The notes: generated by a model from the sequence alone, not told the origin. Positions 1-64,000 are shown, numbered from the stretch's first letter. The stretch: 64,000 nucleotides of DNA from Parcubacteria group bacterium GW2011_GWA1_40_21 (GCA_000996205.1 LBYO01000004.1:4051-68050), one strand, 5' to 3'. Made by a program: numbers and translations.

Positions 1-981
1 GCGATCATTTGAGATAAGCCAGCCGTTAAGGTTGATTTCAAAAATTCCTTGATTCCATATTTCCACCGAATCGCCGGAAACATTTGAAATAACGACTGAC
101 GGATTCACCACTTTTACGCTTGTTCTGGAAACCGCGGAAACATCGGAGAGATACGCATTCAACACGACAGCATAATCTCCAGCAAATTTGTAAATATGCG
201 AAACTTTCTTGCCTTCCGCGGCGGAGCCGTCGCCGAAAGACCAGACGAACCTCACGCCCTGCCCTTCTGACTCTTTAGGAATCACGGCTTCCCCGCTAAA
301 GGCTATGGGAGCGCCGGAATAAGCGAGGCGGGCGCGGCCGGAGCTTGCCTCAAAGCGCGCGGAAGATTTTGAGGACGAGCTCAAATCTTCCGGACTGGAA
401 TGAGTGGAAATAAAAGATGGAGAAGTCTCAACACTTGCGATTTCTGAAGGAGGCGCGGACTGGGATTGGCCTGAAGAACTTTCGGAAGAAGATGATGAGC
501 TTCCGCCCGAACCGCCTGAATAATTTGAGTCAATAGTTATAATGTGAGGCGAAAGTTCTTGGATATATTTATATTCCGAGGACGCTTCATCTTTCATCTT
601 TACTTTGATCTTGTAATCACCATCGGACACTACCACCCCCCTGCTCATCTTTGTGTCGCTTGGCTTACCATACCACGGCTTTATAACTGAAGAAGTGTAG
701 GAATTACTTGTTGTTGTAAAAAATATCACACTGCTGTCATCGTCGTCGTTGCATTTGCTATCTGTGGTCTTGCATATGTAAATCCTGCTGAATTTTACCA
801 GAACATTGGTATTTATCTCGATATTCACAACATCGCCCCGCGAAGGATTGAGTTTAACACTTTCTTCTTTTCCGTTTAATTTGTAATTGACAACTTTCGG
901 CTCCAGCGTGGCGGAAGCCAATATTGAAAATGAAAATAAGGAGGCAAAAACCAAAGAAGCCCGGATTATTTTGAATTTCAT
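1..981 (-). CDS. secreted PKD-domain protein (partial; C-terminus beyond the window start)
   Basis: Minus-strand frame opens with ATG at 981 (MKFKIIRASLVFASLFSFSILASA, signal-peptide-like). A PKD-like motif 'HIYKFAGDYAVVLNAYLSDVSAV' and Ser-rich low-complexity stretches follow. The frame runs off the window edge, so it is absent from the ORF track. Confidence 0.5.
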   Translation of the reverse strand, partial: MKFKIIRASLVFASLFSFSILASATLEPKVVNYKLNGKEESVKLNPSRGDVVNIEINTNVLVKFSRIYICKTTDSKCNDDDDSSVIFFTTTSNSYTSSVIKPWYGKPSDTKMSRGVVVSDGDYKIKVKMKDEASSEYKYIQELSPHIITIDSNYSGGSGGSSSSSSESSSGQSQSAPPSEIASVETSPSFISTHSSPEDLSSSSKSSARFEASSGRARLAYSGAPIAFSGEAVIPKESEGQGVRFVWSFGDGSAAEGKKVSHIYKFAGDYAVVLNAYLSDVSAVSRTSVKVVNPSVVISNVSGDSVEIWNQGIFEINLNGWLISNDR

Positions 982-1035
982 TTTTTTATATTCTTAATCT
1001 TCCCTAAACAGCTACAAGCTAATAAGCTATCCTCT

Positions 1036-2016
1036 TCAATATCCATAAGTCAGCTCGTCAACGCTTTTCCCGTCGCCGTCATAAAGAGTAATCGTTTCTC
1101 TGTCTTTGCCCCATAATTCGCGCGGATAGTTTAAAAAAATTCTCCATTCTTTTCCGAAAAAGTTTTCATCCGACAAGTGATTCACGACGCAGGATTCGTA
1201 ACTGTAATTGCTCTTGAGGAAATTTTTGCACTGCTGGCTTAAATTTCCGACATCATCCACAAATCCGGCGAAAGGCTCTTTGTTTTTGTAAAACAAATCT
1301 TTAAATTCCGGAGTATGGCACGAGCCCATCCGCCTTACGAATTTATAGCAAGCATCGTCCAAAGACGACACGCCTTTTTCACTCTCCGGATTTGGGCAAT
1401 TCGTATTTATAGACGGAGTAAAATCATAATACTTCAAATTTTCAATGTAGCCGGAGCAAATATTTTCTTTAAAATTTGTTCTAATTTCAAAAGGTATGCC
1501 GTTCGCCACTTTGCCCGTCGTTATTACCGCTTTGTCTCCCGCTTTAAGAACAATGTCTTCCCGGGGATTGCCGCCGTTCGGAATGAAGATAAGAGTCCCT
1601 TCCGGAATCATGACTTTGTCAGACACGCCTCTCACTTGTTTGTCATTGCCGGTCAAAAATAATTTTTTGTCTTTGCCGTTCGTGAGCGACCAGCCGGTGA
1701 TGTTTATCGGCTCTTTGTTTCCGCTTCCGGCTTGAAGGGTGATGTATTCTTGATTGACGCGATCTTCCCCGGAAGCATTTCCTCTGCCTATTCTGACCAT
1801 CTCTTTCCATCTTGACTCGCCACTATCAACACTTGAACCAGTTTGCCCGCTTATCGCAGAAGATGGTTTTGAGATATCGGTTTTTTCGTCATTTGCCGTC
1901 TGCCCTCCTATTCCGCCTACTCCAAATTTGCCGGTAAGCCAAACCGCCAAGATTATAATCACAAACCATTTCAAATCCGCCATCGGATTGCCTTTTTTCT
2001 CTTCGTCTTTTGCCAT
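1036..2016 (-). CDS. membrane-anchored protein with a lamin-tail-like (LTD) domain
   Basis: 326-aa ORF with an N-terminal TM helix (WFVIIILAVWLTG). The segment 'YITLQAGSGNKEPINITGWSLTNGKDKK' resembles LTD domains common in CPR surface proteins. Confidence 0.55.
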   Translation of the reverse strand: MAKDEEKKGNPMADLKWFVIIILAVWLTGKFGVGGIGGQTANDEKTDISKPSSAISGQTGSSVDSGESRWKEMVRIGRGNASGEDRVNQEYITLQAGSGNKEPINITGWSLTNGKDKKLFLTGNDKQVRGVSDKVMIPEGTLIFIPNGGNPREDIVLKAGDKAVITTGKVANGIPFEIRTNFKENICSGYIENLKYYDFTPSINTNCPNPESEKGVSSLDDACYKFVRRMGSCHTPEFKDLFYKNKEPFAGFVDDVGNLSQQCKNFLKSNYSYESCVVNHLSDENFFGKEWRIFLNYPRELWGKDRETITLYDGDGKSVDELTYGY

Positions 2017-2149
2017 TTTTTTTAGTTTATAGGTGTTAGGTTTTAGGTATTAGGGGGCAGAGGATTTAATTTCTCTTTTCTGAAAACCTGCAACCTTGCC
2101 GCCTAACACCTGCAACCTAGTTATTATATCAGAAAATAATCTTTACTTT

Positions 2150-2251
2150 GAATTACGAAATGCAAAAATTTATGGTCTGGTTGAGCAAAAACATTTAGAA
2201 AACAAAGAGATTTTGCGACCCGAGGACCTAAATTTTTGCATTTCGTAATTC
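2150..2251. repeat. MITE-like palindromic element, copy A
   Basis: ~102 bp bounded by terminal inverted repeats gaattacgaaatgcaaaaattt ... aaatttttgcatttcgtaattc. Near-identical copies lie at 57885-57990 (inverted) and 59443-59549. Confidence 0.6.
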
Positions 2252-2340
2252 AAGAATCTTTAAGTATTTTTTACTTTGTAAATTTACGAACTTTCCACTC
2301 TTCCTCTGAAGGAGGATCCTCCACGGGCGGAACAACTTTT

Positions 2341-5300
2341 TTACGGGCAACCTCCTCCCGGCGCGCAGACGACGATATCAATATCATTATCATGGACGAC
2401 GCTGGCGGGAGTAGTCGCGGCGGAGTCCGCGGTCATAGCGACACCGATGGAATTGCCGGTTATCTCGCCGCCCTCAATCACGACAGGAATTTTAGGAGAA
2501 TCCGCCACAACTCCCGCCCCTTCGGCAAATCCGGTGATTGTTGTGTTTTTGATATTCGCCGTCCCGCTATAAATATCAATGCCGTTCGCTTCTCCGTTTT
2601 GAACCAGCAAGTTTGAGATTGTGGAAGTTGAATTGTAAAGACTTATGCCATTGTCTGAAACATTTTCTATCGTTGAACTCGCGATGACAAGCGTTGAGTT
2701 ATAAATAGCGATGCCGTCGCCGTCGTCTATGTTCTCAATCGTCGTTGATGATATTGTTACATTTGAATTATTAGCGGCGTAAATTCCGTCGCCTCCAGAA
2801 ATATTTTTAATGCTGGAATTCGCAATGACAAGAGTGGAATTGTAAATGCCGATACCGTCACTGTCGCCCGCGATATTGCTTACTGTGGTTGAAGAAATAT
2901 TTACCACTGAGCCGCTATAAGCGCCGATGCCGTCGCCGTCGCTTACACCGTTGATTGTCGTTGACGATATATTTATCACCGAACCGTCATAGGCGCCAAT
3001 CGCATCGTCTGTCAGATTTGCAAAATGCGCATTCTCAATGACAACTGAACTTCCGTCGTAGGCGTTAATACCGCCGTCGGTATTCGCAAAATCTGCATTG
3101 CGGATTTCCAACCGCGAATTACTGAGTCCGACATCTTTCGTATTCTCAAAACGAACATAATCAAGAGTGCTTGTCCCTGTCGCGCCGTCAAACCAAAAAC
3201 TTTCGGTCTGATTTCCCGAAAATGAATTGATGATAATCGGATTTTCGGCGGTCCCTCGCGCATCAATAATTCCATTTACATAAAATCCTCCGTTAGCGCG
3301 GTACGAAGAATTTTTATAAATTGAAATTGTGACTCCCGACTCAATAGTAAGCGTGCTTGAGGCGGAAATGGAAATTTCATTGGAAACGACAAAACCGCCA
3401 TCATCGGCTGTAAGCTTTAAGCTATCCGCGATGTCTTGTCCTTTGTTGATGAGAAAACTTACGCTGTTCTTCGCGCCGGGGGTGCCTCCGATCGGGTTGC
3501 TATTAGCATCGGCGCCGTTGGAAATAAAACCGAGGTTCGTTCCCCAGTTGAGAGAGTCAGCGCCGGATTCTTTTGACCCGTATCGTTCCATTGTTTTTCT
3601 GCTTGAACTGCTGGTATTATTTCCCGCCACCCACGCGCCGGTTGGAGTTTGGTCAAATATCGCGGATAAGTAAGAAAGAATCAGCTCTTCCCCGCCGTTC
3701 CCCAACGCCCACTCTGATGCGCCGTTGCCGTAAGCGACGGTGGTGGAATCGGCAATTATCGTATTTGCCCTCCGTTCAAGGATGAGATATTCTCGCGGCG
3801 CGATTGAGCCCTGAAGGGCGATTCGGGGAGCGCCATCTTTTGATTCAATCGCCCATTGCGACAGACTGATCGTATGTCCAGTGTTGTTTTTCAGCTCCAG
3901 CCATTCGTCGTAAGAGGAAGCGGCCGTCCCCATCCATGCGATTTCGTTGATGGCAATCGGAATCGTGGCGACTGAAATTGTTTTGGTGCTCGTCGCGCTT
4001 TTCCGGCCGCTTGCGCCGACCGCCGTGACATCAAATGTATAATCGGAAAAATCAGGAGCGGTTATGTCAATAAATGTTTCCGCGATTGTCGCATGCTCGT
4101 CGTTTTTGTTTATCGCATAGTAAGAAGCGCCGGCAACCGGCGCCCATTCAAAATGCATTGCCGTCGTGGCGAGAAGACAGCTGTCAGTCGCTAGAGAGTC
4201 GGCGCATTGAGGCGCGCTTAATGCCGGCGCGGATAATTCTTCGGGAGTGACGGATTCATTTTCTGTTTTTTTGATTTCAATTTTTTCAACCGCCACGAGC
4301 GGCGGCGACGAACCTACTCCGTAAATTCGCCGTCCCACAAAAACAAGTTTGACCGGCGAACTTTTTTCCGCCATTGCTTTAACCTCCGTCTTTGATACGA
4401 AGGAATTTCCCGCTGGATCGGCGGATGGAAACGGCAAAGACGGCGAGATGGCTGATTGCTTGTTTAAAGTGGAAACAGCAACGGCGACAATTTTATTTTT
4501 GGATGTTGCCGCGCCGGTCGGAATTGGAGGAGCCGGCAATCCTTGGTTCGCATTGTTTACCGCCGCGCCGCTTCTCCCAGCCAAATTTGCCGCCCCGCTC
4601 GTCAACGATTTGGCGGCGGCGGTTAGCGAAGAAGCGGTTGCGAGGGCGGTTTGAGCAACGGTTTTTGCCGCCGCCATTCCGGTGTTGTATGTCCAAACGA
4701 CCACTTTCGCGCTAGCTGTTCCAACGAGCGCGACCGCATCACTGCCCGCAGTCGCCGCAGGATCGGCGACAGCGAGAACCGCTCCTTCAATCTTGTGAGC
4801 GACAGTGAGTTCCGGCGGAGATATGCAAGACTTGTCTTCGCTTTGCGAAATATTTTCCGACAGACGGTCAAGTGAAGCCCGAATATCCGAAACGATTTCC
4901 GCGCCGCGGTATTTGAGATAAATATCTTTGAAATTATGCCCAGCGGGGTCATCGCCGTTTTGCAATTCAATATGGGTATTGGGCGGCATAATTTTTTTGA
5001 ACGGCGCGCGCCCGACTACGCCGGCAATGACCTTGTCCGTGTCGGAAGTGAGCCACTTCCCTCCTCCAGCCACGCGACCGGACGGAGTGGCAACGCTGTA
5101 GACGCCGATTGATTCCGTCGGAACGCCGCCTTGTTTTCCGGCCACGGTATCGTAAAAACTGTTGGCATAAAAATTGCCCTGTGAATGGGCAACAAGGAGA
5201 AGCTTTTGAGTTTTGACCTTTTCGCTGGCGGACTTCAGCATCTCTACAAGGTCGTAATCCTCCACCGTCTCATTATCAAAAATCTTCTGATAAACCGCCA

Positions 5301-5580
5301 TCAAAATGTCGCCCACCCCCGCGAGGTGCGAGGGGTTGTGAAGAAAATCAACGGTGATAGGTTGGCTATTGAAAGTGGGAGGTAATCTTTTCTTTAACTC
5401 ATCTTTGTTTTTCTTTGCATTAATCTCGTCAGTAAAAATCCCATTTATTGTAAAAATTGAGTAGCCGACAGGAGAACAAATTTGACTGTCTGATTGAGCA
5501 AAAATTGAAAACGGAAAAAGAAATATGAACGCAGTCAATATAATTTGATAGTTTTTAAAAAGATATTTCATAAAACTCAA
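2341..5580 (-). CDS. large secreted multidomain protein: lipase-like alpha/beta hydrolase + LTD + right-handed beta-helix repeats
   Basis: 1079 aa with a signal peptide (ILTAFIFLFPFSIFAQS). 'LLVAHSQGNFYA' is a GxSxG-type nucleophile elbow. 'INEIAWMGTAASSYDEWLELKNNTGHTISLSQWAI' is LTD-like. ~22-aa repeats (NxxFANxTDDAIGAYDGSxxxI...) are typical of parallel beta-helix (pectate-lyase-like) folds. Confidence 0.7.
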   Translation of the reverse strand: MSFMKYLFKNYQIILTAFIFLFPFSIFAQSDSQICSPVGYSIFTINGIFTDEINAKKNKDELKKRLPPTFNSQPITVDFLHNPSHLAGVGDILMAVYQKIFDNETVEDYDLVEMLKSASEKVKTQKLLLVAHSQGNFYANSFYDTVAGKQGGVPTESIGVYSVATPSGRVAGGGKWLTSDTDKVIAGVVGRAPFKKIMPPNTHIELQNGDDPAGHNFKDIYLKYRGAEIVSDIRASLDRLSENISQSEDKSCISPPELTVAHKIEGAVLAVADPAATAGSDAVALVGTASAKVVVWTYNTGMAAAKTVAQTALATASSLTAAAKSLTSGAANLAGRSGAAVNNANQGLPAPPIPTGAATSKNKIVAVAVSTLNKQSAISPSLPFPSADPAGNSFVSKTEVKAMAEKSSPVKLVFVGRRIYGVGSSPPLVAVEKIEIKKTENESVTPEELSAPALSAPQCADSLATDSCLLATTAMHFEWAPVAGASYYAINKNDEHATIAETFIDITAPDFSDYTFDVTAVGASGRKSATSTKTISVATIPIAINEIAWMGTAASSYDEWLELKNNTGHTISLSQWAIESKDGAPRIALQGSIAPREYLILERRANTIIADSTTVAYGNGASEWALGNGGEELILSYLSAIFDQTPTGAWVAGNNTSSSSRKTMERYGSKESGADSLNWGTNLGFISNGADANSNPIGGTPGAKNSVSFLINKGQDIADSLKLTADDGGFVVSNEISISASSTLTIESGVTISIYKNSSYRANGGFYVNGIIDARGTAENPIIINSFSGNQTESFWFDGATGTSTLDYVRFENTKDVGLSNSRLEIRNADFANTDGGINAYDGSSVVIENAHFANLTDDAIGAYDGSVINISSTTINGVSDGDGIGAYSGSVVNISSTTVSNIAGDSDGIGIYNSTLVIANSSIKNISGGDGIYAANNSNVTISSTTIENIDDGDGIAIYNSTLVIASSTIENVSDNGISLYNSTSTISNLLVQNGEANGIDIYSGTANIKNTTITGFAEGAGVVADSPKIPVVIEGGEITGNSIGVAMTADSAATTPASVVHDNDIDIVVCAPGGGCP

Positions 5581-6212
5581 TTGGTAATATTTGCATAATC
5601 TATGTCACAGGTTTTATTTGTTGATTCGCCATAACTACCCAAATTACCTTTATAAAAATCTTTATGCGCTTCTTTTCTTATTTCTATATTGAATTGTTTA
5701 TCTTCTAAAAAATTTATAAATATATCTATTTTTTCTATATCAGAATATTCCCTTGAAGATTCAGGAGTTTTTCTAGGCACAAGAGTATCTGCAAGACAAG
5801 TATCTGCTCTACTCTGCTCTGTTGCCACTTCAGTCACCGTCCCCCCATTCACCACCATCTGCACTGCCTCCATCTGCAACGCCAGCGCATACTGCAAAAG
5901 TACCGCCCGAGTTTTCGCGGAGTTTGGGTATTCTTTAAAAATAGCGAGCTCAACATCGTCGCGAATGCCGTTTTGATTGGCGTCAATTCCGGCGACGGTT
6001 TTGTCCGCCTCCGCTCCCGGGTCCGGTGGCAAGTTTTTCCCCATCACATCATCAAGAGAGAGCTTGGTCGCGTGAATTTTCTCCACCATCGCGGCGGTCT
6101 TTTTTAAATTGGCGAAGTGGAACATCCTCACGATAACTAAAATCACGAAAGCCACAAAAATAACAATAAAGAACCACACCGCCACCTTCCCCACTTTCTT
6201 TAAAAAGTTCAT
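5577..6212 (-). CDS. hypothetical membrane-anchored protein
   Basis: 211-aa ORF with an N-terminal TM (VAVWFFIVIFVAFVILVIV). It overlaps the upstream gene by 4 nt (ATGA), suggesting translational coupling. Confidence 0.5.
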   Translation of the reverse strand: MNFLKKVGKVAVWFFIVIFVAFVILVIVRMFHFANLKKTAAMVEKIHATKLSLDDVMGKNLPPDPGAEADKTVAGIDANQNGIRDDVELAIFKEYPNSAKTRAVLLQYALALQMEAVQMVVNGGTVTEVATEQSRADTCLADTLVPRKTPESSREYSDIEKIDIFINFLEDKQFNIEIRKEAHKDFYKGNLGSYGESTNKTCDIDYANITN

Positions 6213-6282
6213 AATTTAATTCATTTTATTATATCAACAAAACTCAAAACAACAACTCTCCCAAAAAGATACCGACAAACAT

Positions 6283-6311
6283 CCCACTTGGAAACTTAGT
6301 TTCCAAGTGGG
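6283..6311. terminator. 29-bp perfect palindrome cccacttggaaacttagtttccaagtggg (bidirectional terminator-like)
   Basis: The perfect palindrome overlaps the stop codon of the 6296..8029 gene. An identical 31-bp copy lies at 34830-34860. Confidence 0.5.
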
Positions 6312-8029
6312 GAGTATTCGGGCGAGATTTTGTATATTTTGAAGGCGTCTTCGCCGGCGAGATTTTTAATAATGTCGTAAGGAACTTTTAATCCGTCTAA
6401 TTTCTCGGCGAGATTTATGCCGATTGAAGATATTTCGCTGTTCGCTTTCCTTGTCGTGTCCAAAATATTTTCTTTTAAGGGATATATGTAATGAACATCT
6501 CTTTCGCTGATTTCTTGCAAGTCTTTAATTTTAAGAGCCGGACCACTCTGAGACAAATAACTTGTGGATATTACCGGTAGGCGATAATAATTCAGATATT
6601 TCTGAAAATACCAATATTGAGCGAACCAATTTATTCTGTCGTCAAAGATGATGACATTTCTGCCGGTGAAATCCTCGTTGCTGAAACTCAGATCAGCGAG
6701 ACTTCTTGGGGATTGCTTGCGGGGTAAATCAGTTATTAAATTTTTTCTTATATAATCCTCAAGCTGGTTGAATCCGTAGTTTTTTATTCTATATGAAGAG
6801 AACATTTTATTTTCCGCGCCGATAGGCTTGCGAAAAACATTGGTGTTGAAAGCGTAAAACATTTCAAAAATAAGCATAGCGGCAATCAATGAAATATAAG
6901 CGGGGACAAGTATTTTTTTAAGACGATTGCCTTCTGCCAGTTTATACCAGTCATAAAAAGCCAAACCCAAAGCGATGGAAGCGATTGGCGTAATAATTGA
7001 AACAAATCTCACTCCTGCGCCAAAAAAAGAAAACATCACAAAAAGGGAAGCGACATTGACCGCCAAATACAAATCAAATTTTGTATTTTTTCTTCGCGCG
7101 ATTTTCGCAGCCAGCCAAGCGAATGAAAATAAAACAGCCAGCGCGAAAGGATAGGAATTATTGGCAAAAATTGTTGAAATTGTTGAACGAAAATTTCCCC
7201 ATAAATTAAAATCTGCCTTTCTTCCGGAGATTGTGATGAAGTCGTCCGGATGCATACCGACTATTGAAGAAAGAGCCGCGTCAAAATGCCCTCTGGTTTT
7301 ATAAACATTCAGATTGTAAATAATGACAGGAGCCGCGATTGCGAAAAATATAATGACCGCCGCGATAATTTTTTTACAGCCGATTTTCCTGAATATTTTT
7401 TTATATTCCAATACTGCAAAAATAAACGGCGGAATCAAAAGAAACAACGAGGTGTATTTTGATATCAAAGAAAGCGCGAGAAATCCCGACCACAAATAAA
7501 GATATTTTGTCTTGTAATCATTTTGCAAGAAAAGGAAAAGGAAGAAAAAAGCGAGAACAATAAACACTTGCTGTATCCCCTCAAGATATCCGGCGAGCGC
7601 CGCCCAGACGGCGTATGAGTTTGCCAAGAAAGCCAGAGCCGCTAAAATGGCGATTCTGAGGTTAAATATTTTCTTTATAAAATAAAAAATTAGAAACGCC
7701 GAAGACAGACCGGCGAAGATAAACGGCAATCGCGCCGCGAGCAAGGAAGGACCGAGAAAAAAGAAAAAAATATGCTGAATAAAAAATACAAGCGGTGGAG
7801 CGTCGTGAAAAGATAGAATCGCCCATCCGGGAACGCGGCCAAACCAATCTATCGGCGTGCTCTGTCCGCCAAGCAGACGGTCAAACCATCCTAACGCCCT
7901 AAAGGAATTTAGGGCATTGTCGGAATAAATATCTCCGTAAAAAATCCCGCCAAACCAGAGATACAAGATGAGTAAGCCTAATAAGACGCCTAAAATGTAA
8001 GTTATTTTTTTATATTTTATATTCTTCAT
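6296..8029 (-). CDS. GT-C superfamily glycosyltransferase (ArnT/PMT-like) integral membrane protein
   Basis: 577 aa with >10 predicted TM helices. The architecture is an N-terminal multi-TM region with loops plus a C-terminal soluble domain, typical of dolichyl/undecaprenyl-phosphate sugar transferases. Confidence 0.55.
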   Translation of the reverse strand: MKNIKYKKITYILGVLLGLLILYLWFGGIFYGDIYSDNALNSFRALGWFDRLLGGQSTPIDWFGRVPGWAILSFHDAPPLVFFIQHIFFFFLGPSLLAARLPFIFAGLSSAFLIFYFIKKIFNLRIAILAALAFLANSYAVWAALAGYLEGIQQVFIVLAFFFLFLFLQNDYKTKYLYLWSGFLALSLISKYTSLFLLIPPFIFAVLEYKKIFRKIGCKKIIAAVIIFFAIAAPVIIYNLNVYKTRGHFDAALSSIVGMHPDDFITISGRKADFNLWGNFRSTISTIFANNSYPFALAVLFSFAWLAAKIARRKNTKFDLYLAVNVASLFVMFSFFGAGVRFVSIITPIASIALGLAFYDWYKLAEGNRLKKILVPAYISLIAAMLIFEMFYAFNTNVFRKPIGAENKMFSSYRIKNYGFNQLEDYIRKNLITDLPRKQSPRSLADLSFSNEDFTGRNVIIFDDRINWFAQYWYFQKYLNYYRLPVISTSYLSQSGPALKIKDLQEISERDVHYIYPLKENILDTTRKANSEISSIGINLAEKLDGLKVPYDIIKNLAGEDAFKIYKISPEYSPLGN

Positions 8030-8144
8030 ATATTCTTATTTATCCCCAGTCTAACATTGACACCTGCGACATATCTGATATCATACTATTACAAATGGCT
8101 TCGGCCCGACTCCGCCGCAAGGCGGAGGTAAAAAATGAAAAAAT

Positions 8145-8534
8145 TCAAGGCAAAAGCGCCTTGAATTTTTTCATTAATTCCCTAAAATCATCGTCTGACA
8201 AATTACCCAACTTATGACTTAAACGGCGAGCGTCCACTAACCGAATTTGAGATAAAATAGCCGCGCTTATAATTTTATCGCCAGAAACAAACTGAAAATA
8301 GTATTTGGATTTCTTTTGAGTGTGAGTAAGCGGAATTGCCCAGAAAATTTCATTGTTAAATTTTTTGAACACAATCACAGGACGCAAGAAATCTTTTCCT
8401 CCGCCATCTTGCTCAAAACCTATATTTGCGCCGAGCGCGCACCACCAAATTTCCCTGTCATGAAAAAATGGACGGCGACCAATATCATTTACCTCCGATT
8501 TTTTACTGTGCCAATTCTGAAAATCTTTTTTCAT
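8145..8534 (-). CDS. MazF/PemK-family mRNA interferase toxin (EndoA-like)
   Basis: 129 aa. 'REIWWCALGANIGFEQDGGGKDFLRPVIVF...AIPLTHTQKK...RLVDARRL...LSDDDFRELMKKF' aligns colinearly with Bacillus EndoA/MazF ([25 protein letters not shown]...). No antitoxin ORF is evident upstream. Confidence 0.6.
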   Translation of the reverse strand: MKKDFQNWHSKKSEVNDIGRRPFFHDREIWWCALGANIGFEQDGGGKDFLRPVIVFKKFNNEIFWAIPLTHTQKKSKYYFQFVSGDKIISAAILSQIRLVDARRLSHKLGNLSDDDFRELMKKFKALLP

Positions 8535-8697
8535 TGATTATTTATGCAATGTTTCCAATTTTCAATATAATATCACATCCTAATCGACAATAAAAATCAG
8601 AAAAAGTCGCTCTGACTCCCTGACTGCAAACCCCCTTCAGTCCCCCTTGTCATTGGGAAAACCGGAGTAGTTACTTGGCGGTTTCACCGCCAAGCGC

Positions 8698-8722
8698 TCT
8701 GTGGGTATCAGATACCCACAGA
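8698..8722. promoter_or_regulatory. 25-bp perfect palindrome tctgtgggtatcagatacccacaga (family F)
   Basis: Perfect inverted repeat. Related copies lie at 21415-21441 and inside the 60-bp palindrome at 38184-38243. Confidence 0.4.
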
Positions 8723-8735
8723 ATTTGGGCAACGC

Positions 8736-8766
8736 AAAAACCCCTCTCGAAAGAGAGGGGTTTTTG
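8736..8766. terminator. Rho-independent terminator (aaaaa-cccctctcGAAAgagagggg-ttttt)
   Basis: 8-bp GC-rich stem with a GAAA tetraloop flanked by an A-run and a T-run, immediately downstream of the 8831..10813 gene. Confidence 0.6.
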
Positions 8767-8830
8767 TTAACCATCTTCTTGGTTGAGCTTAGCTTTAGCT
8801 AAGCGAAACCGGAGAAGTCACAAGAGGTTA

Positions 8831-10813
8831 TTAGAATGTGCCTTTAGTCAACTGAACAGGGCTGGTGTAGAAGGTGTCAATCCCCCAAGTCTGGTTGGTA
8901 ATAGTTACATCTCCGACGACGCTGTCAATGTTTGCAATAGCGCCGAATAGAGCTTGGCTAGAACCTAGGCTTGAGTTGTTTGAATATATTACACCCGTCA
9001 ATGTTACTGTGTATTCACCGGCATCACCCACTGAAGAATCCGTCGGTGAAGTCTGAATGGTAGGAGTTACAGAAATGGAATTGGCCGCAGTGTAAGCGCC
9101 GTTGGCCGCAGTGGTGGAAGCAAACACAAAAGTGAAGTTTCCTGCTGTCGGCTTAGTCATAGATCCACCATCAGCTTTAGCTTTCAAGACAATCGTAGCT
9201 GTGACAGAGCTTGAAGCGACTCCGACCACACCGGCAGTTCCGTTAGCTGAAGCGCTAACCAATGACCATTTAGGAACGGCTGAATACATATATTGGTCAT
9301 TTCCGGCTATTACGCTTGAAGGTCCGGCATTGCCTGTTGAGCCGTCCGGTTTCTCATAGACAACATCGGCGGCTGTCGCGGCGATGCTTGTGCTAGCCGC
9401 TTGACCGCTAACCGTTGTAGGGAAAGTGGCGCGAACCGTCAAAGTCTTAGTTGCATCCTTGGCAACCGCGACTGTCAAACCGCTGAATGTTATTTTCTCG
9501 GAAGCGTCTGAGCTTGTATCACTGACAGTCTGCGATCCTAGAACGGTGCTGCCATCCAACAATTCAAGTGTTGAAGGCATACCTGTTGTGGTTGTCGCCC
9601 TGACTGTAACTTTTACAGTTGTGATTGTTGCGTTACCTGTCGTGGCTTTGAAATCAATCGCTTGCATTGTAAGATTCTGCACTCCGTCAGTTGAGCTTAC
9701 TTTGCTGTTGTTTGATTTCGGAGTTGAAGCGACATTGGCTGAAGTGGTCAATGTTGAAGCGCCAGCTGAATTAAAGGTGTGTGTTCTGACATTTGCGGCC
9801 GCTGACATATCGGTGTAAGACTGAAGCCCCAAAGTGTCATAAGCTCTTATGTTCTGGCTGTTTCCGGTGTATCCTCTAATCGTCATAACTCTAGCCGTAT
9901 CGCTTGAGCTGATGGAAGCGGTGTTCACTTTGAAAGTCAAAGTTTTCGTCGCGTCTTTTGAAACTTTGAAGTTCATACCCGAGATAATGATGTGGTACAA
10001 GTCGCTTGAATCTTTGTTGAAATCAGATGATGAAAGCGATTTGCTCACAAGAAGAGTGTCGCCGTCATAAGCGCTGATTCCCGTTATAAATGAAGAAGGA
10101 TTCTGGGCAGTGCCTGAAACGGTTACCGCTACTTGCAAATCCGCTCTGTCAACCGTCATATCTGAACCGATAGCCTTAACTTCAATTCCGTACGCAGAGT
10201 AGTTGGTTGAAGTTCGGACATTGGCATTGTCAGCCGGTGTGGCTGAAAGCTTGGTTGTGATCAAACCTTCCGTGCCTCCGACGGTGCTGACTGAGCTTGC
10301 TACTGAAGAAGCGGCTGAGCTTGCTACTGAAGAAACCGAACTCGCGCTTGAAGCTGAAACAGCGTTCAGTGAGGCTCTTGTCGCGGCGTCAACCATACCT
10401 GTGGCTGAAATACCTTTTATTATCTGGTATTTCATAACGGCTGATTTTGTAAGAGCGCCGAAGTATGAAGATTCATTTCCAGGCGAACCGGCTCCGCTTG
10501 AAGCAACTTGCGTTCTTGAGTCCGTATTCAAGGATTTTTGCAAATTCGTTACTTCTGTTCCTCTGCTTCCCACTTTAAGGTCTAGAGTGAAGCTTGAAGT
10601 TGTCGTGTATCCGGATACAGCGGCTCTCGCTTGAGCGGCTTTGTCTGAAGAAATAATTCCGAGGCTGATAAAGAGCTCAACCAATTGGCTTAGGGAGACT
10701 CCCTGAGCGTTAGCGGATGTAGCTCCGATTCCCACAAAAAGAGAAAGAGCCATAGTGAAACCTACAACTCCCGCAACTATTTTTGCAGTTTTTGATTTTG
10801 TAAAATAACTCAT
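8831..10813 (-). CDS. secreted Ser/Thr-rich surface protein with a peptidoglycan-binding domain
   Basis: 660 aa with a signal peptide. '[15 protein letters not shown]...[26 protein letters not shown]' resembles PG_binding_1. Long S/T/A-rich low-complexity regions follow. Confidence 0.55.
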
Positions 10814-11736
10814 AATTTTTAATGCTAATTTTCTTTATAATTTCTTTTCAGCTTACTTATAAAACTAATAATTTTAGAAAAGAAATTATTTTTGGCTAAA
10901 ACATTTTTAAAATGTTCGCCTGAACGCGATTGATTCCAACGACTTCGCGACCTGACTTAACTACTTAACTGACTGTTTAAAACGATTGGAAACTTTTTAC
11001 AGTTCCCTTTCGCGTTCTATCACCAAACCAGCTATCTTATATTTTTGCGGGCATTTATTTGCCGGCAAGATCGACACAAGATTGGCTGGCTTAGCTAACT
11101 AAATTTGATCTGACAATCTGCCATTGGCTAACAACAATCCGAAATAAGACTTTCAGAAAAACTAAAATTCTCTATTTAATTTTCAACGACCTTATTCTTA
11201 ACTTTCTTACTGAAAAATTTACTTACTTTTTTATTCCGTGCTTTGATAATTACTTTAAAAAATAATTATCAATCGTAAGTATAATCCCTATCTAATAGTT
11301 CTGCAAAATGAAATCTGTGGATAACTGCCGAATCGGCTTTTTAAGCCTTGTTTTCAGCCTTTGAAGCCGTATTTTGACAGAATTATCCATCAGTTCATAA
11401 TAATTGCAAAAATATGAAGAAAAGTCAATCGGCAGAAGGTTTTAGGTGGTAGGTGGTAGGGATTAGGTTGTGGGTGGTAGGTTGTAGGTGGTAGGTTTTT
11501 AGCTTCTTAGTGAAGAGGTTAGGAAGATAGAAAAATAGAAAATTTTCGTCACCTCTGTCATTCCCGTGAAGACGGGAATCTAGGGTATTTCTTGCTGACT
11601 CTGGATTCCCGCCGGAGCCTGCCCTCCGTGAAGACGGTGAGGCGGGAATGACAGAAGGAACTAAATAACCTACCGTTCCATCTTTTCCGTCCTACAACCT
11701 ACTACCTAAAACCTACAACCTAGTCCTCACTGTCCT

Positions 11737-12597
11737 TTACGAAGCCAGAGAATACTTGCTCCATCTTCTTTCGCCTTCTTTCTTAAGGACACCTTTATCA
11801 ACCAAACTTAACAGCTCTCTTTGAATCGTCTTCTCACTGCAATCCGAAACTATACTTGAAACATCTTTTACGCTAATTTCTTTAGTCTTTTTCAAGAGAT
11901 TTATTATAACTTCATACCTTTTATTTTTGTCCTTAATAGTATGTCCTTTAATAAAGGACATACTCACCTTTTCTTCTTTATTATTGTCCTTTATCGGGAA
12001 ATGTCCTTTAAGTGAATTTGCTTCAAGAGCAGTCTCCTTGCCTGAATTTTGTTCAATCGTTTTTCTAATGTCCTTTTCATTTAAAATGGTGTCTGTCTGC
12101 GCCAATTTGCTGCGGCTGTCGGAATAATCTTCGGACGTTTCAAAAAAATTTTTTGATAACAGAAACTTGGAGTTCAAACCTCTTTCTTTTAATTCAACCA
12201 ATTCAACGATTCTTTCAATCTCGAACTTTATAATTTCGCAATTCATAGGAGAAAAGATTCCTGAAATATTCGCGGCTTCAAGCAAAGAAATAATCTCAAA
12301 AGAGGCGGAGATGAAATTATTCATCGCGTCGGCGCGATAGCGATGTCCTTGATTGGAGGATAAATTTATACTATAAGACAACAGGCGGGTTGAGGTCTCT
12401 CTCATCTTCCACCTGATCGGCTCATTGTCCGATAGAAAACCGGTGATTAGATAAATTGCCGAGACCAGTCTTTCTGTCTTTTTGAAGATGAAAGCAACCT
12501 GCGTGTCATTTTGAAAAATACTCACAGTCTTCAAATTAAGCTTGCTGTAGCTTGCTTGATTTTCTATCTCTTTATTTTTATTGTTTTTATCATCCAT
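11737..12597 (-). CDS. hypothetical protein with a C-terminal winged-helix DNA-binding domain
   Basis: 286 aa. The C-terminal 'ISVKDVSSIVSDCSEKTIQRELLSLVDKGVLKKEGERRWSKYSL' is DeoR/MarR-like wHTH. Confidence 0.45.
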   Translation of the reverse strand: MDDKNNKNKEIENQASYSKLNLKTVSIFQNDTQVAFIFKKTERLVSAIYLITGFLSDNEPIRWKMRETSTRLLSYSINLSSNQGHRYRADAMNNFISASFEIISLLEAANISGIFSPMNCEIIKFEIERIVELVELKERGLNSKFLLSKNFFETSEDYSDSRSKLAQTDTILNEKDIRKTIEQNSGKETALEANSLKGHFPIKDNNKEEKVSMSFIKGHTIKDKNKRYEVIINLLKKTKEISVKDVSSIVSDCSEKTIQRELLSLVDKGVLKKEGERRWSKYSLAS

Positions 12598-12966
12598 ATT
12601 GTCTTTTTAAGAAAAATAGTGTCTTTTAATTGTCCGTTAAGGCCTTTTCGCACTCTTGAAGTGTCTTATTAAAAACCGCTCTTCGCGCAAGTTCCACTAA
12701 CCTATTTAATGTCCATTATATATCGGACATTAAAGAAGTGTAAAGACGAAATCGGCATTGGAAAATAAAATTTACACTTTGTCATTACCGTGAAAACGGG
12801 ATTCTAGACATCTGCCTCTAGAAATTAAATTATTTTTTCTGCTATAATGTTTCAGGTAGTAGGGATTAGGTTGTAGGTGTTAGATATAATACGAATCTGG
12901 ATTCCCGCCGGAGTCTATCCCGAATCTTGCTTCGGGACGGGAATGACAGAGAAGGAAAACTAAAAA

Positions 12967-15204
12967 ATGGCGAAAAAATATAAAAAAGAAACAAAAGAAG
13001 ATGATAAGAAAAATGATAGCGACGGCATTTTGAGCCAGTTGAGCGATGAGACGAAGCAAGCCGTGTTCGGGATAATTTTTTTTGTTTTGGCAGTACTTTC
13101 AATACTGGCGTCTTTTCATAAGTCCGGCATGGTCGGCAATAAAATCTACGACATATCAGCGCGGCTTTTGGGCGTAGGGTACTTTCTCATTCCCCTTCTT
13201 TTCTTGCTCCTTGGAATTTCTTTCTTGAGAGCAAAAAAGAGAGAGCTCAACTGGCTTAAAATTTCCGGAATAATAATTTTCTTTATTTCAGGACTTGGAG
13301 CTATCGGAGTGATTTGGACAAAAAAAGGAGGGGTCATCGGCAATGTCATTTCTTCCCCGCTCATAAAATTATTTGACTTCTATACAAGCATCATCATACT
13401 GATCGCGCTTCTCGCGATATCATCTCTCGTAATTTTTGAAACTAAGCTCAACGCCGATTCTTTCGCGTCGCTCATCAAATTGTTCCGAAAAAAGGACGCG
13501 GGTGAAGATAACAATGAAGAAGTGAAAATAATAAACGGGAACGATGACGGCAAAACGGAAGATGCCAGAGAGAAAGAAAAAGAAAACGAAGATAAAATGG
13601 AAAAAAAATCAAAATCCAAGACAGACAAGACGAAAGAAAAAGAAGAGGACGGAGAATTTTCCATCAAAACAAAACGAATTGCTTACGGAAAATCATACGC
13701 TCCTCCGCCACTTTCGCTTTTGGACAGAGACAGCGGCAAGCCGGAAGTCGGCGACATCAAAGCTAACGCCAACATCATAAAGAGAACGCTACTGAAGTTT
13801 GGGATTGACGTGGAAATGGATGAGATATCAATAGGACCTTCCGTCACAAGATATTCCCTCAAGCCCGCCGAGGGCATCAAGGTTTCCCGCATCGTAGCTC
13901 TTCAAAATGACCTCGCTTTGGCACTTGCCGCTCACCCGATAAGGATAGAAGCTCCCATTCCCGGGAAATCTCTGGTGGGCATAGAGATACCGAACAGCGT
14001 CAAAACCACAGTCGGCTTGGGCACGATTTTGGCGAGCGATGAATATCAGCTATCCGGCAAACCGCTTCTAGTATCTCTTGGCAAAAGCATTCCAGGCAAA
14101 TGTTATTTCGGCAATATGGAAAAGATGCCCCACCTTCTTATAGCCGGAGCCACAGGCTCCGGCAAGTCGGTGACAATTCATTCCATAATCACATCTCTCT
14201 TATTTAGGAATTCTCCGGAGCATATGAAATTTATGATGATTGACCCGAAAAGAGTTGAATTGACTTTATATAATAAAATCCCGCACCTTCTCACGCCGGT
14301 AATCACCGACCCGAAGAAAGCAATTCTAGCACTCAAATGGGCGGCAAAAGAAATGGATAGGCGTTATGACATTCTTGAAGCGGAAAAAGTCAGAGATATT
14401 GAGTCTTATCATCAAAACATACTGGGAAGCGGGAAAATCGTGAACGATAAAAAAGACGGGAACGGCGAGGAAGAAACCATTGAAACAATGCCTTATATCA
14501 TAATCGTAATAGACGAGCTGGCCGACATTATGCAGTCTTATCCGCGCGAGCTGGAATCGGCAATCGTAAGACTCGCGCAGATGAGCCGAGCGGTCGGTAT
14601 CCACCTTATTCTTTCCACCCAAAGGCCATCGGTGAATGTCATTACCGGACTTATCAAAGCGAACATTCCGGCAAGAATCGCACTCCAGGTGGCTTCGCAA
14701 ATTGACTCAAGGACAATCCTTGATACAGGCGGGGCGGAAAAGCTTCTAGGTGCCGGCGATATGCTCTACATCGGCGCGGAAATGTCCAAACCAGTAAGAC
14801 TTCAATCCCCTTTCATATCAGAAACGGAAGTTAAAAAAGTTGTTAAATACCTGACCGACGCTTATAAGAATGAGATTCCGAGCGGGATAAACTTCACCGA
14901 AAATAACGAGAAGAACATCGCTTTTGACGCGATGTTTGAAAACGAAAGTATGGAAGACGAAGATGAACTTTACGAAAAAGCCAAAGAAGAAGTTTTAAAA
15001 GCCGGCAGGGGTTCAACGTCTTACCTGCAAAGAAGACTGGGGGTCGGATATTCGCGCGCCGCGAAACTGATAGACATCTTGGAAGAAAAAGGCGTGATAG
15101 GCCCGCCGAACGGATCAAAGCCCCGCGAGGTGATTGGCGGCAAAGACAATGCTGAACAATTGGCGAAAATCGGCGGTGATTTGCCCGACAATAATCCAAT
15201 ATGA
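12967..15204 (+). CDS. ftsK: DNA translocase FtsK/SpoIIIE
   Basis: 745 aa with N-terminal TM helices, Walker A 'LLIAGATGSGKSV', and a C-terminal gamma-domain wHTH (GRGSTSYLQRRLGVGYSRAAKLIDILEEKGVIG). Confidence 0.9.
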   Translation: MAKKYKKETKEDDKKNDSDGILSQLSDETKQAVFGIIFFVLAVLSILASFHKSGMVGNKIYDISARLLGVGYFLIPLLFLLLGISFLRAKKRELNWLKISGIIIFFISGLGAIGVIWTKKGGVIGNVISSPLIKLFDFYTSIIILIALLAISSLVIFETKLNADSFASLIKLFRKKDAGEDNNEEVKIINGNDDGKTEDAREKEKENEDKMEKKSKSKTDKTKEKEEDGEFSIKTKRIAYGKSYAPPPLSLLDRDSGKPEVGDIKANANIIKRTLLKFGIDVEMDEISIGPSVTRYSLKPAEGIKVSRIVALQNDLALALAAHPIRIEAPIPGKSLVGIEIPNSVKTTVGLGTILASDEYQLSGKPLLVSLGKSIPGKCYFGNMEKMPHLLIAGATGSGKSVTIHSIITSLLFRNSPEHMKFMMIDPKRVELTLYNKIPHLLTPVITDPKKAILALKWAAKEMDRRYDILEAEKVRDIESYHQNILGSGKIVNDKKDGNGEEETIETMPYIIIVIDELADIMQSYPRELESAIVRLAQMSRAVGIHLILSTQRPSVNVITGLIKANIPARIALQVASQIDSRTILDTGGAEKLLGAGDMLYIGAEMSKPVRLQSPFISETEVKKVVKYLTDAYKNEIPSGINFTENNEKNIAFDAMFENESMEDEDELYEKAKEEVLKAGRGSTSYLQRRLGVGYSRAAKLIDILEEKGVIGPPNGSKPREVIGGKDNAEQLAKIGGDLPDNNPI

Positions 15205-15551
15205 GCAGAAGAAAATTAAAATTATCCGTTAAAATATTTCTAGGGTCGTTGTTTCTTTTTTTAATCTTAGGCTATTCTTTTTATCAATCAAGAAGCCTTA
15301 TCACGGGACCTTTGATAACAATAAATGAACCTGAAAACGGATCCACTGTCACGCGGCAATTGGTGACTATAGCCGGCGCCGCCAAAAATATAAATAAAAT
15401 AACCTTGGACGACAGACCGATATATGTTGACGAGGCTGGCGTTTTCAGTGAGAAATTGCTGTTGTCGGAAGGCTATAATATAATTAAAATAAGCGCGTGG
15501 GACAAATTCAGCAAAAAAACGGAGAAGACGATTGAGCTTGTCTATCGGTAG
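15201..15551 (+). CDS. hypothetical membrane-anchored protein
   Basis: 116 aa, N-terminal TM. It overlaps the ftsK stop by 4 nt. Confidence 0.45.
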   Translation: MSRRKLKLSVKIFLGSLFLFLILGYSFYQSRSLITGPLITINEPENGSTVTRQLVTIAGAAKNINKITLDDRPIYVDEAGVFSEKLLLSEGYNIIKISAWDKFSKKTEKTIELVYR

Positions 15552-15787
15552 AAGGTTGTAGCTTATTAGTGGAGAAAGGAATATAGCTTTTTAGCTTGTA
15601 GCTTGTTAGGGAAGATTGAAGATTGGGGAAATAGCTTTTTAGCTTGTAGCTGTTTAGGAAAAATTAAGAGTATAATAGTAGAAAGCTGATAATGATAAAT
15701 TAATAATTAAATAGAGAAAGTGGCTGTTTAGGTAAGATTCAGTCCTAACAAGCTATCTGACTACAAGCTAAAAAGCTAAATAAAACT

Positions 15788-16804
15788 ATGATGAAAAAAG
15801 AAAAAAAGGAAATTGCGCCTAAGGCGACTTCAGCGAACATAGAGGATACCTTGCAGGCGATAAAAACAAAATTCGGAGAGGATTCTATTATGAAGCTCGG
15901 TGATAAGCCGAAAGTGAATATTAATGCCATATCCACCGGCTCAATCGGGCTAGACGCGGCGCTGGGAATCGGCGGGCTTCCCCGCGGAAGAATTGTTGAA
16001 ATTTTCGGTCCGGAATCTTCCGGAAAAACAACGCTATCGCTTCATGTAATCGCCGAGGCTCAGAAGCTCGGCGGAATTTGCGCTTTCATAGACGCCGAAC
16101 ACGCGATGGATCCCGAATATTCAAAAAGGCTTGGCGTAAAAATAGACGAGCTTTTGATTTCTCAGCCTGACACCGGAGAACAGGCGCTTGAGATAGTGGA
16201 CAGCTTGGTGCGGTCGGGAAAAATTGATGTCATTGTGATTGACTCGGTGGCGGCGCTTACACCGAAAGACGAGATTGAGGGCGATATGGGAGCATATCAT
16301 GTCGGCAAGCAGGCCCGCCTTATGTCCCAAGCCTTGAGAAAGCTTACTGCCATAGTCGCTAAAAGCAAAACTATCGTAATTTTCATCAATCAAATAAGAA
16401 TGCAGATAGGAGTGATGTTCGGCAATCCGGAGACAACCCCGGGAGGCAAAGCTTTAAAATTCTACACTTCCGTCCGACTGGATATAAGAAGAATAGCCCA
16501 GATTAAAAAAGGCGAAGAGATTATGGGCGGAAGGATAAGAGTCAAAGTTGTGAAAAACAAAGTCGCTCCCCCATTCAAGCAGACGGAGTTTGATCTTATG
16601 TATAACGAAGGAATTTCGCGTGAAGGAGAAATAATCGCTCTAGGCGAAAAGATGGGGATAGTCAAAAAAACCGGCAACTCCTACAGTTTCGGCGAGGAAA
16701 AACTGGGCCGTGGCTACGATGCCACTCGCCAATTCCTGAAAGAAAACGAGAAAATCACAAATAAAATTTTGGAAGAAATAAAAGCTAAGCTTAAGGAAAT
16801 CTAA
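15788..16804 (+). CDS. recA: recombinase RecA
   Basis: '[16 protein letters not shown]' Walker A. 'IDAEHAMDP', 'VIDSVAAL' and '[15 protein letters not shown]' are all canonical RecA motifs. Confidence 0.95.
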
Positions 16805-16909
16805 TTAGCAAAATAGCTTTTTAGCTTGTAGCTTGTTAGTAAGATAGTGATGACAAACTTTCTTCCTAAAAAGCTAAACAGCTACAAGCTACTAACCTAA
16901 ACAAAAAAT

Positions 16910-17470
16910 ATGCTTGAATACAACGAAATAGTGGAAAGAAAATTTATCATTCTTGACGGAGTGCCTTACGAGGTCGTGAGTTCCCACGTCTTCAGAAAAC
17001 AACAGAGAAAGCCGGTCAACGCTACGAAGCTCAGAAATCTTCTGACTGGAAAAATTACGGAGAGATCGTTCCATCAATCCGAGAAAGTTGAAGAAGCGGA
17101 AATCATATCAAGAGAAATAAAATATCTTTATACCAATAAGGGTGAGTACTGGTTTTCCGAAATAAATGATCCGAGCAAAAGATTCAAGCTTGAAACGGAA
17201 ATGGTAGGTCATCAAGGTAAATTTCTAAAACAGAATTCCGTTGTCAAAGCTTTGGTGTTCAACGAAAATATTATCGGACTTAAAGTTCCTATAAAAGTTG
17301 AACTTAAAGTCACCGAAGCGCCACCGGCTGTCAAAGGAGATACCGTGACGGGTGGCACAAAACAAATCACCTTGGAAACGGGTGCTGTCATCAACGCCCC
17401 CCTGTTTGTGAACGAAGGCGATGTGATAAGAGTCAATACAGAAACAGAAGAATACGCGGAAAGGGTTTAA
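16910..17470 (+). CDS. efp: elongation factor P
   Basis: 186 aa. The N-terminal KOW-like region and C-terminal 'KGDTVTGGTKQITLETGAVINAPLFVNEGDVIRVNT' match the EF-P signature. Confidence 0.9.
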   Translation: MLEYNEIVERKFIILDGVPYEVVSSHVFRKQQRKPVNATKLRNLLTGKITERSFHQSEKVEEAEIISREIKYLYTNKGEYWFSEINDPSKRFKLETEMVGHQGKFLKQNSVVKALVFNENIIGLKVPIKVELKVTEAPPAVKGDTVTGGTKQITLETGAVINAPLFVNEGDVIRVNTETEEYAERV

Positions 17471-17584
17471 GAAGTTATAAAGTAGAAAGTTATCAATTTC
17501 ATAAAGTTAAAACGGGAAGTAAAAAAAGAATTTATCTTTACTTTATAACTTTATAACTTTATAACTTTATAAACTTTCAACTAT

Positions 17585-17785
17585 TTATCTGGCTACATAG
17601 GGCAAGAGAGCCATAAATCTGGCGCGCTTCACGGACATAGCAAGCTTCCTCTGATTTTTAGCAGTTACGCAGGTCTTCTTTTTGGATATTATTCTGGCGT
17701 GCGGATTTAAAAACTTTTTTAGAATCTCCGTGTCTTTATAATCTATATGATTGATATTATTTTGTGAAAAAAAGCATTGTTTCAT
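17585..17785 (-). CDS. rpsR: 30S ribosomal protein bS18
   Basis: 66 aa. 'DYKDTEILKKFLNPHARIISKKKT...QRKLAMSVKRARFMALLPY' matches the S18 signature. Confidence 0.85.
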   Translation of the reverse strand: MKQCFFSQNNINHIDYKDTEILKKFLNPHARIISKKKTCVTAKNQRKLAMSVKRARFMALLPYVAR

Positions 17786-17884
17786 AAGTTTAATTTTTTA
17801 GATTAGTAGCTTATTAGCTTCTTAGCTCATTCAAATTTCTTTCCTAAAAAGCTACAAGCTACTCTCCTGATTATTTCATTATTA

Positions 17885-18367
17885 TTAAAATGGGATGTCT
17901 TCCGGATTTATTTCTTCTTGAGGATACTCGATAGTATCAAGGTTTTCCGCTTTATTCAAGCTTTCTCCTTTATTAGCTGGTGATTGCCCCGATCCTGCTT
18001 GGCTGAAATTACCCGCGCCGGCTGGGGCTCCGAATCCGCCGGGTCTTGGACCAAACTGAACGCTGTCGGCGACAATTTCCGTCCTGTATTTCTTGGTGCC
18101 GTCTTGAGCATCCCAGCTTCTCGTCTGCATTCTTCCTTCAACCAAAGCATTTGATCCTTTTTTGAGATATTGAGCGGAAGTTTCCGCCTGTCTTCCGAAG
18201 ACAACTATATTATGAAAGTCCACACTCTCCTGCTTTGCCCCGTCTTTGTTTTTCCAAACTCTGTTCGTGGCAAGAGAAAATGTCGTCACTTTTATCCCCG
18301 AAGGAAGAGATTTTATTTCTGGGTCCCTCGTCAGATTGCCTATTACAAAAGCTTTGTTCAAATACAT
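17885..18367 (-). CDS. ssb: single-stranded DNA-binding protein
   Basis: OB-fold N-terminus (FVIGNLTRDPEIK...VDFHNIVVFGRQAE), a Gly/Pro-rich linker and the acidic 'DIPF' C-terminal tip. Confidence 0.9.
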   Translation of the reverse strand: MYLNKAFVIGNLTRDPEIKSLPSGIKVTTFSLATNRVWKNKDGAKQESVDFHNIVVFGRQAETSAQYLKKGSNALVEGRMQTRSWDAQDGTKKYRTEIVADSVQFGPRPGGFGAPAGAGNFSQAGSGQSPANKGESLNKAENLDTIEYPQEEINPEDIPF

Positions 18368-18372
18368 AAAAA

Positions 18373-18885
18373 TTACTCCGCTATTAGCTTATCAATGGTC
18401 TTGTCTAATTCTTCTTGCGAAATTGGGGATTTGATTTCTTTTTCCGCTGAATCTTTTTTCACCGCCCTTATCTCCTCTTTGACTAAAACAGCAACGGGTA
18501 TTTTAGGAGAAAACAAAGTGTTTTCTCTAACGGTTTTTATCAAAAGAAACCTTAATATATTTTCATTTTCGTCAAGAAACTTCTTTATTTTGGCTATGGA
18601 CGCCTCTCCAACGTCAAATTTAATCCAGCCGAAATATGCGGTATCAAAATTTCGCTTTGCCCCGCCTACGGTTTTCTTGATAGAGTAAGCGAGTTCGCGC
18701 ATTTTAGGAAGTTCTTCCGATATGATTGAGGCTCCCTCTTTCACAAGAAAATTTTTAATATTTTCAACTTCATTGGGAAGATTCTCTATAGAAACATCGG
18801 ACACGATATGATAACCGACTTCATACACCTGAAGATTGTTCCCTTCTTTTTCTTGCTTATTCTCTTTCTCTGCTTTTTTTTCCAT
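18373..18885 (-). CDS. rpsF: 30S ribosomal protein bS6 (start probably at the internal Met MEKK)
   Basis: 'YEVGYHIVSDVS...GGAKRNFDTAYFGWIKF...ILRFLLIKT' matches S6. Sits in the conserved rpsF-ssb-rpsR arrangement. The longest ORF extends to 18921. Confidence 0.8.
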   Translation of the reverse strand: MEKKAEKENKQEKEGNNLQVYEVGYHIVSDVSIENLPNEVENIKNFLVKEGASIISEELPKMRELAYSIKKTVGGAKRNFDTAYFGWIKFDVGEASIAKIKKFLDENENILRFLLIKTVRENTLFSPKIPVAVLVKEEIRAVKKDSAEKEIKSPISQEELDKTIDKLIAE

Positions 18886-19146
18886 ATCGGACAGATTAAC
18901 ACAGGAGGCAAGCCAATGCAAGGATTAGTTTATGGTTTATAGGGACTAGGTTATAGATTTTAGAAAAGAGAAATCAATATCAATTTCTAATTAAATAGGA
19001 CATACGCACTTGACCAGTTTTTATTAAAAATCTTACAAAATACGGCTCAAAACCCCTTTATTTTGTAGGGAAAATGATTAAACTTAACCAAGTGCGTAAG
19101 TCCTATAAATCCTGATTCCTAAAACCTAATCACTAGCCACTAATCA

Positions 19147-19968
19147 CTAGAACCTAATCCCAAACACTCTCAAACTGTTTTTCAAAATTTGTTCTCTTGT
19201 TTTATCAAACTCTTCTCCGCGGATTTGAGCGATTTTTCTAACGACTTCCGCGACATATAAGGGCTCGTTTCTCTTCCCCCTGTGAGGAACAGGCGCAACC
19301 AATGGAGAATCGGTTTCCGCCATTATCATATCCAGCGGCGCGTTTTTTATCACTTCATCATAATCTCTGGCGAAAGTGATCACACCGGTGAAAGAAAGCG
19401 TGAAGCCGAGGTCAAGAAATTTTTTTGCAGTTTCCCAACTGCCCGCGAAAAAATGCATATTCCCGCGGAGTTTTGAGTCTCGCGCCGCGGAATACGAACG
19501 CAGAATTTCCAAAAGGTCGGCATAAGCATTGCGACAATGAATCATAAGAGGTTTATCCAATTCTAGAGCCAACTCTATCTGCATTTCAAAAATCTTTTTC
19601 TGTCTTTGCTTTTCACTTTCCACTTTTGACTTTTGACTTGCTTGATTATTTTCGTCTAAACGAAAATAATCAAGCCCGCACTCTCCTACCGCCACGACTT
19701 TAGGATTCGTGAATAATTTTTTGTAAACCGCCGCGTCAAAATCTTCGTTCCCGTCGTCCGTCGGATGAAGTCCGGCGGAAGAAAAAATGCCATCGTTAGC
19801 CGCGGCGTCTTTCGCGGCTTTTTTTGAATTTTTAAAATCAGTACCGACATCAATCGCCCAAATATTTTTTTCCTTCATTCGCCCTATCACCGCTTCCCTA
19901 TCTGCGTCAAAATCGGGAAAGCTTATATGTGAATGAATATCTATGTATTCCGGCATAATCATAGTCAA
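19147..19968 (-). CDS. tatD: TatD-family metal-dependent hydrolase
   Basis: 'IDIHSHI', 'AVGECGLDY', 'MIHCR', 'HFFAG' and 'ETDSPL' are TatD motifs. It carries a low-complexity insertion QASQKSKVESEKQRQKK encoded by a heptamer repeat. Confidence 0.8.
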   Translation of the reverse strand: MTMIMPEYIDIHSHISFPDFDADREAVIGRMKEKNIWAIDVGTDFKNSKKAAKDAAANDGIFSSAGLHPTDDGNEDFDAAVYKKLFTNPKVVAVGECGLDYFRLDENNQASQKSKVESEKQRQKKIFEMQIELALELDKPLMIHCRNAYADLLEILRSYSAARDSKLRGNMHFFAGSWETAKKFLDLGFTLSFTGVITFARDYDEVIKNAPLDMIMAETDSPLVAPVPHRGKRNEPLYVAEVVRKIAQIRGEEFDKTREQILKNSLRVFGIRF

Positions 19969-20022
19969 TCTTTTCTTGGAAACAAAGCCTTCTCGGGCAT
20001 TTTATTTTCCCTTATCGCTTTT

Positions 20023-21384
20023 TTAATATTCTCGGATGTGCTCGGCATAAAAATCTGAAGTCATTCTCTCTCCCTCCCCCTTGTCTTCTTTGATGGTTTT
20101 GAATGGCTGTTTTTTTTGAATGTAAGAATCCATTTCCGCTATTTTCCGCCATATAAAATCCATCGCCTTATTCAATTCAAATTTTTCAATATATCCAACA
20201 AACTCTTTTGGAAATTCAAATTTTTCTTCCCCGAGTATGGGATTTTCCAAATAAGTCTCAGCCATTTTCATTATCCTGCTCGTTAAATTGCCGAGTCCAT
20301 TGGCCAAATTGGCGTTATAAATGTCTTTGAATTTGTCTACAGTAAAATCACTGTCCTCAAAAGGGTTCAATTCGCGGGCGAAATAATAACGCAAAGCGTC
20401 GGCGCCATATTCCGAAACAATACTCGCGGGACTTACGACATTGCCGAGACTCTTGCTTATTTTTTGTCCACCGATTGTGATAAAACCATTCACAATAATT
20501 TGCTTTGAAATTGGAAGTCTGGCCGCAAGAAGCATCGCTTGCCACATTGCCGCCTGCTGGCGGAGATTGTCTTTACCGCAATACTGCGTGACTGGCCACC
20601 ATCTGTGGAATTTGTCCGTATCGTCTGGCCAGCCGATGGCAGAAATATAATTCACAAGTGCATCAAACCACACATACATTATGTGTTCCGGATCATTCGG
20701 AACAGCAACCCCCCACGGCATTTTGCTCTTTAGACGCGATATGCTGAAATCTTCAAGTCCCCTTTCAACAAAAGCCTTGACTTCATTGAGCCGTGAAGAT
20801 GGAATTACAAAATCGGGATTATTTTCATAAAGCTCCAAAAGCGGTTTCTGAAATTTGGAAAAAGCGAAAAAATAATTTTCCTCTTCAATAATTTCAATCT
20901 TTTGATTCGAATGAATAGGACAACATCCGTTTTCCAATTCCGATTCAGTCTTTTCCAGCTCGCATCCTACACAGTATTTCACTTTGTAATTTTTCTTGTA
21001 TATATAGCCGTTTTTATCGCACACTTTCCAAAATTCCTGCGCGGAATTTTTGTGCCTTTCGTCGGTCGTTCTCACAAAATTTATGCCTTCCGACAAATTC
21101 AAGACGCAAATGAGGTCTTTGAATTTTTCAGCATAACCGTCCACATACTTCTGCGGATCCTGCCCGATTTCAAGAGCTTTGCGATAAATTTTCAAACCGT
21201 GTTCGTCCGTACCGGTATTAAAAAACACATTGAAACCTGCAAACTTCTTATAGCGAGCGATAATATCCGCCCGCGTGATCTCCATAGCAAAACCGATATG
21301 CGGATCGGCATTCACATAAGGCAATGTCGTCGTTATGTAAAAATTTTTACCGGCAATTGAGTTTTTCATCTCTCCTCTTTTCAT
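20023..21384 (-). CDS. metG: methionyl-tRNA synthetase (short form)
   Basis: 'PYVNADPHIGF' (HIGH region), 'NTGTDEHGLKI' (MetRS hallmark), a Cys4 zinc knuckle and 'KISKSLGN' (KMSKS). Confidence 0.85.
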   Translation of the reverse strand: MKRGEMKNSIAGKNFYITTTLPYVNADPHIGFAMEITRADIIARYKKFAGFNVFFNTGTDEHGLKIYRKALEIGQDPQKYVDGYAEKFKDLICVLNLSEGINFVRTTDERHKNSAQEFWKVCDKNGYIYKKNYKVKYCVGCELEKTESELENGCCPIHSNQKIEIIEEENYFFAFSKFQKPLLELYENNPDFVIPSSRLNEVKAFVERGLEDFSISRLKSKMPWGVAVPNDPEHIMYVWFDALVNYISAIGWPDDTDKFHRWWPVTQYCGKDNLRQQAAMWQAMLLAARLPISKQIIVNGFITIGGQKISKSLGNVVSPASIVSEYGADALRYYFARELNPFEDSDFTVDKFKDIYNANLANGLGNLTSRIMKMAETYLENPILGEEKFEFPKEFVGYIEKFELNKAMDFIWRKIAEMDSYIQKKQPFKTIKEDKGEGERMTSDFYAEHIREY

Positions 21385-21414
21385 ATTTTTGTCTTATACG
21401 CGCCCTTTTACACA

Positions 21415-21441
21415 TTCTGTGGGTATCTGATACCCACAGAA
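21415..21441. promoter_or_regulatory. 27-bp perfect palindrome ttctgtgggtatctgatacccacagaa (family F)
   Basis: Perfect inverted repeat in the metG / transporter intergenic gap. Confidence 0.4.
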
Positions 21442-21465
21442 CACAGAATATCTTATGCGGCTGAT

Positions 21466-22716
21466 TTAGTTAAGAGATTTTTTCTCCTCGGTCATTTTCC
21501 CCTCCACCACATCGCGAAAATATTCGGTGATAGTCGCGGCAATCGGCACAGAGAGAAGCACCCCGAGAAATCCGGCTAATTTATATCCGATGACAAGCGC
21601 CAAGATGACCAATATCGGCGAAACGCCCACGACCTTCTTAACCACCAGAGGGTAGATAAGATGATTTTCAAATTGTTGAATGATGAGATACAGTCCGACG
21701 ACAAGAAGACCGGCTGTCAGCCCCCCGTCGGCAAAAGACAAGAGCACCGCCGGAATCGCGGCTATTACAGGACCAAAGAGAGGAATAATTTCAAAAAACG
21801 CGGCGAAAACGGAAAGAAGAATGGCGTTTTTTACTCCCAATATGGTGAGACCCAAGTATATAAGGACTCCGACAATCACCCCGAGAAGAATTTGCCCTTG
21901 CATCCAATAACCTATTTTCTGCTGGGATCTCTTCCAAAGACTGATGACATATTTCTCGCTTTTCAGCGGTGTGATAACTTTCAGAAAATTCACCACTCCG
22001 TCCTCTTGAACCGCGAGATAAAACGACAAGACGACAATAAGCACAAAAGACAGCACGCCTCCGAATATCGCGCTTACCGTGTTCACAAATCCGCTTGAAA
22101 AATGGGACAAGACATTTTGGAAACCGGTTATCAAATCTGACAAGCCGGCTTTCTTGTTGATTTTATTTCCCGCCACATTGTTTTCCAGACTAGCCATTTC
22201 AAGGCTGGCGGAAATTTTTTCGGCAATCTCCTTTGACTCCGCAAGTCCTTGCGAGACATTTCGCGCTATGTCTCGCGACTGATCCGCTTTTTCTTTGCTT
22301 AAAGGATTCCAAACGGCGGTTGATTCAAAATATCGCGGGAAGGCGTTGGTAAAATTGAGAGTTTCATTAAGAAGAGTCGGCAGAAAGAAATAAAAGAAGC
22401 CGATAAGCGCGCTGAAAAGTCCGGCATAAGTGATGATTACGGCAGGCAGTCTGGCCACTCTTATTTTCGCGAACCACTTGACCAAGGGCTCAATCGCGGA
22501 GGCGATAACGACTGACGCGAGCACCACAAGGACAAGATCGCTCACCAAATAAAGAAAACCGACAATGGCGAAAATAACTATCGTCTTTATGATAGTCCCC
22601 GAATTTATATTAACAATGAGATTTTTACTTTCTTTGTCCATTATTGTAATAATATCACTAAATAAATTTTTATTAAAGCCAAAAAAAGCGACATCGCATG
22701 TCGCTTTTAGATTCAA
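21466..22716 (-). CDS. AI-2E family transporter (PerM/UPF0118)
   Basis: 416 aa, 8 TM. The topology and C-terminal conserved region are typical of AI-2E. An alternative start at MDKESK (22641) is possible; the longer form overlaps the upstream gene by 4 nt. Confidence 0.7.
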   Translation of the reverse strand: MNLKATCDVAFFGFNKNLFSDIITIMDKESKNLIVNINSGTIIKTIVIFAIVGFLYLVSDLVLVVLASVVIASAIEPLVKWFAKIRVARLPAVIITYAGLFSALIGFFYFFLPTLLNETLNFTNAFPRYFESTAVWNPLSKEKADQSRDIARNVSQGLAESKEIAEKISASLEMASLENNVAGNKINKKAGLSDLITGFQNVLSHFSSGFVNTVSAIFGGVLSFVLIVVLSFYLAVQEDGVVNFLKVITPLKSEKYVISLWKRSQQKIGYWMQGQILLGVIVGVLIYLGLTILGVKNAILLSVFAAFFEIIPLFGPVIAAIPAVLLSFADGGLTAGLLVVGLYLIIQQFENHLIYPLVVKKVVGVSPILVILALVIGYKLAGFLGVLLSVPIAATITEYFRDVVEGKMTEEKKSLN

Positions 22717-23981
22717 AATTTGAGAGTTGGAAGAAATTCATTTTTGTCTTTGAATCGGCCGATTATGGCGAGATTGAGATATTTATCTTGGAAAATTTTA
22801 TTGGCAATTTTTTTCACATCCGCGGCGGTGACAGCTTGTATCTCAATGATAATTTGCTCCGGTGTTTTTATTGATTTTTTTAAAACCTCCTGATAACCGC
22901 AATATTCGGCAAATGAATCCGAGGTCTCAAGTCCCAAATAAAGATTGCCCTGAAGCTGTTGCTTTACTTTGTTCAATTCGTTCTCGGAAATATTTTCATT
23001 TTTCAATCTCTTGAATTCTTCCATAATGGCGCTAATTCCTTCCTTGACTTGTTTATTGTCCAAACCTGCGCTCACTTGAAGAACCCCGTGATCGGTGTAA
23101 GTGTCATTTTCAGCTCGGACATAATAACAAATACCCATCTCATCTCTGAGTTTTTGGAAAAGACGCGAGCTCATCCCTCCGCTAAGCATAGTCGCCAATA
23201 CTCTCATTGCCGGATTATTTTTGCTGTAAGTATTGAATGACCTTACCCCTAAAACGATATGTGTTTGGTCCGTGTCTTTATACTGCAATAATATCTCCGG
23301 CTTTTTTTGAGATTCAAAAGTTTTTGTTTTATCTTTCTTTTTGCCTCCGAAGATGCCACCCCATATTTTTTGAATATTAGCGAGGGTTTTTTTCTCGTCA
23401 AATTTTCCAGCGACAACCACTGCCGTTGCAGAAGGAACATAATGTTTCCTCCTATAATCCAAAAAATCGCTTCTTTTAAGATTTTTTATATTTTCTTTCG
23501 TGCCCGCTATGTCCCACCCTGCCGGCTGATCTCCGTAAAGCAGTCTCATAAAAATTTCCTGAACTTTCCGATGGGGCAAATCTTCATACATATTGATTTC
23601 CTCTATGATGACCCCTTTTTCTTTTTCAATTTCATTCTCATTGAAAACGGGATTCAAATACATATCGGAGACGACATCAAGAAGCATATCCAAATGCTTG
23701 AAATCTGCTTTAGCGTAATAGCCGGTATACTCTTGCGAAGTGAAAGCGTTGTATTGCGCCCCAACGCTGTCCAGCTCCCCACTTATATCTATTACCTTCG
23801 GCCTCTTGGTCGTACCCTTAAAGCACATATGCTCAAGAAAATGTGAAAGTCCGTTTATTTCTTTCGTTTCGTATTTTGAACCCGCCTCAACCATCACAAG
23901 GACAGTCACGGTCGGATTGTCTTTCGTCGGAACGGTAATCACCCTTAGTCCGTTTTTTAAAATTTTTTTATTGAATTTCAT
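22713..23981 (-). CDS. M16-family zinc peptidase (pitrilysin-like)
   Basis: Inverted zinc-binding motif 'HFLEHMCFKGT' (HxxEH) plus a downstream Glu region, 422 aa. Confidence 0.8.
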   Translation of the reverse strand: MKFNKKILKNGLRVITVPTKDNPTVTVLVMVEAGSKYETKEINGLSHFLEHMCFKGTTKRPKVIDISGELDSVGAQYNAFTSQEYTGYYAKADFKHLDMLLDVVSDMYLNPVFNENEIEKEKGVIIEEINMYEDLPHRKVQEIFMRLLYGDQPAGWDIAGTKENIKNLKRSDFLDYRRKHYVPSATAVVVAGKFDEKKTLANIQKIWGGIFGGKKKDKTKTFESQKKPEILLQYKDTDQTHIVLGVRSFNTYSKNNPAMRVLATMLSGGMSSRLFQKLRDEMGICYYVRAENDTYTDHGVLQVSAGLDNKQVKEGISAIMEEFKRLKNENISENELNKVKQQLQGNLYLGLETSDSFAEYCGYQEVLKKSIKTPEQIIIEIQAVTAADVKKIANKIFQDKYLNLAIIGRFKDKNEFLPTLKF

Positions 23982-24007
23982 TTTGTTTTATTTCGTTTTA
24001 TCTATAA

Positions 24008-24553
24008 TTAGCATTTGAGTTTCTCCTGTTTGTCCCGAAATCCTATCGGATTTTTCGGCTTTGTTTTCTCCGTCAAAAGACGCTTAATCGCTTCGAAAAT
24101 ATCCCTCATCTGCTTATCATATTTTTTCTCCATATTTTCTATTTTTTCTTTCAAATCTTTGTTTGCTGAAAGAAATTCTCTCATTTGCGTGAAAGTTCTG
24201 ATAATTTGGATATTGACCATTATTGCCCTATCGCTATTTAAAACACTGGAAAGCATAGCAACGCCCTGCTCCGTAAAAACCAAAGGGCTTTTTCTTAATC
24301 CTTTTTTATCTGCGGCGGATATCACAATTTGTGATTTCCAAATATTAGTTTCTTCTTGATTAAGTTGAAACATAAAATCAACGGGAAAACGATCAATATT
24401 TCTCCTCACTGCCTGATTAAGCGACCTTGTTTCTACTCCGTAGAGATTGGCAAGATCTCGGTCTATCATTACTTTCTTGCTCCTAATCAAAAATATCCCT
24501 CTGACAATCCTCTCGTTTGGAACGGTTATAATTTCTTTATCACTCTTTTTCAT
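24008..24553 (-). CDS. ORF6N-domain protein (phage antirepressor-like DNA-binding)
   Basis: 'IRSKKVMIDRDLANLYGVETRSLNQAVRRNIDRFPVDFMFQL' matches the ORF6N/KilA-N-like signature. Confidence 0.55.
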   Translation of the reverse strand: MKKSDKEIITVPNERIVRGIFLIRSKKVMIDRDLANLYGVETRSLNQAVRRNIDRFPVDFMFQLNQEETNIWKSQIVISAADKKGLRKSPLVFTEQGVAMLSSVLNSDRAIMVNIQIIRTFTQMREFLSANKDLKEKIENMEKKYDKQMRDIFEAIKRLLTEKTKPKNPIGFRDKQEKLKC

Positions 24554-24695
24554 AGATATCTTTTTTCAACAAAATTGCTTTATCTTCCGCAATCAAACAA
24601 TATCACGCCAACAAATTTTAGACAAAAAAATAAGGCGAGAGGCTCTATTTAATCAGTTCGATTAAATAGAGACATTCTCGCCTTATGCCATTTTG

Positions 24696-25283
24696 TTAGG
24701 TTGCCAAACTTGATTTGGCTTCCTTAACAATTTTTACTACCTCTCTGCCAAACCCGAAGGGAAAGATGTAGCGTTTAAAAAAAATCTCTTCAAGTTTTCT
24801 TATCAGCACCGAAGCGAGCCTCATGTCTTCCTTGCACTGCTCCTTCTCATAACTGTCACTGGGGTCGGGTCTGATATTGCCAGTCCTGACTGCTTTGCAA
24901 AGCAGTTCCATTTCCTCTACACAATAATCCTTCCCTTTCAACTTTAAGATATAATTACTTTTTTCTATCAATGATTCATCCAAGTCAGCTCTGATATTAG
25001 AGCCCCTTGCCGGATAAGTCCCTTTTTCTCGTTTCACTCGATCCTTGGCGAAAATATATGTCGCCTCCGTCCTGTCGACATATTGCTTTATATCATTTGG
25101 CAACTTGCTATTAAAGTCATCGACCATGAAGTATAATTCTCCGTAATCTTTTTGAGACACTTTGACCCCACAAATCTCACCTTTAAACGAAGAGGCTTTT
25201 ACCAACTTAAAATCTTTTGACTTCAGTACACCGTCTTTTAAAAATACATATATATATAAACTCATAACAATCCTCCCTTTCAA
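24696..25283 (-). CDS. hypothetical protein
   Basis: 195-aa ORF (likely start MSLYIY at 25265). I recognise no motifs. Confidence 0.35.
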   Translation of the reverse strand: MKGRIVMSLYIYVFLKDGVLKSKDFKLVKASSFKGEICGVKVSQKDYGELYFMVDDFNSKLPNDIKQYVDRTEATYIFAKDRVKREKGTYPARGSNIRADLDESLIEKSNYILKLKGKDYCVEEMELLCKAVRTGNIRPDPSDSYEKEQCKEDMRLASVLIRKLEEIFFKRYIFPFGFGREVVKIVKEAKSSLAT

Positions 25284-25424
25284 TATTTTACCGCCATTTA
25301 TTTTGCTTGGCAGCTATTTAACAAAGAACTTTATCAGACTCCTGATAACAGTTTGAATCCTTTTGTAAGGGTACACGCTTTTGACATTTTGTCAAGCGTT
25401 TTTGCCATAATTTATTTTTTACCC

Positions 25425-26783
25425 TTATTTTAAGCTGTTTTTTATGAAACTGGATAATTCACCTGTCTTTACTCTCTCCTGTTTGCCTGTATCCCTGTCG
25501 CGGACAGTGACGGTGTCATTTTCCAAGGTGTCAAAGTCTATCGTCACGCAAAACGGCGTGCCGATTTCGTCTTGGCGGCGGTAGCGTTTACCGATGTTGC
25601 CGTTGTCGTCAAAAACTATCGGGCGGATTTCTTTTTTTAATTCACTGAAAATAATTTGAGCTTTTTTCACCAGCTCCGGTTTATTTTTAAGCAGAGGGAA
25701 AACAGCAACTTTCACAGGCGCAACTGTTGGTTTGAATTTCAGGAAAATTCTTTTTTCACCGCCCATTTCATCTTCCGTGTAAACCTCGCAAAGAATAGCG
25801 AGAATCATTCTATCCAAACCGAATGAAGGCTCAATGCAGTGAGGAACAAATCTATCTTTCGTTTCTTCATCATAATATGATAAGTCAGCGCCACTCTTCC
25901 CTATATGAGCAGACAAATCAAAATCAGTGCGATACGCCAAACCAAGAAGCTCTTTTCTGCCGAAAGGATAATCAAATTCAAAATCTATGGTTCTTTTGGA
26001 ATAATGCGCTCGGTCTTCCGCCGAGACTTCAAGCTCATGGATGCTGTCTTTGTCAAGTCCGATATCCGCAAGCCAATCTAAAATCTCCGTTCTAAAACTT
26101 TCAAAATATTTTTCCCACTCGCTTTCTCTCGTGAAATATTCTATTTCCATCTGCTCAAATTCTCTAGCGCGGAAGAGAAAATCTCTTGGAGAGATTTCAT
26201 TCCTGAAAGCCTTGCCGATTTGAGCCATACCGAACGGCAATCTGGGATGGAAAGAATCCATCACATTCTTGAAATTAACAAACATTCCTTGCGCAGTTTC
26301 CGGACGGAGATATGACACGGAACCTTTGTCCTCCACTGGACCGACATTGGTCTTAAACATCATATTGAACATAATCGGAGAAAACCAATTTTCTGCACTA
26401 CCACACTTTTCACATTTTGGAGGAACAAAAACATAAGAGATGGAAGGCATTCCCTTTTTCATATTCTGAAAATGATCCGGTGGAAAGCCTATTTGATCAG
26501 CCCTGTATTGAGAGTGGCATTTACTACACTCAACAAGCGGGTCGGAAAATCCCGCGATGTGCCCCGACGCTTCCCAAACTTTTGCATTCATAAGAATCGC
26601 CGCGTCTATTCCATACATATCGTCTCGCTCTTCAACAAACTTTTTCCACCACGAATTTTTTATGTTATTTTTGAGCGACAAACCAAAAGACCCGTAGTCC
26701 CATGCTCCGGAAAGACCGCCGTAAATTTCCGAGCCGGGATAAATAAAGCCGCGCCTTTTGCAAAGCGATATTATTTTTTCCAT
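25425..26783 (-). CDS. glyQS: glycyl-tRNA synthetase (alpha2 type)
   Basis: 'MEKIISLCKRRGFIYPGSEIYGGLSGAWDYGSFG' is the canonical dimeric GlyRS N-terminus, and the class II motifs are present. The longest ORF extends to 26825. Confidence 0.85.
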   Translation of the reverse strand: MEKIISLCKRRGFIYPGSEIYGGLSGAWDYGSFGLSLKNNIKNSWWKKFVEERDDMYGIDAAILMNAKVWEASGHIAGFSDPLVECSKCHSQYRADQIGFPPDHFQNMKKGMPSISYVFVPPKCEKCGSAENWFSPIMFNMMFKTNVGPVEDKGSVSYLRPETAQGMFVNFKNVMDSFHPRLPFGMAQIGKAFRNEISPRDFLFRAREFEQMEIEYFTRESEWEKYFESFRTEILDWLADIGLDKDSIHELEVSAEDRAHYSKRTIDFEFDYPFGRKELLGLAYRTDFDLSAHIGKSGADLSYYDEETKDRFVPHCIEPSFGLDRMILAILCEVYTEDEMGGEKRIFLKFKPTVAPVKVAVFPLLKNKPELVKKAQIIFSELKKEIRPIVFDDNGNIGKRYRRQDEIGTPFCVTIDFDTLENDTVTVRDRDTGKQERVKTGELSSFIKNSLK

Positions 26784-26852
26784 TTTTCCGCCTTCGGCGG
26801 TCTCTTTTTTCTTTTTGATTTCCATAATTGTTGAATAATAGACAAAAGAAGG

Positions 26853-28793
26853 CTATTTCACAACCTTATCTTCTGAATATTTGAAGTCAGGATCGGTCTT
26901 TAATGTAGTTGTAAGGGAAGGTCGCGTTTCTCCAACTGATGCGGATGTAAAGCTGTCCGTTCCGCTTAAGACTGATTCGTTTAGAATTACGGGGCTCTGT
27001 CCCTCATGACTCAAGCTCGGGAGGAAGGAAATTTGGAAAGATGCTTCTCTCGGCGGACCTTCAATACCCGCGCCGGCTTCTATGTCTCCCGCGTCCCAGA
27101 CCACTTCCGCCCTCGCGGAATTAAATGAAATATTTTCACTGGCGGGATTTGTCTGCGAAAGCCATTTGACATAAAGAGGAAGACTTGCGGCGACTTTGGC
27201 GTCTTTGATCTTGCTTGAAGTGTTTGTTATCGTCCAGATCACCGTATAAGTCGTTTCACTTTCGGCTTTTGGAGGCATTGGTCCGGTGTTCTCAAATGGT
27301 CCGCTCCAGTGAATAGCGCGGGAAGACAGCCTTGCGTCAGTCGCTATTTTGATTATTCTTGTCGCGGAATACAAAACTTCCTGAGGGACATTGTCTCCTT
27401 CAAGCCTTTTGCCTCTCGCGACTATATCCAGAGAAATTGAAGGCTCAATCATAAGCGAGGATCCGCCGATATGAGAACTCAGACTCCCGAATGAAAAGTT
27501 TAAATTCCCGCTCTCGCCCGGGGACATTGACCCTAAAGCCGGATTATTCGTCTTGTCAAAGACGATGGTATTGTCAACCGACCTGTAAAAACCCCGCTCG
27601 GCGGAAACCGATGATTTGTTCAGGGTGTCGCCTTTAAACTTTATCTGAATCTCCGCGTCTTTAATCGGGGTCGCGAGATTGTTTTTCCAAGCGACATCGG
27701 CTCTTATGATTTTACTGCTCTCGGAAACAAAATCATTGGCAGTGTTGCCGTCAAGGGCGATTTGAATGCCGATAAAAGGCTTCTTGATTGAAACTTCCGC
27801 GAGAGAAGTGACAATGGGCGTGGCTATCACCTTCTCATCTTTGTCGCTTGAAATTCCCGTCGTAAATCTTAGAATCTTATTCTCTCCGTCCTGACCCTGC
27901 ATCTTGCCGTAAATTTTAACGGTTTTTTTCTGTCCGGCGGACAAATCTCCTATGGACCAAAGATTATTGTTCGTGTCAAGCGATTTTTCGCTTGAATCAA
28001 CAAAGACGAAACCGAACGGATATTCCGCCTTGAGCAAAAGATTTCTGATCGGATTGGAAGAATTTGAAACAACAGTAACGGAAAAATCAACCGCCTGATT
28101 GGCATTTATTTCTTTAAGGCCGGACACTTCAATGCTCACCGGCGAGTCGCTTATGACGACTTCATAAGTTTTTTCTTTATAAAAAATCGCGCTTGAACCG
28201 GAAATGCGATACTCCACGGTCACCTTTATTTCTTTTTTGCTTTTTTCTTCGCCGAAAAGTATGGCCTCAACTCTTTTTACGGCGCTCTCTCCTTGGGGTA
28301 TATCGCCGAGCTCATCCCTCGTCCTCTTGAGCTCTGTCTTTAAATCATCTATGGCGCGCGCTCCCTCCGGATACTCAACGCGGAGATCCGCCGCTTTGAG
28401 GTCGGTTTTATTGTTGTTGTCAACTTTTATATCAAGGGAGATTTTCTCCCCGCCGGAAACCGAAACTGGTCCCGTTATGGAAATTTCTATATTGTTAGCC
28501 GAAATTGTGTTTGACCCCCAATAAAATCTGTAAAAAGCCACGCCGGAAGCAATTAGAAAAAATAAAATTGAAACAATAAAAAATTTCATCACAAAAGTCA
28601 TTCCTTTCTTCTCCTTGATGAAGATTGGCTTTTTTTCAAGACTTTCTTCACCTTCGTGAGACCATTCGCCCGCCACATCATAAGATTCGCTTTTCAAGTG
28701 GCGGCTTTTCCTGTCCGTTCTCGCGCGATTATCTCTTGAATAAAGTCCTCTTTTTAACTTTTCAATACCGCTATTGTTATCTTGGGATTCCAT
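26853..28793 (-). CDS. hypothetical membrane-anchored protein with repeated beta-rich extracellular modules
   Basis: 646 aa. It has a charged N-terminal cytoplasmic tail and one TM (FVMKFFIVSILFFLIASGVAFY), followed by a long extracytoplasmic region. Confidence 0.45.
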   Translation of the reverse strand: MESQDNNSGIEKLKRGLYSRDNRARTDRKSRHLKSESYDVAGEWSHEGEESLEKKPIFIKEKKGMTFVMKFFIVSILFFLIASGVAFYRFYWGSNTISANNIEISITGPVSVSGGEKISLDIKVDNNNKTDLKAADLRVEYPEGARAIDDLKTELKRTRDELGDIPQGESAVKRVEAILFGEEKSKKEIKVTVEYRISGSSAIFYKEKTYEVVISDSPVSIEVSGLKEINANQAVDFSVTVVSNSSNPIRNLLLKAEYPFGFVFVDSSEKSLDTNNNLWSIGDLSAGQKKTVKIYGKMQGQDGENKILRFTTGISSDKDEKVIATPIVTSLAEVSIKKPFIGIQIALDGNTANDFVSESSKIIRADVAWKNNLATPIKDAEIQIKFKGDTLNKSSVSAERGFYRSVDNTIVFDKTNNPALGSMSPGESGNLNFSFGSLSSHIGGSSLMIEPSISLDIVARGKRLEGDNVPQEVLYSATRIIKIATDARLSSRAIHWSGPFENTGPMPPKAESETTYTVIWTITNTSSKIKDAKVAASLPLYVKWLSQTNPASENISFNSARAEVVWDAGDIEAGAGIEGPPREASFQISFLPSLSHEGQSPVILNESVLSGTDSFTSASVGETRPSLTTTLKTDPDFKYSEDKVVK

Positions 28794-29094
28794 AAAAAAA
28801 ATTATACCACAAGAATTAAGTTGTAGGGACTAGTTTATAGTTTTTAGGTTATAGTGATTAGGTTGCAGGTGAAGAAGATGGCATCAATTTCCAATTCCTA
28901 ATTTCTAATTGATCTAATCAAATCCCAATCAACAATCAACAATAAATAAGACTTAATTTAATTAACTTTTAATTGGTCATTTTCTTAGTTGGTTTTTGAA
29001 GTTTGATTAGAAATTAGATCAATTAGGAATTAGTAGTTTGATAGGCCACTCTTCCTTTCTTCCCTACAACCTACCTAAAACCTACAACCTAGAA

Positions 29095-29688
29095 TTACAA
29101 CTGCGTTTCTTTTAGGGCTTTGTTTATTTGGAGGACGGCATCGCGACCGAGAGGGCTCATTTTAGAAACAAAATCTTTTGTCCAAACGGCGGAAGAAAGA
29201 AATTCCTTGAAATCGGCGGATTCTGCCATATATCCGAGACTATGCAGAATTCTCATAATCAGCAAGTATTCGCAGTTCCTCAAGAGGCTCTCATCAAGAT
29301 TTTCCTTTTCCAAAAACTCGCAAGCGGATGAGACATGGCTGAAAAGAATCTCGTTTTTCTCCTCGCCTCGGACAAGACGCAAAAGAAGCGCGAATGTCTT
29401 GGCCAACAATTCAAACTTATCACGACTTCCGTTCAAAGAACGGCGCAAATCATTTTCTTTTATCGCTCCGACGATTCTCCAAATATATTTTCCTTTAACC
29501 AGAGAAATTCTTGAATAAGAATAATCTTGAAGGCTATAGCGAAGTTTTGACTTAAGAAGCCTCACCCCTTGCGCCGTCGCGCCAATCATTCCAAAATCCT
29601 TGGTGAATATGGAAAAATATTTGTTCGCCTCGCCAACACTCTCCCCGCTCAACACAAAACCTTCAGTGTGATATATGTGATGCGTCAT
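29095..29688 (-). CDS. recO: DNA repair protein RecO-like (short)
   Basis: The N-terminal OB-fold pattern 'TEGFVLSGESVGEANKYFSIFTKDFGMIGATAQGVRLLKSKL...LVKGKYIWRI' resembles RecO. Confidence 0.5.
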   Translation of the reverse strand: MTHHIYHTEGFVLSGESVGEANKYFSIFTKDFGMIGATAQGVRLLKSKLRYSLQDYSYSRISLVKGKYIWRIVGAIKENDLRRSLNGSRDKFELLAKTFALLLRLVRGEEKNEILFSHVSSACEFLEKENLDESLLRNCEYLLIMRILHSLGYMAESADFKEFLSSAVWTKDFVSKMSPLGRDAVLQINKALKETQL

Positions 29689-29864
29689 TTGTTAGAATTT
29701 ATCGTAGCATTTCGCCAAAATCTCTTTTCTTCAGAATTATCCCCTCCGTCAAATAAATTTGATGCGCCATAAAATTTACTCGTAAATATCATGCGTGCCG
29801 ATGTCTGTGAAAATAACATTGCCGTCTTTTAAAACCGCGAAGAAGGCACTATCTCCATATTTTT

Positions 29865-30152
29865 TTATTTATGAAGATTAGAATATTCTTTCTCCAAAAA
29901 CGATTCTAATTTTTCCGTTTTTCCTTTTTTGTGTTCCTTTAATGCTTCTTCAACTCGCTTGTCCAAACTTCTGGCTTTTTCCCCTTTCAAGAAACAAACA
30001 GGGAGACTTTTAGCTTTCATGCCCTCATACTCTTTTCGCGAAATAACCACCAAATCTTCGTTTTTTGTTTTTATTAAATTTTTAGGGATAGTTATGGTAT
30101 TCATTATTTTTATGGTATCAACAACACCAAAAAAGGTCAACGTCATTGCCAA
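29865..30152 (-). CDS. Phd/YefM-like antitoxin-like small protein
   Basis: 'MNTITIPKNLIK...DLVVISRKEYEGMKA' resembles the antitoxin beta-alpha fold motif. A 30-codon RelE/YafQ-like C-terminal remnant (…VLKDGNVIFTDIGTHDIYE*) lies just downstream on the same strand at about 29745-29835. Confidence 0.35.
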   Translation of the reverse strand: MAMTLTFFGVVDTIKIMNTITIPKNLIKTKNEDLVVISRKEYEGMKAKSLPVCFLKGEKARSLDKRVEEALKEHKKGKTEKLESFLEKEYSNLHK

Positions 30153-31156
30153 TTTAAAAAATATAGAATTTCTTCTTTATCGGCCGTATTCCTTAATGAT
30201 CGATTCATACTCCGAGATAATGGCGACTGGTAAGTTTTTTTGAAGGCTGAGAGTAAAAATTTTAACTGATGTATTCGCAAATCAAATTTATCATCCGGAA
30301 ATTGAGCAAGGTACTTTGCCCCAATTTTTATCATTTTTATCATTTCTTCGTCTCTCGGTTTTTCATCTCTCTCAAAAGATGTCTCATTGTTTTGTTCTTC
30401 TTCCGCAATATCGTGATAATACAAAGCGGGCGCATAAATAAGATTCCACAATTCTGCTACTGTGAAATTGAAATTGGTTTCTGAATGCTACTGTGAAATT
30501 GAAATTGGTTTCTGAAGCGTTTATCATTTCCAGGACTGTTTTATTGGTCATCCAATATGTCTCTGCTTGAATTGAAGCGATTTCTTTTCCAACACGACTG
30601 TCAACTGACTGAATCCCTAAATCTTGATATTCCTTTTTAAGCAACTTCTTTGTTCCCGAGAAGATGAACGCTGAACCAGTCCACCGTATATCATACGCTG
30701 AAGGCCTTTTAGCACACCCTCTGGGTGCGGAACTTTTTCCGCAAGCAATAAGCCAACCTGACCAATAGAACCCATACCGGTCAAAACTTCATTAATATCA
30801 TTTCTGTTTTTAAAAATATCTTCAAATGGCACCCCAATCTTTGGATTGTCAAAAAAATCGTCTATCCAATGCGCGCCGTAAACAAGATACGATTTGGCGA
30901 TAATTTCGCGCGGGTTGTCTTTTGAGGTGATTCCCACAATAAATGCCTGCACTTCTATATCTGAATAAACATGGACATCGCTAGTCTCTATGCCAAGTTT
31001 ATTTAAATCAAGCATTTTGAGATCGCTGATAAAATTATTTTCTCCTTCTCTCACGAAATGCAAAATATTTTCCCAGTTTGGTACTTCGTCATATAGCGCT
31101 TCCAGTTTTGGAGCTAATTTTTTTTCAAAATTATTATTTTCCATCATTTCTGGCAT
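30143..31156 (-). pseudogene. disrupted HD-domain protein gene (three overlapping ORF fragments)
   Basis: ORFs 30617..31156, 30384..30644 and 30143..30451 overlap in different frames. The fragments contain 'HFVREG…' and 'ALYYHDIAEEE' (HD-motif-like). A perfect 31-bp tandem duplication at 30455-30516 shifts the frame. Confidence 0.5.
30455..30516. repeat. perfect tandem duplication, 2 x 31 bp (tgctactgtgaaattgaaattggtttctgaa)
   Basis: Two identical adjacent 31-mers. 31 is not a multiple of 3, so the second copy frameshifts the enclosing ORF. Confidence 0.9.
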
Positions 31157-31188
31157 AGAAATTTGTTTTTGATAAATTAAATAAAATT

Positions 31189-34100
31189 TTACGCTTCTAT
31201 CTTGGCTTTTATCACAAAGCCGTCGGTGGAGATTTCCTGTCCGTCTTCCACAACGGCGTTGAATTCCAGTTTTTCTATGCCTGCTGATTTTTTGATTTCC
31301 TCGGCGAATTTTTCCATAAATTCTCTGGCATGGATTTCAGCTTGAACATACAAAATTATTTTCTGGCTGGTATTAAGACCGGCTTTCTTTCTCAAATCTT
31401 GAAGACCGCGAATCAAATCTCTCAAACTACCCTCTTCTTTGAGCTCGGGCGATATTTCCGTATCCAACTCAACCTCGCCTAAAATTTTCTCATCAAAAAT
31501 AATCTCTTTGACATTCAGCTCATCTTTGATCAAATCCAACATTTCTTTCTCCACTTTATGGACTTTATAACTTTTGACTTTTAACTTTTTTAACGCCTGT
31601 CTCACTTTTATATTCGCCTTTGCTCTAGCCTCCAACCCCAAAGAAACAATTCTCCTAACCTCCTCCATATCCTCAATTAAACTTTCGACTTTCGACTTTC
31701 GACTTTCGACTACTTTTACCCATTCTTCCAAATGAACGCTCTCTTTATCCTTTCCTTTGCCGTTCAATTTTTGGTACAAATATTCCGCCAAAAAAGGAGT
31801 GAATGGCGCCATAATTTTTGACAGTTCGGTCAAAACATACTTCATCGTGGCAAGCGCGAATTGTTTGTCTTTATAGTCATCTCCCTTTACCCTTTCTCTT
31901 GATCTGCGGACATACCAAGTGGAAAATTCATTGATAAAATCTTTGATCGGGCGGCCAGATTTGACGGTATTGTAATTTTCAAGCCCCTCCGTCACTTCAT
32001 TTATAAGAATATTGAGCTTGGCGAGAATCCATCCATCAAGAACATTTTCACTGTCTTCGCATTTCGTCTTGCCGTCATACTCGCCTTGATAAAGTTCAAA
32101 AAAATTGAATGTGTTAAGAAGAATATTTATCACTTTATTGTGAGCGTCCTTGATTTCCTCATCCGCAAATTTTATGTCTTCCGCCTGCATTATCGGACTG
32201 GTCATAAGATAATAACGCAAAGCATCCGCTCCGTACTTGTCCATATTCAGCATCGGGTCGGTGTAATTGCCTTTGGACTTGGACATTTTGCTCCCGTCTT
32301 CGGCTAAAATTGTTCCGGTGGTAATGACATTTTTGAAACTTGCATCGTCAAATAAGATGCCCGAAATGGTGTGCATATAGTAAAACCATGTTCTTGTTTG
32401 AGCCACATATTCGGTCACAAAATCACCCGACGGAAAACGGCTGCCGAGTTCTTTTTCATTTTCAAACGGATAATGATATTCGGCAAACGGCATCGCACCA
32501 GATTCAAACCATCCGTCAATAACTTCCGGCACTCTTTTCGTTTCGCCGAGACAGTCTTCACCACTGCAAACCAGATCAACTTCATCTATATAAGGCCTGT
32601 GCAAATCAAGCTCGTAATTTTCATTGTGCGGAAGCGGAACGAAGTCCAGTTTTCTTATCTCCGCGTTTTCAATAAAAAATTCTCCGTTTCCCCGCATAAG
32701 AAGCGCCTCTTTCGCATTCATCCCGAATGATCCGGCGAACAAAAGCCATGCAGGAGAGTCGTGAGTAACAATCAAAATATTTTTATTGTTGTGCCGTTTT
32801 TCAATGTCGTAAATAAAATCGGCGGTTCTTTTTTTAATATCGGAGTAATTTTCCCCCTGCGGAGTATTTTTTATAAATCGTTCTTCAAACGAAGTAAAAT
32901 AGTCGGTGTATGCCGATATAGATTTTCCATCAAATGTTCCCGCGTTCAATTCTCCGACTCTATTTTCAAGAATAATGTCAGATGGCTCAATTTGGAGCTT
33001 CCGTGCGATAATTTCCGCAGTTTCTTTTGTCCTCACAAAAGGCGAGCTGAAGATGATGTCAATTTTTTCAACTATCAAATCGTCCCCCGCTTTCGCCGCC
33101 TGCTCTCTGCCTTTCTCCGTCAAATGACTTGAATTTTTAGAATCGGAACTTATGAAAGCTTTTACATTGTTATCCGCTTCTCCGTGTCGAACCACAAAAT
33201 ATTTATTGCCGGATTTTTTTGTTTTTTTCTTTAATTCATCCACAGAACCGACAAGTTCAATTTTTCCGCATTTCTCGCATTTCCAAATCGGCAGAGGTGA
33301 GGCCCAATAGCGATTGCGGGAAATATTCCAATCCGGAGCGCTTTCTATATTATTCAGAAATCTGCCGTGTTTTAGGTGGTCTGGAAACCAATTTATTTTT
33401 TCATTAAGCTCCTTCAGGCGATTTTTCACTTTTTGGATGTTGATAAACCACGAAGAAAGCGCGCTGTAATAAAGCGGCGTTTCGCAACGATGGCAATGCG
33501 GATAGGAGTGAGTATGCGCCTGTTTGGCGAAAATCAATCCTCTTTTTTCCAAATCTTCTTTGATGTATTTCTCTCCTTTCTTCAAATAAAAACCTTGGAT
33601 AAATTCCGGCGCTTCTTTGTTGAAATGACCGCTTTGGTCTAAAAGCGGAATTGTCGGCAAATCGTATTTTATGCCGATATTATAATCGTCTTCCCCATGC
33701 ATCGGAGCGATGTGGACGATGCCGGTTCCGTCTTCCGTGGTCACGAAATCAGCCGAAACGACATAATGCGATTTTTTATTGAAATTTTTTACCGCCGGAA
33801 TTTCATAAAGTGGTTCGTATTCAAGTCCGACAAGTTTTTCACCGGAAAATTCACTTATTATTTCATAAGGTTCCGACAAAATACCGAGTCTTTCTTTCGC
33901 CAATATTAGATTTTCTCTGTCTTCAGTTTTTTCCGCCTGAGGCGGATCCGCCTCAGGCGGAAGATTTAATCCGTCAGCTGACGGATTAGATTTTAGATTA
34001 AGCTTGCAATAAATCAGCTCCTGATTTATTGCAAGCGCAACATTGCCCGACAATGTCCACGGCGTAGTCGTCCAAGCCAAAAGATAAGTATTTTCCGGCA

Positions 34101-34773
34101 AGTTGTGTTTTTTCGGATTTTTAACTTTAAACTTCACTATCACCGCTTCTTCCGTCACCGTTTTATAACTGTTATCCATCGCCACTTCCGCTTTGGCCAA
34201 AGGAGTCTCGCATCTCGGGCAATACATCAAAACCTTCCGACCTTCATAGAGCAAATCTTTTTTGTGGATTTCTTTTAACGCCCACCAAACGCTTTCAATG
34301 TAAGAATTGTCCATCGTCATATAGGAATTATCAAATTCCACCCAGCGGCCGATTCTCTCCACATAATTTTTCCAGTCGTGGGCAGTTTCTAAAACAGCGG
34401 AACGGCAAGTCTCGTTGAACTTTCCAACCCCCATCGCTTCAATTTCTTTTTTGCTCTTGAGCCCGAGCCTTTTTTCAATCATATTTTCAATCGGCAAGCC
34501 GTGGCAATCCCAGCCCCACCTTCGGCGAACATGATACCCCCGCATTGTCTTATAGCGAGGAATCACATCCTTAGCAACGGAAGAAAGCAAACTGCCGTAA
34601 TGAGGCAGACCTGTCGCAAAAGGCGGTCCATCATAAAAGACAAACTCGCCTTTCGGTGAATCCTTTGCCAAAGTTTTTTCAAAAATTTTATTTTCTTTCC
34701 AAAAACGGAGAGTTTCTTCCTCCCTTTTAGCCGTTTCGCTTTTGTTGTCTTTTTCCTTGTCGTTATTGGTCAT
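31189..34773 (-). CDS. ileS: isoleucyl-tRNA synthetase with an embedded histidine-phosphatase (PGAM-like) domain
   Basis: Carries 'PPFATGLPHYGSLL' (HIGH), 'WTTTPWTLSGN' (editing CP1), 'KMSKSKGN' and a zinc knuckle 'IWKCEKCGK'. Residues ~516-722 are 'YFVVRHGEADNN…FSSPFVRTKETAEII…ENRVGELNAGTFDG…ILIVTHDSPAWLL', a complete histidine-phosphatase core placed before 'LDLHRPYIDE'. Confidence 0.9.
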   Translation of the reverse strand: MTNNDKEKDNKSETAKREEETLRFWKENKIFEKTLAKDSPKGEFVFYDGPPFATGLPHYGSLLSSVAKDVIPRYKTMRGYHVRRRWGWDCHGLPIENMIEKRLGLKSKKEIEAMGVGKFNETCRSAVLETAHDWKNYVERIGRWVEFDNSYMTMDNSYIESVWWALKEIHKKDLLYEGRKVLMYCPRCETPLAKAEVAMDNSYKTVTEEAVIVKFKVKNPKKHNLPENTYLLAWTTTPWTLSGNVALAINQELIYCKLNLKSNPSADGLNLPPEADPPQAEKTEDRENLILAKERLGILSEPYEIISEFSGEKLVGLEYEPLYEIPAVKNFNKKSHYVVSADFVTTEDGTGIVHIAPMHGEDDYNIGIKYDLPTIPLLDQSGHFNKEAPEFIQGFYLKKGEKYIKEDLEKRGLIFAKQAHTHSYPHCHRCETPLYYSALSSWFINIQKVKNRLKELNEKINWFPDHLKHGRFLNNIESAPDWNISRNRYWASPLPIWKCEKCGKIELVGSVDELKKKTKKSGNKYFVVRHGEADNNVKAFISSDSKNSSHLTEKGREQAAKAGDDLIVEKIDIIFSSPFVRTKETAEIIARKLQIEPSDIILENRVGELNAGTFDGKSISAYTDYFTSFEERFIKNTPQGENYSDIKKRTADFIYDIEKRHNNKNILIVTHDSPAWLLFAGSFGMNAKEALLMRGNGEFFIENAEIRKLDFVPLPHNENYELDLHRPYIDEVDLVCSGEDCLGETKRVPEVIDGWFESGAMPFAEYHYPFENEKELGSRFPSGDFVTEYVAQTRTWFYYMHTISGILFDDASFKNVITTGTILAEDGSKMSKSKGNYTDPMLNMDKYGADALRYYLMTSPIMQAEDIKFADEEIKDAHNKVINILLNTFNFFELYQGEYDGKTKCEDSENVLDGWILAKLNILINEVTEGLENYNTVKSGRPIKDFINEFSTWYVRRSRERVKGDDYKDKQFALATMKYVLTELSKIMAPFTPFLAEYLYQKLNGKGKDKESVHLEEWVKVVESRKSKVESLIEDMEEVRRIVSLGLEARAKANIKVRQALKKLKVKSYKVHKVEKEMLDLIKDELNVKEIIFDEKILGEVELDTEISPELKEEGSLRDLIRGLQDLRKKAGLNTSQKIILYVQAEIHAREFMEKFAEEIKKSAGIEKLEFNAVVEDGQEISTDGFVIKAKIEA
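33933..34036. repeat. three consecutive perfect palindromes inside ileS coding sequence
   Basis: ccgcctgaggcggatccgcctcaggcgg (33933-33960), aatccgtcagctgacggatt (33968-33987) and gcttgcaataaatcagctcctgatttattgcaagc (34002-34036). Together they encode …INQELIYCKLNLKSNPSADGLNLPPEADPPQAEKTEDR…. Confidence 0.7.
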
Positions 34774-34829
34774 ATTTATTCAGAGAATACCACAGTTTAT
34801 CATTTTTCCATCGCTTTTCAAAAAAATTT

Positions 34830-34860
34830 CCCCACTTGGAAACTTAGTTTCCAAGTGGGG
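34830..34860. terminator. 31-bp perfect palindrome ccccacttggaaacttagtttccaagtgggg + A/T runs
   Basis: Identical to the element at 6283-6311. Followed by a second hairpin (aacgcattggt…accaatgcgtt) at 34869-34917, upstream of ileS. Confidence 0.5.
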
Positions 34861-34940
34861 AAAAGAAAAACGCATTGGTCTCTTCAGGATATTTAATCCT
34901 AAAAAAACCAATGCGTTGATTTGTCCGTAAAAAATACTGC

Positions 34941-35315
34941 TCACAAGATCACCATCGGATGACCCCTTAATGCAGATTCGATGCCGGACGGAGAACTGTT
35001 CGCCGCTTCATTATTCGCTACTTCAGTGACTATTCTATCAATAATCTCTAGAGGGGTTTCTTTCGGCGCGCTGATCGGCTCCTCTGTAAGCTCCTCCACT
35101 TTTACCCTAAGCCCTAAGTTTCGCGCTAACCGATTAAGCGCGTTTGGATTAAATATTTCAGGAATTTCACTTTGAGAAATTTTCTTCTCAAGACAAAACC
35201 CTCTAACAAAATTCTCGATTCCCACAATCAACTGCAAAGACAGTCCATCTATCTTATCTCCAGAAAAAGGCATGTTTTCCACTCCAATAAATTTTTGAAT
35301 CAAAGGCGGCCACAA
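34941..35315 (-). CDS. hypothetical protein
   Basis: 124-aa ORF with no recognised motifs. An alternative start MPFSGD is possible. Confidence 0.35.
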   Translation of the reverse strand: MWPPLIQKFIGVENMPFSGDKIDGLSLQLIVGIENFVRGFCLEKKISQSEIPEIFNPNALNRLARNLGLRVKVEELTEEPISAPKETPLEIIDRIVTEVANNEAANSSPSGIESALRGHPMVIL

Positions 35316-35489
35316 GCCGTCTTATGTTATGAACTAAATTTTTCTTCTGAAAGGATACCTTGCCCAAACAAAAAGTCAACGATTAAGAAGGCGGGTAGCT
35401 TGTAGCTGTTTAACTTTTTAGGAAGAAAGTCTGGCGCTCCTATTCTTATTCTTACCTAAAAAGCTACAAGCTAATAAGCTTCCCCAAAA

Positions 35490-37256
35490 CTACATCCTCT
35501 CCGGAACTTGAATTCCCAGAAGATTGAGGCCGTTTTTCATTGTCGCGGCGAAAGAGGCGGTGAGAGCAACCTTGTAAGGAGAAATTTCGTCGTTAGTATC
35601 CACTATCTTGTGTTTGGCGTAAAAACTGTTGAATGATCCGGCAAGTTCAATCAAGTAAGAAGCGATATAGTGAGGAGAATATTCCTTCCCCGCCCTCTCC
35701 ACGATTTCAGGAAAGCGATAAAGCAATCTTTCCAATTCTGATGTTTCGGTGACGACTTTTTTTGCGGAAGCCTTTATCCCCTCTCCTTTGGCTTTCTCCA
35801 AAACAGATTTCGCTCTCGCGTAAGAATATTGAAGATACGGTCCGGAATCTCCCTCAAAAGAAATTGATTTGTCAAAATCATATACTATGTCGCTTCCAGT
35901 CGTATGTTTTAGTATTGAATATTTTATCGCTCCGATTGACACTTTTTCAATAATTTCTTTTTCCATCTCTTCGTTGTAATTTCTGTCTTTGATTTTTTCC
36001 TCCACGAGTTTTTGAGTATCTGTCATAAGCGACTCCGCCGTGATAACATCGCCCGTCCTTGATGACATTTTACCGCTTGGAAGCCGAAGCATTCCGTGAG
36101 AAATATGCTTTGTTTTTTCCGCCAAGTCCGGAAAAACAATTTCCATCGCCTTCAGCAAAACCTTAAAATAGTCATTTATCTCATTACCTGTCACGACTAT
36201 TGAAACATCGTATTGATAATGTTCATCGTATTTTATTTTCGCCAGTCCGAGCTCTTTGGCTTCGTAAGTCGGCAACCCTTCCGAATTTATGAAAACCCTC
36301 GTGTGCAATCCGTATTTCTCTCCTTTAAACACGATAGCGCCGTCACTTTTCTCAAAAACGCCATTCTTCAAATTTTCCTCCACTATCTTCTTGCCAAAAT
36401 CCCCTGTCTCTCTTTCAAAGAAAATGAAATCAAATTCCGTGCCCAGCTTTTTGTAAATTTCTCCAAAATGCTTAAGGGATACATCCTTACCCCAATCATA
36501 CAGTTTATTTATCTCATCATCGTTTCTATCATAAATTTTTTTGTTTATCACCTCAAGCTCTCCGCTCTCAATTGCTTTGTTTATTTCATCAACCCTTCTT
36601 TTAAAATCATCAATTCCGCTAAGTGATGAGAACGAACTCGAACCTAAAGAGTAAGACATCGCCAAAAATTTAACCTTGTTTGTCAACATAGCTTTATCAT
36701 CTGGCATTAAATCTCTTAGAGTTTTCATACCCAGGACAGCTTTTGCCACATGAAGCCCTACATCGCCTTGATAGCACGCCCTTTTCACTTCCGCGCCGTG
36801 AAATCCAATGATTCTGGACAGAGATTCTCCGATGGTGTTGCTCATCAAATGTCCGATGTGAAATTCCTTGAAAGGATTCGGGTCTGTGTATTCAATCATT
36901 ACTTTCCGCCCTTTAAGCGATTCGTTCGCGCCAAAACTATCGCCTTCCGTAATCGCCTCGCCTACACTTTCCGCGAAAAATTCCTTTGATAGAAAAAAGT
37001 TAATAAAGCCGGCGCCGGCGACTTCCGCTTTTTCAATTTCTTTTATTTCGCGCTTCCTTATTTCCTCCGCTATCTTTTCCGCCAAATCTATCGGTTTCGT
37101 TTTTAATTCTTTGGCGTAAGCCAAAGCCGCATTGGAAGAATAATCGCCGAAGTTTAAATCAGTCGGGTGTTCCAAATGAATATCATCCGCCGTGATGGAT
37201 GGCATCTTTAGAGCTTCCTGTATTGTATTTTTAAGTTTTTCTTGAATCATAATCAT
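35490..37256 (-). CDS. argS: arginyl-tRNA synthetase
   Basis: 'FHIGHLMSNTIG' (HIGH), the N-terminal Add-1-like domain, the C-terminal DALR anticodon-binding domain 'SPHYIASYLIELAGSFNSFY' and the end '…LGIQVPERM'. Confidence 0.9.
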   Translation of the reverse strand: MIMIQEKLKNTIQEALKMPSITADDIHLEHPTDLNFGDYSSNAALAYAKELKTKPIDLAEKIAEEIRKREIKEIEKAEVAGAGFINFFLSKEFFAESVGEAITEGDSFGANESLKGRKVMIEYTDPNPFKEFHIGHLMSNTIGESLSRIIGFHGAEVKRACYQGDVGLHVAKAVLGMKTLRDLMPDDKAMLTNKVKFLAMSYSLGSSSFSSLSGIDDFKRRVDEINKAIESGELEVINKKIYDRNDDEINKLYDWGKDVSLKHFGEIYKKLGTEFDFIFFERETGDFGKKIVEENLKNGVFEKSDGAIVFKGEKYGLHTRVFINSEGLPTYEAKELGLAKIKYDEHYQYDVSIVVTGNEINDYFKVLLKAMEIVFPDLAEKTKHISHGMLRLPSGKMSSRTGDVITAESLMTDTQKLVEEKIKDRNYNEEMEKEIIEKVSIGAIKYSILKHTTGSDIVYDFDKSISFEGDSGPYLQYSYARAKSVLEKAKGEGIKASAKKVVTETSELERLLYRFPEIVERAGKEYSPHYIASYLIELAGSFNSFYAKHKIVDTNDEISPYKVALTASFAATMKNGLNLLGIQVPERM

Positions 37257-37445
37257 AGAAACATTTTAGCATCTGAACTTTGAATTACGAAATTTCTCCA
37301 ACTTGGACGTTTCGTTTCCAAATTTAAATCCTGCGCTATTTCGGCGATAGCAGAATTAAGATACACATTTTATGTTATGCGCTTTTTATATTTTGGCGGG
37401 TTTTAGCCTATTTAGTTTAGAGTTTAGAATGATGCGTATAAAAAA

Positions 37446-38126
37446 CTAGGACTTAACAATTCGCATTATTTTATCGTGAATTTCTTCAACAGACAGAAGT
37501 CTGCCGTCTTCCACGCAATTTATGAGTTTCCAGTCGTTCCTCTCTTTTGAGATTTTCGTGTAGACATCTATGACTTTCTGCTGATATTCCATATCTTTTT
37601 CGTGTCCGTCTTTAGCGCCCTTTGCGCTTTCGCCTCCGATGTAGGCGCGAGCTTCCTTTTTCTCCACGAGATGGGATGATATTTCAACGGGCACATAAAG
37701 ATAAATCACCAAAGTCGGTTTGGGAAGCTTCAGCTCGCCGTATTCCATCTGTTCAAGCCATGAAATAAACTCATCTCTTTTGTCTTCAGGAAGTTTTGAC
37801 GCTTGATGCCCGATATTGCTCGGAATGTATCTGTTGCAGATGACAACGCCTTTCTCAAGAGCTTTGTTGAGCTCATCTCTGGCGGCGATCCGATCAAGCG
37901 CGTAAGGAAGCGAAGCGATGTAAGGCGAAAGTAATAATGGGTCGCCGAACTCTCCTTTCAGATAGCGTCCCACTAGCTTGCCCGCCAAAGTTTTTTCATA
38001 TTGAGGAAAATCAAAAAAAGCGACTTTGGTTTCCTTGCTCAATCTGTCCACCAAAAGTTTCGCCTGCGTCCCCTTGCCCGCCCCGTCCCCACCTTCAATA
38101 ACGATAAATTTATGTTTTAATCCCAT
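37446..38126 (-). CDS. tmk: thymidylate kinase
   Basis: 'KFIVIEGGDGAGKGTQ' P-loop and the DRY-like region 'LDRIAARDE'. Length 226 aa. Confidence 0.85.
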   Translation of the reverse strand: MGLKHKFIVIEGGDGAGKGTQAKLLVDRLSKETKVAFFDFPQYEKTLAGKLVGRYLKGEFGDPLLLSPYIASLPYALDRIAARDELNKALEKGVVICNRYIPSNIGHQASKLPEDKRDEFISWLEQMEYGELKLPKPTLVIYLYVPVEISSHLVEKKEARAYIGGESAKGAKDGHEKDMEYQQKVIDVYTKISKERNDWKLINCVEDGRLLSVEEIHDKIMRIVKS

Positions 38127-38183
38127 TTAATTACATTATCGTCCATTTAAGACCAGAAGGCAACCACCATTTTCCCATCCTCT

Positions 38184-38243
38184 GATTCCGTGGGTATCTG
38201 ATATCCACAGACCGTCTGTGGATATCAGATACCCACGGAATCT
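38184..38243. promoter_or_regulatory. 60-bp perfect palindrome in the divergent tmk / dCMP-deaminase intergenic region
   Basis: gattccgtgggtatctgatatccacagacg | cgtctgtggatatcagatacccacggaatc. Each arm itself contains the family-F core gtgggtatctgata. Confidence 0.6.
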
Positions 38244-38313
38244 AAGAAGAAGAGTGGGTGAAAAAAATTTCTTCTATATTTGGCTGTTTTTAATAATCGG
38301 TTATAATATCTAA

Positions 38314-38838
38314 ATGGCATTATCGGACAAAAAAACAAAGGGCGCTAAATTCGCTAAAGTTCACAAACGCCCGAATTGGGATGAATATTTTATTGAGATG
38401 ACTGAATTTGTCGGCCGGCGCGGGACATGCGATCGAGGGCAGGCGGGAGCGATTATTGTCAAAGATAAGAGGATTCTTGCAACCGGATATGTCGGTTCGC
38501 CTATGGGACTTCCTCATTGCGACGAAGCCGGCCACGAGATGCACACGGTTATACAAGAAAATGGAATTCAGTCGCGCCATTGCATCCGCACCGCCCACGC
38601 TGAATTAAACGCCGTTGCTAACGCCGCTCGCTTCGGTGTCACTATTGATGGAGCGACTTTATATTGCAAAATGTTTCCTTGTTATGTATGCGCTAAAACA
38701 ATTATAAATTCCGGCATCAAACGAGTGGTGTGCATGAAAGATTATCATGCCAGCAAGCGATCAAAAGAAATTTTTAAAGAAGCTGGCGTTGAGTTTGAAA
38801 TTCTAAACAAAGGTACGGAGGCTTACTCCGATATGTAA
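38314..38838 (+). CDS. dCMP deaminase (ComEB-like)
   Basis: 'HAELNAV' plus 'PCYVCAKTIINSGI' form the CDA zinc-binding motifs. Length 174 aa. Confidence 0.85.
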   Translation: MALSDKKTKGAKFAKVHKRPNWDEYFIEMTEFVGRRGTCDRGQAGAIIVKDKRILATGYVGSPMGLPHCDEAGHEMHTVIQENGIQSRHCIRTAHAELNAVANAARFGVTIDGATLYCKMFPCYVCAKTIINSGIKRVVCMKDYHASKRSKEIFKEAGVEFEILNKGTEAYSDM

Positions 38839-38840
38839 TT

Positions 38841-39170
38841 ATGATAAACATTAAAGAATTGCAAAAAGAGGTTATGCGCAATAAGATTGAAAAAGGTTTC
38901 AATACTACCGATGTGGCGCTTGAATTTTGCCGCGCTCACGAAGAGCTCTCGGAAGCATTTTCAAAATTCAACAGAAATCATCCGGGTGTTGCCGAAGAAT
39001 TCGCCGATGTGGCTGTTTTTCTGCTTGGCATGTCGGAAATTCTGGGTTTTGATCTAGAGAAAGAGCTTATCAGAAAAATAGAGATAAATAAAAATCGGAA
39101 ATATAAAAAAGAAAAATCTCCAGACGGGAAAGACGTTTTTATTCGCGTTAGGACGGAAGAAGATCCTTAA
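38841..39170 (+). CDS. MazG-like nucleotide pyrophosphohydrolase (all-alpha NTP-PPase)
   Basis: 'EELSEAFSKF…AEEFADVAVFLLGMSEILG' matches the EExxE/DxxxD MazG motif pattern. Confidence 0.65.
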   Translation: MINIKELQKEVMRNKIEKGFNTTDVALEFCRAHEELSEAFSKFNRNHPGVAEEFADVAVFLLGMSEILGFDLEKELIRKIEINKNRKYKKEKSPDGKDVFIRVRTEEDP

Positions 39171-39182
39171 AAAAGAATCTTC

Positions 39183-40769
39183 ATGGAATCCAGCGATAAC
39201 TTTCTAAGACCTTACAAAACAAAGAATAAAAGAAATAATTACTTTCCAATGACACAAACAACCCAACTCTACCAGCCGGAAAAATATAAAGTTTATTTAG
39301 GAAAAGGCCAGTCAATCGGCTTCTGCACCGTTTGGAATGAACCTGAATCCGTTTTTAATAAGTCAAAAATAATAAGGGATAATTCGGTGATGCTCGGCAC
39401 TCTTTACAGCCGACAAGGCGTCAGTATTATTTTGCGGAACCTCGCGCTAAATCCCAAAATCAGAACCGTCTACCTCTGGGGGAACGGGACGCTTTCAAAT
39501 TCCAAGTTCGGAATTGCCGGAAGATCAACCTTGACGAACCTCTGGCAAAAAGGACTTTCAGACGACGGCACTATCGACGGAACTCAGTTTAAAATTGAAA
39601 AAGAAATTGACGCCAAAACAGTCAAGAAAATAATAAATAATGTTAAGCTCGCGGATGTGAGCGACAAATCCATTGAAGATGTTGAAAAACTATTAATTTC
39701 ATCGGGCGAGAAAGCCGGTCCTTATATGAAGCCTGTGGAATTTCCAGAAACAGAGCGCGAGCAGATAGACATTTTCCCCTCCGAAGAAATCGGCTGGCTT
39801 ATGAGAGGCAAGACGATCACCGAAGCGTGGCTCAAATTGGTTGAACGCATAATGAGATACGGAACGGTCAAAGGCACGCAGTACGGCTATCAGCAAAGAG
39901 AGCTTGTAGGCGCGACATGGGTCTCAAGCGAACCTGATCCCGAAAATCCGGACTTTTCTCTGGCGGGAAATTGGCCTCACAGCCTCAAGGAGCTTGCGGG
40001 GGCGACGCCGGAATCAATCAAAGAATATTTCAACATATTTCTTTCGGCAACGATGCCGACAGGCGTCTCTTACACCTATGGCAACAGATTGATGGCTTAT
40101 CCGAATAAAAACGGAGAAAAGCCAATAGACCAGATTGAGGAAATTTTAAAAAAGAATCTAATTGACTCACCGGATTCAAGACGCGCCGTGGCGACAACGA
40201 TGCACCCGTCAACTGACAAAGATAGCAAAGAGCCTCCTTGCATAACTCAAATCCAAGCGATTCAAAGCAGAGGAAGACTCCACTTTTTGGTGACGGCCAG
40301 AAGCCACGACATATTCAAATCGGCGATTCCAAACGCTTTCGGCCTGCGCACACTTCAGAAAAAGGTGGCTCGCGAGCTCGGCTTTGAGCTTGGAGAACTT
40401 CAAATAACATCACAGTCGGCGCACATCTACGAGCAAGATTGGGACCAAGCGTTAAAACTTTCCAGATGCTTTTTCTGGGAAAGAAAACCGGAACTCATCT
40501 TTGACCCGAACAAACACGCCGATCCGCGCGGCAATATGATAATCACGGTGAAAAGCAAAGAAATAAATGTTGAATTTCAAAGTCCTTCCGGCGCCAGTCT
40601 GATGACGCTTCAGGGGGAAAGCGCCAAAGAGCTGTCGGCGCAAATCGCTCATCTTGAACTTTTGAGCCTCTTTAGCCACATTATGGATGTGGCGATGGAG
40701 CTTCAGAAAGCCGAAACGGCGATGAAAAATAAACTGCCCTACAACCAAGACCGCCCTCTTGTTTTTTAG
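39183..40769 (+). CDS. thymidylate synthase (ThyA-family) with ~210-aa N-terminal extension of unknown function
   Basis: C-terminal ~310 aa: 'WLKLVERIMRYGTVKGTQYG' (ThyA N-terminal helix), 'PPCITQIQAIQ' (catalytic Cys), 'ARSHDIFKSAIPNAFG' (RS-D-N) and 'SAHIYE'. The N-terminal 210 aa have no recognised motifs. Confidence 0.6.
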   Translation: MESSDNFLRPYKTKNKRNNYFPMTQTTQLYQPEKYKVYLGKGQSIGFCTVWNEPESVFNKSKIIRDNSVMLGTLYSRQGVSIILRNLALNPKIRTVYLWGNGTLSNSKFGIAGRSTLTNLWQKGLSDDGTIDGTQFKIEKEIDAKTVKKIINNVKLADVSDKSIEDVEKLLISSGEKAGPYMKPVEFPETEREQIDIFPSEEIGWLMRGKTITEAWLKLVERIMRYGTVKGTQYGYQQRELVGATWVSSEPDPENPDFSLAGNWPHSLKELAGATPESIKEYFNIFLSATMPTGVSYTYGNRLMAYPNKNGEKPIDQIEEILKKNLIDSPDSRRAVATTMHPSTDKDSKEPPCITQIQAIQSRGRLHFLVTARSHDIFKSAIPNAFGLRTLQKKVARELGFELGELQITSQSAHIYEQDWDQALKLSRCFFWERKPELIFDPNKHADPRGNMIITVKSKEINVEFQSPSGASLMTLQGESAKELSAQIAHLELLSLFSHIMDVAMELQKAETAMKNKLPYNQDRPLVF

Positions 40770-40870
40770 ATATTAAAAGCGGCACTTGAGAAGGTGCCAC
40801 TTTTGTTTTTTATTGGGTTAACTAGAAATCAATTCCCAAACCTACTACCTATAAACTACAACCTAGTTTT

Positions 40871-41296
40871 CTACCCCACCACATCAACCCCCATAGACCT
40901 GGCCGAACCAGCGATTATTTTCATCGCCGCTTCAATGTCATTGGCATTCAAATCGGACATCTTTTTTTTGGCAATTTCTTTGAGCTGCGCTTTTGTGATA
41001 GAGCCAGCTTTTTTCACCGCGTTCTTGCCGGAGCCTTTTTCAACACCGATAGCTTTAAGAATCAAATTGGTAGCGGGCGGTCTTTTCAAAGCAAACTCAA
41101 AAGTCCTGTCTTCGTATACAGTGATAGAAACAGGGACGACTTCTCCCATCCTGTCTTTCGTGGCCGCGTTGAACTTGCTGACAAAGTCGCCTATGTTTAC
41201 TCCAGCCTGCCCCAAAGCTGGACCTATCGGGGGCGCAGCATTAGCTTTTCCTCCATCAATCTGAAGCTTTAATTTTTTTGTTATTTTTTTTGCCAT
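40871..41296 (-). CDS. rplK: 50S ribosomal protein uL11
   Basis: '[34 protein letters not shown]' is the canonical L11 N-terminal domain. Confidence 0.9.
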
Positions 41297-41408
41297 ATTT
41301 TTAATTAGGTGGTAGGTGGTAGGTTGTAGGTTTATAAGAAAGAAAAAAAACAGATTCTTCCTACAACCTAATACCTACCACCTACAACCTTCCTTTAAGT
41401 GATTATAT

Positions 41409-41951
41409 TTAAATCTTTCTAACTTGCAAGAAGTCCAGCTCCACGGGCGTTTCTCTGCCGAACATAGACACGAGGACTTTCACCTTGCCCCTGTCTTCGT
41501 CAACCTCGCTCACCTTTCCTTCCAAGTCCTTGAACGGACCGTCAACTATCATTACAGGCTCATCAATTGACAAATCAATTTTATGTTTAATCGTATCTGA
41601 ACCCATCCGACTGAAAATCTCCTCAACTTCTTTTTTCTCCAAAGGCACTGGGTAAACACCGGAGCCGACAAAGCCCGTCACTCTTGGGGTATTCCTTACG
41701 ACATACCAAGAATCGTCATCAACAATCATATCCACAAGAATATATCCGGGATAAATCTTTTCTTCTTCTTCCACTCTTTTTCCTCCTTTTATTTTTATCT
41801 TTTTCTCAACCGGAACAATCACGCTGAATATTTTGTTCCCCATGGCGAGCGAATCAATTCTTTGTTTCAAGTTTCTAGCCACCGCGTTTTCATAGCCGGC
41901 GTAAGTATGTATAGCGTACCAATTTCTTCCTTCGCTTGTTTGTTTTGCCAT
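41409..41951 (-). CDS. nusG: transcription antitermination factor NusG
   Basis: 'WYAIHTYAGYENAV' (NGN) and the C-terminal KOW 'PVMIVDGPFKDLEGKVSEVD'. Confidence 0.9.
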   Translation of the reverse strand: MAKQTSEGRNWYAIHTYAGYENAVARNLKQRIDSLAMGNKIFSVIVPVEKKIKIKGGKRVEEEEKIYPGYILVDMIVDDDSWYVVRNTPRVTGFVGSGVYPVPLEKKEVEEIFSRMGSDTIKHKIDLSIDEPVMIVDGPFKDLEGKVSEVDEDRGKVKVLVSMFGRETPVELDFLQVRKI

Positions 41952-42062
41952 TTTTTTATTAGGTTGTAGGTGTTAGGTTGTAGGTTGTAGGTTCCAGATT
42001 TAAGAGATTAATTTTCTTATCTTAAACCTAATACCTACAAACTAAAACCTTCTTCTGATTGA

Positions 42063-42239
42063 TTATATAATCTGCTTAAGGGCGAGAGAAAAAAGAAAAT
42101 CAAAAAAGCCCAAAAACAAAGAAACCCCTATTGAAACAGCGATAACAACTATGGTAAAAACAATCGCTTGTTTTCGCGTCGGCCAATTCACGTGCTTCAA
42201 TTCCGTCTTTGTTTCTTTTATATAATCTACGACTTTCAT
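42063..42239 (-). CDS. secE: preprotein translocase subunit SecE (small ORF, not in the track)
   Basis: Manual translation gives MKVVDYIKETKTELKHVNWPTRKQAIVFTIVVIAVSIGVSLFLGFFDFLFSLALKQII (58 aa). It has the SecE '…V.WPTRKE' motif plus a single TM, and sits immediately upstream of nusG. Confidence 0.6.
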   Translation of the reverse strand: MKVVDYIKETKTELKHVNWPTRKQAIVFTIVVIAVSIGVSLFLGFFDFLFSLALKQII

Positions 42240-42410
42240 ATCTCTTATAATTAAATCTCCCTTATTAAAAACCGCCCCTTGGGGCTACCTGCATAGTAGC
42301 TCATTTGTGTGGGAAAAGTCAACCGGAATTAGGTTGTAGGTGGTAGATAGTAGGTTTTAGGAAAGATAAATATTATCTTAAGTTTCTGACTGAAACCTAC
42401 AATCCGAAGC

Positions 42411-43265
42411 CTATAATTGATTCCCCTGCTTATCAAAGCGATATTCCTTGCTGCGGCGATATTCATTGGGGTCAGACCCTAATACAGTAATAATATCATT
42501 GTCTGATATGTTTAAACCATATAATTCACCACTGATGACTTCTTCTTTCCTCCAAAGTTCATTTCCATTTTCGTCTAATACAAACAAATTATCAATCTCT
42601 TTTTGCTCGTCGCCATCCTTTTTTATTATTCCAAGCACAACCGCAAAAAAATTTCCATTCTTTGAAAAGGCTGATATCCATCCCCTCCAATCCTCTTTTG
42701 TTGTGAAGTTAATTCCTCCTTTTTTATTTTTGGGTGTGAAATCAATTACCCTTTTTTCATTAAAAATTGAGATTGAGCCCTGAGAAGAACTTTTTGCAAG
42801 AAAATATTTTCCATTTGGAGAAAGACTATCAAAATAATAAAAAGGGTGTTCCTTTTTCCATAGATCTTCCCCTTTCCAATTTAGCACAGTAATTTCAGCT
42901 ATTTTATCCTGTTGATATCCATCAACAATCTCATATTCAACATTGTCTAGTGCTATGTATTTGTTATTTTCAGAAAAGTAAGCTTTTGAATAACTTTTTC
43001 CAGGAACAGTTTTTAAAATAGGCAATGTTTTTATTTCATTTCCATTTTCATCAAGAAAAATAATTATTTCTTTTTCTATGCGAAAATTCTGATTTTTAGA
43101 TTCGTATTCGTCTTTGGAAAATTGTTGGGTTCCTGATATTTGGATTTTATCTTTTTTCTGAGCGTAATTTAAATATCCGAAATATCCGCCAATACAAAAC
43201 AAGCTAATAATAATAAAAACAAACTTAATTGACCCACTATCGTGGCAAATATTTTTATATCTCAT
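42411..43265 (-). CDS. hypothetical membrane-anchored protein with beta-propeller-like repeats
   Basis: 284 aa, N-terminal TM, with repeated 'ENGNE…W' / 'NGKYF' beta-strand motifs. Confidence 0.4.
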   Translation of the reverse strand: MRYKNICHDSGSIKFVFIIISLFCIGGYFGYLNYAQKKDKIQISGTQQFSKDEYESKNQNFRIEKEIIIFLDENGNEIKTLPILKTVPGKSYSKAYFSENNKYIALDNVEYEIVDGYQQDKIAEITVLNWKGEDLWKKEHPFYYFDSLSPNGKYFLAKSSSQGSISIFNEKRVIDFTPKNKKGGINFTTKEDWRGWISAFSKNGNFFAVVLGIIKKDGDEQKEIDNLFVLDENGNELWRKEEVISGELYGLNISDNDIITVLGSDPNEYRRSKEYRFDKQGNQL

Positions 43266-43298
43266 AAAAGTTTTTTGTTATCTGTTAATGTAAATTGA

Positions 43299-44120
43299 TT
43301 ATCTTATCTCATAAACAATATTCACTTGAGAAGTAATTTTGTTTTCGCCTGTCGGAATTTCAGGAGCAAGAGTCGCCCCGCCTACCGCCATCACATCTGT
43401 GCTAAATTTCTCCCTGTAAATCGGGAAATATCCCGACTCGGAGAAGTTTATTATTCTCACAAGCTTCACCCCCAAACTTCTCGCCAGAATTTTGCCACTT
43501 TCTCTTGCGTCTTCAATGGCAAGGTCTCTGGCTTCTTTTCTCAATTTATCTTCTTCGTCAATGGAGAAATTCAGCCCGCTCACATTGCTCGCGCCCAAAT
43601 TGCCGACGCCGGACAAGATAGTCCCGGCAGAATCAATCTTTCTTACCTTCACCTCAATACCTTGATTGACTTCATATCCGATTAAAACTCTGTTATCCCT
43701 GATTGGCGGAATGATTTGAGATTTTTCAGGCAATTTTATGTAGTTGTAGCGAGGATAAATATTATAATTTGTTGTTTTTATGTCTTTTTCTTCTATTCCT
43801 TTATTTTTCAAAAATTGAATTATGTCATTTATCTTTTTTGCCGCCCTGCTTTGAGCATCGGAAACATTAGGCGATTCTTCCAACACATTGAAAGTAAAAG
43901 TAGCAATGTCCGCTTTAGCAACTATTTCTCCTTTGCCGGAAACAGAAATGGTATTCGGAGAAGACACATCTCTGCCGATATAATCATAAGCCTTTATGTC
44001 TTTCGCGATTCTAACCGCAAAAAATAAAATTAAAAACAAACCCAAAGCGCTGATAATAAGTTTCATCGGTTTATGCCCGCAGAAATGACAGCATTTAAAA
44101 TCATTGTTGTTTCCTTTCAT
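43299..44120 (-). CDS. SIMPL-domain (DUF541) protein
   Basis: 'ISVSGKGEIVAKADIATFTFNV…' and the C-terminal 'ITSQVNIVYEI' fit the SIMPL / 26-kDa periplasmic immunogenic protein family. The likely start is MKLIISALG. Confidence 0.6.
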   Translation of the reverse strand: MKGNNNDFKCCHFCGHKPMKLIISALGLFLILFFAVRIAKDIKAYDYIGRDVSSPNTISVSGKGEIVAKADIATFTFNVLEESPNVSDAQSRAAKKINDIIQFLKNKGIEEKDIKTTNYNIYPRYNYIKLPEKSQIIPPIRDNRVLIGYEVNQGIEVKVRKIDSAGTILSGVGNLGASNVSGLNFSIDEEDKLRKEARDLAIEDARESGKILARSLGVKLVRIINFSESGYFPIYREKFSTDVMAVGGATLAPEIPTGENKITSQVNIVYEIR

Positions 44121-44475
44121 AAAAATTTAAATCGAGATTATTGATAATTTGATTGTGAATAAGTTTAACAAAAATAAATAATAACCGCCACCTAAAATCA
44201 CCTAAAATCGCGTATAAACTAGAGTTATTAAAGTTATAAAGTCCATCAAGTTCATCGAGTTATAAAGTTTGTAAAGCAAGAAATTTCAAATTTATAAATT
44301 TATAATTTTGAATGAATTTTGAATGACTTAATTTTAAATTTAAAATTAATTCTATCTTCACTTTACAAACTTTATGGACTTTATAAACTTGATAACTCAT
44401 ATATATTGAATACTGACAAAATATAATTGCACCTATTATATGTGATCGCGCCGAATTTCTGATGAAAACATTGGT

Positions 44476-46182
44476 TCAACGAAGATATTCCGGAGCATTG
44501 ATGCTCATCCAGTCAATAAGCTCCCTCATCACATAAACTCCTCCGATCAAATTTACACTAGAACCTCGCTCCATAAGCACCGCGAAGGCGTATTTGGGAT
44601 TTTCGTACGGGAAGAAACCGATGACCCACGAATTTACGAATTTTTTGAAAGAGCCGAGCTGCGCCGTTCCCGTTTTTGCGGCAATTTCCACTTGAGGAAT
44701 GTTCAGACCGGTCGCGGTGCCGTAAAGGACGGCTCCTCTCATTCCCTCTCTCACGACTTGAAAATCATCTTCGCTCATATTGATAATTTTAGCGGCAGGA
44801 TTGGACGGATTGGAGATTATTGACGGATTTAAAAGCTCCCCGCCGTTCGCTATCATTGAAACCGCGCGAACCGCTTGCATCGGCGTTATCTGAAAACCGT
44901 ATTGTCCTATTGAAGTATTGTAAGTGTCTCCTATTCTCCACTGTGAATCTCCGAAATTTTCTTTTTTCCATTCCGGATTGGGGACAATTCCTGACTTGCC
45001 GGAGAAAAATCCCGCCGGAAAATCACTGCCGAAACCGAACATTCTCATATACTTTTCAATGTTGTAAATTCCGAGTCCTTTTTGATTCTCATAACCCCCG
45101 CCCACTTCGTAAAAATAAACATTTGACGATTCCGCTAAAGCTTTCCTCATATCAACATAGCCGTGAGCTCTCATTTCCGTAAAGACCGAGGGCTTCGCCG
45201 GATCGTAAATGTTCGGCACGGTGATTGACCCGCCGCTAAATATGGTATCCGAAGGCGAGATGATTTTTTCCGTGAGCGCGCCGAGCGCGACAAAAGGCTT
45301 CACGATGGAGCCGGGGGTATAAAGACCGTCAATCACCCTGTTCAAAAAAGGCTTGTTCTTATTTTCCAAATAAGCCCGTATCGCTCCGCCGTCCCTTCCG
45401 TCCGACATAATCTGGGAACTGTATTCCGGGTAATTGGCCATAGCCAGAATTTCTCCGCTTCGCGCATCCATAATCGCTCCGGCACCGCCGGAAAATCCGG
45501 CTCTTTGCGCCAAACCGGCTATTGATTCGTAAAATTTATTCTGCACCGCCGCATCAATTGACAAAGTGAGGTTGCCGCCTTCTTTCGGCAGACGGATCAC
45601 GCTCTCCGATTGGACTTTCCCTAGAGCGTTTGTTTCCGTTATCTTCAAGCCGTTCTCGCCTGAAAGTTCGCCGTTAAAAAAATTCTCAACGCCTGTTTTG
45701 CCTATATAATCTTCGTTGTAATAAAATCCCGACGAATCTTTCGCCGGATATTTGACATATCCCAAAATATGAGAGAAGCCTGACAGGGTTGTATACTTTC
45801 TTAAAGCGAATTCTTTGTCTTCTCCGAAAATGTTCCACGCGAGCTCTTTGCCGTTTCTGTCATAAATGACTCCGCGCGGAGCGAATACGGTAATATGGCG
45901 CAAACGATTATTCTCGCTCCTATTTGAATATTTTTCTCCTTCTGCGATCTGAAGATTTCCGACTTTGACGACAAGCGCCACGAACGCCAAACCGAAAAAG
46001 ACAGTCAAAAGAGCGATGTTGCGCTTGGAAATCGGGCTGACAAGCCTGCCTTCAAACTGATGGGTGTCAAATTTCGGCAGATTGCTTGAATCAAGAAAAA
46101 TTTCATCGGGCTCTATCTCGCTTCTCCTGTCCGCGAGACGTCCGTATCCGTTGAATATCTTTTTTATTTTCCTATTTAACAT
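44476..46182 (-). CDS. mrdA: penicillin-binding protein 2 (peptidoglycan D,D-transpeptidase)
   Basis: 'SIVKPF' (SxxK), 'SSNVYF' (SxN) and 'KTGTAQ' (KTG), with an N-terminal TM. Sits downstream of mreBCD. Confidence 0.85.
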   Translation of the reverse strand: MLNRKIKKIFNGYGRLADRRSEIEPDEIFLDSSNLPKFDTHQFEGRLVSPISKRNIALLTVFFGLAFVALVVKVGNLQIAEGEKYSNRSENNRLRHITVFAPRGVIYDRNGKELAWNIFGEDKEFALRKYTTLSGFSHILGYVKYPAKDSSGFYYNEDYIGKTGVENFFNGELSGENGLKITETNALGKVQSESVIRLPKEGGNLTLSIDAAVQNKFYESIAGLAQRAGFSGGAGAIMDARSGEILAMANYPEYSSQIMSDGRDGGAIRAYLENKNKPFLNRVIDGLYTPGSIVKPFVALGALTEKIISPSDTIFSGGSITVPNIYDPAKPSVFTEMRAHGYVDMRKALAESSNVYFYEVGGGYENQKGLGIYNIEKYMRMFGFGSDFPAGFFSGKSGIVPNPEWKKENFGDSQWRIGDTYNTSIGQYGFQITPMQAVRAVSMIANGGELLNPSIISNPSNPAAKIINMSEDDFQVVREGMRGAVLYGTATGLNIPQVEIAAKTGTAQLGSFKKFVNSWVIGFFPYENPKYAFAVLMERGSSVNLIGGVYVMRELIDWMSINAPEYLR

Positions 46183-46185
46183 AAA

Positions 46186-46455
46186 TCATCTGTTTGAATA
46201 AAACTTAAGCCTCTTTTTAATAAAAAAAGATGAGATGAACAGAGACGCGGAAATGAAAGTCATCAAATGAGAAAAATCATACAGATTGGCAATCGGTCTG
46301 CCGTAAAGCGAGTCAATAATAGGTCCAACGAATATTATCTCGTAAAAAGATTCATAATGATAAAGCAAAAATAAAGCCATAACCATGGGAAAAATCGGGG
46401 GCAGTAATAACACCGCCAAAAAAAGCGCCACATCAATAAAAATTCTTATGGGCAT
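46186..46455 (-). CDS. mreD: rod shape-determining protein MreD-like
   Basis: 89-aa polytopic membrane protein between mreC and mrdA. Confidence 0.5.
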   Translation of the reverse strand: MPIRIFIDVALFLAVLLLPPIFPMVMALFLLYHYESFYEIIFVGPIIDSLYGRPIANLYDFSHLMTFISASLFISSFFIKKRLKFYSNR

Positions 46456-46564
46456 TTTTGATTAGCTGATTAGCTTGTAGCTTCTTAGCTTTTTAGTATC
46501 AGAATCTTCCTAATAAGCTACAAGCTAAAAAGCTACTTATCTAATTTTTTATGGACTTTACGAC

Positions 46565-47365
46565 TTATATCTCCACCAAAACCCATTTCAATTCGGATAA
46601 ATTTGCCGGAATTTTAAAAATAATCTTCTGAAATGAATCAGCCGGATTTAATTCAATTTTCCGGACAAAACCGAAAACCGAAGTTGATATGCTCGGAACG
46701 AGAGCCGCATCTCCCTCCTTCACTTCAACATCTCGTGGCAATTTGGCGGCAAAATTTCCTCCGCCAAGCCCTTCCGCTTCCACTTGCACCGACCTCTCGC
46801 CGACGAGAGCGAGAAATTTTTCTCCAGGACTTGAGTGCATTTTTACCTTGGAAGATCGCTCATACGCTTCCTCAACTTCCCCGATGGCAACCGCTCCCTC
46901 ATAAAAAACCCTGTCTCCCGCCTTGACCCCTTTATCCTTGCCGACATCAATTATAATAACATCAAAAGGCGACACGCTAGGCTTCACCAAAACGGCGGAC
47001 AATACAAGATTCTTTTCCCCTTCGCTTCTCCCGAACAAAGCTTTTAGATTTTCATTTTCTTTCCGGATAAGTTGCAACAATGGCAAGTCTGTTTTGATTT
47101 TATCCAAATCCAAATTTAGCCGCCTGTTTTCCAAAATAAGCGACCTTTTTGAACCGATTATAGAGAAAGCGTTGGAAAATTTCAGGGCGGCATAGTTGTC
47201 AAACTTCCAAAAGGGCAGAGCGATTTTGTTAAGAAATCCTCTGGACGCGCCCGTAAGAGAGATAAAGAAAACCGTGGCGAATATGAATATAACCGCGATA
47301 ATTTTAAGCCGCCGATTCTTATTTCTGGGTTTTGAATTATTTCTTAGGGGGTAATTCATCTTCAT
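46565..47365 (-). CDS. mreC: rod shape-determining protein MreC
   Basis: N-terminal TM, a coiled-coil segment and a C-terminal beta-barrel region 'GDRVFYEGAVAIGEV'. Confidence 0.75.
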   Translation of the reverse strand: MKMNYPLRNNSKPRNKNRRLKIIAVIFIFATVFFISLTGASRGFLNKIALPFWKFDNYAALKFSNAFSIIGSKRSLILENRRLNLDLDKIKTDLPLLQLIRKENENLKALFGRSEGEKNLVLSAVLVKPSVSPFDVIIIDVGKDKGVKAGDRVFYEGAVAIGEVEEAYERSSKVKMHSSPGEKFLALVGERSVQVEAEGLGGGNFAAKLPRDVEVKEGDAALVPSISTSVFGFVRKIELNPADSFQKIIFKIPANLSELKWVLVEI

Positions 47366-48362
47366 TTTGTATCAATACCTCCTCAAATTCTTCCAAATTT
47401 TCCAAGATTATTCCGGTGCCTCTGGCAATGGCCGTAAGAGGGTCGTCGGCTATGAATACAGGAATCTTGAACCATTTTCGCAGAAGCTCATCCAGCCCTC
47501 TGATCATCGCCCCGCCTCCGACCAGATGAATTCCCCTCTGCATCACATCGGAAATAACCTCGGGGGGAGTCGTCTCCAAAACCTCCTTTACCGCTTCAAC
47601 AAGATTGTCAATTGACTGGGCAATAGCCTCTCTCACATCCGCATCGGTGATGATGACTTCGCGCGGCAGTCCCGTTATGAGATCCCTGCCTTTTATTGAA
47701 ACCTCGGACGGCTCCATCGGCACGACGGAGCCCAGCGCTATTTTTAAAGTTTCAGCGGTTTTTTCTCCGATTAAAATTTTAAATTCGCTTCTTATGTATG
47801 AAATTATGTCGCTGTTGAGCTTATCTCCGGCGATCTTCAAATTTTTGGAACGAACGATGCCTCCCAAAGATATTACGGCAATGTCGGTCGTTCCTCCCCC
47901 GATGTCAATAATCATATTCCCGACCGGCTCTTTGACCGGCAGTCTTATGCCGATGGCTCCGGCCATCGGCTCTTCAACTATAAAAACTTCTCTGGCGCCG
48001 GCATTCCTCGTGGCGTCGCGCACCGCTCTGATCTCAACATTGGTGATGCCTGAAGGTACGCCGACGACAACTCTCGGTCCGAGCATTTTTTTGGAATGCT
48101 CTTCGGCTTTTTTTATGAGATAAGTTAACATCTCTTCCGTCACTTCAAAATCCGAAATGACTCCGTCCACAAGCGGCCGCACCGCCACGATATGAGGCGG
48201 CGTCCGTCCGAGCATCTCTTTCGCGTGGGAGCCGACGGCGACCACCCTGCCTGTTTTCTGATTGATGGCGACCACCGACGGCTCGTTGACCACGATTCCT
48301 TTGCCCCCCAGATAGACAAGAGTGTTCGCCGTTCCCAAGTCAATGCCTATTTCATTGGACAT
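47337..48362 (-). CDS. mreB: rod shape-determining protein MreB
   Basis: 'IGIDLGTANTLVY' and 'MIIDIGGGTTDIAV' are actin-fold phosphate motifs. The longest ORF extends to 48398. Confidence 0.9.
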   Translation of the reverse strand: MSNEIGIDLGTANTLVYLGGKGIVVNEPSVVAINQKTGRVVAVGSHAKEMLGRTPPHIVAVRPLVDGVISDFEVTEEMLTYLIKKAEEHSKKMLGPRVVVGVPSGITNVEIRAVRDATRNAGAREVFIVEEPMAGAIGIRLPVKEPVGNMIIDIGGGTTDIAVISLGGIVRSKNLKIAGDKLNSDIISYIRSEFKILIGEKTAETLKIALGSVVPMEPSEVSIKGRDLITGLPREVIITDADVREAIAQSIDNLVEAVKEVLETTPPEVISDVMQRGIHLVGGGAMIRGLDELLRKWFKIPVFIADDPLTAIARGTGIILENLEEFEEVLIQNEDELPPKK

Positions 48363-48474
48363 CATCTTGTATATTTTATTGAATAGCTTTTTTTTCATTT
48401 TTTAAAATATAAATTAAAAACATTTGGCTATTTTGCCAAAATTTCCCTTTGTCTCTGTCGCCGTTGAATTATCT

Positions 48475-49734
48475 TTATTTCAAATAGTCATCCGCAAAAT
48501 CACGGAGGCCGCCTTCTTTCACTTTTGAAACCTTGCCGCCGCTCCTCTCTTTAATCTCAAAGAGTCCTTCGTCCAAAGTCTTCTTGCTTATTATGAGCCG
48601 GAGAGGTATCCCTATCAAATCCGAGTCTTTGAATTTTTCCCCCGCCCGCAAGTCCCTGTCGTCAAAAAGAACTTCCAACCCGCGACTATTGAGCGCGGAG
48701 TATATCCGTTCAGAAACTTTTCTGACTTCCCCGCTCTCGCCCCCGATTTCCACGAGATGAATGTCAAACGGCGCGACTCTCTTCGGCCAGACTAAGCCCT
48801 CTTTGTCGGAGAGGACTTCCGCGATCGTTCCGATGAGCCTCGTCGGGCCGAGTCCATAGCTTCCCATTACGACAAATTTTTCTTTTCCTTCTTCGTCAAG
48901 ATACGCGAGATTCAACGCTTCCGAAAATCTAACGCCTAAATTGAAAATATTGCCGACTTCCACGGATTTTTTCTTTTTTAAATCGGAAGATTGGCAATTA
49001 CCGCACGCTTTTTTACTTTCAAGAACCTCGTCGTTAATCGCGATTTTGCATCCCTCGCAGACATATATCGTATCTTCTCCTGCTTCCGTAATCGTCTGGA
49101 ATTCGTCCGAATATTTGCTGAAAGTCCCGCCGGAAGCGGAAGTGATGTAAGTCGTCTCTCCTATGCCAACCTTATCAAATACATTCATATAAGCAAGCTT
49201 GGCTTTTTCGTAAAACAAGCTGTGCTCTTTCTCATCTCTGGAAAAGGAGTAAAGGTCTTTCATCAGAAATTCTCGCCCTCTCATAATTCCGCTTTTCGCC
49301 CGCGTTTCGTTTCTGAATTTCGTCTGTATCTGATACGGATAGAGAGGCAAATCTCTAAACGATCTTATGTGATTTTTCATAAGCGCGGTCAAGGGCTCTT
49401 CGTGGGTAAAGCCGAGTCCGAGCTCCGCGCCGCTTTTGAGCTTCGTCTTAAACCAATTATCCACCACGGCATCGTCCCATCGTCCGGTCTTCTCCCAAAG
49501 TTCTCTGTCTTGAAGCGCGGCCAAAAGAATTTCCTGCCCGCCGATGGCATTCATCTCTTCGCGAATCACGCCGTTCACTTTATTTAAAACGCGGAGACCA
49601 AGCGGCAGAAATGAGTAAACTCCCGCCATTTCTTTGTGGATAAAGCCGGCGCGGATAAGAAGCTCGGCATTTCTAGAAACTTCGTCTTTCGGCGCCTCTT
49701 TCCGCGTTTTGCTTAATAGTTGGGATTGCCTCAT
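48475..49734 (-). CDS. proS: prolyl-tRNA synthetase
   Basis: 'MRQSQLLSKTRKEAPKDEVSRNAELLIRAGFI…YSFLPLG' with class II motifs. The longest ORF extends to 49770. Confidence 0.85.
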   Translation of the reverse strand: MRQSQLLSKTRKEAPKDEVSRNAELLIRAGFIHKEMAGVYSFLPLGLRVLNKVNGVIREEMNAIGGQEILLAALQDRELWEKTGRWDDAVVDNWFKTKLKSGAELGLGFTHEEPLTALMKNHIRSFRDLPLYPYQIQTKFRNETRAKSGIMRGREFLMKDLYSFSRDEKEHSLFYEKAKLAYMNVFDKVGIGETTYITSASGGTFSKYSDEFQTITEAGEDTIYVCEGCKIAINDEVLESKKACGNCQSSDLKKKKSVEVGNIFNLGVRFSEALNLAYLDEEGKEKFVVMGSYGLGPTRLIGTIAEVLSDKEGLVWPKRVAPFDIHLVEIGGESGEVRKVSERIYSALNSRGLEVLFDDRDLRAGEKFKDSDLIGIPLRLIISKKTLDEGLFEIKERSGGKVSKVKEGGLRDFADDYLK

Positions 49735-49840
49735 AGCCGAAATGATACAGGAAAAAAACACCGCGGTCAAAAATTATATTTTTCTCAACAAAAAATAAAA
49801 AAGGACCGGAAGGATAACTCCAACCGGTCCGCATCATGAT

Positions 49841-50308
49841 TTACTTCTCTTTATATTCTTTCAGAATATTTAAGAATAAGTATTGCTTTGCGCTGTAAGC
49901 ATAACCTCGCATTAAGTCCCTCATTCCTCTATATTCCTCCTCGTACCCAAAGTTAAATGAGAAACGATTTGCCCACCAATAATAGCGCCACCCCTCCACG
50001 TCAACGAACTCTCTCCAGTACTCGGGATTGAACTGAATCAGCTTTGCGCTGTATCCGCGACCGGCAGAGGTTACGGCTACACGAACCGGTCTAATGTCCA
50101 CTCGAGCCACTCCAACCCATAGTGGAGTTAAATGTATACCGCCATTTTTTTGCGCCCACATTTTGCCGGAAATATGATTCCTTGCAATTCCTATTTCGGT
50201 CGGCTCCGTGCAGTTTACAAAACCAATGTAAAATAAAAAACACAACACCAGAAAGATTGTTATTCCTGCAACCCACTTCTTCTTGAAGATACCGAAATAG
50301 GTATTCAT
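49841..50308 (-). CDS. hypothetical membrane-anchored protein (paralog 1)
   Basis: 155 aa. Shares 'LTPxxxxVxRxDxRP…AKLxxFxP…FV…GW' with the upstream gene. SPFH-like, but only weakly. Confidence 0.4.
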   Translation of the reverse strand: MNTYFGIFKKKWVAGITIFLVLCFLFYIGFVNCTEPTEIGIARNHISGKMWAQKNGGIHLTPLWVGVARVDIRPVRVAVTSAGRGYSAKLIQFNPEYWREFVDVEGWRYYWWANRFSFNFGYEEEYRGMRDLMRGYAYSAKQYLFLNILKEYKEK

Positions 50309-50820
50309 TTTTTCTCCTCAATGTCGATGGCGGGTAACTCTTGAGCTCCCTGATTCGGAGCGATTACCTGGATGACCTTCAGAAATGGACAATCTTTGCC
50401 TTCTGCCATATCAAAGGCGTAGCACTTCAAAATTTCTAGCAGATTTTTTGTATAGTCACCAGCGTTGCGACCGTGCCATTCCACAAATGTCGCCAGCCCC
50501 TTTGGATCAAATCTTACAAGTTTGGCGTTCAGCACGCGTTGATTGACGCTGATGGTCAGCTGGTATGGACGCAAATCGATTCTGTGCACACTATATCTAA
50601 TCGGAGTCAGAACGACCCACCCTGTGTGATCTATCGCTTCAATCTCGCCGGTCTTTCGGTCAAAACTGAACGCCAACTGATGTTTGTCCACATTGGTCAC
50701 CCATAAAGCCCTCCAGATCAATAAACCGAAAAAACTCGCAACCAGACATAAAATAACAATACCTCCGCATGTCTTAAGTATGCTATCCTTTCCTTCACCA
50801 CCTTCTTTTTTCTCACTCAT
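50305..50820 (-). CDS. hypothetical membrane-anchored protein (paralog 2)
   Basis: 171 aa. Paralogous to 49841..50308, with a 4-nt overlap. Confidence 0.4.
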   Translation of the reverse strand: MSEKKEGGEGKDSILKTCGGIVILCLVASFFGLLIWRALWVTNVDKHQLAFSFDRKTGEIEAIDHTGWVVLTPIRYSVHRIDLRPYQLTISVNQRVLNAKLVRFDPKGLATFVEWHGRNAGDYTKNLLEILKCYAFDMAEGKDCPFLKVIQVIAPNQGAQELPAIDIEEKK

Positions 50821-51036
50821 CTCAATCTCCTTTCGTGTTTGTTTTTTCCTAGAATTCTGCTAGGTCAGACACCTTTTCAAGGTATTCTACTGTAGATTAT
50901 TCACATATTATTACTTCTGTCAAGCTTTTTTGGAGGAATAAGAATTTTGCGATTCAAAAGATTTCCTCGATTAAAGAATATTAACAGAACGATTAGTCTA
51001 GCTTATAAAATCAGCTAAGTAGAAAATTCCAAATTC

Positions 51037-52125
51037 CTAAAACATCTTAACGATATCTTTGTAGGTCACGACGAGCATTAGGAGAATAAGCAGAGCTAAT
51101 CCTGCGCCGTTTAAAGCATTGGCGATTTTCGGACTAATCGCGCGTCTTCTCACCGCTTCAATGGCGACAAAAAGAAGCCGTCCGCCGTCAAGAGCCGGAA
51201 AAGGGATAATGTTTATGACGGCGAGATTTATTGAAATAAACGCGGCAAAGCTCATCAAGTAGACGATGCCTAAAGTTGACGCTTCCCCGACGAGCCCGAC
51301 AATTCCGACCGGTCCGGAAATTTGAGAAAAATCCGCCTTGCCTCTGAACGCGTCAAAGACAAAATGGTAGAGTCCGATTGCCACATTTTCAGTCGTAGCG
51401 CCCGTAAGCTTGGCTCCTTCATATAATGCCTTACGCGCCGAAAGTTTTACAATGCCAACCGTATCCATAGCTATACCGATAGCTTTTCTTCCTTCAATAA
51501 GCCCTTCGGACGCCGTGACGATCGCGGTTTTCAATTCATTGCCCCGCTTGTAATCTATCTTTATCGCACCGCCGCTGTTCGCAATGAAATTTTGTACCTC
51601 AGCAACATCGGCGGTGCTTATTTTCTTGCCGCTTGACTCCAGAGATATTATGGTTTCCCCGCCGACAAACCCAGCCGAGCGGGCAGGCGAATCCGCCTGC
51701 GCCGCGATTATAATTATATGCGGGTCTTTTACATATGAAGCGTACGAATCGCGCACGGAAGTCGTAAGTCCAGACATAAAAGAAATGGACAAGACAATCC
51801 ACGCGAACAAAATATTAAAGGTGATTCCGGACACGAGCACCGCCGCCTGTTTCAGCCTAGAGGCATTTACGAAACTTCTCGCGCTGTCCGGTCCGGCCAT
51901 TGATTCTTCATTGGGATTTTCGCCGAATATTTTGACATAGCCTCCGAAAGGAATTGAATTTATGGCGTAAGTCGTCTCGCCGTATTTCTTGCTCCAAATT
52001 TTGGGCGGAAAACCAATGGCGAATTCATCCACTCTGATTCCGAATTTCTTGGCAACGATAAAATGCCCCAGCTCATGGACAAAGATAAGCGCCGCAAGTA
52101 TTAATAAAAAAATTATGATTGACAT
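51037..52125 (-). CDS. rseP: RIP metalloprotease RseP (site-2 protease, M50)
   Basis: 'HELGHFIVAKKFG' (HExxH) and a C-terminal 'LNLAVINIIPFPALDGG' motif, with a PDZ region. Confidence 0.85.
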   Translation of the reverse strand: MSIIIFLLILAALIFVHELGHFIVAKKFGIRVDEFAIGFPPKIWSKKYGETTYAINSIPFGGYVKIFGENPNEESMAGPDSARSFVNASRLKQAAVLVSGITFNILFAWIVLSISFMSGLTTSVRDSYASYVKDPHIIIIAAQADSPARSAGFVGGETIISLESSGKKISTADVAEVQNFIANSGGAIKIDYKRGNELKTAIVTASEGLIEGRKAIGIAMDTVGIVKLSARKALYEGAKLTGATTENVAIGLYHFVFDAFRGKADFSQISGPVGIVGLVGEASTLGIVYLMSFAAFISINLAVINIIPFPALDGGRLLFVAIEAVRRRAISPKIANALNGAGLALLILLMLVVTYKDIVKMF

Positions 52126-52304
52126 GTTTGTTGGGAATTAGGTTTTAGGTTTTAGGTTTTAGGTGGTAGGTTGTAGGAAGAGAAAGAGGTTGTAGGTTTA
52201 AGAAATTTGGATTTGATTAGAAATTAGGTCAATAGAAATTTAATCGCCTTTTCTTCTTTTCCCTTCTTCCCTACCACCTACCACCTAAAACCCACAACCT
52301 TCTT

Positions 52305-52856
52305 TCAGGACATTATCTCCTTGTCTTTCTTCGCCACGACTTCTTCCAGTTTCTTGCTCGCGTCGTCAATAATTTTCTGCATTTCGGTCTTTAATCTGAA
52401 TTTGTCGTCTTCCCCCATCTCCCCATCTCTCTCCTTCTTCTGGATTTCGCTCCACACTTCATCGCGAGCGGAGCGAAGCGATACTCTGGCTTCTTCAAGC
52501 TTGGCGTTGGCGACTTTGACCAAAGCTGTTCTTCTTTCGGTTGTCAGCTCTGGAAACAGCACGCGAAGACCTTTTTCGTCCGCTCTGATTGAAACTCCAA
52601 GATTCGCCAAAGTAATAGCCTTTTCAATAGCCGCCACCTGCGAAATATCCCAGGGAGAAACGCGGAGAGATCTGGCGTCTTCTATGCTTACGCTCGCCAT
52701 CTCCTTTATGCCCATTCTACTTCCGTAAGACTCCACGACAACACTATCAAGAAGCGCCGGCGCCGCCATCCCCGTCCTTATGCCGGTGTATTCTTTCTTC
52801 AGCCACTCTTCCACTTCTTTTGTCTTGCTTTTTAATTTTGAAAAATCGTACAACAT
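52305..52856 (-). CDS. frr: ribosome recycling factor
   Basis: 183 aa. '…VRIPELTEERR…' is matched by 'LRVLFPELTTERRTALVK'. Confidence 0.9.
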   Translation of the reverse strand: MLYDFSKLKSKTKEVEEWLKKEYTGIRTGMAAPALLDSVVVESYGSRMGIKEMASVSIEDARSLRVSPWDISQVAAIEKAITLANLGVSIRADEKGLRVLFPELTTERRTALVKVANAKLEEARVSLRSARDEVWSEIQKKERDGEMGEDDKFRLKTEMQKIIDDASKKLEEVVAKKDKEIMS

Positions 52857-53072
52857 ATTTTTATATTTTTATATTTTTATATTTTTAATCCTGCTAATTT
52901 TTTATTGATTTCAATGATAACATCGTCTGTTTAAAAAACCAACACAGCGCGCGCAGCGCGCTCAAGTTGAAAGTCTATAAAGTTATCGAGTTTATAAAGT
53001 TTCAGAAATATTTCCGATATTATTAATCAGCCTCTCGTCCCCACTTTATGGGCTTTATGAACTTGACGGACT

Positions 53073-53810
53073 TTATACTATAAGCGCTATATGCTCAAGA
53101 AGCATCTTTACGGAAGGCGACCTGTCGCCGGCATAATTCCGGCATTTATCTATTTCTTCAAAAATAAACAGATTTTTTTTCTTTTCTTCGCTTGAACCAG
53201 ACTTATTCAAAATTTCCTTTTCAACATCGTTCAGAAAATCCACAGCAACCGACCTGCTTATTTCTTCATCGGCGATTTTGTCAGTTATTTTTTTCACCAT
53301 TGCCAACCGTTCGCCCGCCACTGATTCAATGAATTTTTTCGCGTCAAAAATGTTTTCTGATTTTTCAGATTTTTCGTCTCCACCGAATCCTGCTCCTTGA
53401 TTCAAATTCACGACCATCATCCTTGACCGGAGCGTCGGCAAAAGGATGCTTGCCGAGGAAATTATCAGGAAAAATACCGCCCCGCCCGCCGGCTCCTCAA
53501 ACATTTTGAGAAGTGAGTTTTGCGTTTCTCTCGTTATGAAATTCGCCGCTATCGCGAAAATTCTTCGGGGCGCCGACACAGCTTTTCTTGACTGCATTTC
53601 GTTGATTGACCTCCCTTCGTCAATACCCAAAGTGTCAAAAGCGCCGTAATAAAAATCAGGGTTGCCTTTGATCTTGAATTTCAAAATATTTTCCAAAAAT
53701 TCCCTTAATTCATTCAAAATATCTTCGCGCTTCCCTTCCAAGCAATAAGCGTGATGAAGTTTTTCCACTGAATCAGGAAGAACTGATTTCAAATCCAAAA
53801 CTTTGTTCAT
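53073..53810 (-). CDS. holB: DNA polymerase III delta-prime-like clamp-loader subunit
   Basis: 'NSLLKMFEEPAGGAVFFLI' and '[12 protein letters not shown]' (sensor/SRC-like motifs), with no intact P-loop. Confidence 0.65.
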   Translation of the reverse strand: MNKVLDLKSVLPDSVEKLHHAYCLEGKREDILNELREFLENILKFKIKGNPDFYYGAFDTLGIDEGRSINEMQSRKAVSAPRRIFAIAANFITRETQNSLLKMFEEPAGGAVFFLIISSASILLPTLRSRMMVVNLNQGAGFGGDEKSEKSENIFDAKKFIESVAGERLAMVKKITDKIADEEISRSVAVDFLNDVEKEILNKSGSSEEKKKNLFIFEEIDKCRNYAGDRSPSVKMLLEHIALIV

Positions 53811-53860
53811 TTAAAAATTATAGACCATACGGCAAACAAAGAGCAAATGAGTTGAAGAAG

Positions 53861-53924
53861 GTGGTAGGTGGTAGGTGGTAGGTGGTAGGTGGTAGGTGGT
53901 AGGTGGTAGGTGGTAGGTGGTAGG
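53861..53924. repeat. heptamer microsatellite (ggtaggt)x9
   Basis: A perfect tandem array ~50 bp upstream of the holB start. It is related to the family-B motif aggttgtaggtggtagg. Confidence 0.85.
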
Positions 53925-54437
53925 AAAAAAATAGGAAGAGAAGGTTGGTTTTGGATATGGTATAAAGTTTGGAATGATGAAACTCGCCGAGTTGCGTCAT
54001 TATTCAAAATAAAAAAGAGACTTCAGTCGCGCAAACAAACTGAAGTCTCTTATATTTTAACCGGGGGGAACTATATCGTAGCAATTACCGACAGTGGAAA
54101 CTCCTCTCTCAAACTGGGAACTCGTATTATAAAGTGTGGCCGGTAATGACCGCTTAACTTGTCGCTGTAAGCGATTGTTGGAGCTCGTCTTGAAATTTTT
54201 ATATTCTGCCTTAATTTTTTATCTACTTCTTTTCTCCTTCTTGGCATTTTATTCTCCTAAATGTTTAAAAATAAAAGAAAAAATAACAGAATTAAAACGG
54301 AAACATTGTCCTCCTTCCCATTGCTAACCAGCGCTAATAAAGTACGAAGCTAAAGAAATAATATACTAAACTGGCAAGAAGTCAATACCATGTTGGTAAT
54401 CTGTTGAATTTATGCTAGTGTTTTAGACACATCTTAT

Positions 54438-54522
54438 GCCGAGGTGGCGAAATTGGTAGACGTACTTGCCTTAGGAGCAAGCGGGGTAACCCATGGAGGT
54501 TCGAGTCCTCTCCTCGGCACCA
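54438..54522 (+). tRNA. tRNA-Leu (anticodon UAG)
   Basis: Acceptor gccgagg/cctcggc, anticodon loop ctTAGga, a long variable arm, T-arm ggttcgagtcc, and an encoded CCA. Confidence 0.9.
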
Positions 54523-54622
54523 CGAATCTGCGAGTGGGCAGAGGAAGCCCCGAAGAACATCGGGACGTGAGGACTCGAATGTCCTCTCCTCAGCAAAAAT
54601 TTGTAGTACAATATAAAAAAAC

Positions 54623-54706
54623 GCCCAGGTGGTGAAATTGGTAGACACGCAGGCCTCAGAAGCTTGTGGAAGCAATTCCTTGGAGGTTCGAGTCCTCTCC
54701 TGGGCA
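54623..54706 (+). tRNA. tRNA-Leu (anticodon CAG)
   Basis: Acceptor gcccagg/cctgggc, anticodon loop ctCAGaa, a long variable arm, T-arm ggttcgagtcc. CCA is not encoded. Confidence 0.85.
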
Positions 54707-54878
54707 CAAAGTTAGTCCACTAAATTTGTGACCAGGAAATGAGCAAACTGCTTTGCTCGTGTGAGAAATTGATGAATTGAAAATTTATCTCCATAAAACC
54801 TAACACCTACAACCTACAACCTAATCTGTTGGATTTATTCTCATTTTTGATATAGAATTACAAAGTTAAATAAACAAT

Positions 54879-56453
54879 ATGGTATCACCGCAAATCGCTA
54901 GATTGTTGGAAAGTTTGAAACAAACCGCCGACAAAGACGATATAGCCAACAAAGACGAATTTTATGTCAAAGTCAACGAGCTCGCCAAAAAAGCGGGTAT
55001 GTTTTACGAAAAAATCCGCTATCTGATTGATTACAAGGAGGAGCACACGATCCGCCGAAACGCGATTCAAAGAATTTTAAAAAGAAATCTTTTTTTCAAG
55101 ACCGAAGGAAAGGTCGCCCAACTTCTCATTCATGAACTTATAAGAGGCGGGTACCTTGAAAGCGGCAGTTTTTCAGAAAACAGAATTTCTTATGTTCAAG
55201 GAATAATAGACAAATTTTTGTCTCTCCAAAATTCTTTGGCTTCCGTGGCAGGAGGAGATTTGGCGACCAATAAGAAAATAATAGGCCTCGTGGCGAGTGA
55301 AATAGAAATTTATCTATTCGGCAGTAAGATTGAAGAGTCGGTCTTTATCGCCTTTTACGAGACTGTCAGGAACGATATAAAACTTTCTCAAATCCCGATA
55401 AGCGAAGACGACAAAGACGCGCAAATATACATTGCGTGCTTGAGAAGCCTTCTGAAAACCGACGAGCAAACAATCGCTTACCGATTATGGATAAGGCTTT
55501 TGCCTAATTGGATTAACATTAAAGACGGTTCGGAAATTCAGATTGTCGCAAAAAGTTTCTCATCTATCCAATCCAAGATAACCGCGAATCTTGACGACAA
55601 TCTTAGTTGGAGAATTGCTCGGAAATTAAAAAATCAGGCCATATATTTCAACCTCATAAAAGAGATCGTAGAGCGTTACGGGGCCGATTCCGAACAAATT
55701 CTTAATAATCCGGCTTCTCTGGAAAAGCAAGCGAAAAATATTCTGGAGAGCAAATACAAAAAAGAAAACGGCCGAATTCGCAAAAGCGCCTTTAGGGCGA
55801 TAATTTATATTTTATTCACCAAAACTATTTTGGCTTTCATCTTGGAACTGCCGTATGACCTTGCGATATTGGGGAAAATTTATTATCCGGCTCTGATAAT
55901 AAATGTGGCTTTCCACCCCGTATTTCTTTTCCTCGTCACATATACGATAAAACCGTTGGGAGAAAAAAATACCGGCCTTATAATTTCCGGACTCAACACC
56001 GTCATTTATGACAATGCTATGTCGTCCATCCAAATCAGGGGCAAAAAGACTAAAAATTTTCTGTATTTCCTGTTTTTAATTTTATACGGATTTATATTTC
56101 TGCTGACTTTCGGAGCGGTCGTGTTCATCCTCAATAAGCTCAATTTTAATTTTATGAGCATGCTTCTTTTTATTTTTTTCCTGACTTTGGTCGCTTATTT
56201 CGGACTGCGCATAAGATACATTGCGAAGAATTGGACGGCCAGCTCCAACAAAGAAAGAACGCTTCGCTTTTTAGGCAATATCTTAGTTATGCCGATAGTG
56301 GAAGTCGGGAGATGGCTAAGTCAGAAATTTGAAGGTATCAATATCTTGGTCTTTATTATGGATTTCATCATAGAAACCCCATTCAAGGCAATGCTCAGCG
56401 TGTTTGACTCATTCATCTCATTTCTCAAGGAAAAGAGAGAGGAGATGTATTGA
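54879..56453 (+). CDS. hypothetical polytopic membrane protein
   Basis: 524 aa: a ~300-aa soluble N-terminal region followed by ~6 TM helices. Confidence 0.45.
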   Translation: MVSPQIARLLESLKQTADKDDIANKDEFYVKVNELAKKAGMFYEKIRYLIDYKEEHTIRRNAIQRILKRNLFFKTEGKVAQLLIHELIRGGYLESGSFSENRISYVQGIIDKFLSLQNSLASVAGGDLATNKKIIGLVASEIEIYLFGSKIEESVFIAFYETVRNDIKLSQIPISEDDKDAQIYIACLRSLLKTDEQTIAYRLWIRLLPNWINIKDGSEIQIVAKSFSSIQSKITANLDDNLSWRIARKLKNQAIYFNLIKEIVERYGADSEQILNNPASLEKQAKNILESKYKKENGRIRKSAFRAIIYILFTKTILAFILELPYDLAILGKIYYPALIINVAFHPVFLFLVTYTIKPLGEKNTGLIISGLNTVIYDNAMSSIQIRGKKTKNFLYFLFLILYGFIFLLTFGAVVFILNKLNFNFMSMLLFIFFLTLVAYFGLRIRYIAKNWTASSNKERTLRFLGNILVMPIVEVGRWLSQKFEGINILVFIMDFIIETPFKAMLSVFDSFISFLKEKREEMY

Positions 56454-56534
56454 ACGACTCAAATTGCGCGATTCGGTCAAAGATATTAGAATGAAGCAAT
56501 TAAAATTATGCAAATAAATAACACATATAGCAAT

Positions 56535-57854
56535 ATGAAAAAAATTAAATTGAATGCCATTTTGGTCTTGTTTTTAGGTATTTTTGCCGCGGGCATATCA
56601 AATACGGCGCAGACAGCTTCAGCAAAATCTTCCGAGGACAGATTTGATAAAATCCCAGGACAATACATAGTCGTCTTAAAGGATAAAGGGGCTGACACCG
56701 ATTCGGAAACGGACAATACCGCCAAAGCCCATAAACTGGAACGTATCCACACTTATAATCGCGCGATAAAAGGATTCGCGGCAAGAATAAATGAAGCCGA
56801 ATTGGAAAAAATCAAAAACGACCCTCGCGTTGAATTTGTGGCGGAAGACAGAGCGGTTTATATTTCCAATCCCGCGTTTGGAAGCGAATCTTCGAACAAA
56901 GCTTCTTCCGTTTCCAAAAAGCCGGCGCCGCAGACACAGCCTCCGCAGACTGTTCCGACGGGGATTGACCGCGTCAATGCCGAGAACTTGCTTAACAAAG
57001 GTGCCGGTATCGGCGTGGCTGTCATAGACACAGGCATTGAGCTTTCTCATCCCGACCTAAAGGGAAATATCATAGCCAATAAAAATTGCCTTTCCAGCGT
57101 AAAAAACGGCAATGACGACAACGGCCACGGAACTCATACGGCGGGAACAATCGCCGCGCTTGATAACAATATCGGAGTTGTCGGCGCGGCGCCGGAAGCG
57201 AAATTGATAGCGGTAAAAGTTTTAAACCGAAATGGGTCGGGAACTTGGTCGTCAGTAATATGCGGAATTGATTGGGTAACGGCAAACGCGGCCAAATACA
57301 ACATAAAAGTCGCCAATATGAGTTTGGGCGGAGCCGGAGCGAGCGACAATAATTGCGGAAGCACAAACAATGATCCTCTTCATAAGGCCATCTGCAATTC
57401 CAGAGACGCCGGCGTCACTTATGTGGTCGCCGCCGGAAATGAAAACAAATCGGCAAGCCTTTCTGTGCCAGCCTCTTATGACGATGCCGTGATCACCGTT
57501 TCCGCTCTGGCTGATTCTGACGGCGCTCTGGGCGGATTGGGATCCCCTACTCTATACGGAGCCGACGACACATTCGCGACTTTCAGCAATTTTGGAAATA
57601 TAGTGGATTTGGGAGCTCCCGGGGTTGACATCTACTCAACATACATAGGCGGCAAATACGCGACCCTTAGCGGAACAAGTATGGCCGCGCCTCATGTGTC
57701 TGGTGTCGCGACTCTCTATATAAAAAATAATCCGTCTTCAACATGGGACCAAGTAAGAGATGTTTTGAAAGCGTTGGCGGAAAATCTCGGCTTCGGACAC
57801 ACCGACCCGTCCGACCTTCATTCTGAACCTGTTGTAAGAGCAGACAGTCTTTAA
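56535..57854 (+). CDS. secreted subtilisin-like serine protease (S8) with an I9 propeptide
   Basis: 'VAVIDTGI' (Asp), 'HGTHTAGTIAA' (His) and 'GTSMAAPHVSG' (Ser). Signal peptide MKKIKLNAILVLFLGIFAAGIS. The longest ORF starts at 56508. Confidence 0.85.
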   Translation: MKKIKLNAILVLFLGIFAAGISNTAQTASAKSSEDRFDKIPGQYIVVLKDKGADTDSETDNTAKAHKLERIHTYNRAIKGFAARINEAELEKIKNDPRVEFVAEDRAVYISNPAFGSESSNKASSVSKKPAPQTQPPQTVPTGIDRVNAENLLNKGAGIGVAVIDTGIELSHPDLKGNIIANKNCLSSVKNGNDDNGHGTHTAGTIAALDNNIGVVGAAPEAKLIAVKVLNRNGSGTWSSVICGIDWVTANAAKYNIKVANMSLGGAGASDNNCGSTNNDPLHKAICNSRDAGVTYVVAAGNENKSASLSVPASYDDAVITVSALADSDGALGGLGSPTLYGADDTFATFSNFGNIVDLGAPGVDIYSTYIGGKYATLSGTSMAAPHVSGVATLYIKNNPSSTWDQVRDVLKALAENLGFGHTDPSDLHSEPVVRADSL

Positions 57855-57884
57855 TTTTAAACGCCTTGAAATTGTAAAATGGTA

Positions 57885-57990
57885 CCCCAAATTGCGAAAT
57901 GCAAAAATTCAGGTCCTCGGGCAGCAAAAGCTGTTTGCTTTTAAATGTTTTTGCTCAGCCAGACCGTAAATTTTTGCATTTCGTAATTCG
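57885..57990. repeat. MITE-like palindromic element, copy B (inverted relative to A and C)
   Basis: Reverse complement of the copy-A/C sequence. Flanked by near-identical 8-bp aaatggta on both sides, a candidate target-site duplication. Confidence 0.6.
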
Positions 57991-58052
57991 GAAATGGTAT
58001 ACAAAATCTGCTATCGCTGAAAATGTGCACCCTTTCAAAAAATAAATAAATT

Positions 58053-58079
58053 AGAGGTGGGATAAAAATCCCACCTCTA
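58053..58079. terminator. Rho-independent terminator hairpin agaggtgggat-aaaa-atcccacctct
   Basis: 11-bp stem between the convergent subtilisin gene and the 58102..58392 gene, with A/T runs on both sides. Confidence 0.55.
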
Positions 58080-58101
58080 TTATGTAAATTCATCATCATT
58101 A

Positions 58102-58392
58102 TTAAAACTTGATAGCGCCGCCTCCCATCGTTTGGCACACAGGACAACACCTTAGATGATCCCTAATTCTGCACAAATGACGAGGTTTTATATACTTCTC
58201 GCCATAAGGTAAAATTCCAAAAAAGGGCGTTATTTCTTTACAAGTCGGAATCTCCCTTTTCTGCCACGGTCTTTTAAACGGAATCGCAGCCCCCGTCTCA
58301 ATCAATTTTCTTGCCTTTTCGCCGTATTTCATCTTCCCCCCTATCAAAATTCTGAATTTTATGGAACTAAAAACTTTTAAAGAGACTAGCAC
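58102..58392 (-). CDS. hypothetical small Cys-rich (zinc-ribbon-like) protein
   Basis: 96 aa. The C-terminal 'CRIRDHLRCCPVCQTMGG' is zinc-ribbon-like. Confidence 0.35.
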   Translation of the reverse strand: MLVSLKVFSSIKFRILIGGKMKYGEKARKLIETGAAIPFKRPWQKREIPTCKEITPFFGILPYGEKYIKPRHLCRIRDHLRCCPVCQTMGGGAIKF

Positions 58393-58397
58393 GCATT

Positions 58398-59417
58398 CTA
58401 TTTTTTGGCAATACCAGCGAGTTTCATATCCAAAAGATCGGATATTAACTTGGCTAATTTGGGATGGGGCTGTCCGTTTATTTCAATCCAGCGTTCCCCG
58501 TCAATCATAGACGGCACATATATATAAATTCCCAAAGTTTTAAATCCTCCCTCCTTCATAATTTTACCATTCTCATCCATGTACGCCGCACAGCCACCGC
58601 TGAATTCATTAATTTTCTCATCCTCTATGGAAGTGTCCAGTCTGGAAAATTTATTTTCAGGAATAATATAAATCAAATCTTTCTCTTCTTCGCTTCCATT
58701 TATTTTACCGTTGTCAATAGTCTTGACTTTCAACTTAACCATCCCTTCCAACTCTTTTCTGTTCATAGCATCGCCTTTGACTTGGATAAGCATATTGATT
58801 TTATCTTCCTTGTCTATCGCAATCATATCTATTGATTTCTCCACATCATCTTTAGGCGCGCTGTAAGTGAAATCCATTCTGTTTTTTTTGCCGCTTTTAT
58901 CTCTATTGTATTTATTATCCAAAATATTCCTCAAAGCTATCGGCGCCAGCACTCCGTGCTTTAAAGTTTCTCCTCTAACAATAGTTTTGTTTTTTTCCAC
59001 CTTAAAGAGATCGTCATACAAATCCCAATAATCTTCCAATAAAATAAAATTATTTTCGTTATTCTTTATGAAAAAAGCCATTTCTTGTTGAAATTTCGCA
59101 TTCTCAATTCTAACATCTTTATCCCTTTCTCCATTTTTTCTGGTCGCTTTATCTCTTAAAATCAATTCCTCCACGCCAAATAAAAGGCTGGTTAGATGAA
59201 TTCTGTTCGGGTCTGTCAATTTTCCTAAAAATTTTTCTTTTCCAGACAAGATTTTTGCGCGATAATCTTCATCATCGCCTTCTCTCTCCTCGCGCAAAGA
59301 CATAATTTCCTCCTCAATCTTGCGAAGGAGGTTTGGATAAGAAATTGAATCTAAGTTTTCAAAATCAGCCTCTTTCGGTTCGTCTTCCAAGAGAATTCCT
59401 CCTGGATGTGTCTTCAA
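58398..59417 (-). CDS. hypothetical protein (possible PD-(D/E)xK-like nuclease motif, weak)
   Basis: 339 aa, acidic N-terminus. 'SIDMIAIDKEDKINMLIQVKG' is loosely PD-(D/E)xK-like. I see no other motif. Confidence 0.4.
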   Translation of the reverse strand: MKTHPGGILLEDEPKEADFENLDSISYPNLLRKIEEEIMSLREEREGDDEDYRAKILSGKEKFLGKLTDPNRIHLTSLLFGVEELILRDKATRKNGERDKDVRIENAKFQQEMAFFIKNNENNFILLEDYWDLYDDLFKVEKNKTIVRGETLKHGVLAPIALRNILDNKYNRDKSGKKNRMDFTYSAPKDDVEKSIDMIAIDKEDKINMLIQVKGDAMNRKELEGMVKLKVKTIDNGKINGSEEEKDLIYIIPENKFSRLDTSIEDEKINEFSGGCAAYMDENGKIMKEGGFKTLGIYIYVPSMIDGERWIEINGQPHPKLAKLISDLLDMKLAGIAKK

Positions 59418-59442
59418 ATGATTCCATAATTTGTATTATATC

Positions 59443-59549
59443 CCAAAATTACAAAATGCAAAAATTCAGGTCTGGTTGAGCAAAAACATTTAAAGATAAA
59501 CAGCTTTTGCGACCCGAGGACCTGAATTTTTGCATTTCGTAATTTGGGG
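59443..59549. repeat. MITE-like palindromic element, copy C
   Basis: ccaaaattacaaaatgcaaaaattcagg…cctgaatttttgcatttcgtaatttgggg. Near-identical to copy A. Confidence 0.6.
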
Positions 59550-59577
59550 CATAATAAACACTCCTCAATTAAAATTA

Positions 59578-60267
59578 TCACATTTCGTAAACAACATCCT
59601 TTCTCTCCACGATTACTCTCCAGCCTTTCTTTTTTGCGCGCAAATATAGCTTTGAGTTGGGGTTGAAGCATATAGGCTCCGCGACCATTTCAAGAAAAGA
59701 AATATCGCCTTCCGTGTCCCCCACCCCCACCGAATTTTCCAAAGTCAAATTTTCTTTTTCAACGGCGCGCTTTACTATATTGGCTTTGTCTTTGATTAAT
59801 TCTTCGCTTATGACATTTCCCGTCAATTTTCCCGCCGAATCGGTTTCGTAGAATCTCCCGTACACTTTGTCAAAACCCAACTTTTCACAGAATCCGTCCA
59901 GTATTCCTTTAGGCGACTGCGAAATGGCTAAAATAAAATATTTCTTTTTCTTTAACTTTGAAATCAAATCCCGAGTGTAGCGGTATGTCCTGTTTTTGTA
60001 TCTTTCAATCACGATTTTCGCGGCGCGGTCAAAATCTTCATAAGCAATTCCTTTGATATTTTTCATAAAAACTTGCACCACCGCGTTTATATACGACTCA
60101 TAATCTCCCCTCCGGTCAAGCCACTCATTTTCCTCCATCTCGTATTCTTTGCGCGCGGAAAAATCAAAAAGCTTATTTTCAATCATAACTTCCACGAGCT
60201 CAATCAAAAGGCTTGAGCGGAAAATAGTCCCGTCAATATCAAATATAGCGACTTTCCTTTTTTTCAT
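59578..60267 (-). CDS. HAD-superfamily hydrolase (HAD-IB/SerB-like)
   Basis: 'VAIFDIDGTI' (DxDGT motif I) and the downstream 'GDTEGD' motif IV. Confidence 0.7.
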   Translation of the reverse strand: MKKRKVAIFDIDGTIFRSSLLIELVEVMIENKLFDFSARKEYEMEENEWLDRRGDYESYINAVVQVFMKNIKGIAYEDFDRAAKIVIERYKNRTYRYTRDLISKLKKKKYFILAISQSPKGILDGFCEKLGFDKVYGRFYETDSAGKLTGNVISEELIKDKANIVKRAVEKENLTLENSVGVGDTEGDISFLEMVAEPICFNPNSKLYLRAKKKGWRVIVERKDVVYEM

Positions 60268-60297
60268 ACAAGAAATAATAACATATAATTTTCATTG

Positions 60298-60369
60298 TGG
60301 ACGATACAGGGATTGAACCTGTGACCTTTCGCGTGTGAAGCGAACGCTCTACCGCTGAGCTAACCGTCC
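60298..60369 (-). tRNA. tRNA-Val (anticodon CAC)
   Basis: Reverse-complement cloverleaf: ggacggt…gctcagcggtagagc…ttCACac…ggttcaatcc…atcgtcca. Confidence 0.85.
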
Positions 60370-60442
60370 TTGATTTTTCACTTAACAAATTAATTGAATT
60401 ATGCACTCCGCGGCTTAAAACACAGCCCCGTCAATAAATCTA

Positions 60443-61102
60443 TCAGCTTTTCGGCAAGCCGAACGGGGATATTTCCAATTTTATCAATTCATCCCCTGTC
60501 GCCTTTCTAAAAATGAGTCCGGTCGCGCTAAGCATTATGCTGTTGTCCGACAGAGATTCCGGCGCGCCGTATTTTATGTCGCCAACAATGGGATGTCCGA
60601 TTGAAGAAAGCTGAGCGCGGATTTGGTGGGAACGGCCCGTGAGAGGTTTGATTTTTAGAAGAGAAAATTTGCCGTTTGATTCAATGACTTCATACGAGAG
60701 CTCTGACTCTTTTGTATCTTTGCTTGCCGATTTATGGACAAAAACTTTATTCCTATCTTCGTTTTTTTTGAGATGAGAAATAATCATTCCCTTCTTCCGT
60801 TCCATTTTTCCGAAAACAACGGCGTGATATGTTTTCCCCACTTCGTGATTCCTGAATTGCTCGGAGAGACGCGATGCTCCCTTGCTTGTCTTGGCGAAAA
60901 CCATTATTCCGGAAACAGGTCTGTCCAAGCGGTGAACAAGCCCCAAGAAAACATTGCCGATCTTTTTGTATTTTTCCTTGATATGCTTCTTAACCCAATC
61001 AAAGACAGACTCCTCGCCCGTCTCATCGCTCTGTGCGAGAATGCATGCCGGTTTGTAAACAGCGATAATATGATTGTCTTCGTAAAGAATTTTTAGGGTC
61101 AT
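60443..61102 (-). CDS. RluA-family pseudouridine synthase
   Basis: 'GLVHRLDRPVSGIMVFAKT' matches the HRLD…TSG catalytic motif. Confidence 0.8.
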   Translation of the reverse strand: MTLKILYEDNHIIAVYKPACILAQSDETGEESVFDWVKKHIKEKYKKIGNVFLGLVHRLDRPVSGIMVFAKTSKGASRLSEQFRNHEVGKTYHAVVFGKMERKKGMIISHLKKNEDRNKVFVHKSASKDTKESELSYEVIESNGKFSLLKIKPLTGRSHQIRAQLSSIGHPIVGDIKYGAPESLSDNSIMLSATGLIFRKATGDELIKLEISPFGLPKS

Positions 61103-61181
61103 TGTTTTAATTGTTTACTTGGTCTTTACTTTATGGACTTTTCCTCCGAAGGAGGATCCGCCTAAGGCGGAATAGACTTCT

Positions 61182-62069
61182 TTATAAACTTATTCTTCCC
61201 CATCTGGCAAAAATTCCGGCAGGCAACAGTCTGCCGCTCCCAGACTCCTCAATGGCAAGCTCCCCTTTCTCAATCGCTCCGCCGAATTTTTTCACGAGTG
61301 GCGACAGATTATTTTCATAAGCTATCGCCGAATACCCCGCCGAGTAGCCGTTTATCAAAAAGAAAATCGGCGTATCGGACAAAACATCTTCGCAGAGTTT
61401 CATAAGACCGAGAAAATCATCTTCTATCTTCCATAATTCTTTTTTCGGCCCATGGCCGAAAGCCGGCGGGTCCATCACGATTCCATTGTAGCGAACTCCT
61501 CTTCTTATTTCCCTTTTTACGAACTCGCGCGCGTCATCAAGTATCCATCGGACAGGCTTGTCCGCGAGTCCCGAAAGGACAGCATTCTCCTTTGCCCAAG
61601 TGATGGCGGATTTTGACCCGTCAATATGAGCAACTTCGGCACCGGCGCTAAGCGCCGCGAGCGTGGCTCCTCCAGTGTAGCCGAAAAGATTGAGAACTGA
61701 TACAGGCCGATTCAAATTTGCCGATTTTATTTTATCAATTATCCACCTCCAATTCGGCTCCTGTTCCGGAAATAATCCGGTATGCTTGAAAGCGGTCAGC
61801 TTTATGAAAAAGCTCAGCCCGCCTAATTCTATTTTCCATTTTTCGGGAACATTCGGCTTTTTCTTCCATCCTGCCTTAGCTCCGCTATGGGCGAAAACAG
61901 CATCGGCTTTCTGCCATTCAGCAATCGGCAAGCGCTTGTTCCACAACGCCTGCGGATCAGGTCTAGACAAGATAAATTTGCCGTATCTTTCCAGCTTTTC
62001 TCCTTCTCCGCTATCCAATAATTCATAATCCCCGCCAGCCAAAGTCTTAAGTATTTTCAATTCTTCCAT
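61182..62069 (-). CDS. class I SAM-dependent RNA methyltransferase (RlmI/YccW-like)
   Basis: 'VLNLFGYTGGATLAALSAGA' (motif I) and 'IVMDPPAFG' (motif IV). Confidence 0.7.
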   Translation of the reverse strand: MEELKILKTLAGGDYELLDSGEGEKLERYGKFILSRPDPQALWNKRLPIAEWQKADAVFAHSGAKAGWKKKPNVPEKWKIELGGLSFFIKLTAFKHTGLFPEQEPNWRWIIDKIKSANLNRPVSVLNLFGYTGGATLAALSAGAEVAHIDGSKSAITWAKENAVLSGLADKPVRWILDDAREFVKREIRRGVRYNGIVMDPPAFGHGPKKELWKIEDDFLGLMKLCEDVLSDTPIFFLINGYSAGYSAIAYENNLSPLVKKFGGAIEKGELAIEESGSGRLLPAGIFARWGRISL

Positions 62070-62310
62070 ATTTTGCCATTATATATTGAGAATTGCGATA
62101 TGTCATTCCCGCGCCGGCGGGAATGACAATTCAAAGTGTGTAATATTTATTCACAATCTCAATCAGCCTGTTCGTTATCTCTATATGCTCTTTTTCGTCA
62201 GTAATTATTTTTTATTTATTTCCTCTTTATCCAGTTCATGGTCTAGAAGCGGCATCAATTTTTCGCATAACCCCATCGCGCGGTATTCCGCCTCAAGGCC
62301 TTTCTTCAAA

Positions 62311-62610
62311 TCAAAAATTATGTCTTCCTTGGTATTTGTTGTAAATTTTCTGAATAATCTTTTTGTGCTCTATTGAATCTTCATAGAGTACTTTCATTCC
62401 TCTCCTTATCTCTTCTCTTTCCCCAGCTTTGACACAATCTTCCACGCCGAAATTTATGAGAGAAATATACAGAGAAATAAGAGTGTCTTCAACTTTTTCT
62501 TCTTCCATAAGAGTTTCAATCGCCGCCATAACTTTTTCATTTTTCATAGACAAATTATATATCCGCGTTCCTAAAAATGATAGCGCGGTTAAAAGATACT
62601 TATTATTCAA
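62311..62610 (-). CDS. hypothetical protein, possibly frameshifted at a T5 run (continues to ~62212 in the -1 frame)
   Basis: 99-aa ORF. Immediately after its stop, an open frame continues: FDLKKGLEAEYRAMGLCEKLMPLLDHELDKEEINKK. A single T indel in 'cataatttttgattt' would fuse the two. Confidence 0.35.
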   Translation of the reverse strand: MNNKYLLTALSFLGTRIYNLSMKNEKVMAAIETLMEEEKVEDTLISLYISLINFGVEDCVKAGEREEIRRGMKVLYEDSIEHKKIIQKIYNKYQGRHNF

Positions 62611-62679
62611 TTCTCGTGCCCTTCATAGGAGCAGAGGGCACTGAATTTTTATAGTCGTTTCATTCCTTAAAAATTAGTG

Positions 62680-62751
62680 GGTGACCAGAGAGAATCGAAC
62701 TCTCATTATTGCTTCCACAAAGCAAAGTCCTAGCCGTTGAACGATGGTCAC
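62680..62751 (-). tRNA. tRNA-His (anticodon GUG) with encoded G-1
   Basis: g-gtgacca…ttGTGga…gagagttcgattctctc-tggtcac-c. The extra 5' G pairs with discriminator C. Confidence 0.85.
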
Positions 62752-62753
62752 CA

Positions 62754-63266
62754 TTATTGTTTGTGTTTAAACAAAAACTTCTGTTTCTCTACATTATCAT
62801 AGTGAACCAATGAATGGCAATTGTGACAAAGCCAAATTAAATTTTTGACATTATTATTTTTGTGATTCTCATCAATATGATGAGTGGCCAGCACTCTGAC
62901 ATCTCTTTCTCCGCAATAATTGCAAATCTGCTTTATCTTATATCGTTTTAATATACTCTGATAAGAATTTTTACCATCTTTAAAATTCGCATGTTTTGGA
63001 CCGACAAATTCAGTATTTCTCCATTTGGTCTGACAAGATTTATTGCAAAAAAATTTACCGCTTTTTGAATGCCTTAATTGGGTCGCTGTTTTTAGCAATT
63101 CCTTATTACATATAAAACAAAATGCCTTATGTCTAACGCGAGTTCCTATATTTTTACAATTCCTTGAACAATATATACCCCAACCTTTTCTTACATTTGA
63201 TGGTCTTGGATAAAATCGAGTATTACAAATTTTGCAGAATGCAACTATCATATTATTTCTTTTCAA
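62754..63266 (-). CDS. HNH endonuclease with an N-terminal Cys-rich zinc-finger region
   Basis: C-terminal 'THHIDENHKNNNVKNLIWLCHNCHSLVH' (HNH). The N-terminus has CxxC…CxxC pairs. Confidence 0.75.
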   Translation of the reverse strand: MKRNNMIVAFCKICNTRFYPRPSNVRKGWGIYCSRNCKNIGTRVRHKAFCFICNKELLKTATQLRHSKSGKFFCNKSCQTKWRNTEFVGPKHANFKDGKNSYQSILKRYKIKQICNYCGERDVRVLATHHIDENHKNNNVKNLIWLCHNCHSLVHYDNVEKQKFLFKHKQ

Positions 63267-63744
63267 ATAATCTATTTTCTTCTTTTTTATAATGATGAAC
63301 TAAAAAATGACAGTTCCGACAAAGCCATATTAGATTTTGCGTATTATTATTTTTCCGATTTTTATCCAAATGATGGACACAAAGCATCTTAAGGTTGTCT
63401 TTGCCGCACAATTTGCAGATCTGTCTGGAACTTGTTCTTTTTAGCAGATTTTTATATGAAGACGATCCCCCAGTCCAATTCGGATTATTTGCCGCTCTCT
63501 GTTGTTTTCCTATCCACGCATTACCGCAAACCTGACCACAAAAGTATTTTCCGCTTTTTGAATTTTTTAAATCCTTTAATGATTTGTAAACAGTTTTATC
63601 GCAAGCAAAACATTGGACGGTCTTTCCTTTTCTTCTTCCCTGTTCTGAACAATATATTGAACAATAGTGCTTTGCGCTTAATTTTAATTGAGATTTTTTC
63701 TTTTTAAATTCCTGACCGCAAAGATCACAGATAATATTTTCCAT
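63253..63744 (-). CDS. HNH endonuclease (tandem paralog)
   Basis: 'VHHLDKNRKNNNTQNLIWLCRNCHFLVH'. Same architecture as 62754..63266, with a 14-nt overlap. Confidence 0.75.
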   Translation of the reverse strand: MENIICDLCGQEFKKKKSQLKLSAKHYCSIYCSEQGRRKGKTVQCFACDKTVYKSLKDLKNSKSGKYFCGQVCGNAWIGKQQRAANNPNWTGGSSSYKNLLKRTSSRQICKLCGKDNLKMLCVHHLDKNRKNNNTQNLIWLCRNCHFLVHHYKKEENRLFEKK

Positions 63745-63795
63745 GTCTCCATTGTATAAAAATCATAATTGAATGTAAATACCCAATTCTGTGGA

Positions 63796-64000
63796 TTATT
63801 TGTATCTGGGCGATTCCTCCTTTATCCTCGCCTTAAGATTTGATAGTCTGGCCAGCGCGTATAAAAGACTTGAGAGACGGTTAAGGTATGAAAGTGAATT
63901 GACTCCAACTTTTAACTTGCCTTCCTCGCTCACCTCCACTACCCTTCTCTCTGCCCTTCGGGCGATTGTTCTAGCAACATCAAACAGGGCGGATAATTCC
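63796..64000 (-). CDS. PduO/MMAB-type ATP:cob(I)alamin adenosyltransferase-like protein (C-terminal fragment; gene continues beyond the window)
   Basis: Manual translation gives …ELSALFDVARTIARRAERRVVEVSEEGKLKVGVNSLSYLNRLSSLLYALARLSNLKARIKEESPRYK*. 'RRAERR' and 'YLNRLSDLLF' are PduO-type signatures. Confidence 0.45.
   Translation of the reverse strand, partial: ELSALFDVARTIARRAERRVVEVSEEGKLKVGVNSLSYLNRLSSLLYALARLSNLKARIKEESPRYK

What the first reader, a model, noticed from the sequence alone, without database searches (positions are those of the whole stretch)
57885..59549. Two inverted copies of a ~105-bp MITE-like element bracket a 1.45-kb two-gene cassette of unknown function
Three near-identical elements lie at 2150-2251, 57885-57990 and 59443-59549. 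They share ~22-29-bp terminal inverted repeats (gaattacgaaatgcaaaaatt…).

Copy B is inverted relative to copy C. Together they flank a bidirectional terminator plus two minus-strand genes: a 96-aa Cys-rich protein and a 339-aa acidic protein with a weak PD-(D/E)xK-like motif. Copy B is bordered on both sides by aaatggta, a possible 8-bp target-site duplication.

The arrangement resembles a composite transposon or MITE-mobilised cargo. The cargo could be a small defence or addiction module.
Basis: seen in the sequence. Interest (0 to 1): 0.6.

Follow-up and report, generated by a model that had tools for sequence, protein, structure and literature searches.

The report
Ordinary MITE copies flanking resident genes
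The three repeats are real copies of a small non-coding jumping element (a MITE) that is abundant in Candidatus Campbellbacteria-type genomes, but the two copies around the gene pair landed there separately and the genes between them are long-standing residents, not mobile cargo.

Summary
Three ~108-110-bp hairpin elements lie at 2146-2255, 57885-57992 and 59442-59549, and B is inverted relative to C.

They belong to a true MITE family. I recovered 89 copies from Ca. Campbellbacteria/Patescibacteria MAGs, 58 of them in 160 kb of one MAG. Of 74 full-length copies, 33 have perfect 7-bp AT-rich target-site duplications, against 0.8 expected. One copy is nested inside another, and 69 of 74 are intergenic.

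The composite-transposon/cargo reading fails on four counts:
- B carries its own perfect duplication.
- The outer flanks of B and C do not match.
- A contig about 90-93% identical in nucleotides has an empty site exactly where C sits.
- The block 524-aa protein / S8 protease / small protein / 339-aa protein / HAD hydrolase is syntenic, without MITEs, in two more distant relatives. A third keeps tRNA-Val, HAD and the gene pair.

The gene pair is a narrow lineage-restricted family. It has no Pfam, NCBIfam or PADLOC hit, and only non-significant structural hints of a PD-(D/E)xK-like fold.

No autonomous transposase was found.

Verdict: an undescribed but ordinary MITE family. Interest is low to moderate.

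The parts
2146..2255 (+). MITE copy A (110 bp). Termini are CTTT...AAGA. It is flanked by a perfect 7-bp target-site duplication, ATCTTTA, at 2139-2145 and 2256-2262. It lies between two co-directional minus-strand genes.
57885..57992 (-). MITE copy B (~108 bp, CCCC...GGGG-terminus subfamily). It is flanked by a perfect 7-8-bp duplication, (A)AATGGTA, at 57877-57884 and 57992-57999. It lies between the convergent S8 protease gene and the small-protein gene.
59442..59549 (+). MITE copy C (108 bp, same subfamily as B). Its duplication has decayed: TATTATAT at 59434-59441 versus CATAATAA at 59550-59557, 5 of 8 matching. The empty site TTATAATA is seen in L109.
58398..59417 (-). 339-aa protein of unknown function. 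The AF2 model shows an N-terminal helical bundle plus a C-terminal alpha/beta domain, with invariant D197, Q212 and K214. It is a resident gene. The ancestral ATG at 59427 is put out of frame by a 23-nt deletion at about 59404.
58102..58332 (-). It lies immediately downstream of the 339-aa homologue in every relative examined.
58052..58079 (-). Intrinsic terminator of the small-protein gene: 12-bp stem with 6 G-C pairs, followed by a T-run on the minus strand.
59435..59462 (-). Promoter-like site matching 10 of 12 consensus positions. The -35 box TTTGCA lies inside the inner end of MITE C and the -10 box TATAAT lies in the duplicated target, directly upstream of the 339-aa gene. This is an inferred hybrid promoter.
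   Evidence: ancestral arrangement GTGACA-18-TATAAT read from L109

Best explanation
A, B and C are three independent insertions of a ~110-bp non-autonomous DNA transposon (a MITE). The family is abundant in Candidatus Campbellbacteria-like Patescibacteria.

**The element**
- It consists of ~25-bp terminal inverted repeats, (T)CTT-GAATTACGAAAYRCAAAAATTTA, around a short, conserved, slightly asymmetric core, so the whole element folds into one long hairpin.
- It encodes nothing.
- It is presumably cut and pasted by a DDE-type transposase supplied in trans. That transposase makes 7-bp staggered cuts in AT-rich intergenic DNA. This step is inferred from the duplications; the enzyme was not found.

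**The arrangement in the window**
- B and C landed separately in the two intergenic spacers on either side of a resident, vertically inherited gene pair (339-aa and 76-aa proteins).
- C hit the -10 box of that pair's promoter and probably rebuilt it as a hybrid promoter. This is an inference.
- The bracket arrangement is a coincidence of a clustering, intergenic-seeking element, not a mobile cassette.
For: **Family size**
- nhmmer with a 4-copy seed finds 89 copies in the loci held: 58 in 160 kb of MAG MFAC01, 14 in JBBTTR01, and others in PFAA01, JBBUED01, JAGXAA01 and CAYIIG01.
- Many contigs and scaffold gaps end inside copies.

**Transposition**
- Of 74 full-length copies, 33 have 7/7 and 64 have at least 6/7 matching flanks. 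Mismatched flank pairs give 0.8 and 8.0.
- In L033 one copy sits inside another, with a perfect TATAAGA duplication.
- 69 of 74 copies are intergenic.

**Independent insertion of B and C**
- B has a perfect duplication of its own.
- L109 (95% aa identity, about 90-93% nt identity) has HAD, then 33 bp, then the ATG, with a single TTATAATA where the window has MITE C between two decayed copies of that word.
- Strain L130 (98.7% nt identity) has both B and C. L130 and L119 also carry an extra MITE that the window lacks.

**Resident genes**
- tblastn shows the 524-aa protein (80-82% identity), S8 protease (76-77%), small protein (51-56%), 339-aa protein (62-95%) and HAD (88-96%) in the same order in L110 and L111, with no MITE.
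- L001 keeps tRNA-Val, HAD, the 347-aa gene and the 77-aa gene with a 16-bp spacer.

**Chromosomal context**
- The window is core chromosome: FtsK, RecA, MreB/C, PBP2 and several aminoacyl-tRNA synthetases.
- No transposase domain was found among its 32 ORFs of at least 200 aa.
Against: - No autonomous element with these terminal repeats was found. The held loci gave none. A metagenome scan for terminal repeats with a non-MITE interior gave 41 loci, all MITE variants or chance matches. Two viral scans gave none. 136 neighbouring ORFs showed no multi-copy transposase family, but only the 25 commonest of 176 families are listed, so a single-copy transposase would be hidden. The mobilising enzyme and its family are therefore inferred only.
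- The two arms covary at two positions: pair 16/116 is UA in 41 copies, CG in 25 and non-standard in 3; pair 17/115 is GC in 40 and AU in 12. Plain transposase binding does not require this. It could reflect subfamily founders, or selection or repair acting on the hairpin.
- C's duplication matches at only 5 of 8 positions.
- Only 64 kb of this genome is available, so its own copy number is unknown (3 copies seen).
Confidence: 0.9

Rival explanations
1. Composite transposon or MITE-mobilised cargo: B and C act together as the ends of a 1.66-kb unit that carries the two genes, possibly a defence or addiction module.
For: - Two copies of the same subfamily (87% identical) lie in inverted orientation 1.45 kb apart around exactly two genes of unknown function.
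- Any two of these palindromic elements present correctly oriented outer terminal repeats.
Against: - B has its own perfect 7-8-bp duplication.
- The outer flanks differ (AAATGGTA versus CATAATAA).
- L109 shows an empty site for C alone.
- The genes sit in the same neighbourhood without MITEs in L110, L111 and L001.
- There are no PADLOC hits.
- The family is very narrow, with 15 representatives among 1.84 billion proteins. Every long context examined (L001, L109, L110, L111, L130) is the same locus.
Confidence: 0.03
2. A non-mobile structural or regulatory repeat (REP/BIME-like, a terminator, or an RNA-stability hairpin) spread by recombination or maintained by selection, rather than a transposon.
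For: - The hairpin is very stable.
- Nearly all copies are intergenic.
- The arms covary.
- There is a weak orientation bias relative to co-directional genes, 28 opposite to 14 same.
- No transposase was found.
Against: - 7-bp target-site duplications occur at 64 of 74 copies.
- There is a nested insertion with a duplication.
- There is a clean empty site.
- No T-run follows the hairpins, and scores only an 8-bp stem inside B as terminator-like, not the element's full hairpin.
- Outward promoter-like sites are not enriched: 14 of 148 ends against 9.6 +/- 3.0.
Confidence: 0.04
3. A hairpin-dependent single-strand transposon relic (an IS200/IS605-type palindrome-associated element) or a small structured RNA gene.
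For: - The whole element is one hairpin.
- The interior is conserved and asymmetric, which defines a strand: nhmmer scores about 100 bits on one strand and about 40 on the other.
Against: - By established knowledge, IS200/IS605 elements make no target duplication and have no terminal inverted repeats. Both are present here.
- Rfam gives nothing at gathering score. At the E-value threshold it gives only far-sub-threshold matches to generic eukaryotic miRNA hairpins, 19-32 bits against cut-offs of 60-211.
- Copies occur in both orientations relative to neighbouring genes.
Confidence: 0.03

Closest known systems
Correia elements (CREE/NEMIS) of Neisseria
   Same: - Short (about 100-200 bp) non-coding elements with ~26-bp terminal inverted repeats.
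- More than 100 copies per genome, mostly intergenic.
- They fold into long hairpins in transcripts and can supply promoter elements to neighbouring genes (PMC10969869).
   Different: - There is no sequence relationship.
- Correia elements duplicate TA (from my own knowledge), whereas this family duplicates 7 bp.
- Promoter, IHF-binding and RNase III effects have been shown for Correia and are untested here.
- The host here is an ultra-small Patescibacteria genome.
RUP, BOX and SPRITE of Streptococcus pneumoniae
   Same: - RUP is ~107 bp, has terminal inverted repeats, is multi-copy and is thought to be mobilised in trans by an IS (size and mobilisation from my own knowledge).
- These elements cluster and insert into one another (PMC10969869), as seen here in L033 and in the dense MFAC01 contigs.
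   Different: - RUP is linked to IS630-Spn1 with a TA target (from my own knowledge).
- Here the duplication is 7 bp and no partner IS is known.
MITEAba12 and other IS-derived bacterial MITEs
   Same: About 110 bp, terminal inverted repeats, a multi-bp target duplication, and presence/absence polymorphism between strains (PMC6382973 abstract; PMC10969869).
   Different: - Those families have candidate parent IS elements. This one has none identified.
- The entire element here is a near-perfect palindrome with covarying arms.
REP/BIME elements with RAYT transposases
   Same: Intergenic, palindromic and high in copy number.
   Different: REPs are 20-40 nt, lack target duplications and associate with a RAYT gene (from my own knowledge). 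Here the element is 110 nt with 7-bp duplications.

Membership tests
MITE (miniature inverted-repeat transposable element) | Short (about 50-800 bp) and non-coding | tested here: met
   Copies are 108-110 bp. The only ORFs running across them are spurious read-throughs.
MITE (miniature inverted-repeat transposable element) | Terminal inverted repeats of at least 10-15 bp | tested here: met
   About 25 nt are perfect in A, and the arms reach 43 nt at 77-81% complementarity (I11 and I18). The repeats are conserved across 71 distinct copies.
MITE (miniature inverted-repeat transposable element) | Target-site duplication of 2-10 bp flanking each copy | tested here: met
   33 of 74 copies match at 7/7 and 64 of 74 at 6/7 or better. 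The control gives 0.8 and 8.0. In the window: A ATCTTTA 7/7, B TACCATT 7/7, C 5/8.
MITE (miniature inverted-repeat transposable element) | Many dispersed copies in a genome | tested here: met
   58 copies in 160 kb held of MAG MFAC01 and 14 in 50 kb of JBBTTR01. Further variants occur in 33 metagenome loci.
MITE (miniature inverted-repeat transposable element) | Evidence of mobility (empty and filled sites, nested insertions) | tested here: met
   L109 has an empty site for C. L033 has a nested copy. L130 and L119 carry an extra copy that the window lacks.
MITE (miniature inverted-repeat transposable element) | A cognate autonomous IS with the same terminal repeats, supplying the transposase | tested here: inconclusive
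   None was found in the held loci, in a metagenome scan aimed at terminal repeats with a non-MITE interior, in viral contigs, or among 136 neighbouring ORFs. Whole genomes could not be scanned.
Composite transposon | One target-site duplication flanking the whole unit (outer flanks identical) | tested here: not met
   The outer flank of B is AAATGGTA and the outer flank of C is CATAATAA.
Composite transposon | End elements lack individual duplications | tested here: not met
   B has a perfect duplication on both of its own sides.
Composite transposon | Cargo found in different contexts, or absent at this site in relatives | tested here: not met
   The locus and gene order are the same in L001, L109, L110, L111 and L130.
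PD-(D/E)xK nuclease (339-aa protein) | Alpha-beta-beta-beta-alpha-beta core carrying D...(D/E)xK catalytic residues | tested here: inconclusive
   - D197, Q212 and K214 are invariant, with Q in place of D/E.
- The AF2 model (pLDDT 81.5) has a C-terminal alpha/beta domain.
- The best Foldseek hits are not significant (E at least 0.1). They do include phage exonucleases, RecB-family and Cas4 proteins, and cap-snatching endonucleases.
- There is no Pfam hit, and profile against PDB sequences gives nothing meaningful.
Known anti-phage defence systems | A match to a defence-protein model, or location in a defence island | tested here: not met
   PADLOC gives 0 hits for both proteins. The neighbours are tRNA-Val, HAD, RluA-type pseudouridine synthase, a methyltransferase and S8 protease.

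The most novel reading that the evidence does not exclude
The family has proliferated, and is still polymorphic between strains, in ultra-small Patescibacteria genomes that appear to encode no matching transposase. Its two arms covary so that the hairpin is preserved.

The evidence does not exclude two readings:
- The element is mobilised by an enzyme supplied from outside the genome, from a host or partner cell or from a phage.
- The hairpin itself is under selection as a domesticated transcription or RNA-processing signal. The hybrid promoter inferred at copy C would be one example.
Probability: 0.08. Interest if true: 0.55.

Novelty: new member of a known kind. Interest (0 to 1): 0.25.

Why it matters
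**For annotation and assembly**
- The element explains why Campbellbacteria MAGs fragment: contigs and scaffold gaps end inside copies.
- It gives a ready-made strain marker for these uncultured bacteria.

**For biology**
- I found no description of MITEs in CPR/Patescibacteria in the searchable literature. Dozens of copies in a heavily fragmented MAG of a lineage with very small genomes show that streamlined episymbiont genomes still tolerate selfish DNA.

**For the original claim**
- The result removes a false lead. The bracketed genes are not a mobile defence cassette.
- They remain a conserved, fast-evolving, lineage-restricted pair of unknown function. In two relatives they sit beside an MGMT/ATL-like DNA-binding gene, which could be worth a separate look.

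Tried and rejected
**RNA families**
- Rfam at gathering score returned only 4 tRNAs.
- Rfam at the E-value threshold returned only far-sub-threshold generic miRNA-hairpin matches.

**The two proteins**
- Pfam, NCBIfam and PADLOC gave nothing.
- A profile search of 1.84 billion representatives found 15 proteins, and none of the 10 I scanned carries an informative domain.
- The profile against PDB sequences gave nothing meaningful.
- Foldseek against PDB and BFVD gave no hit with E below 0.1.

**Hunt for an autonomous partner**
- A search for solo terminal repeats in the held loci gave 3 weak matches, none bounding a transposase.
- A metagenome scan required a non-MITE base after the terminal repeat. 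It returned 41 loci: 33 MITE variants and 8 solo or chance matches. One candidate, L126, is cut off by the contig end.
- Two viral scans returned no copies.
- Pfam on 136 neighbouring ORFs showed no multi-copy transposase family.
- All partial copies proved to be contig ends or N-gaps.

**Tests of a regulatory role**
- Outward hybrid promoters as a general property: 14 of 148 ends against 9.6 +/- 3.0 in the control, not significant.
- Orientation relative to co-directional genes: 28 to 14, weak.

**Rejected readings**
- Composite transposon.
- REP/BIME.
- IS200/IS605-type element.

Full report
**1. The observation**

The sequence contains three related elements: A at 2150-2251, B at 57885-57990 and C at 59443-59549. 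In an alignment B is the reverse complement of A and C. The repeat finder reports arms 57885-57974 and 59460-59549 as a 90-nt inverted pair, 89% complementary.

The 12-mer AATGCAAAAATT occurs exactly six times, once in each arm of each copy. Each element folds as a single near-perfect hairpin of -44 to -56 kcal/mol, with z-scores of -7 to -10.8 against dinucleotide shuffles.

Pairwise identity is 84.5-87.2%, so 'near-identical' is too strong. B and C share CCCC...GGGG termini and form a subfamily. A has the CTTT...AAGA termini of the majority type.

**2. What the element is**

A scan of one genome per species with the conserved core TGAGCAAAAACATT-N(10-25)-TTTTGC returned many contigs of a few MAGs:
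- Candidatus Campbellbacteria RIFCSPLOWO2_02_35_12 (MFAC01)
- Candidatus Campbellbacteria CG10_35_52 (PFAA01)
- Patescibacteria H52-bin007_1, H52-bin132_1 and REEB66

An nhmmer profile built from four copies then found 89 copies in the held DNA. Of these, 58 lie in 160 kb of MFAC01 and 14 in 50 kb of H52-bin007_1. Partial copies are all at contig ends or next to runs of N, so the repeat breaks assemblies.

Aligning 74 full-length copies with their flanks shows that the real termini lie 4 nt outside the GAATTAC core: TCTT, CTTT or CTGT on the left and ATAG, AAGA or ACAG on the right.

The 7 nt beyond the termini are direct repeats. They match at 7/7 in 33 copies and at 6/7 or better in 64. Pairing the flanks of different copies gives 0.8 and 8.0. 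The duplicated words are AT-rich, for example TATAATA, TAAATTA and TAAGTAT.

In L033 one copy lies inside the loop of another, flanked by TATAAGA on both sides. Of the 74 copies, 69 are intergenic.

These are the defining properties of a MITE. The window's copies fit: A has ATCTTTA on both sides, B has (A)AATGGTA on both sides, and C has a decayed pair matching at 5 of 8.

**3. Are the bracketed genes cargo? No**

- **Duplications.** B carries its own perfect duplication, so it inserted alone. The outer flanks of the B...C unit differ (AAATGGTA versus CATAATAA).

- **Empty site for C.**
  - The 339-aa protein has only 21 close homologues. The closest, P0001 (95% identity), lies on contig L109.
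  - In L109 the HAD stop codon is followed by 33 bp and then the ATG. A single TTATAATA sits where the window has TTATTATG, then MITE C, then ATATAATA. This is a clean empty site.

- **Synteny.**
  - In L110 and L111 (67% and 62% identity) the order is 524-aa protein, S8 protease, then convergently the small protein, the 348-aa protein, an 87-aa DNA_binding_1 protein and HAD. This is the window's neighbourhood without any MITE.
  - tblastn confirms orthology: 524-aa protein 80-82%, S8 76-77%, HAD 88-96%, 339-aa protein 62-95%, small protein 51-56%.
  - In L001, part of a 717-kb contig, tRNA-Val, HAD, the 347-aa gene and a 77-aa gene follow one another with a 16-bp spacer and no element.

- **Strain comparison.** A strain 98.7% identical over window 54521-62560 (L130) has both B and C. 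L130 and L119 also carry another copy, with a perfect ATTTATT duplication, where the window has different sequence.

The elements are therefore polymorphic between strains while the genes stay put.

**4. Local consequences**

This section is inference. In L109 the 349-aa gene is preceded by GTGACA, 18 nt, then TATAAT. MITE C inserted into that -10 word.

In the window the best promoter-like site of the region, matching 10 of 12 positions, combines TTTGCA inside the inner end of C with the duplicated TATAAT. A hybrid promoter probably replaces the old one.

This is not a general property of the family. Only 14 of 148 ends show such an arrangement, against 9.6 +/- 3.0 in shuffled flanks.

The hairpin at 58052-58079 is a terminator for the small gene on the minus strand only.

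**5. How the element moves**

The 7-bp duplications and terminal inverted repeats imply cut-and-paste, or copy-in, by a transposase acting in trans. I did not find that enzyme:
- No solo terminal repeats bound an ORF in the held loci.
- A metagenome scan designed to exclude the MITE interior returned 33 MITE variants and 8 chance or truncated matches.
- No copies occur in IMG/VR viral contigs.
- None of the window's 32 ORFs of at least 200 aa has a transposase domain.
- No transposase family appears among the 25 commonest families (the only ones listed, of 176) matched by 136 ORFs next to copies.

The arms covary at two positions. Pair 16/116 is UA in 41 copies, CG in 25 and non-standard in 3. 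Pair 17/115 is GC in 40 and AU in 12. This may reflect subfamily founders or constraint on the hairpin. I could not separate the two.

**6. The two proteins**

The 339-aa protein has no Pfam, NCBIfam or PADLOC match. A profile of 21 sequences finds only 15 representatives among 1.84 billion proteins, and none of the 10 I scanned has an informative domain.

An AlphaFold model has mean pLDDT 81.5 and pTM 0.82. It shows six long helices followed by an alpha/beta domain. D197, Q212, K214, G215 and D216 are invariant.

Foldseek against PDB and BFVD gives nothing with E below 0.1. PD-(D/E)xK nucleases do recur among the top non-significant hits. The nuclease idea is a lead, not a result.

The small gene is best read as 76 aa, 58102-58332. 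It has an ATG behind a GGGGGG site and a conserved C...CPxC motif. It follows the large gene in every relative examined.

Both proteins evolve faster than their neighbours. In the window the large gene has lost 23 nt near its 5' end relative to L130. This puts the ancestral ATG out of frame and leaves an in-frame TTG.

**7. Comparison and verdict**

The element works like Correia, RUP and other bacterial MITEs (PMC10969869) and passes every MITE criterion except identification of the parent IS.

It fails the tests for a composite transposon. It also lacks the features expected of REP/BIME or IS200/IS605-type elements.

I found no report of MITEs in Patescibacteria in the searchable literature. 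A survey of 183,232 prokaryotic genomes does not mention these phyla.

It is a new member of a known kind. It is useful for assembly, annotation and strain typing of these bacteria, but not surprising in mechanism.

Noticed in passing
window 2020-2054/2093-2121, 11437-11497/11691-11722, 41306-41331/41360-41390, 41960-41993/42015-42053, 52138-52177/52270-52287, 53859-53924/54797-54823: Many intergenic regions carry short arrays with a 7-bp period, (TAGGTKG)n. One is 9.4 perfect AGGTGGT units. Each is paired with the inverse array (CMACCTA)n a short distance downstream. One pair brackets two tRNA-Leu genes.

A second flavour, (TAGCTTK)n/(MAAGCTA)n, lies at 989-1028, 15578-15669, 16814-16898, 35396-35480 and 46462-46535. 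Further 7-mers (ACTTTAT, ACTTTCG) occur elsewhere.
   Followed up: no
window 8696-8722, 21414-21440, 38185-38239, 49317-49343; 6283-6313 and 34831-34861: There are two further dispersed palindrome families: TCTGTGGGTATCWGATACCCACAGA (5 copies) and CCCACTTGGAAACTTAGTTTCCAAGTGGGG (2 identical copies). They look terminator-like.
   Followed up: no
window 31189-34773 (-): A 1194-aa isoleucyl-type class I tRNA synthetase has a histidine-phosphatase (His_Phos_1) domain inserted at residues 526-691, inside the catalytic domain.
   Followed up: no
window ~59404 and 59417-59427: Relative to strain L130 (98.7% identical), the window lacks 23 nt in the first codons of the 339-aa gene. The conserved ATG at 59427 is therefore out of frame and only a TTG at 59417 is in frame. 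This could be an N-terminal truncation, incipient decay or an assembly error.
   Followed up: partly
L001 11441-11456: A 16-nt solo MITE terminus, CTTTGAATTACGAAAC, lies just downstream of the small gene's terminator. This is exactly where synteny with the window ends: an arginine decarboxylase gene replaces the S8 protease. It may mark a MITE-associated rearrangement or deletion.
   Followed up: partly
window 62561-63832 versus L130 and L119: To the right of 62560 the near-identical strains carry a different tRNA gene plus a MITE with a perfect ATTTATT duplication. Homology resumes at window 63833. The window instead has tRNA-His and a 110-nt direct repeat at 62773-62882 and 63266-63375.
   Followed up: partly
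L110 5516-5779, L111 4709-4969: In two relatives an 86-87-aa DNA_binding_1 (MGMT/ATL-like) gene sits between HAD and the 348-aa gene, at the position MITE C occupies in the window. This hints that the gene pair could act on DNA.
   Followed up: no
L085 4213-4241 and 4826-4854: A gene whose product looks like a DedA-family membrane protein (by eye, not tested) is bracketed by a right-end-like and a left-end-like solo MITE terminus facing away from each other.
   Followed up: no
L001 9294-9984: The HAD hydrolase gene, intact at 229 aa in the window, L109, L110 and L111, is split into 132-aa and 77-aa ORFs in the 717-kb contig. This is a frameshift or pseudogene.
   Followed up: no
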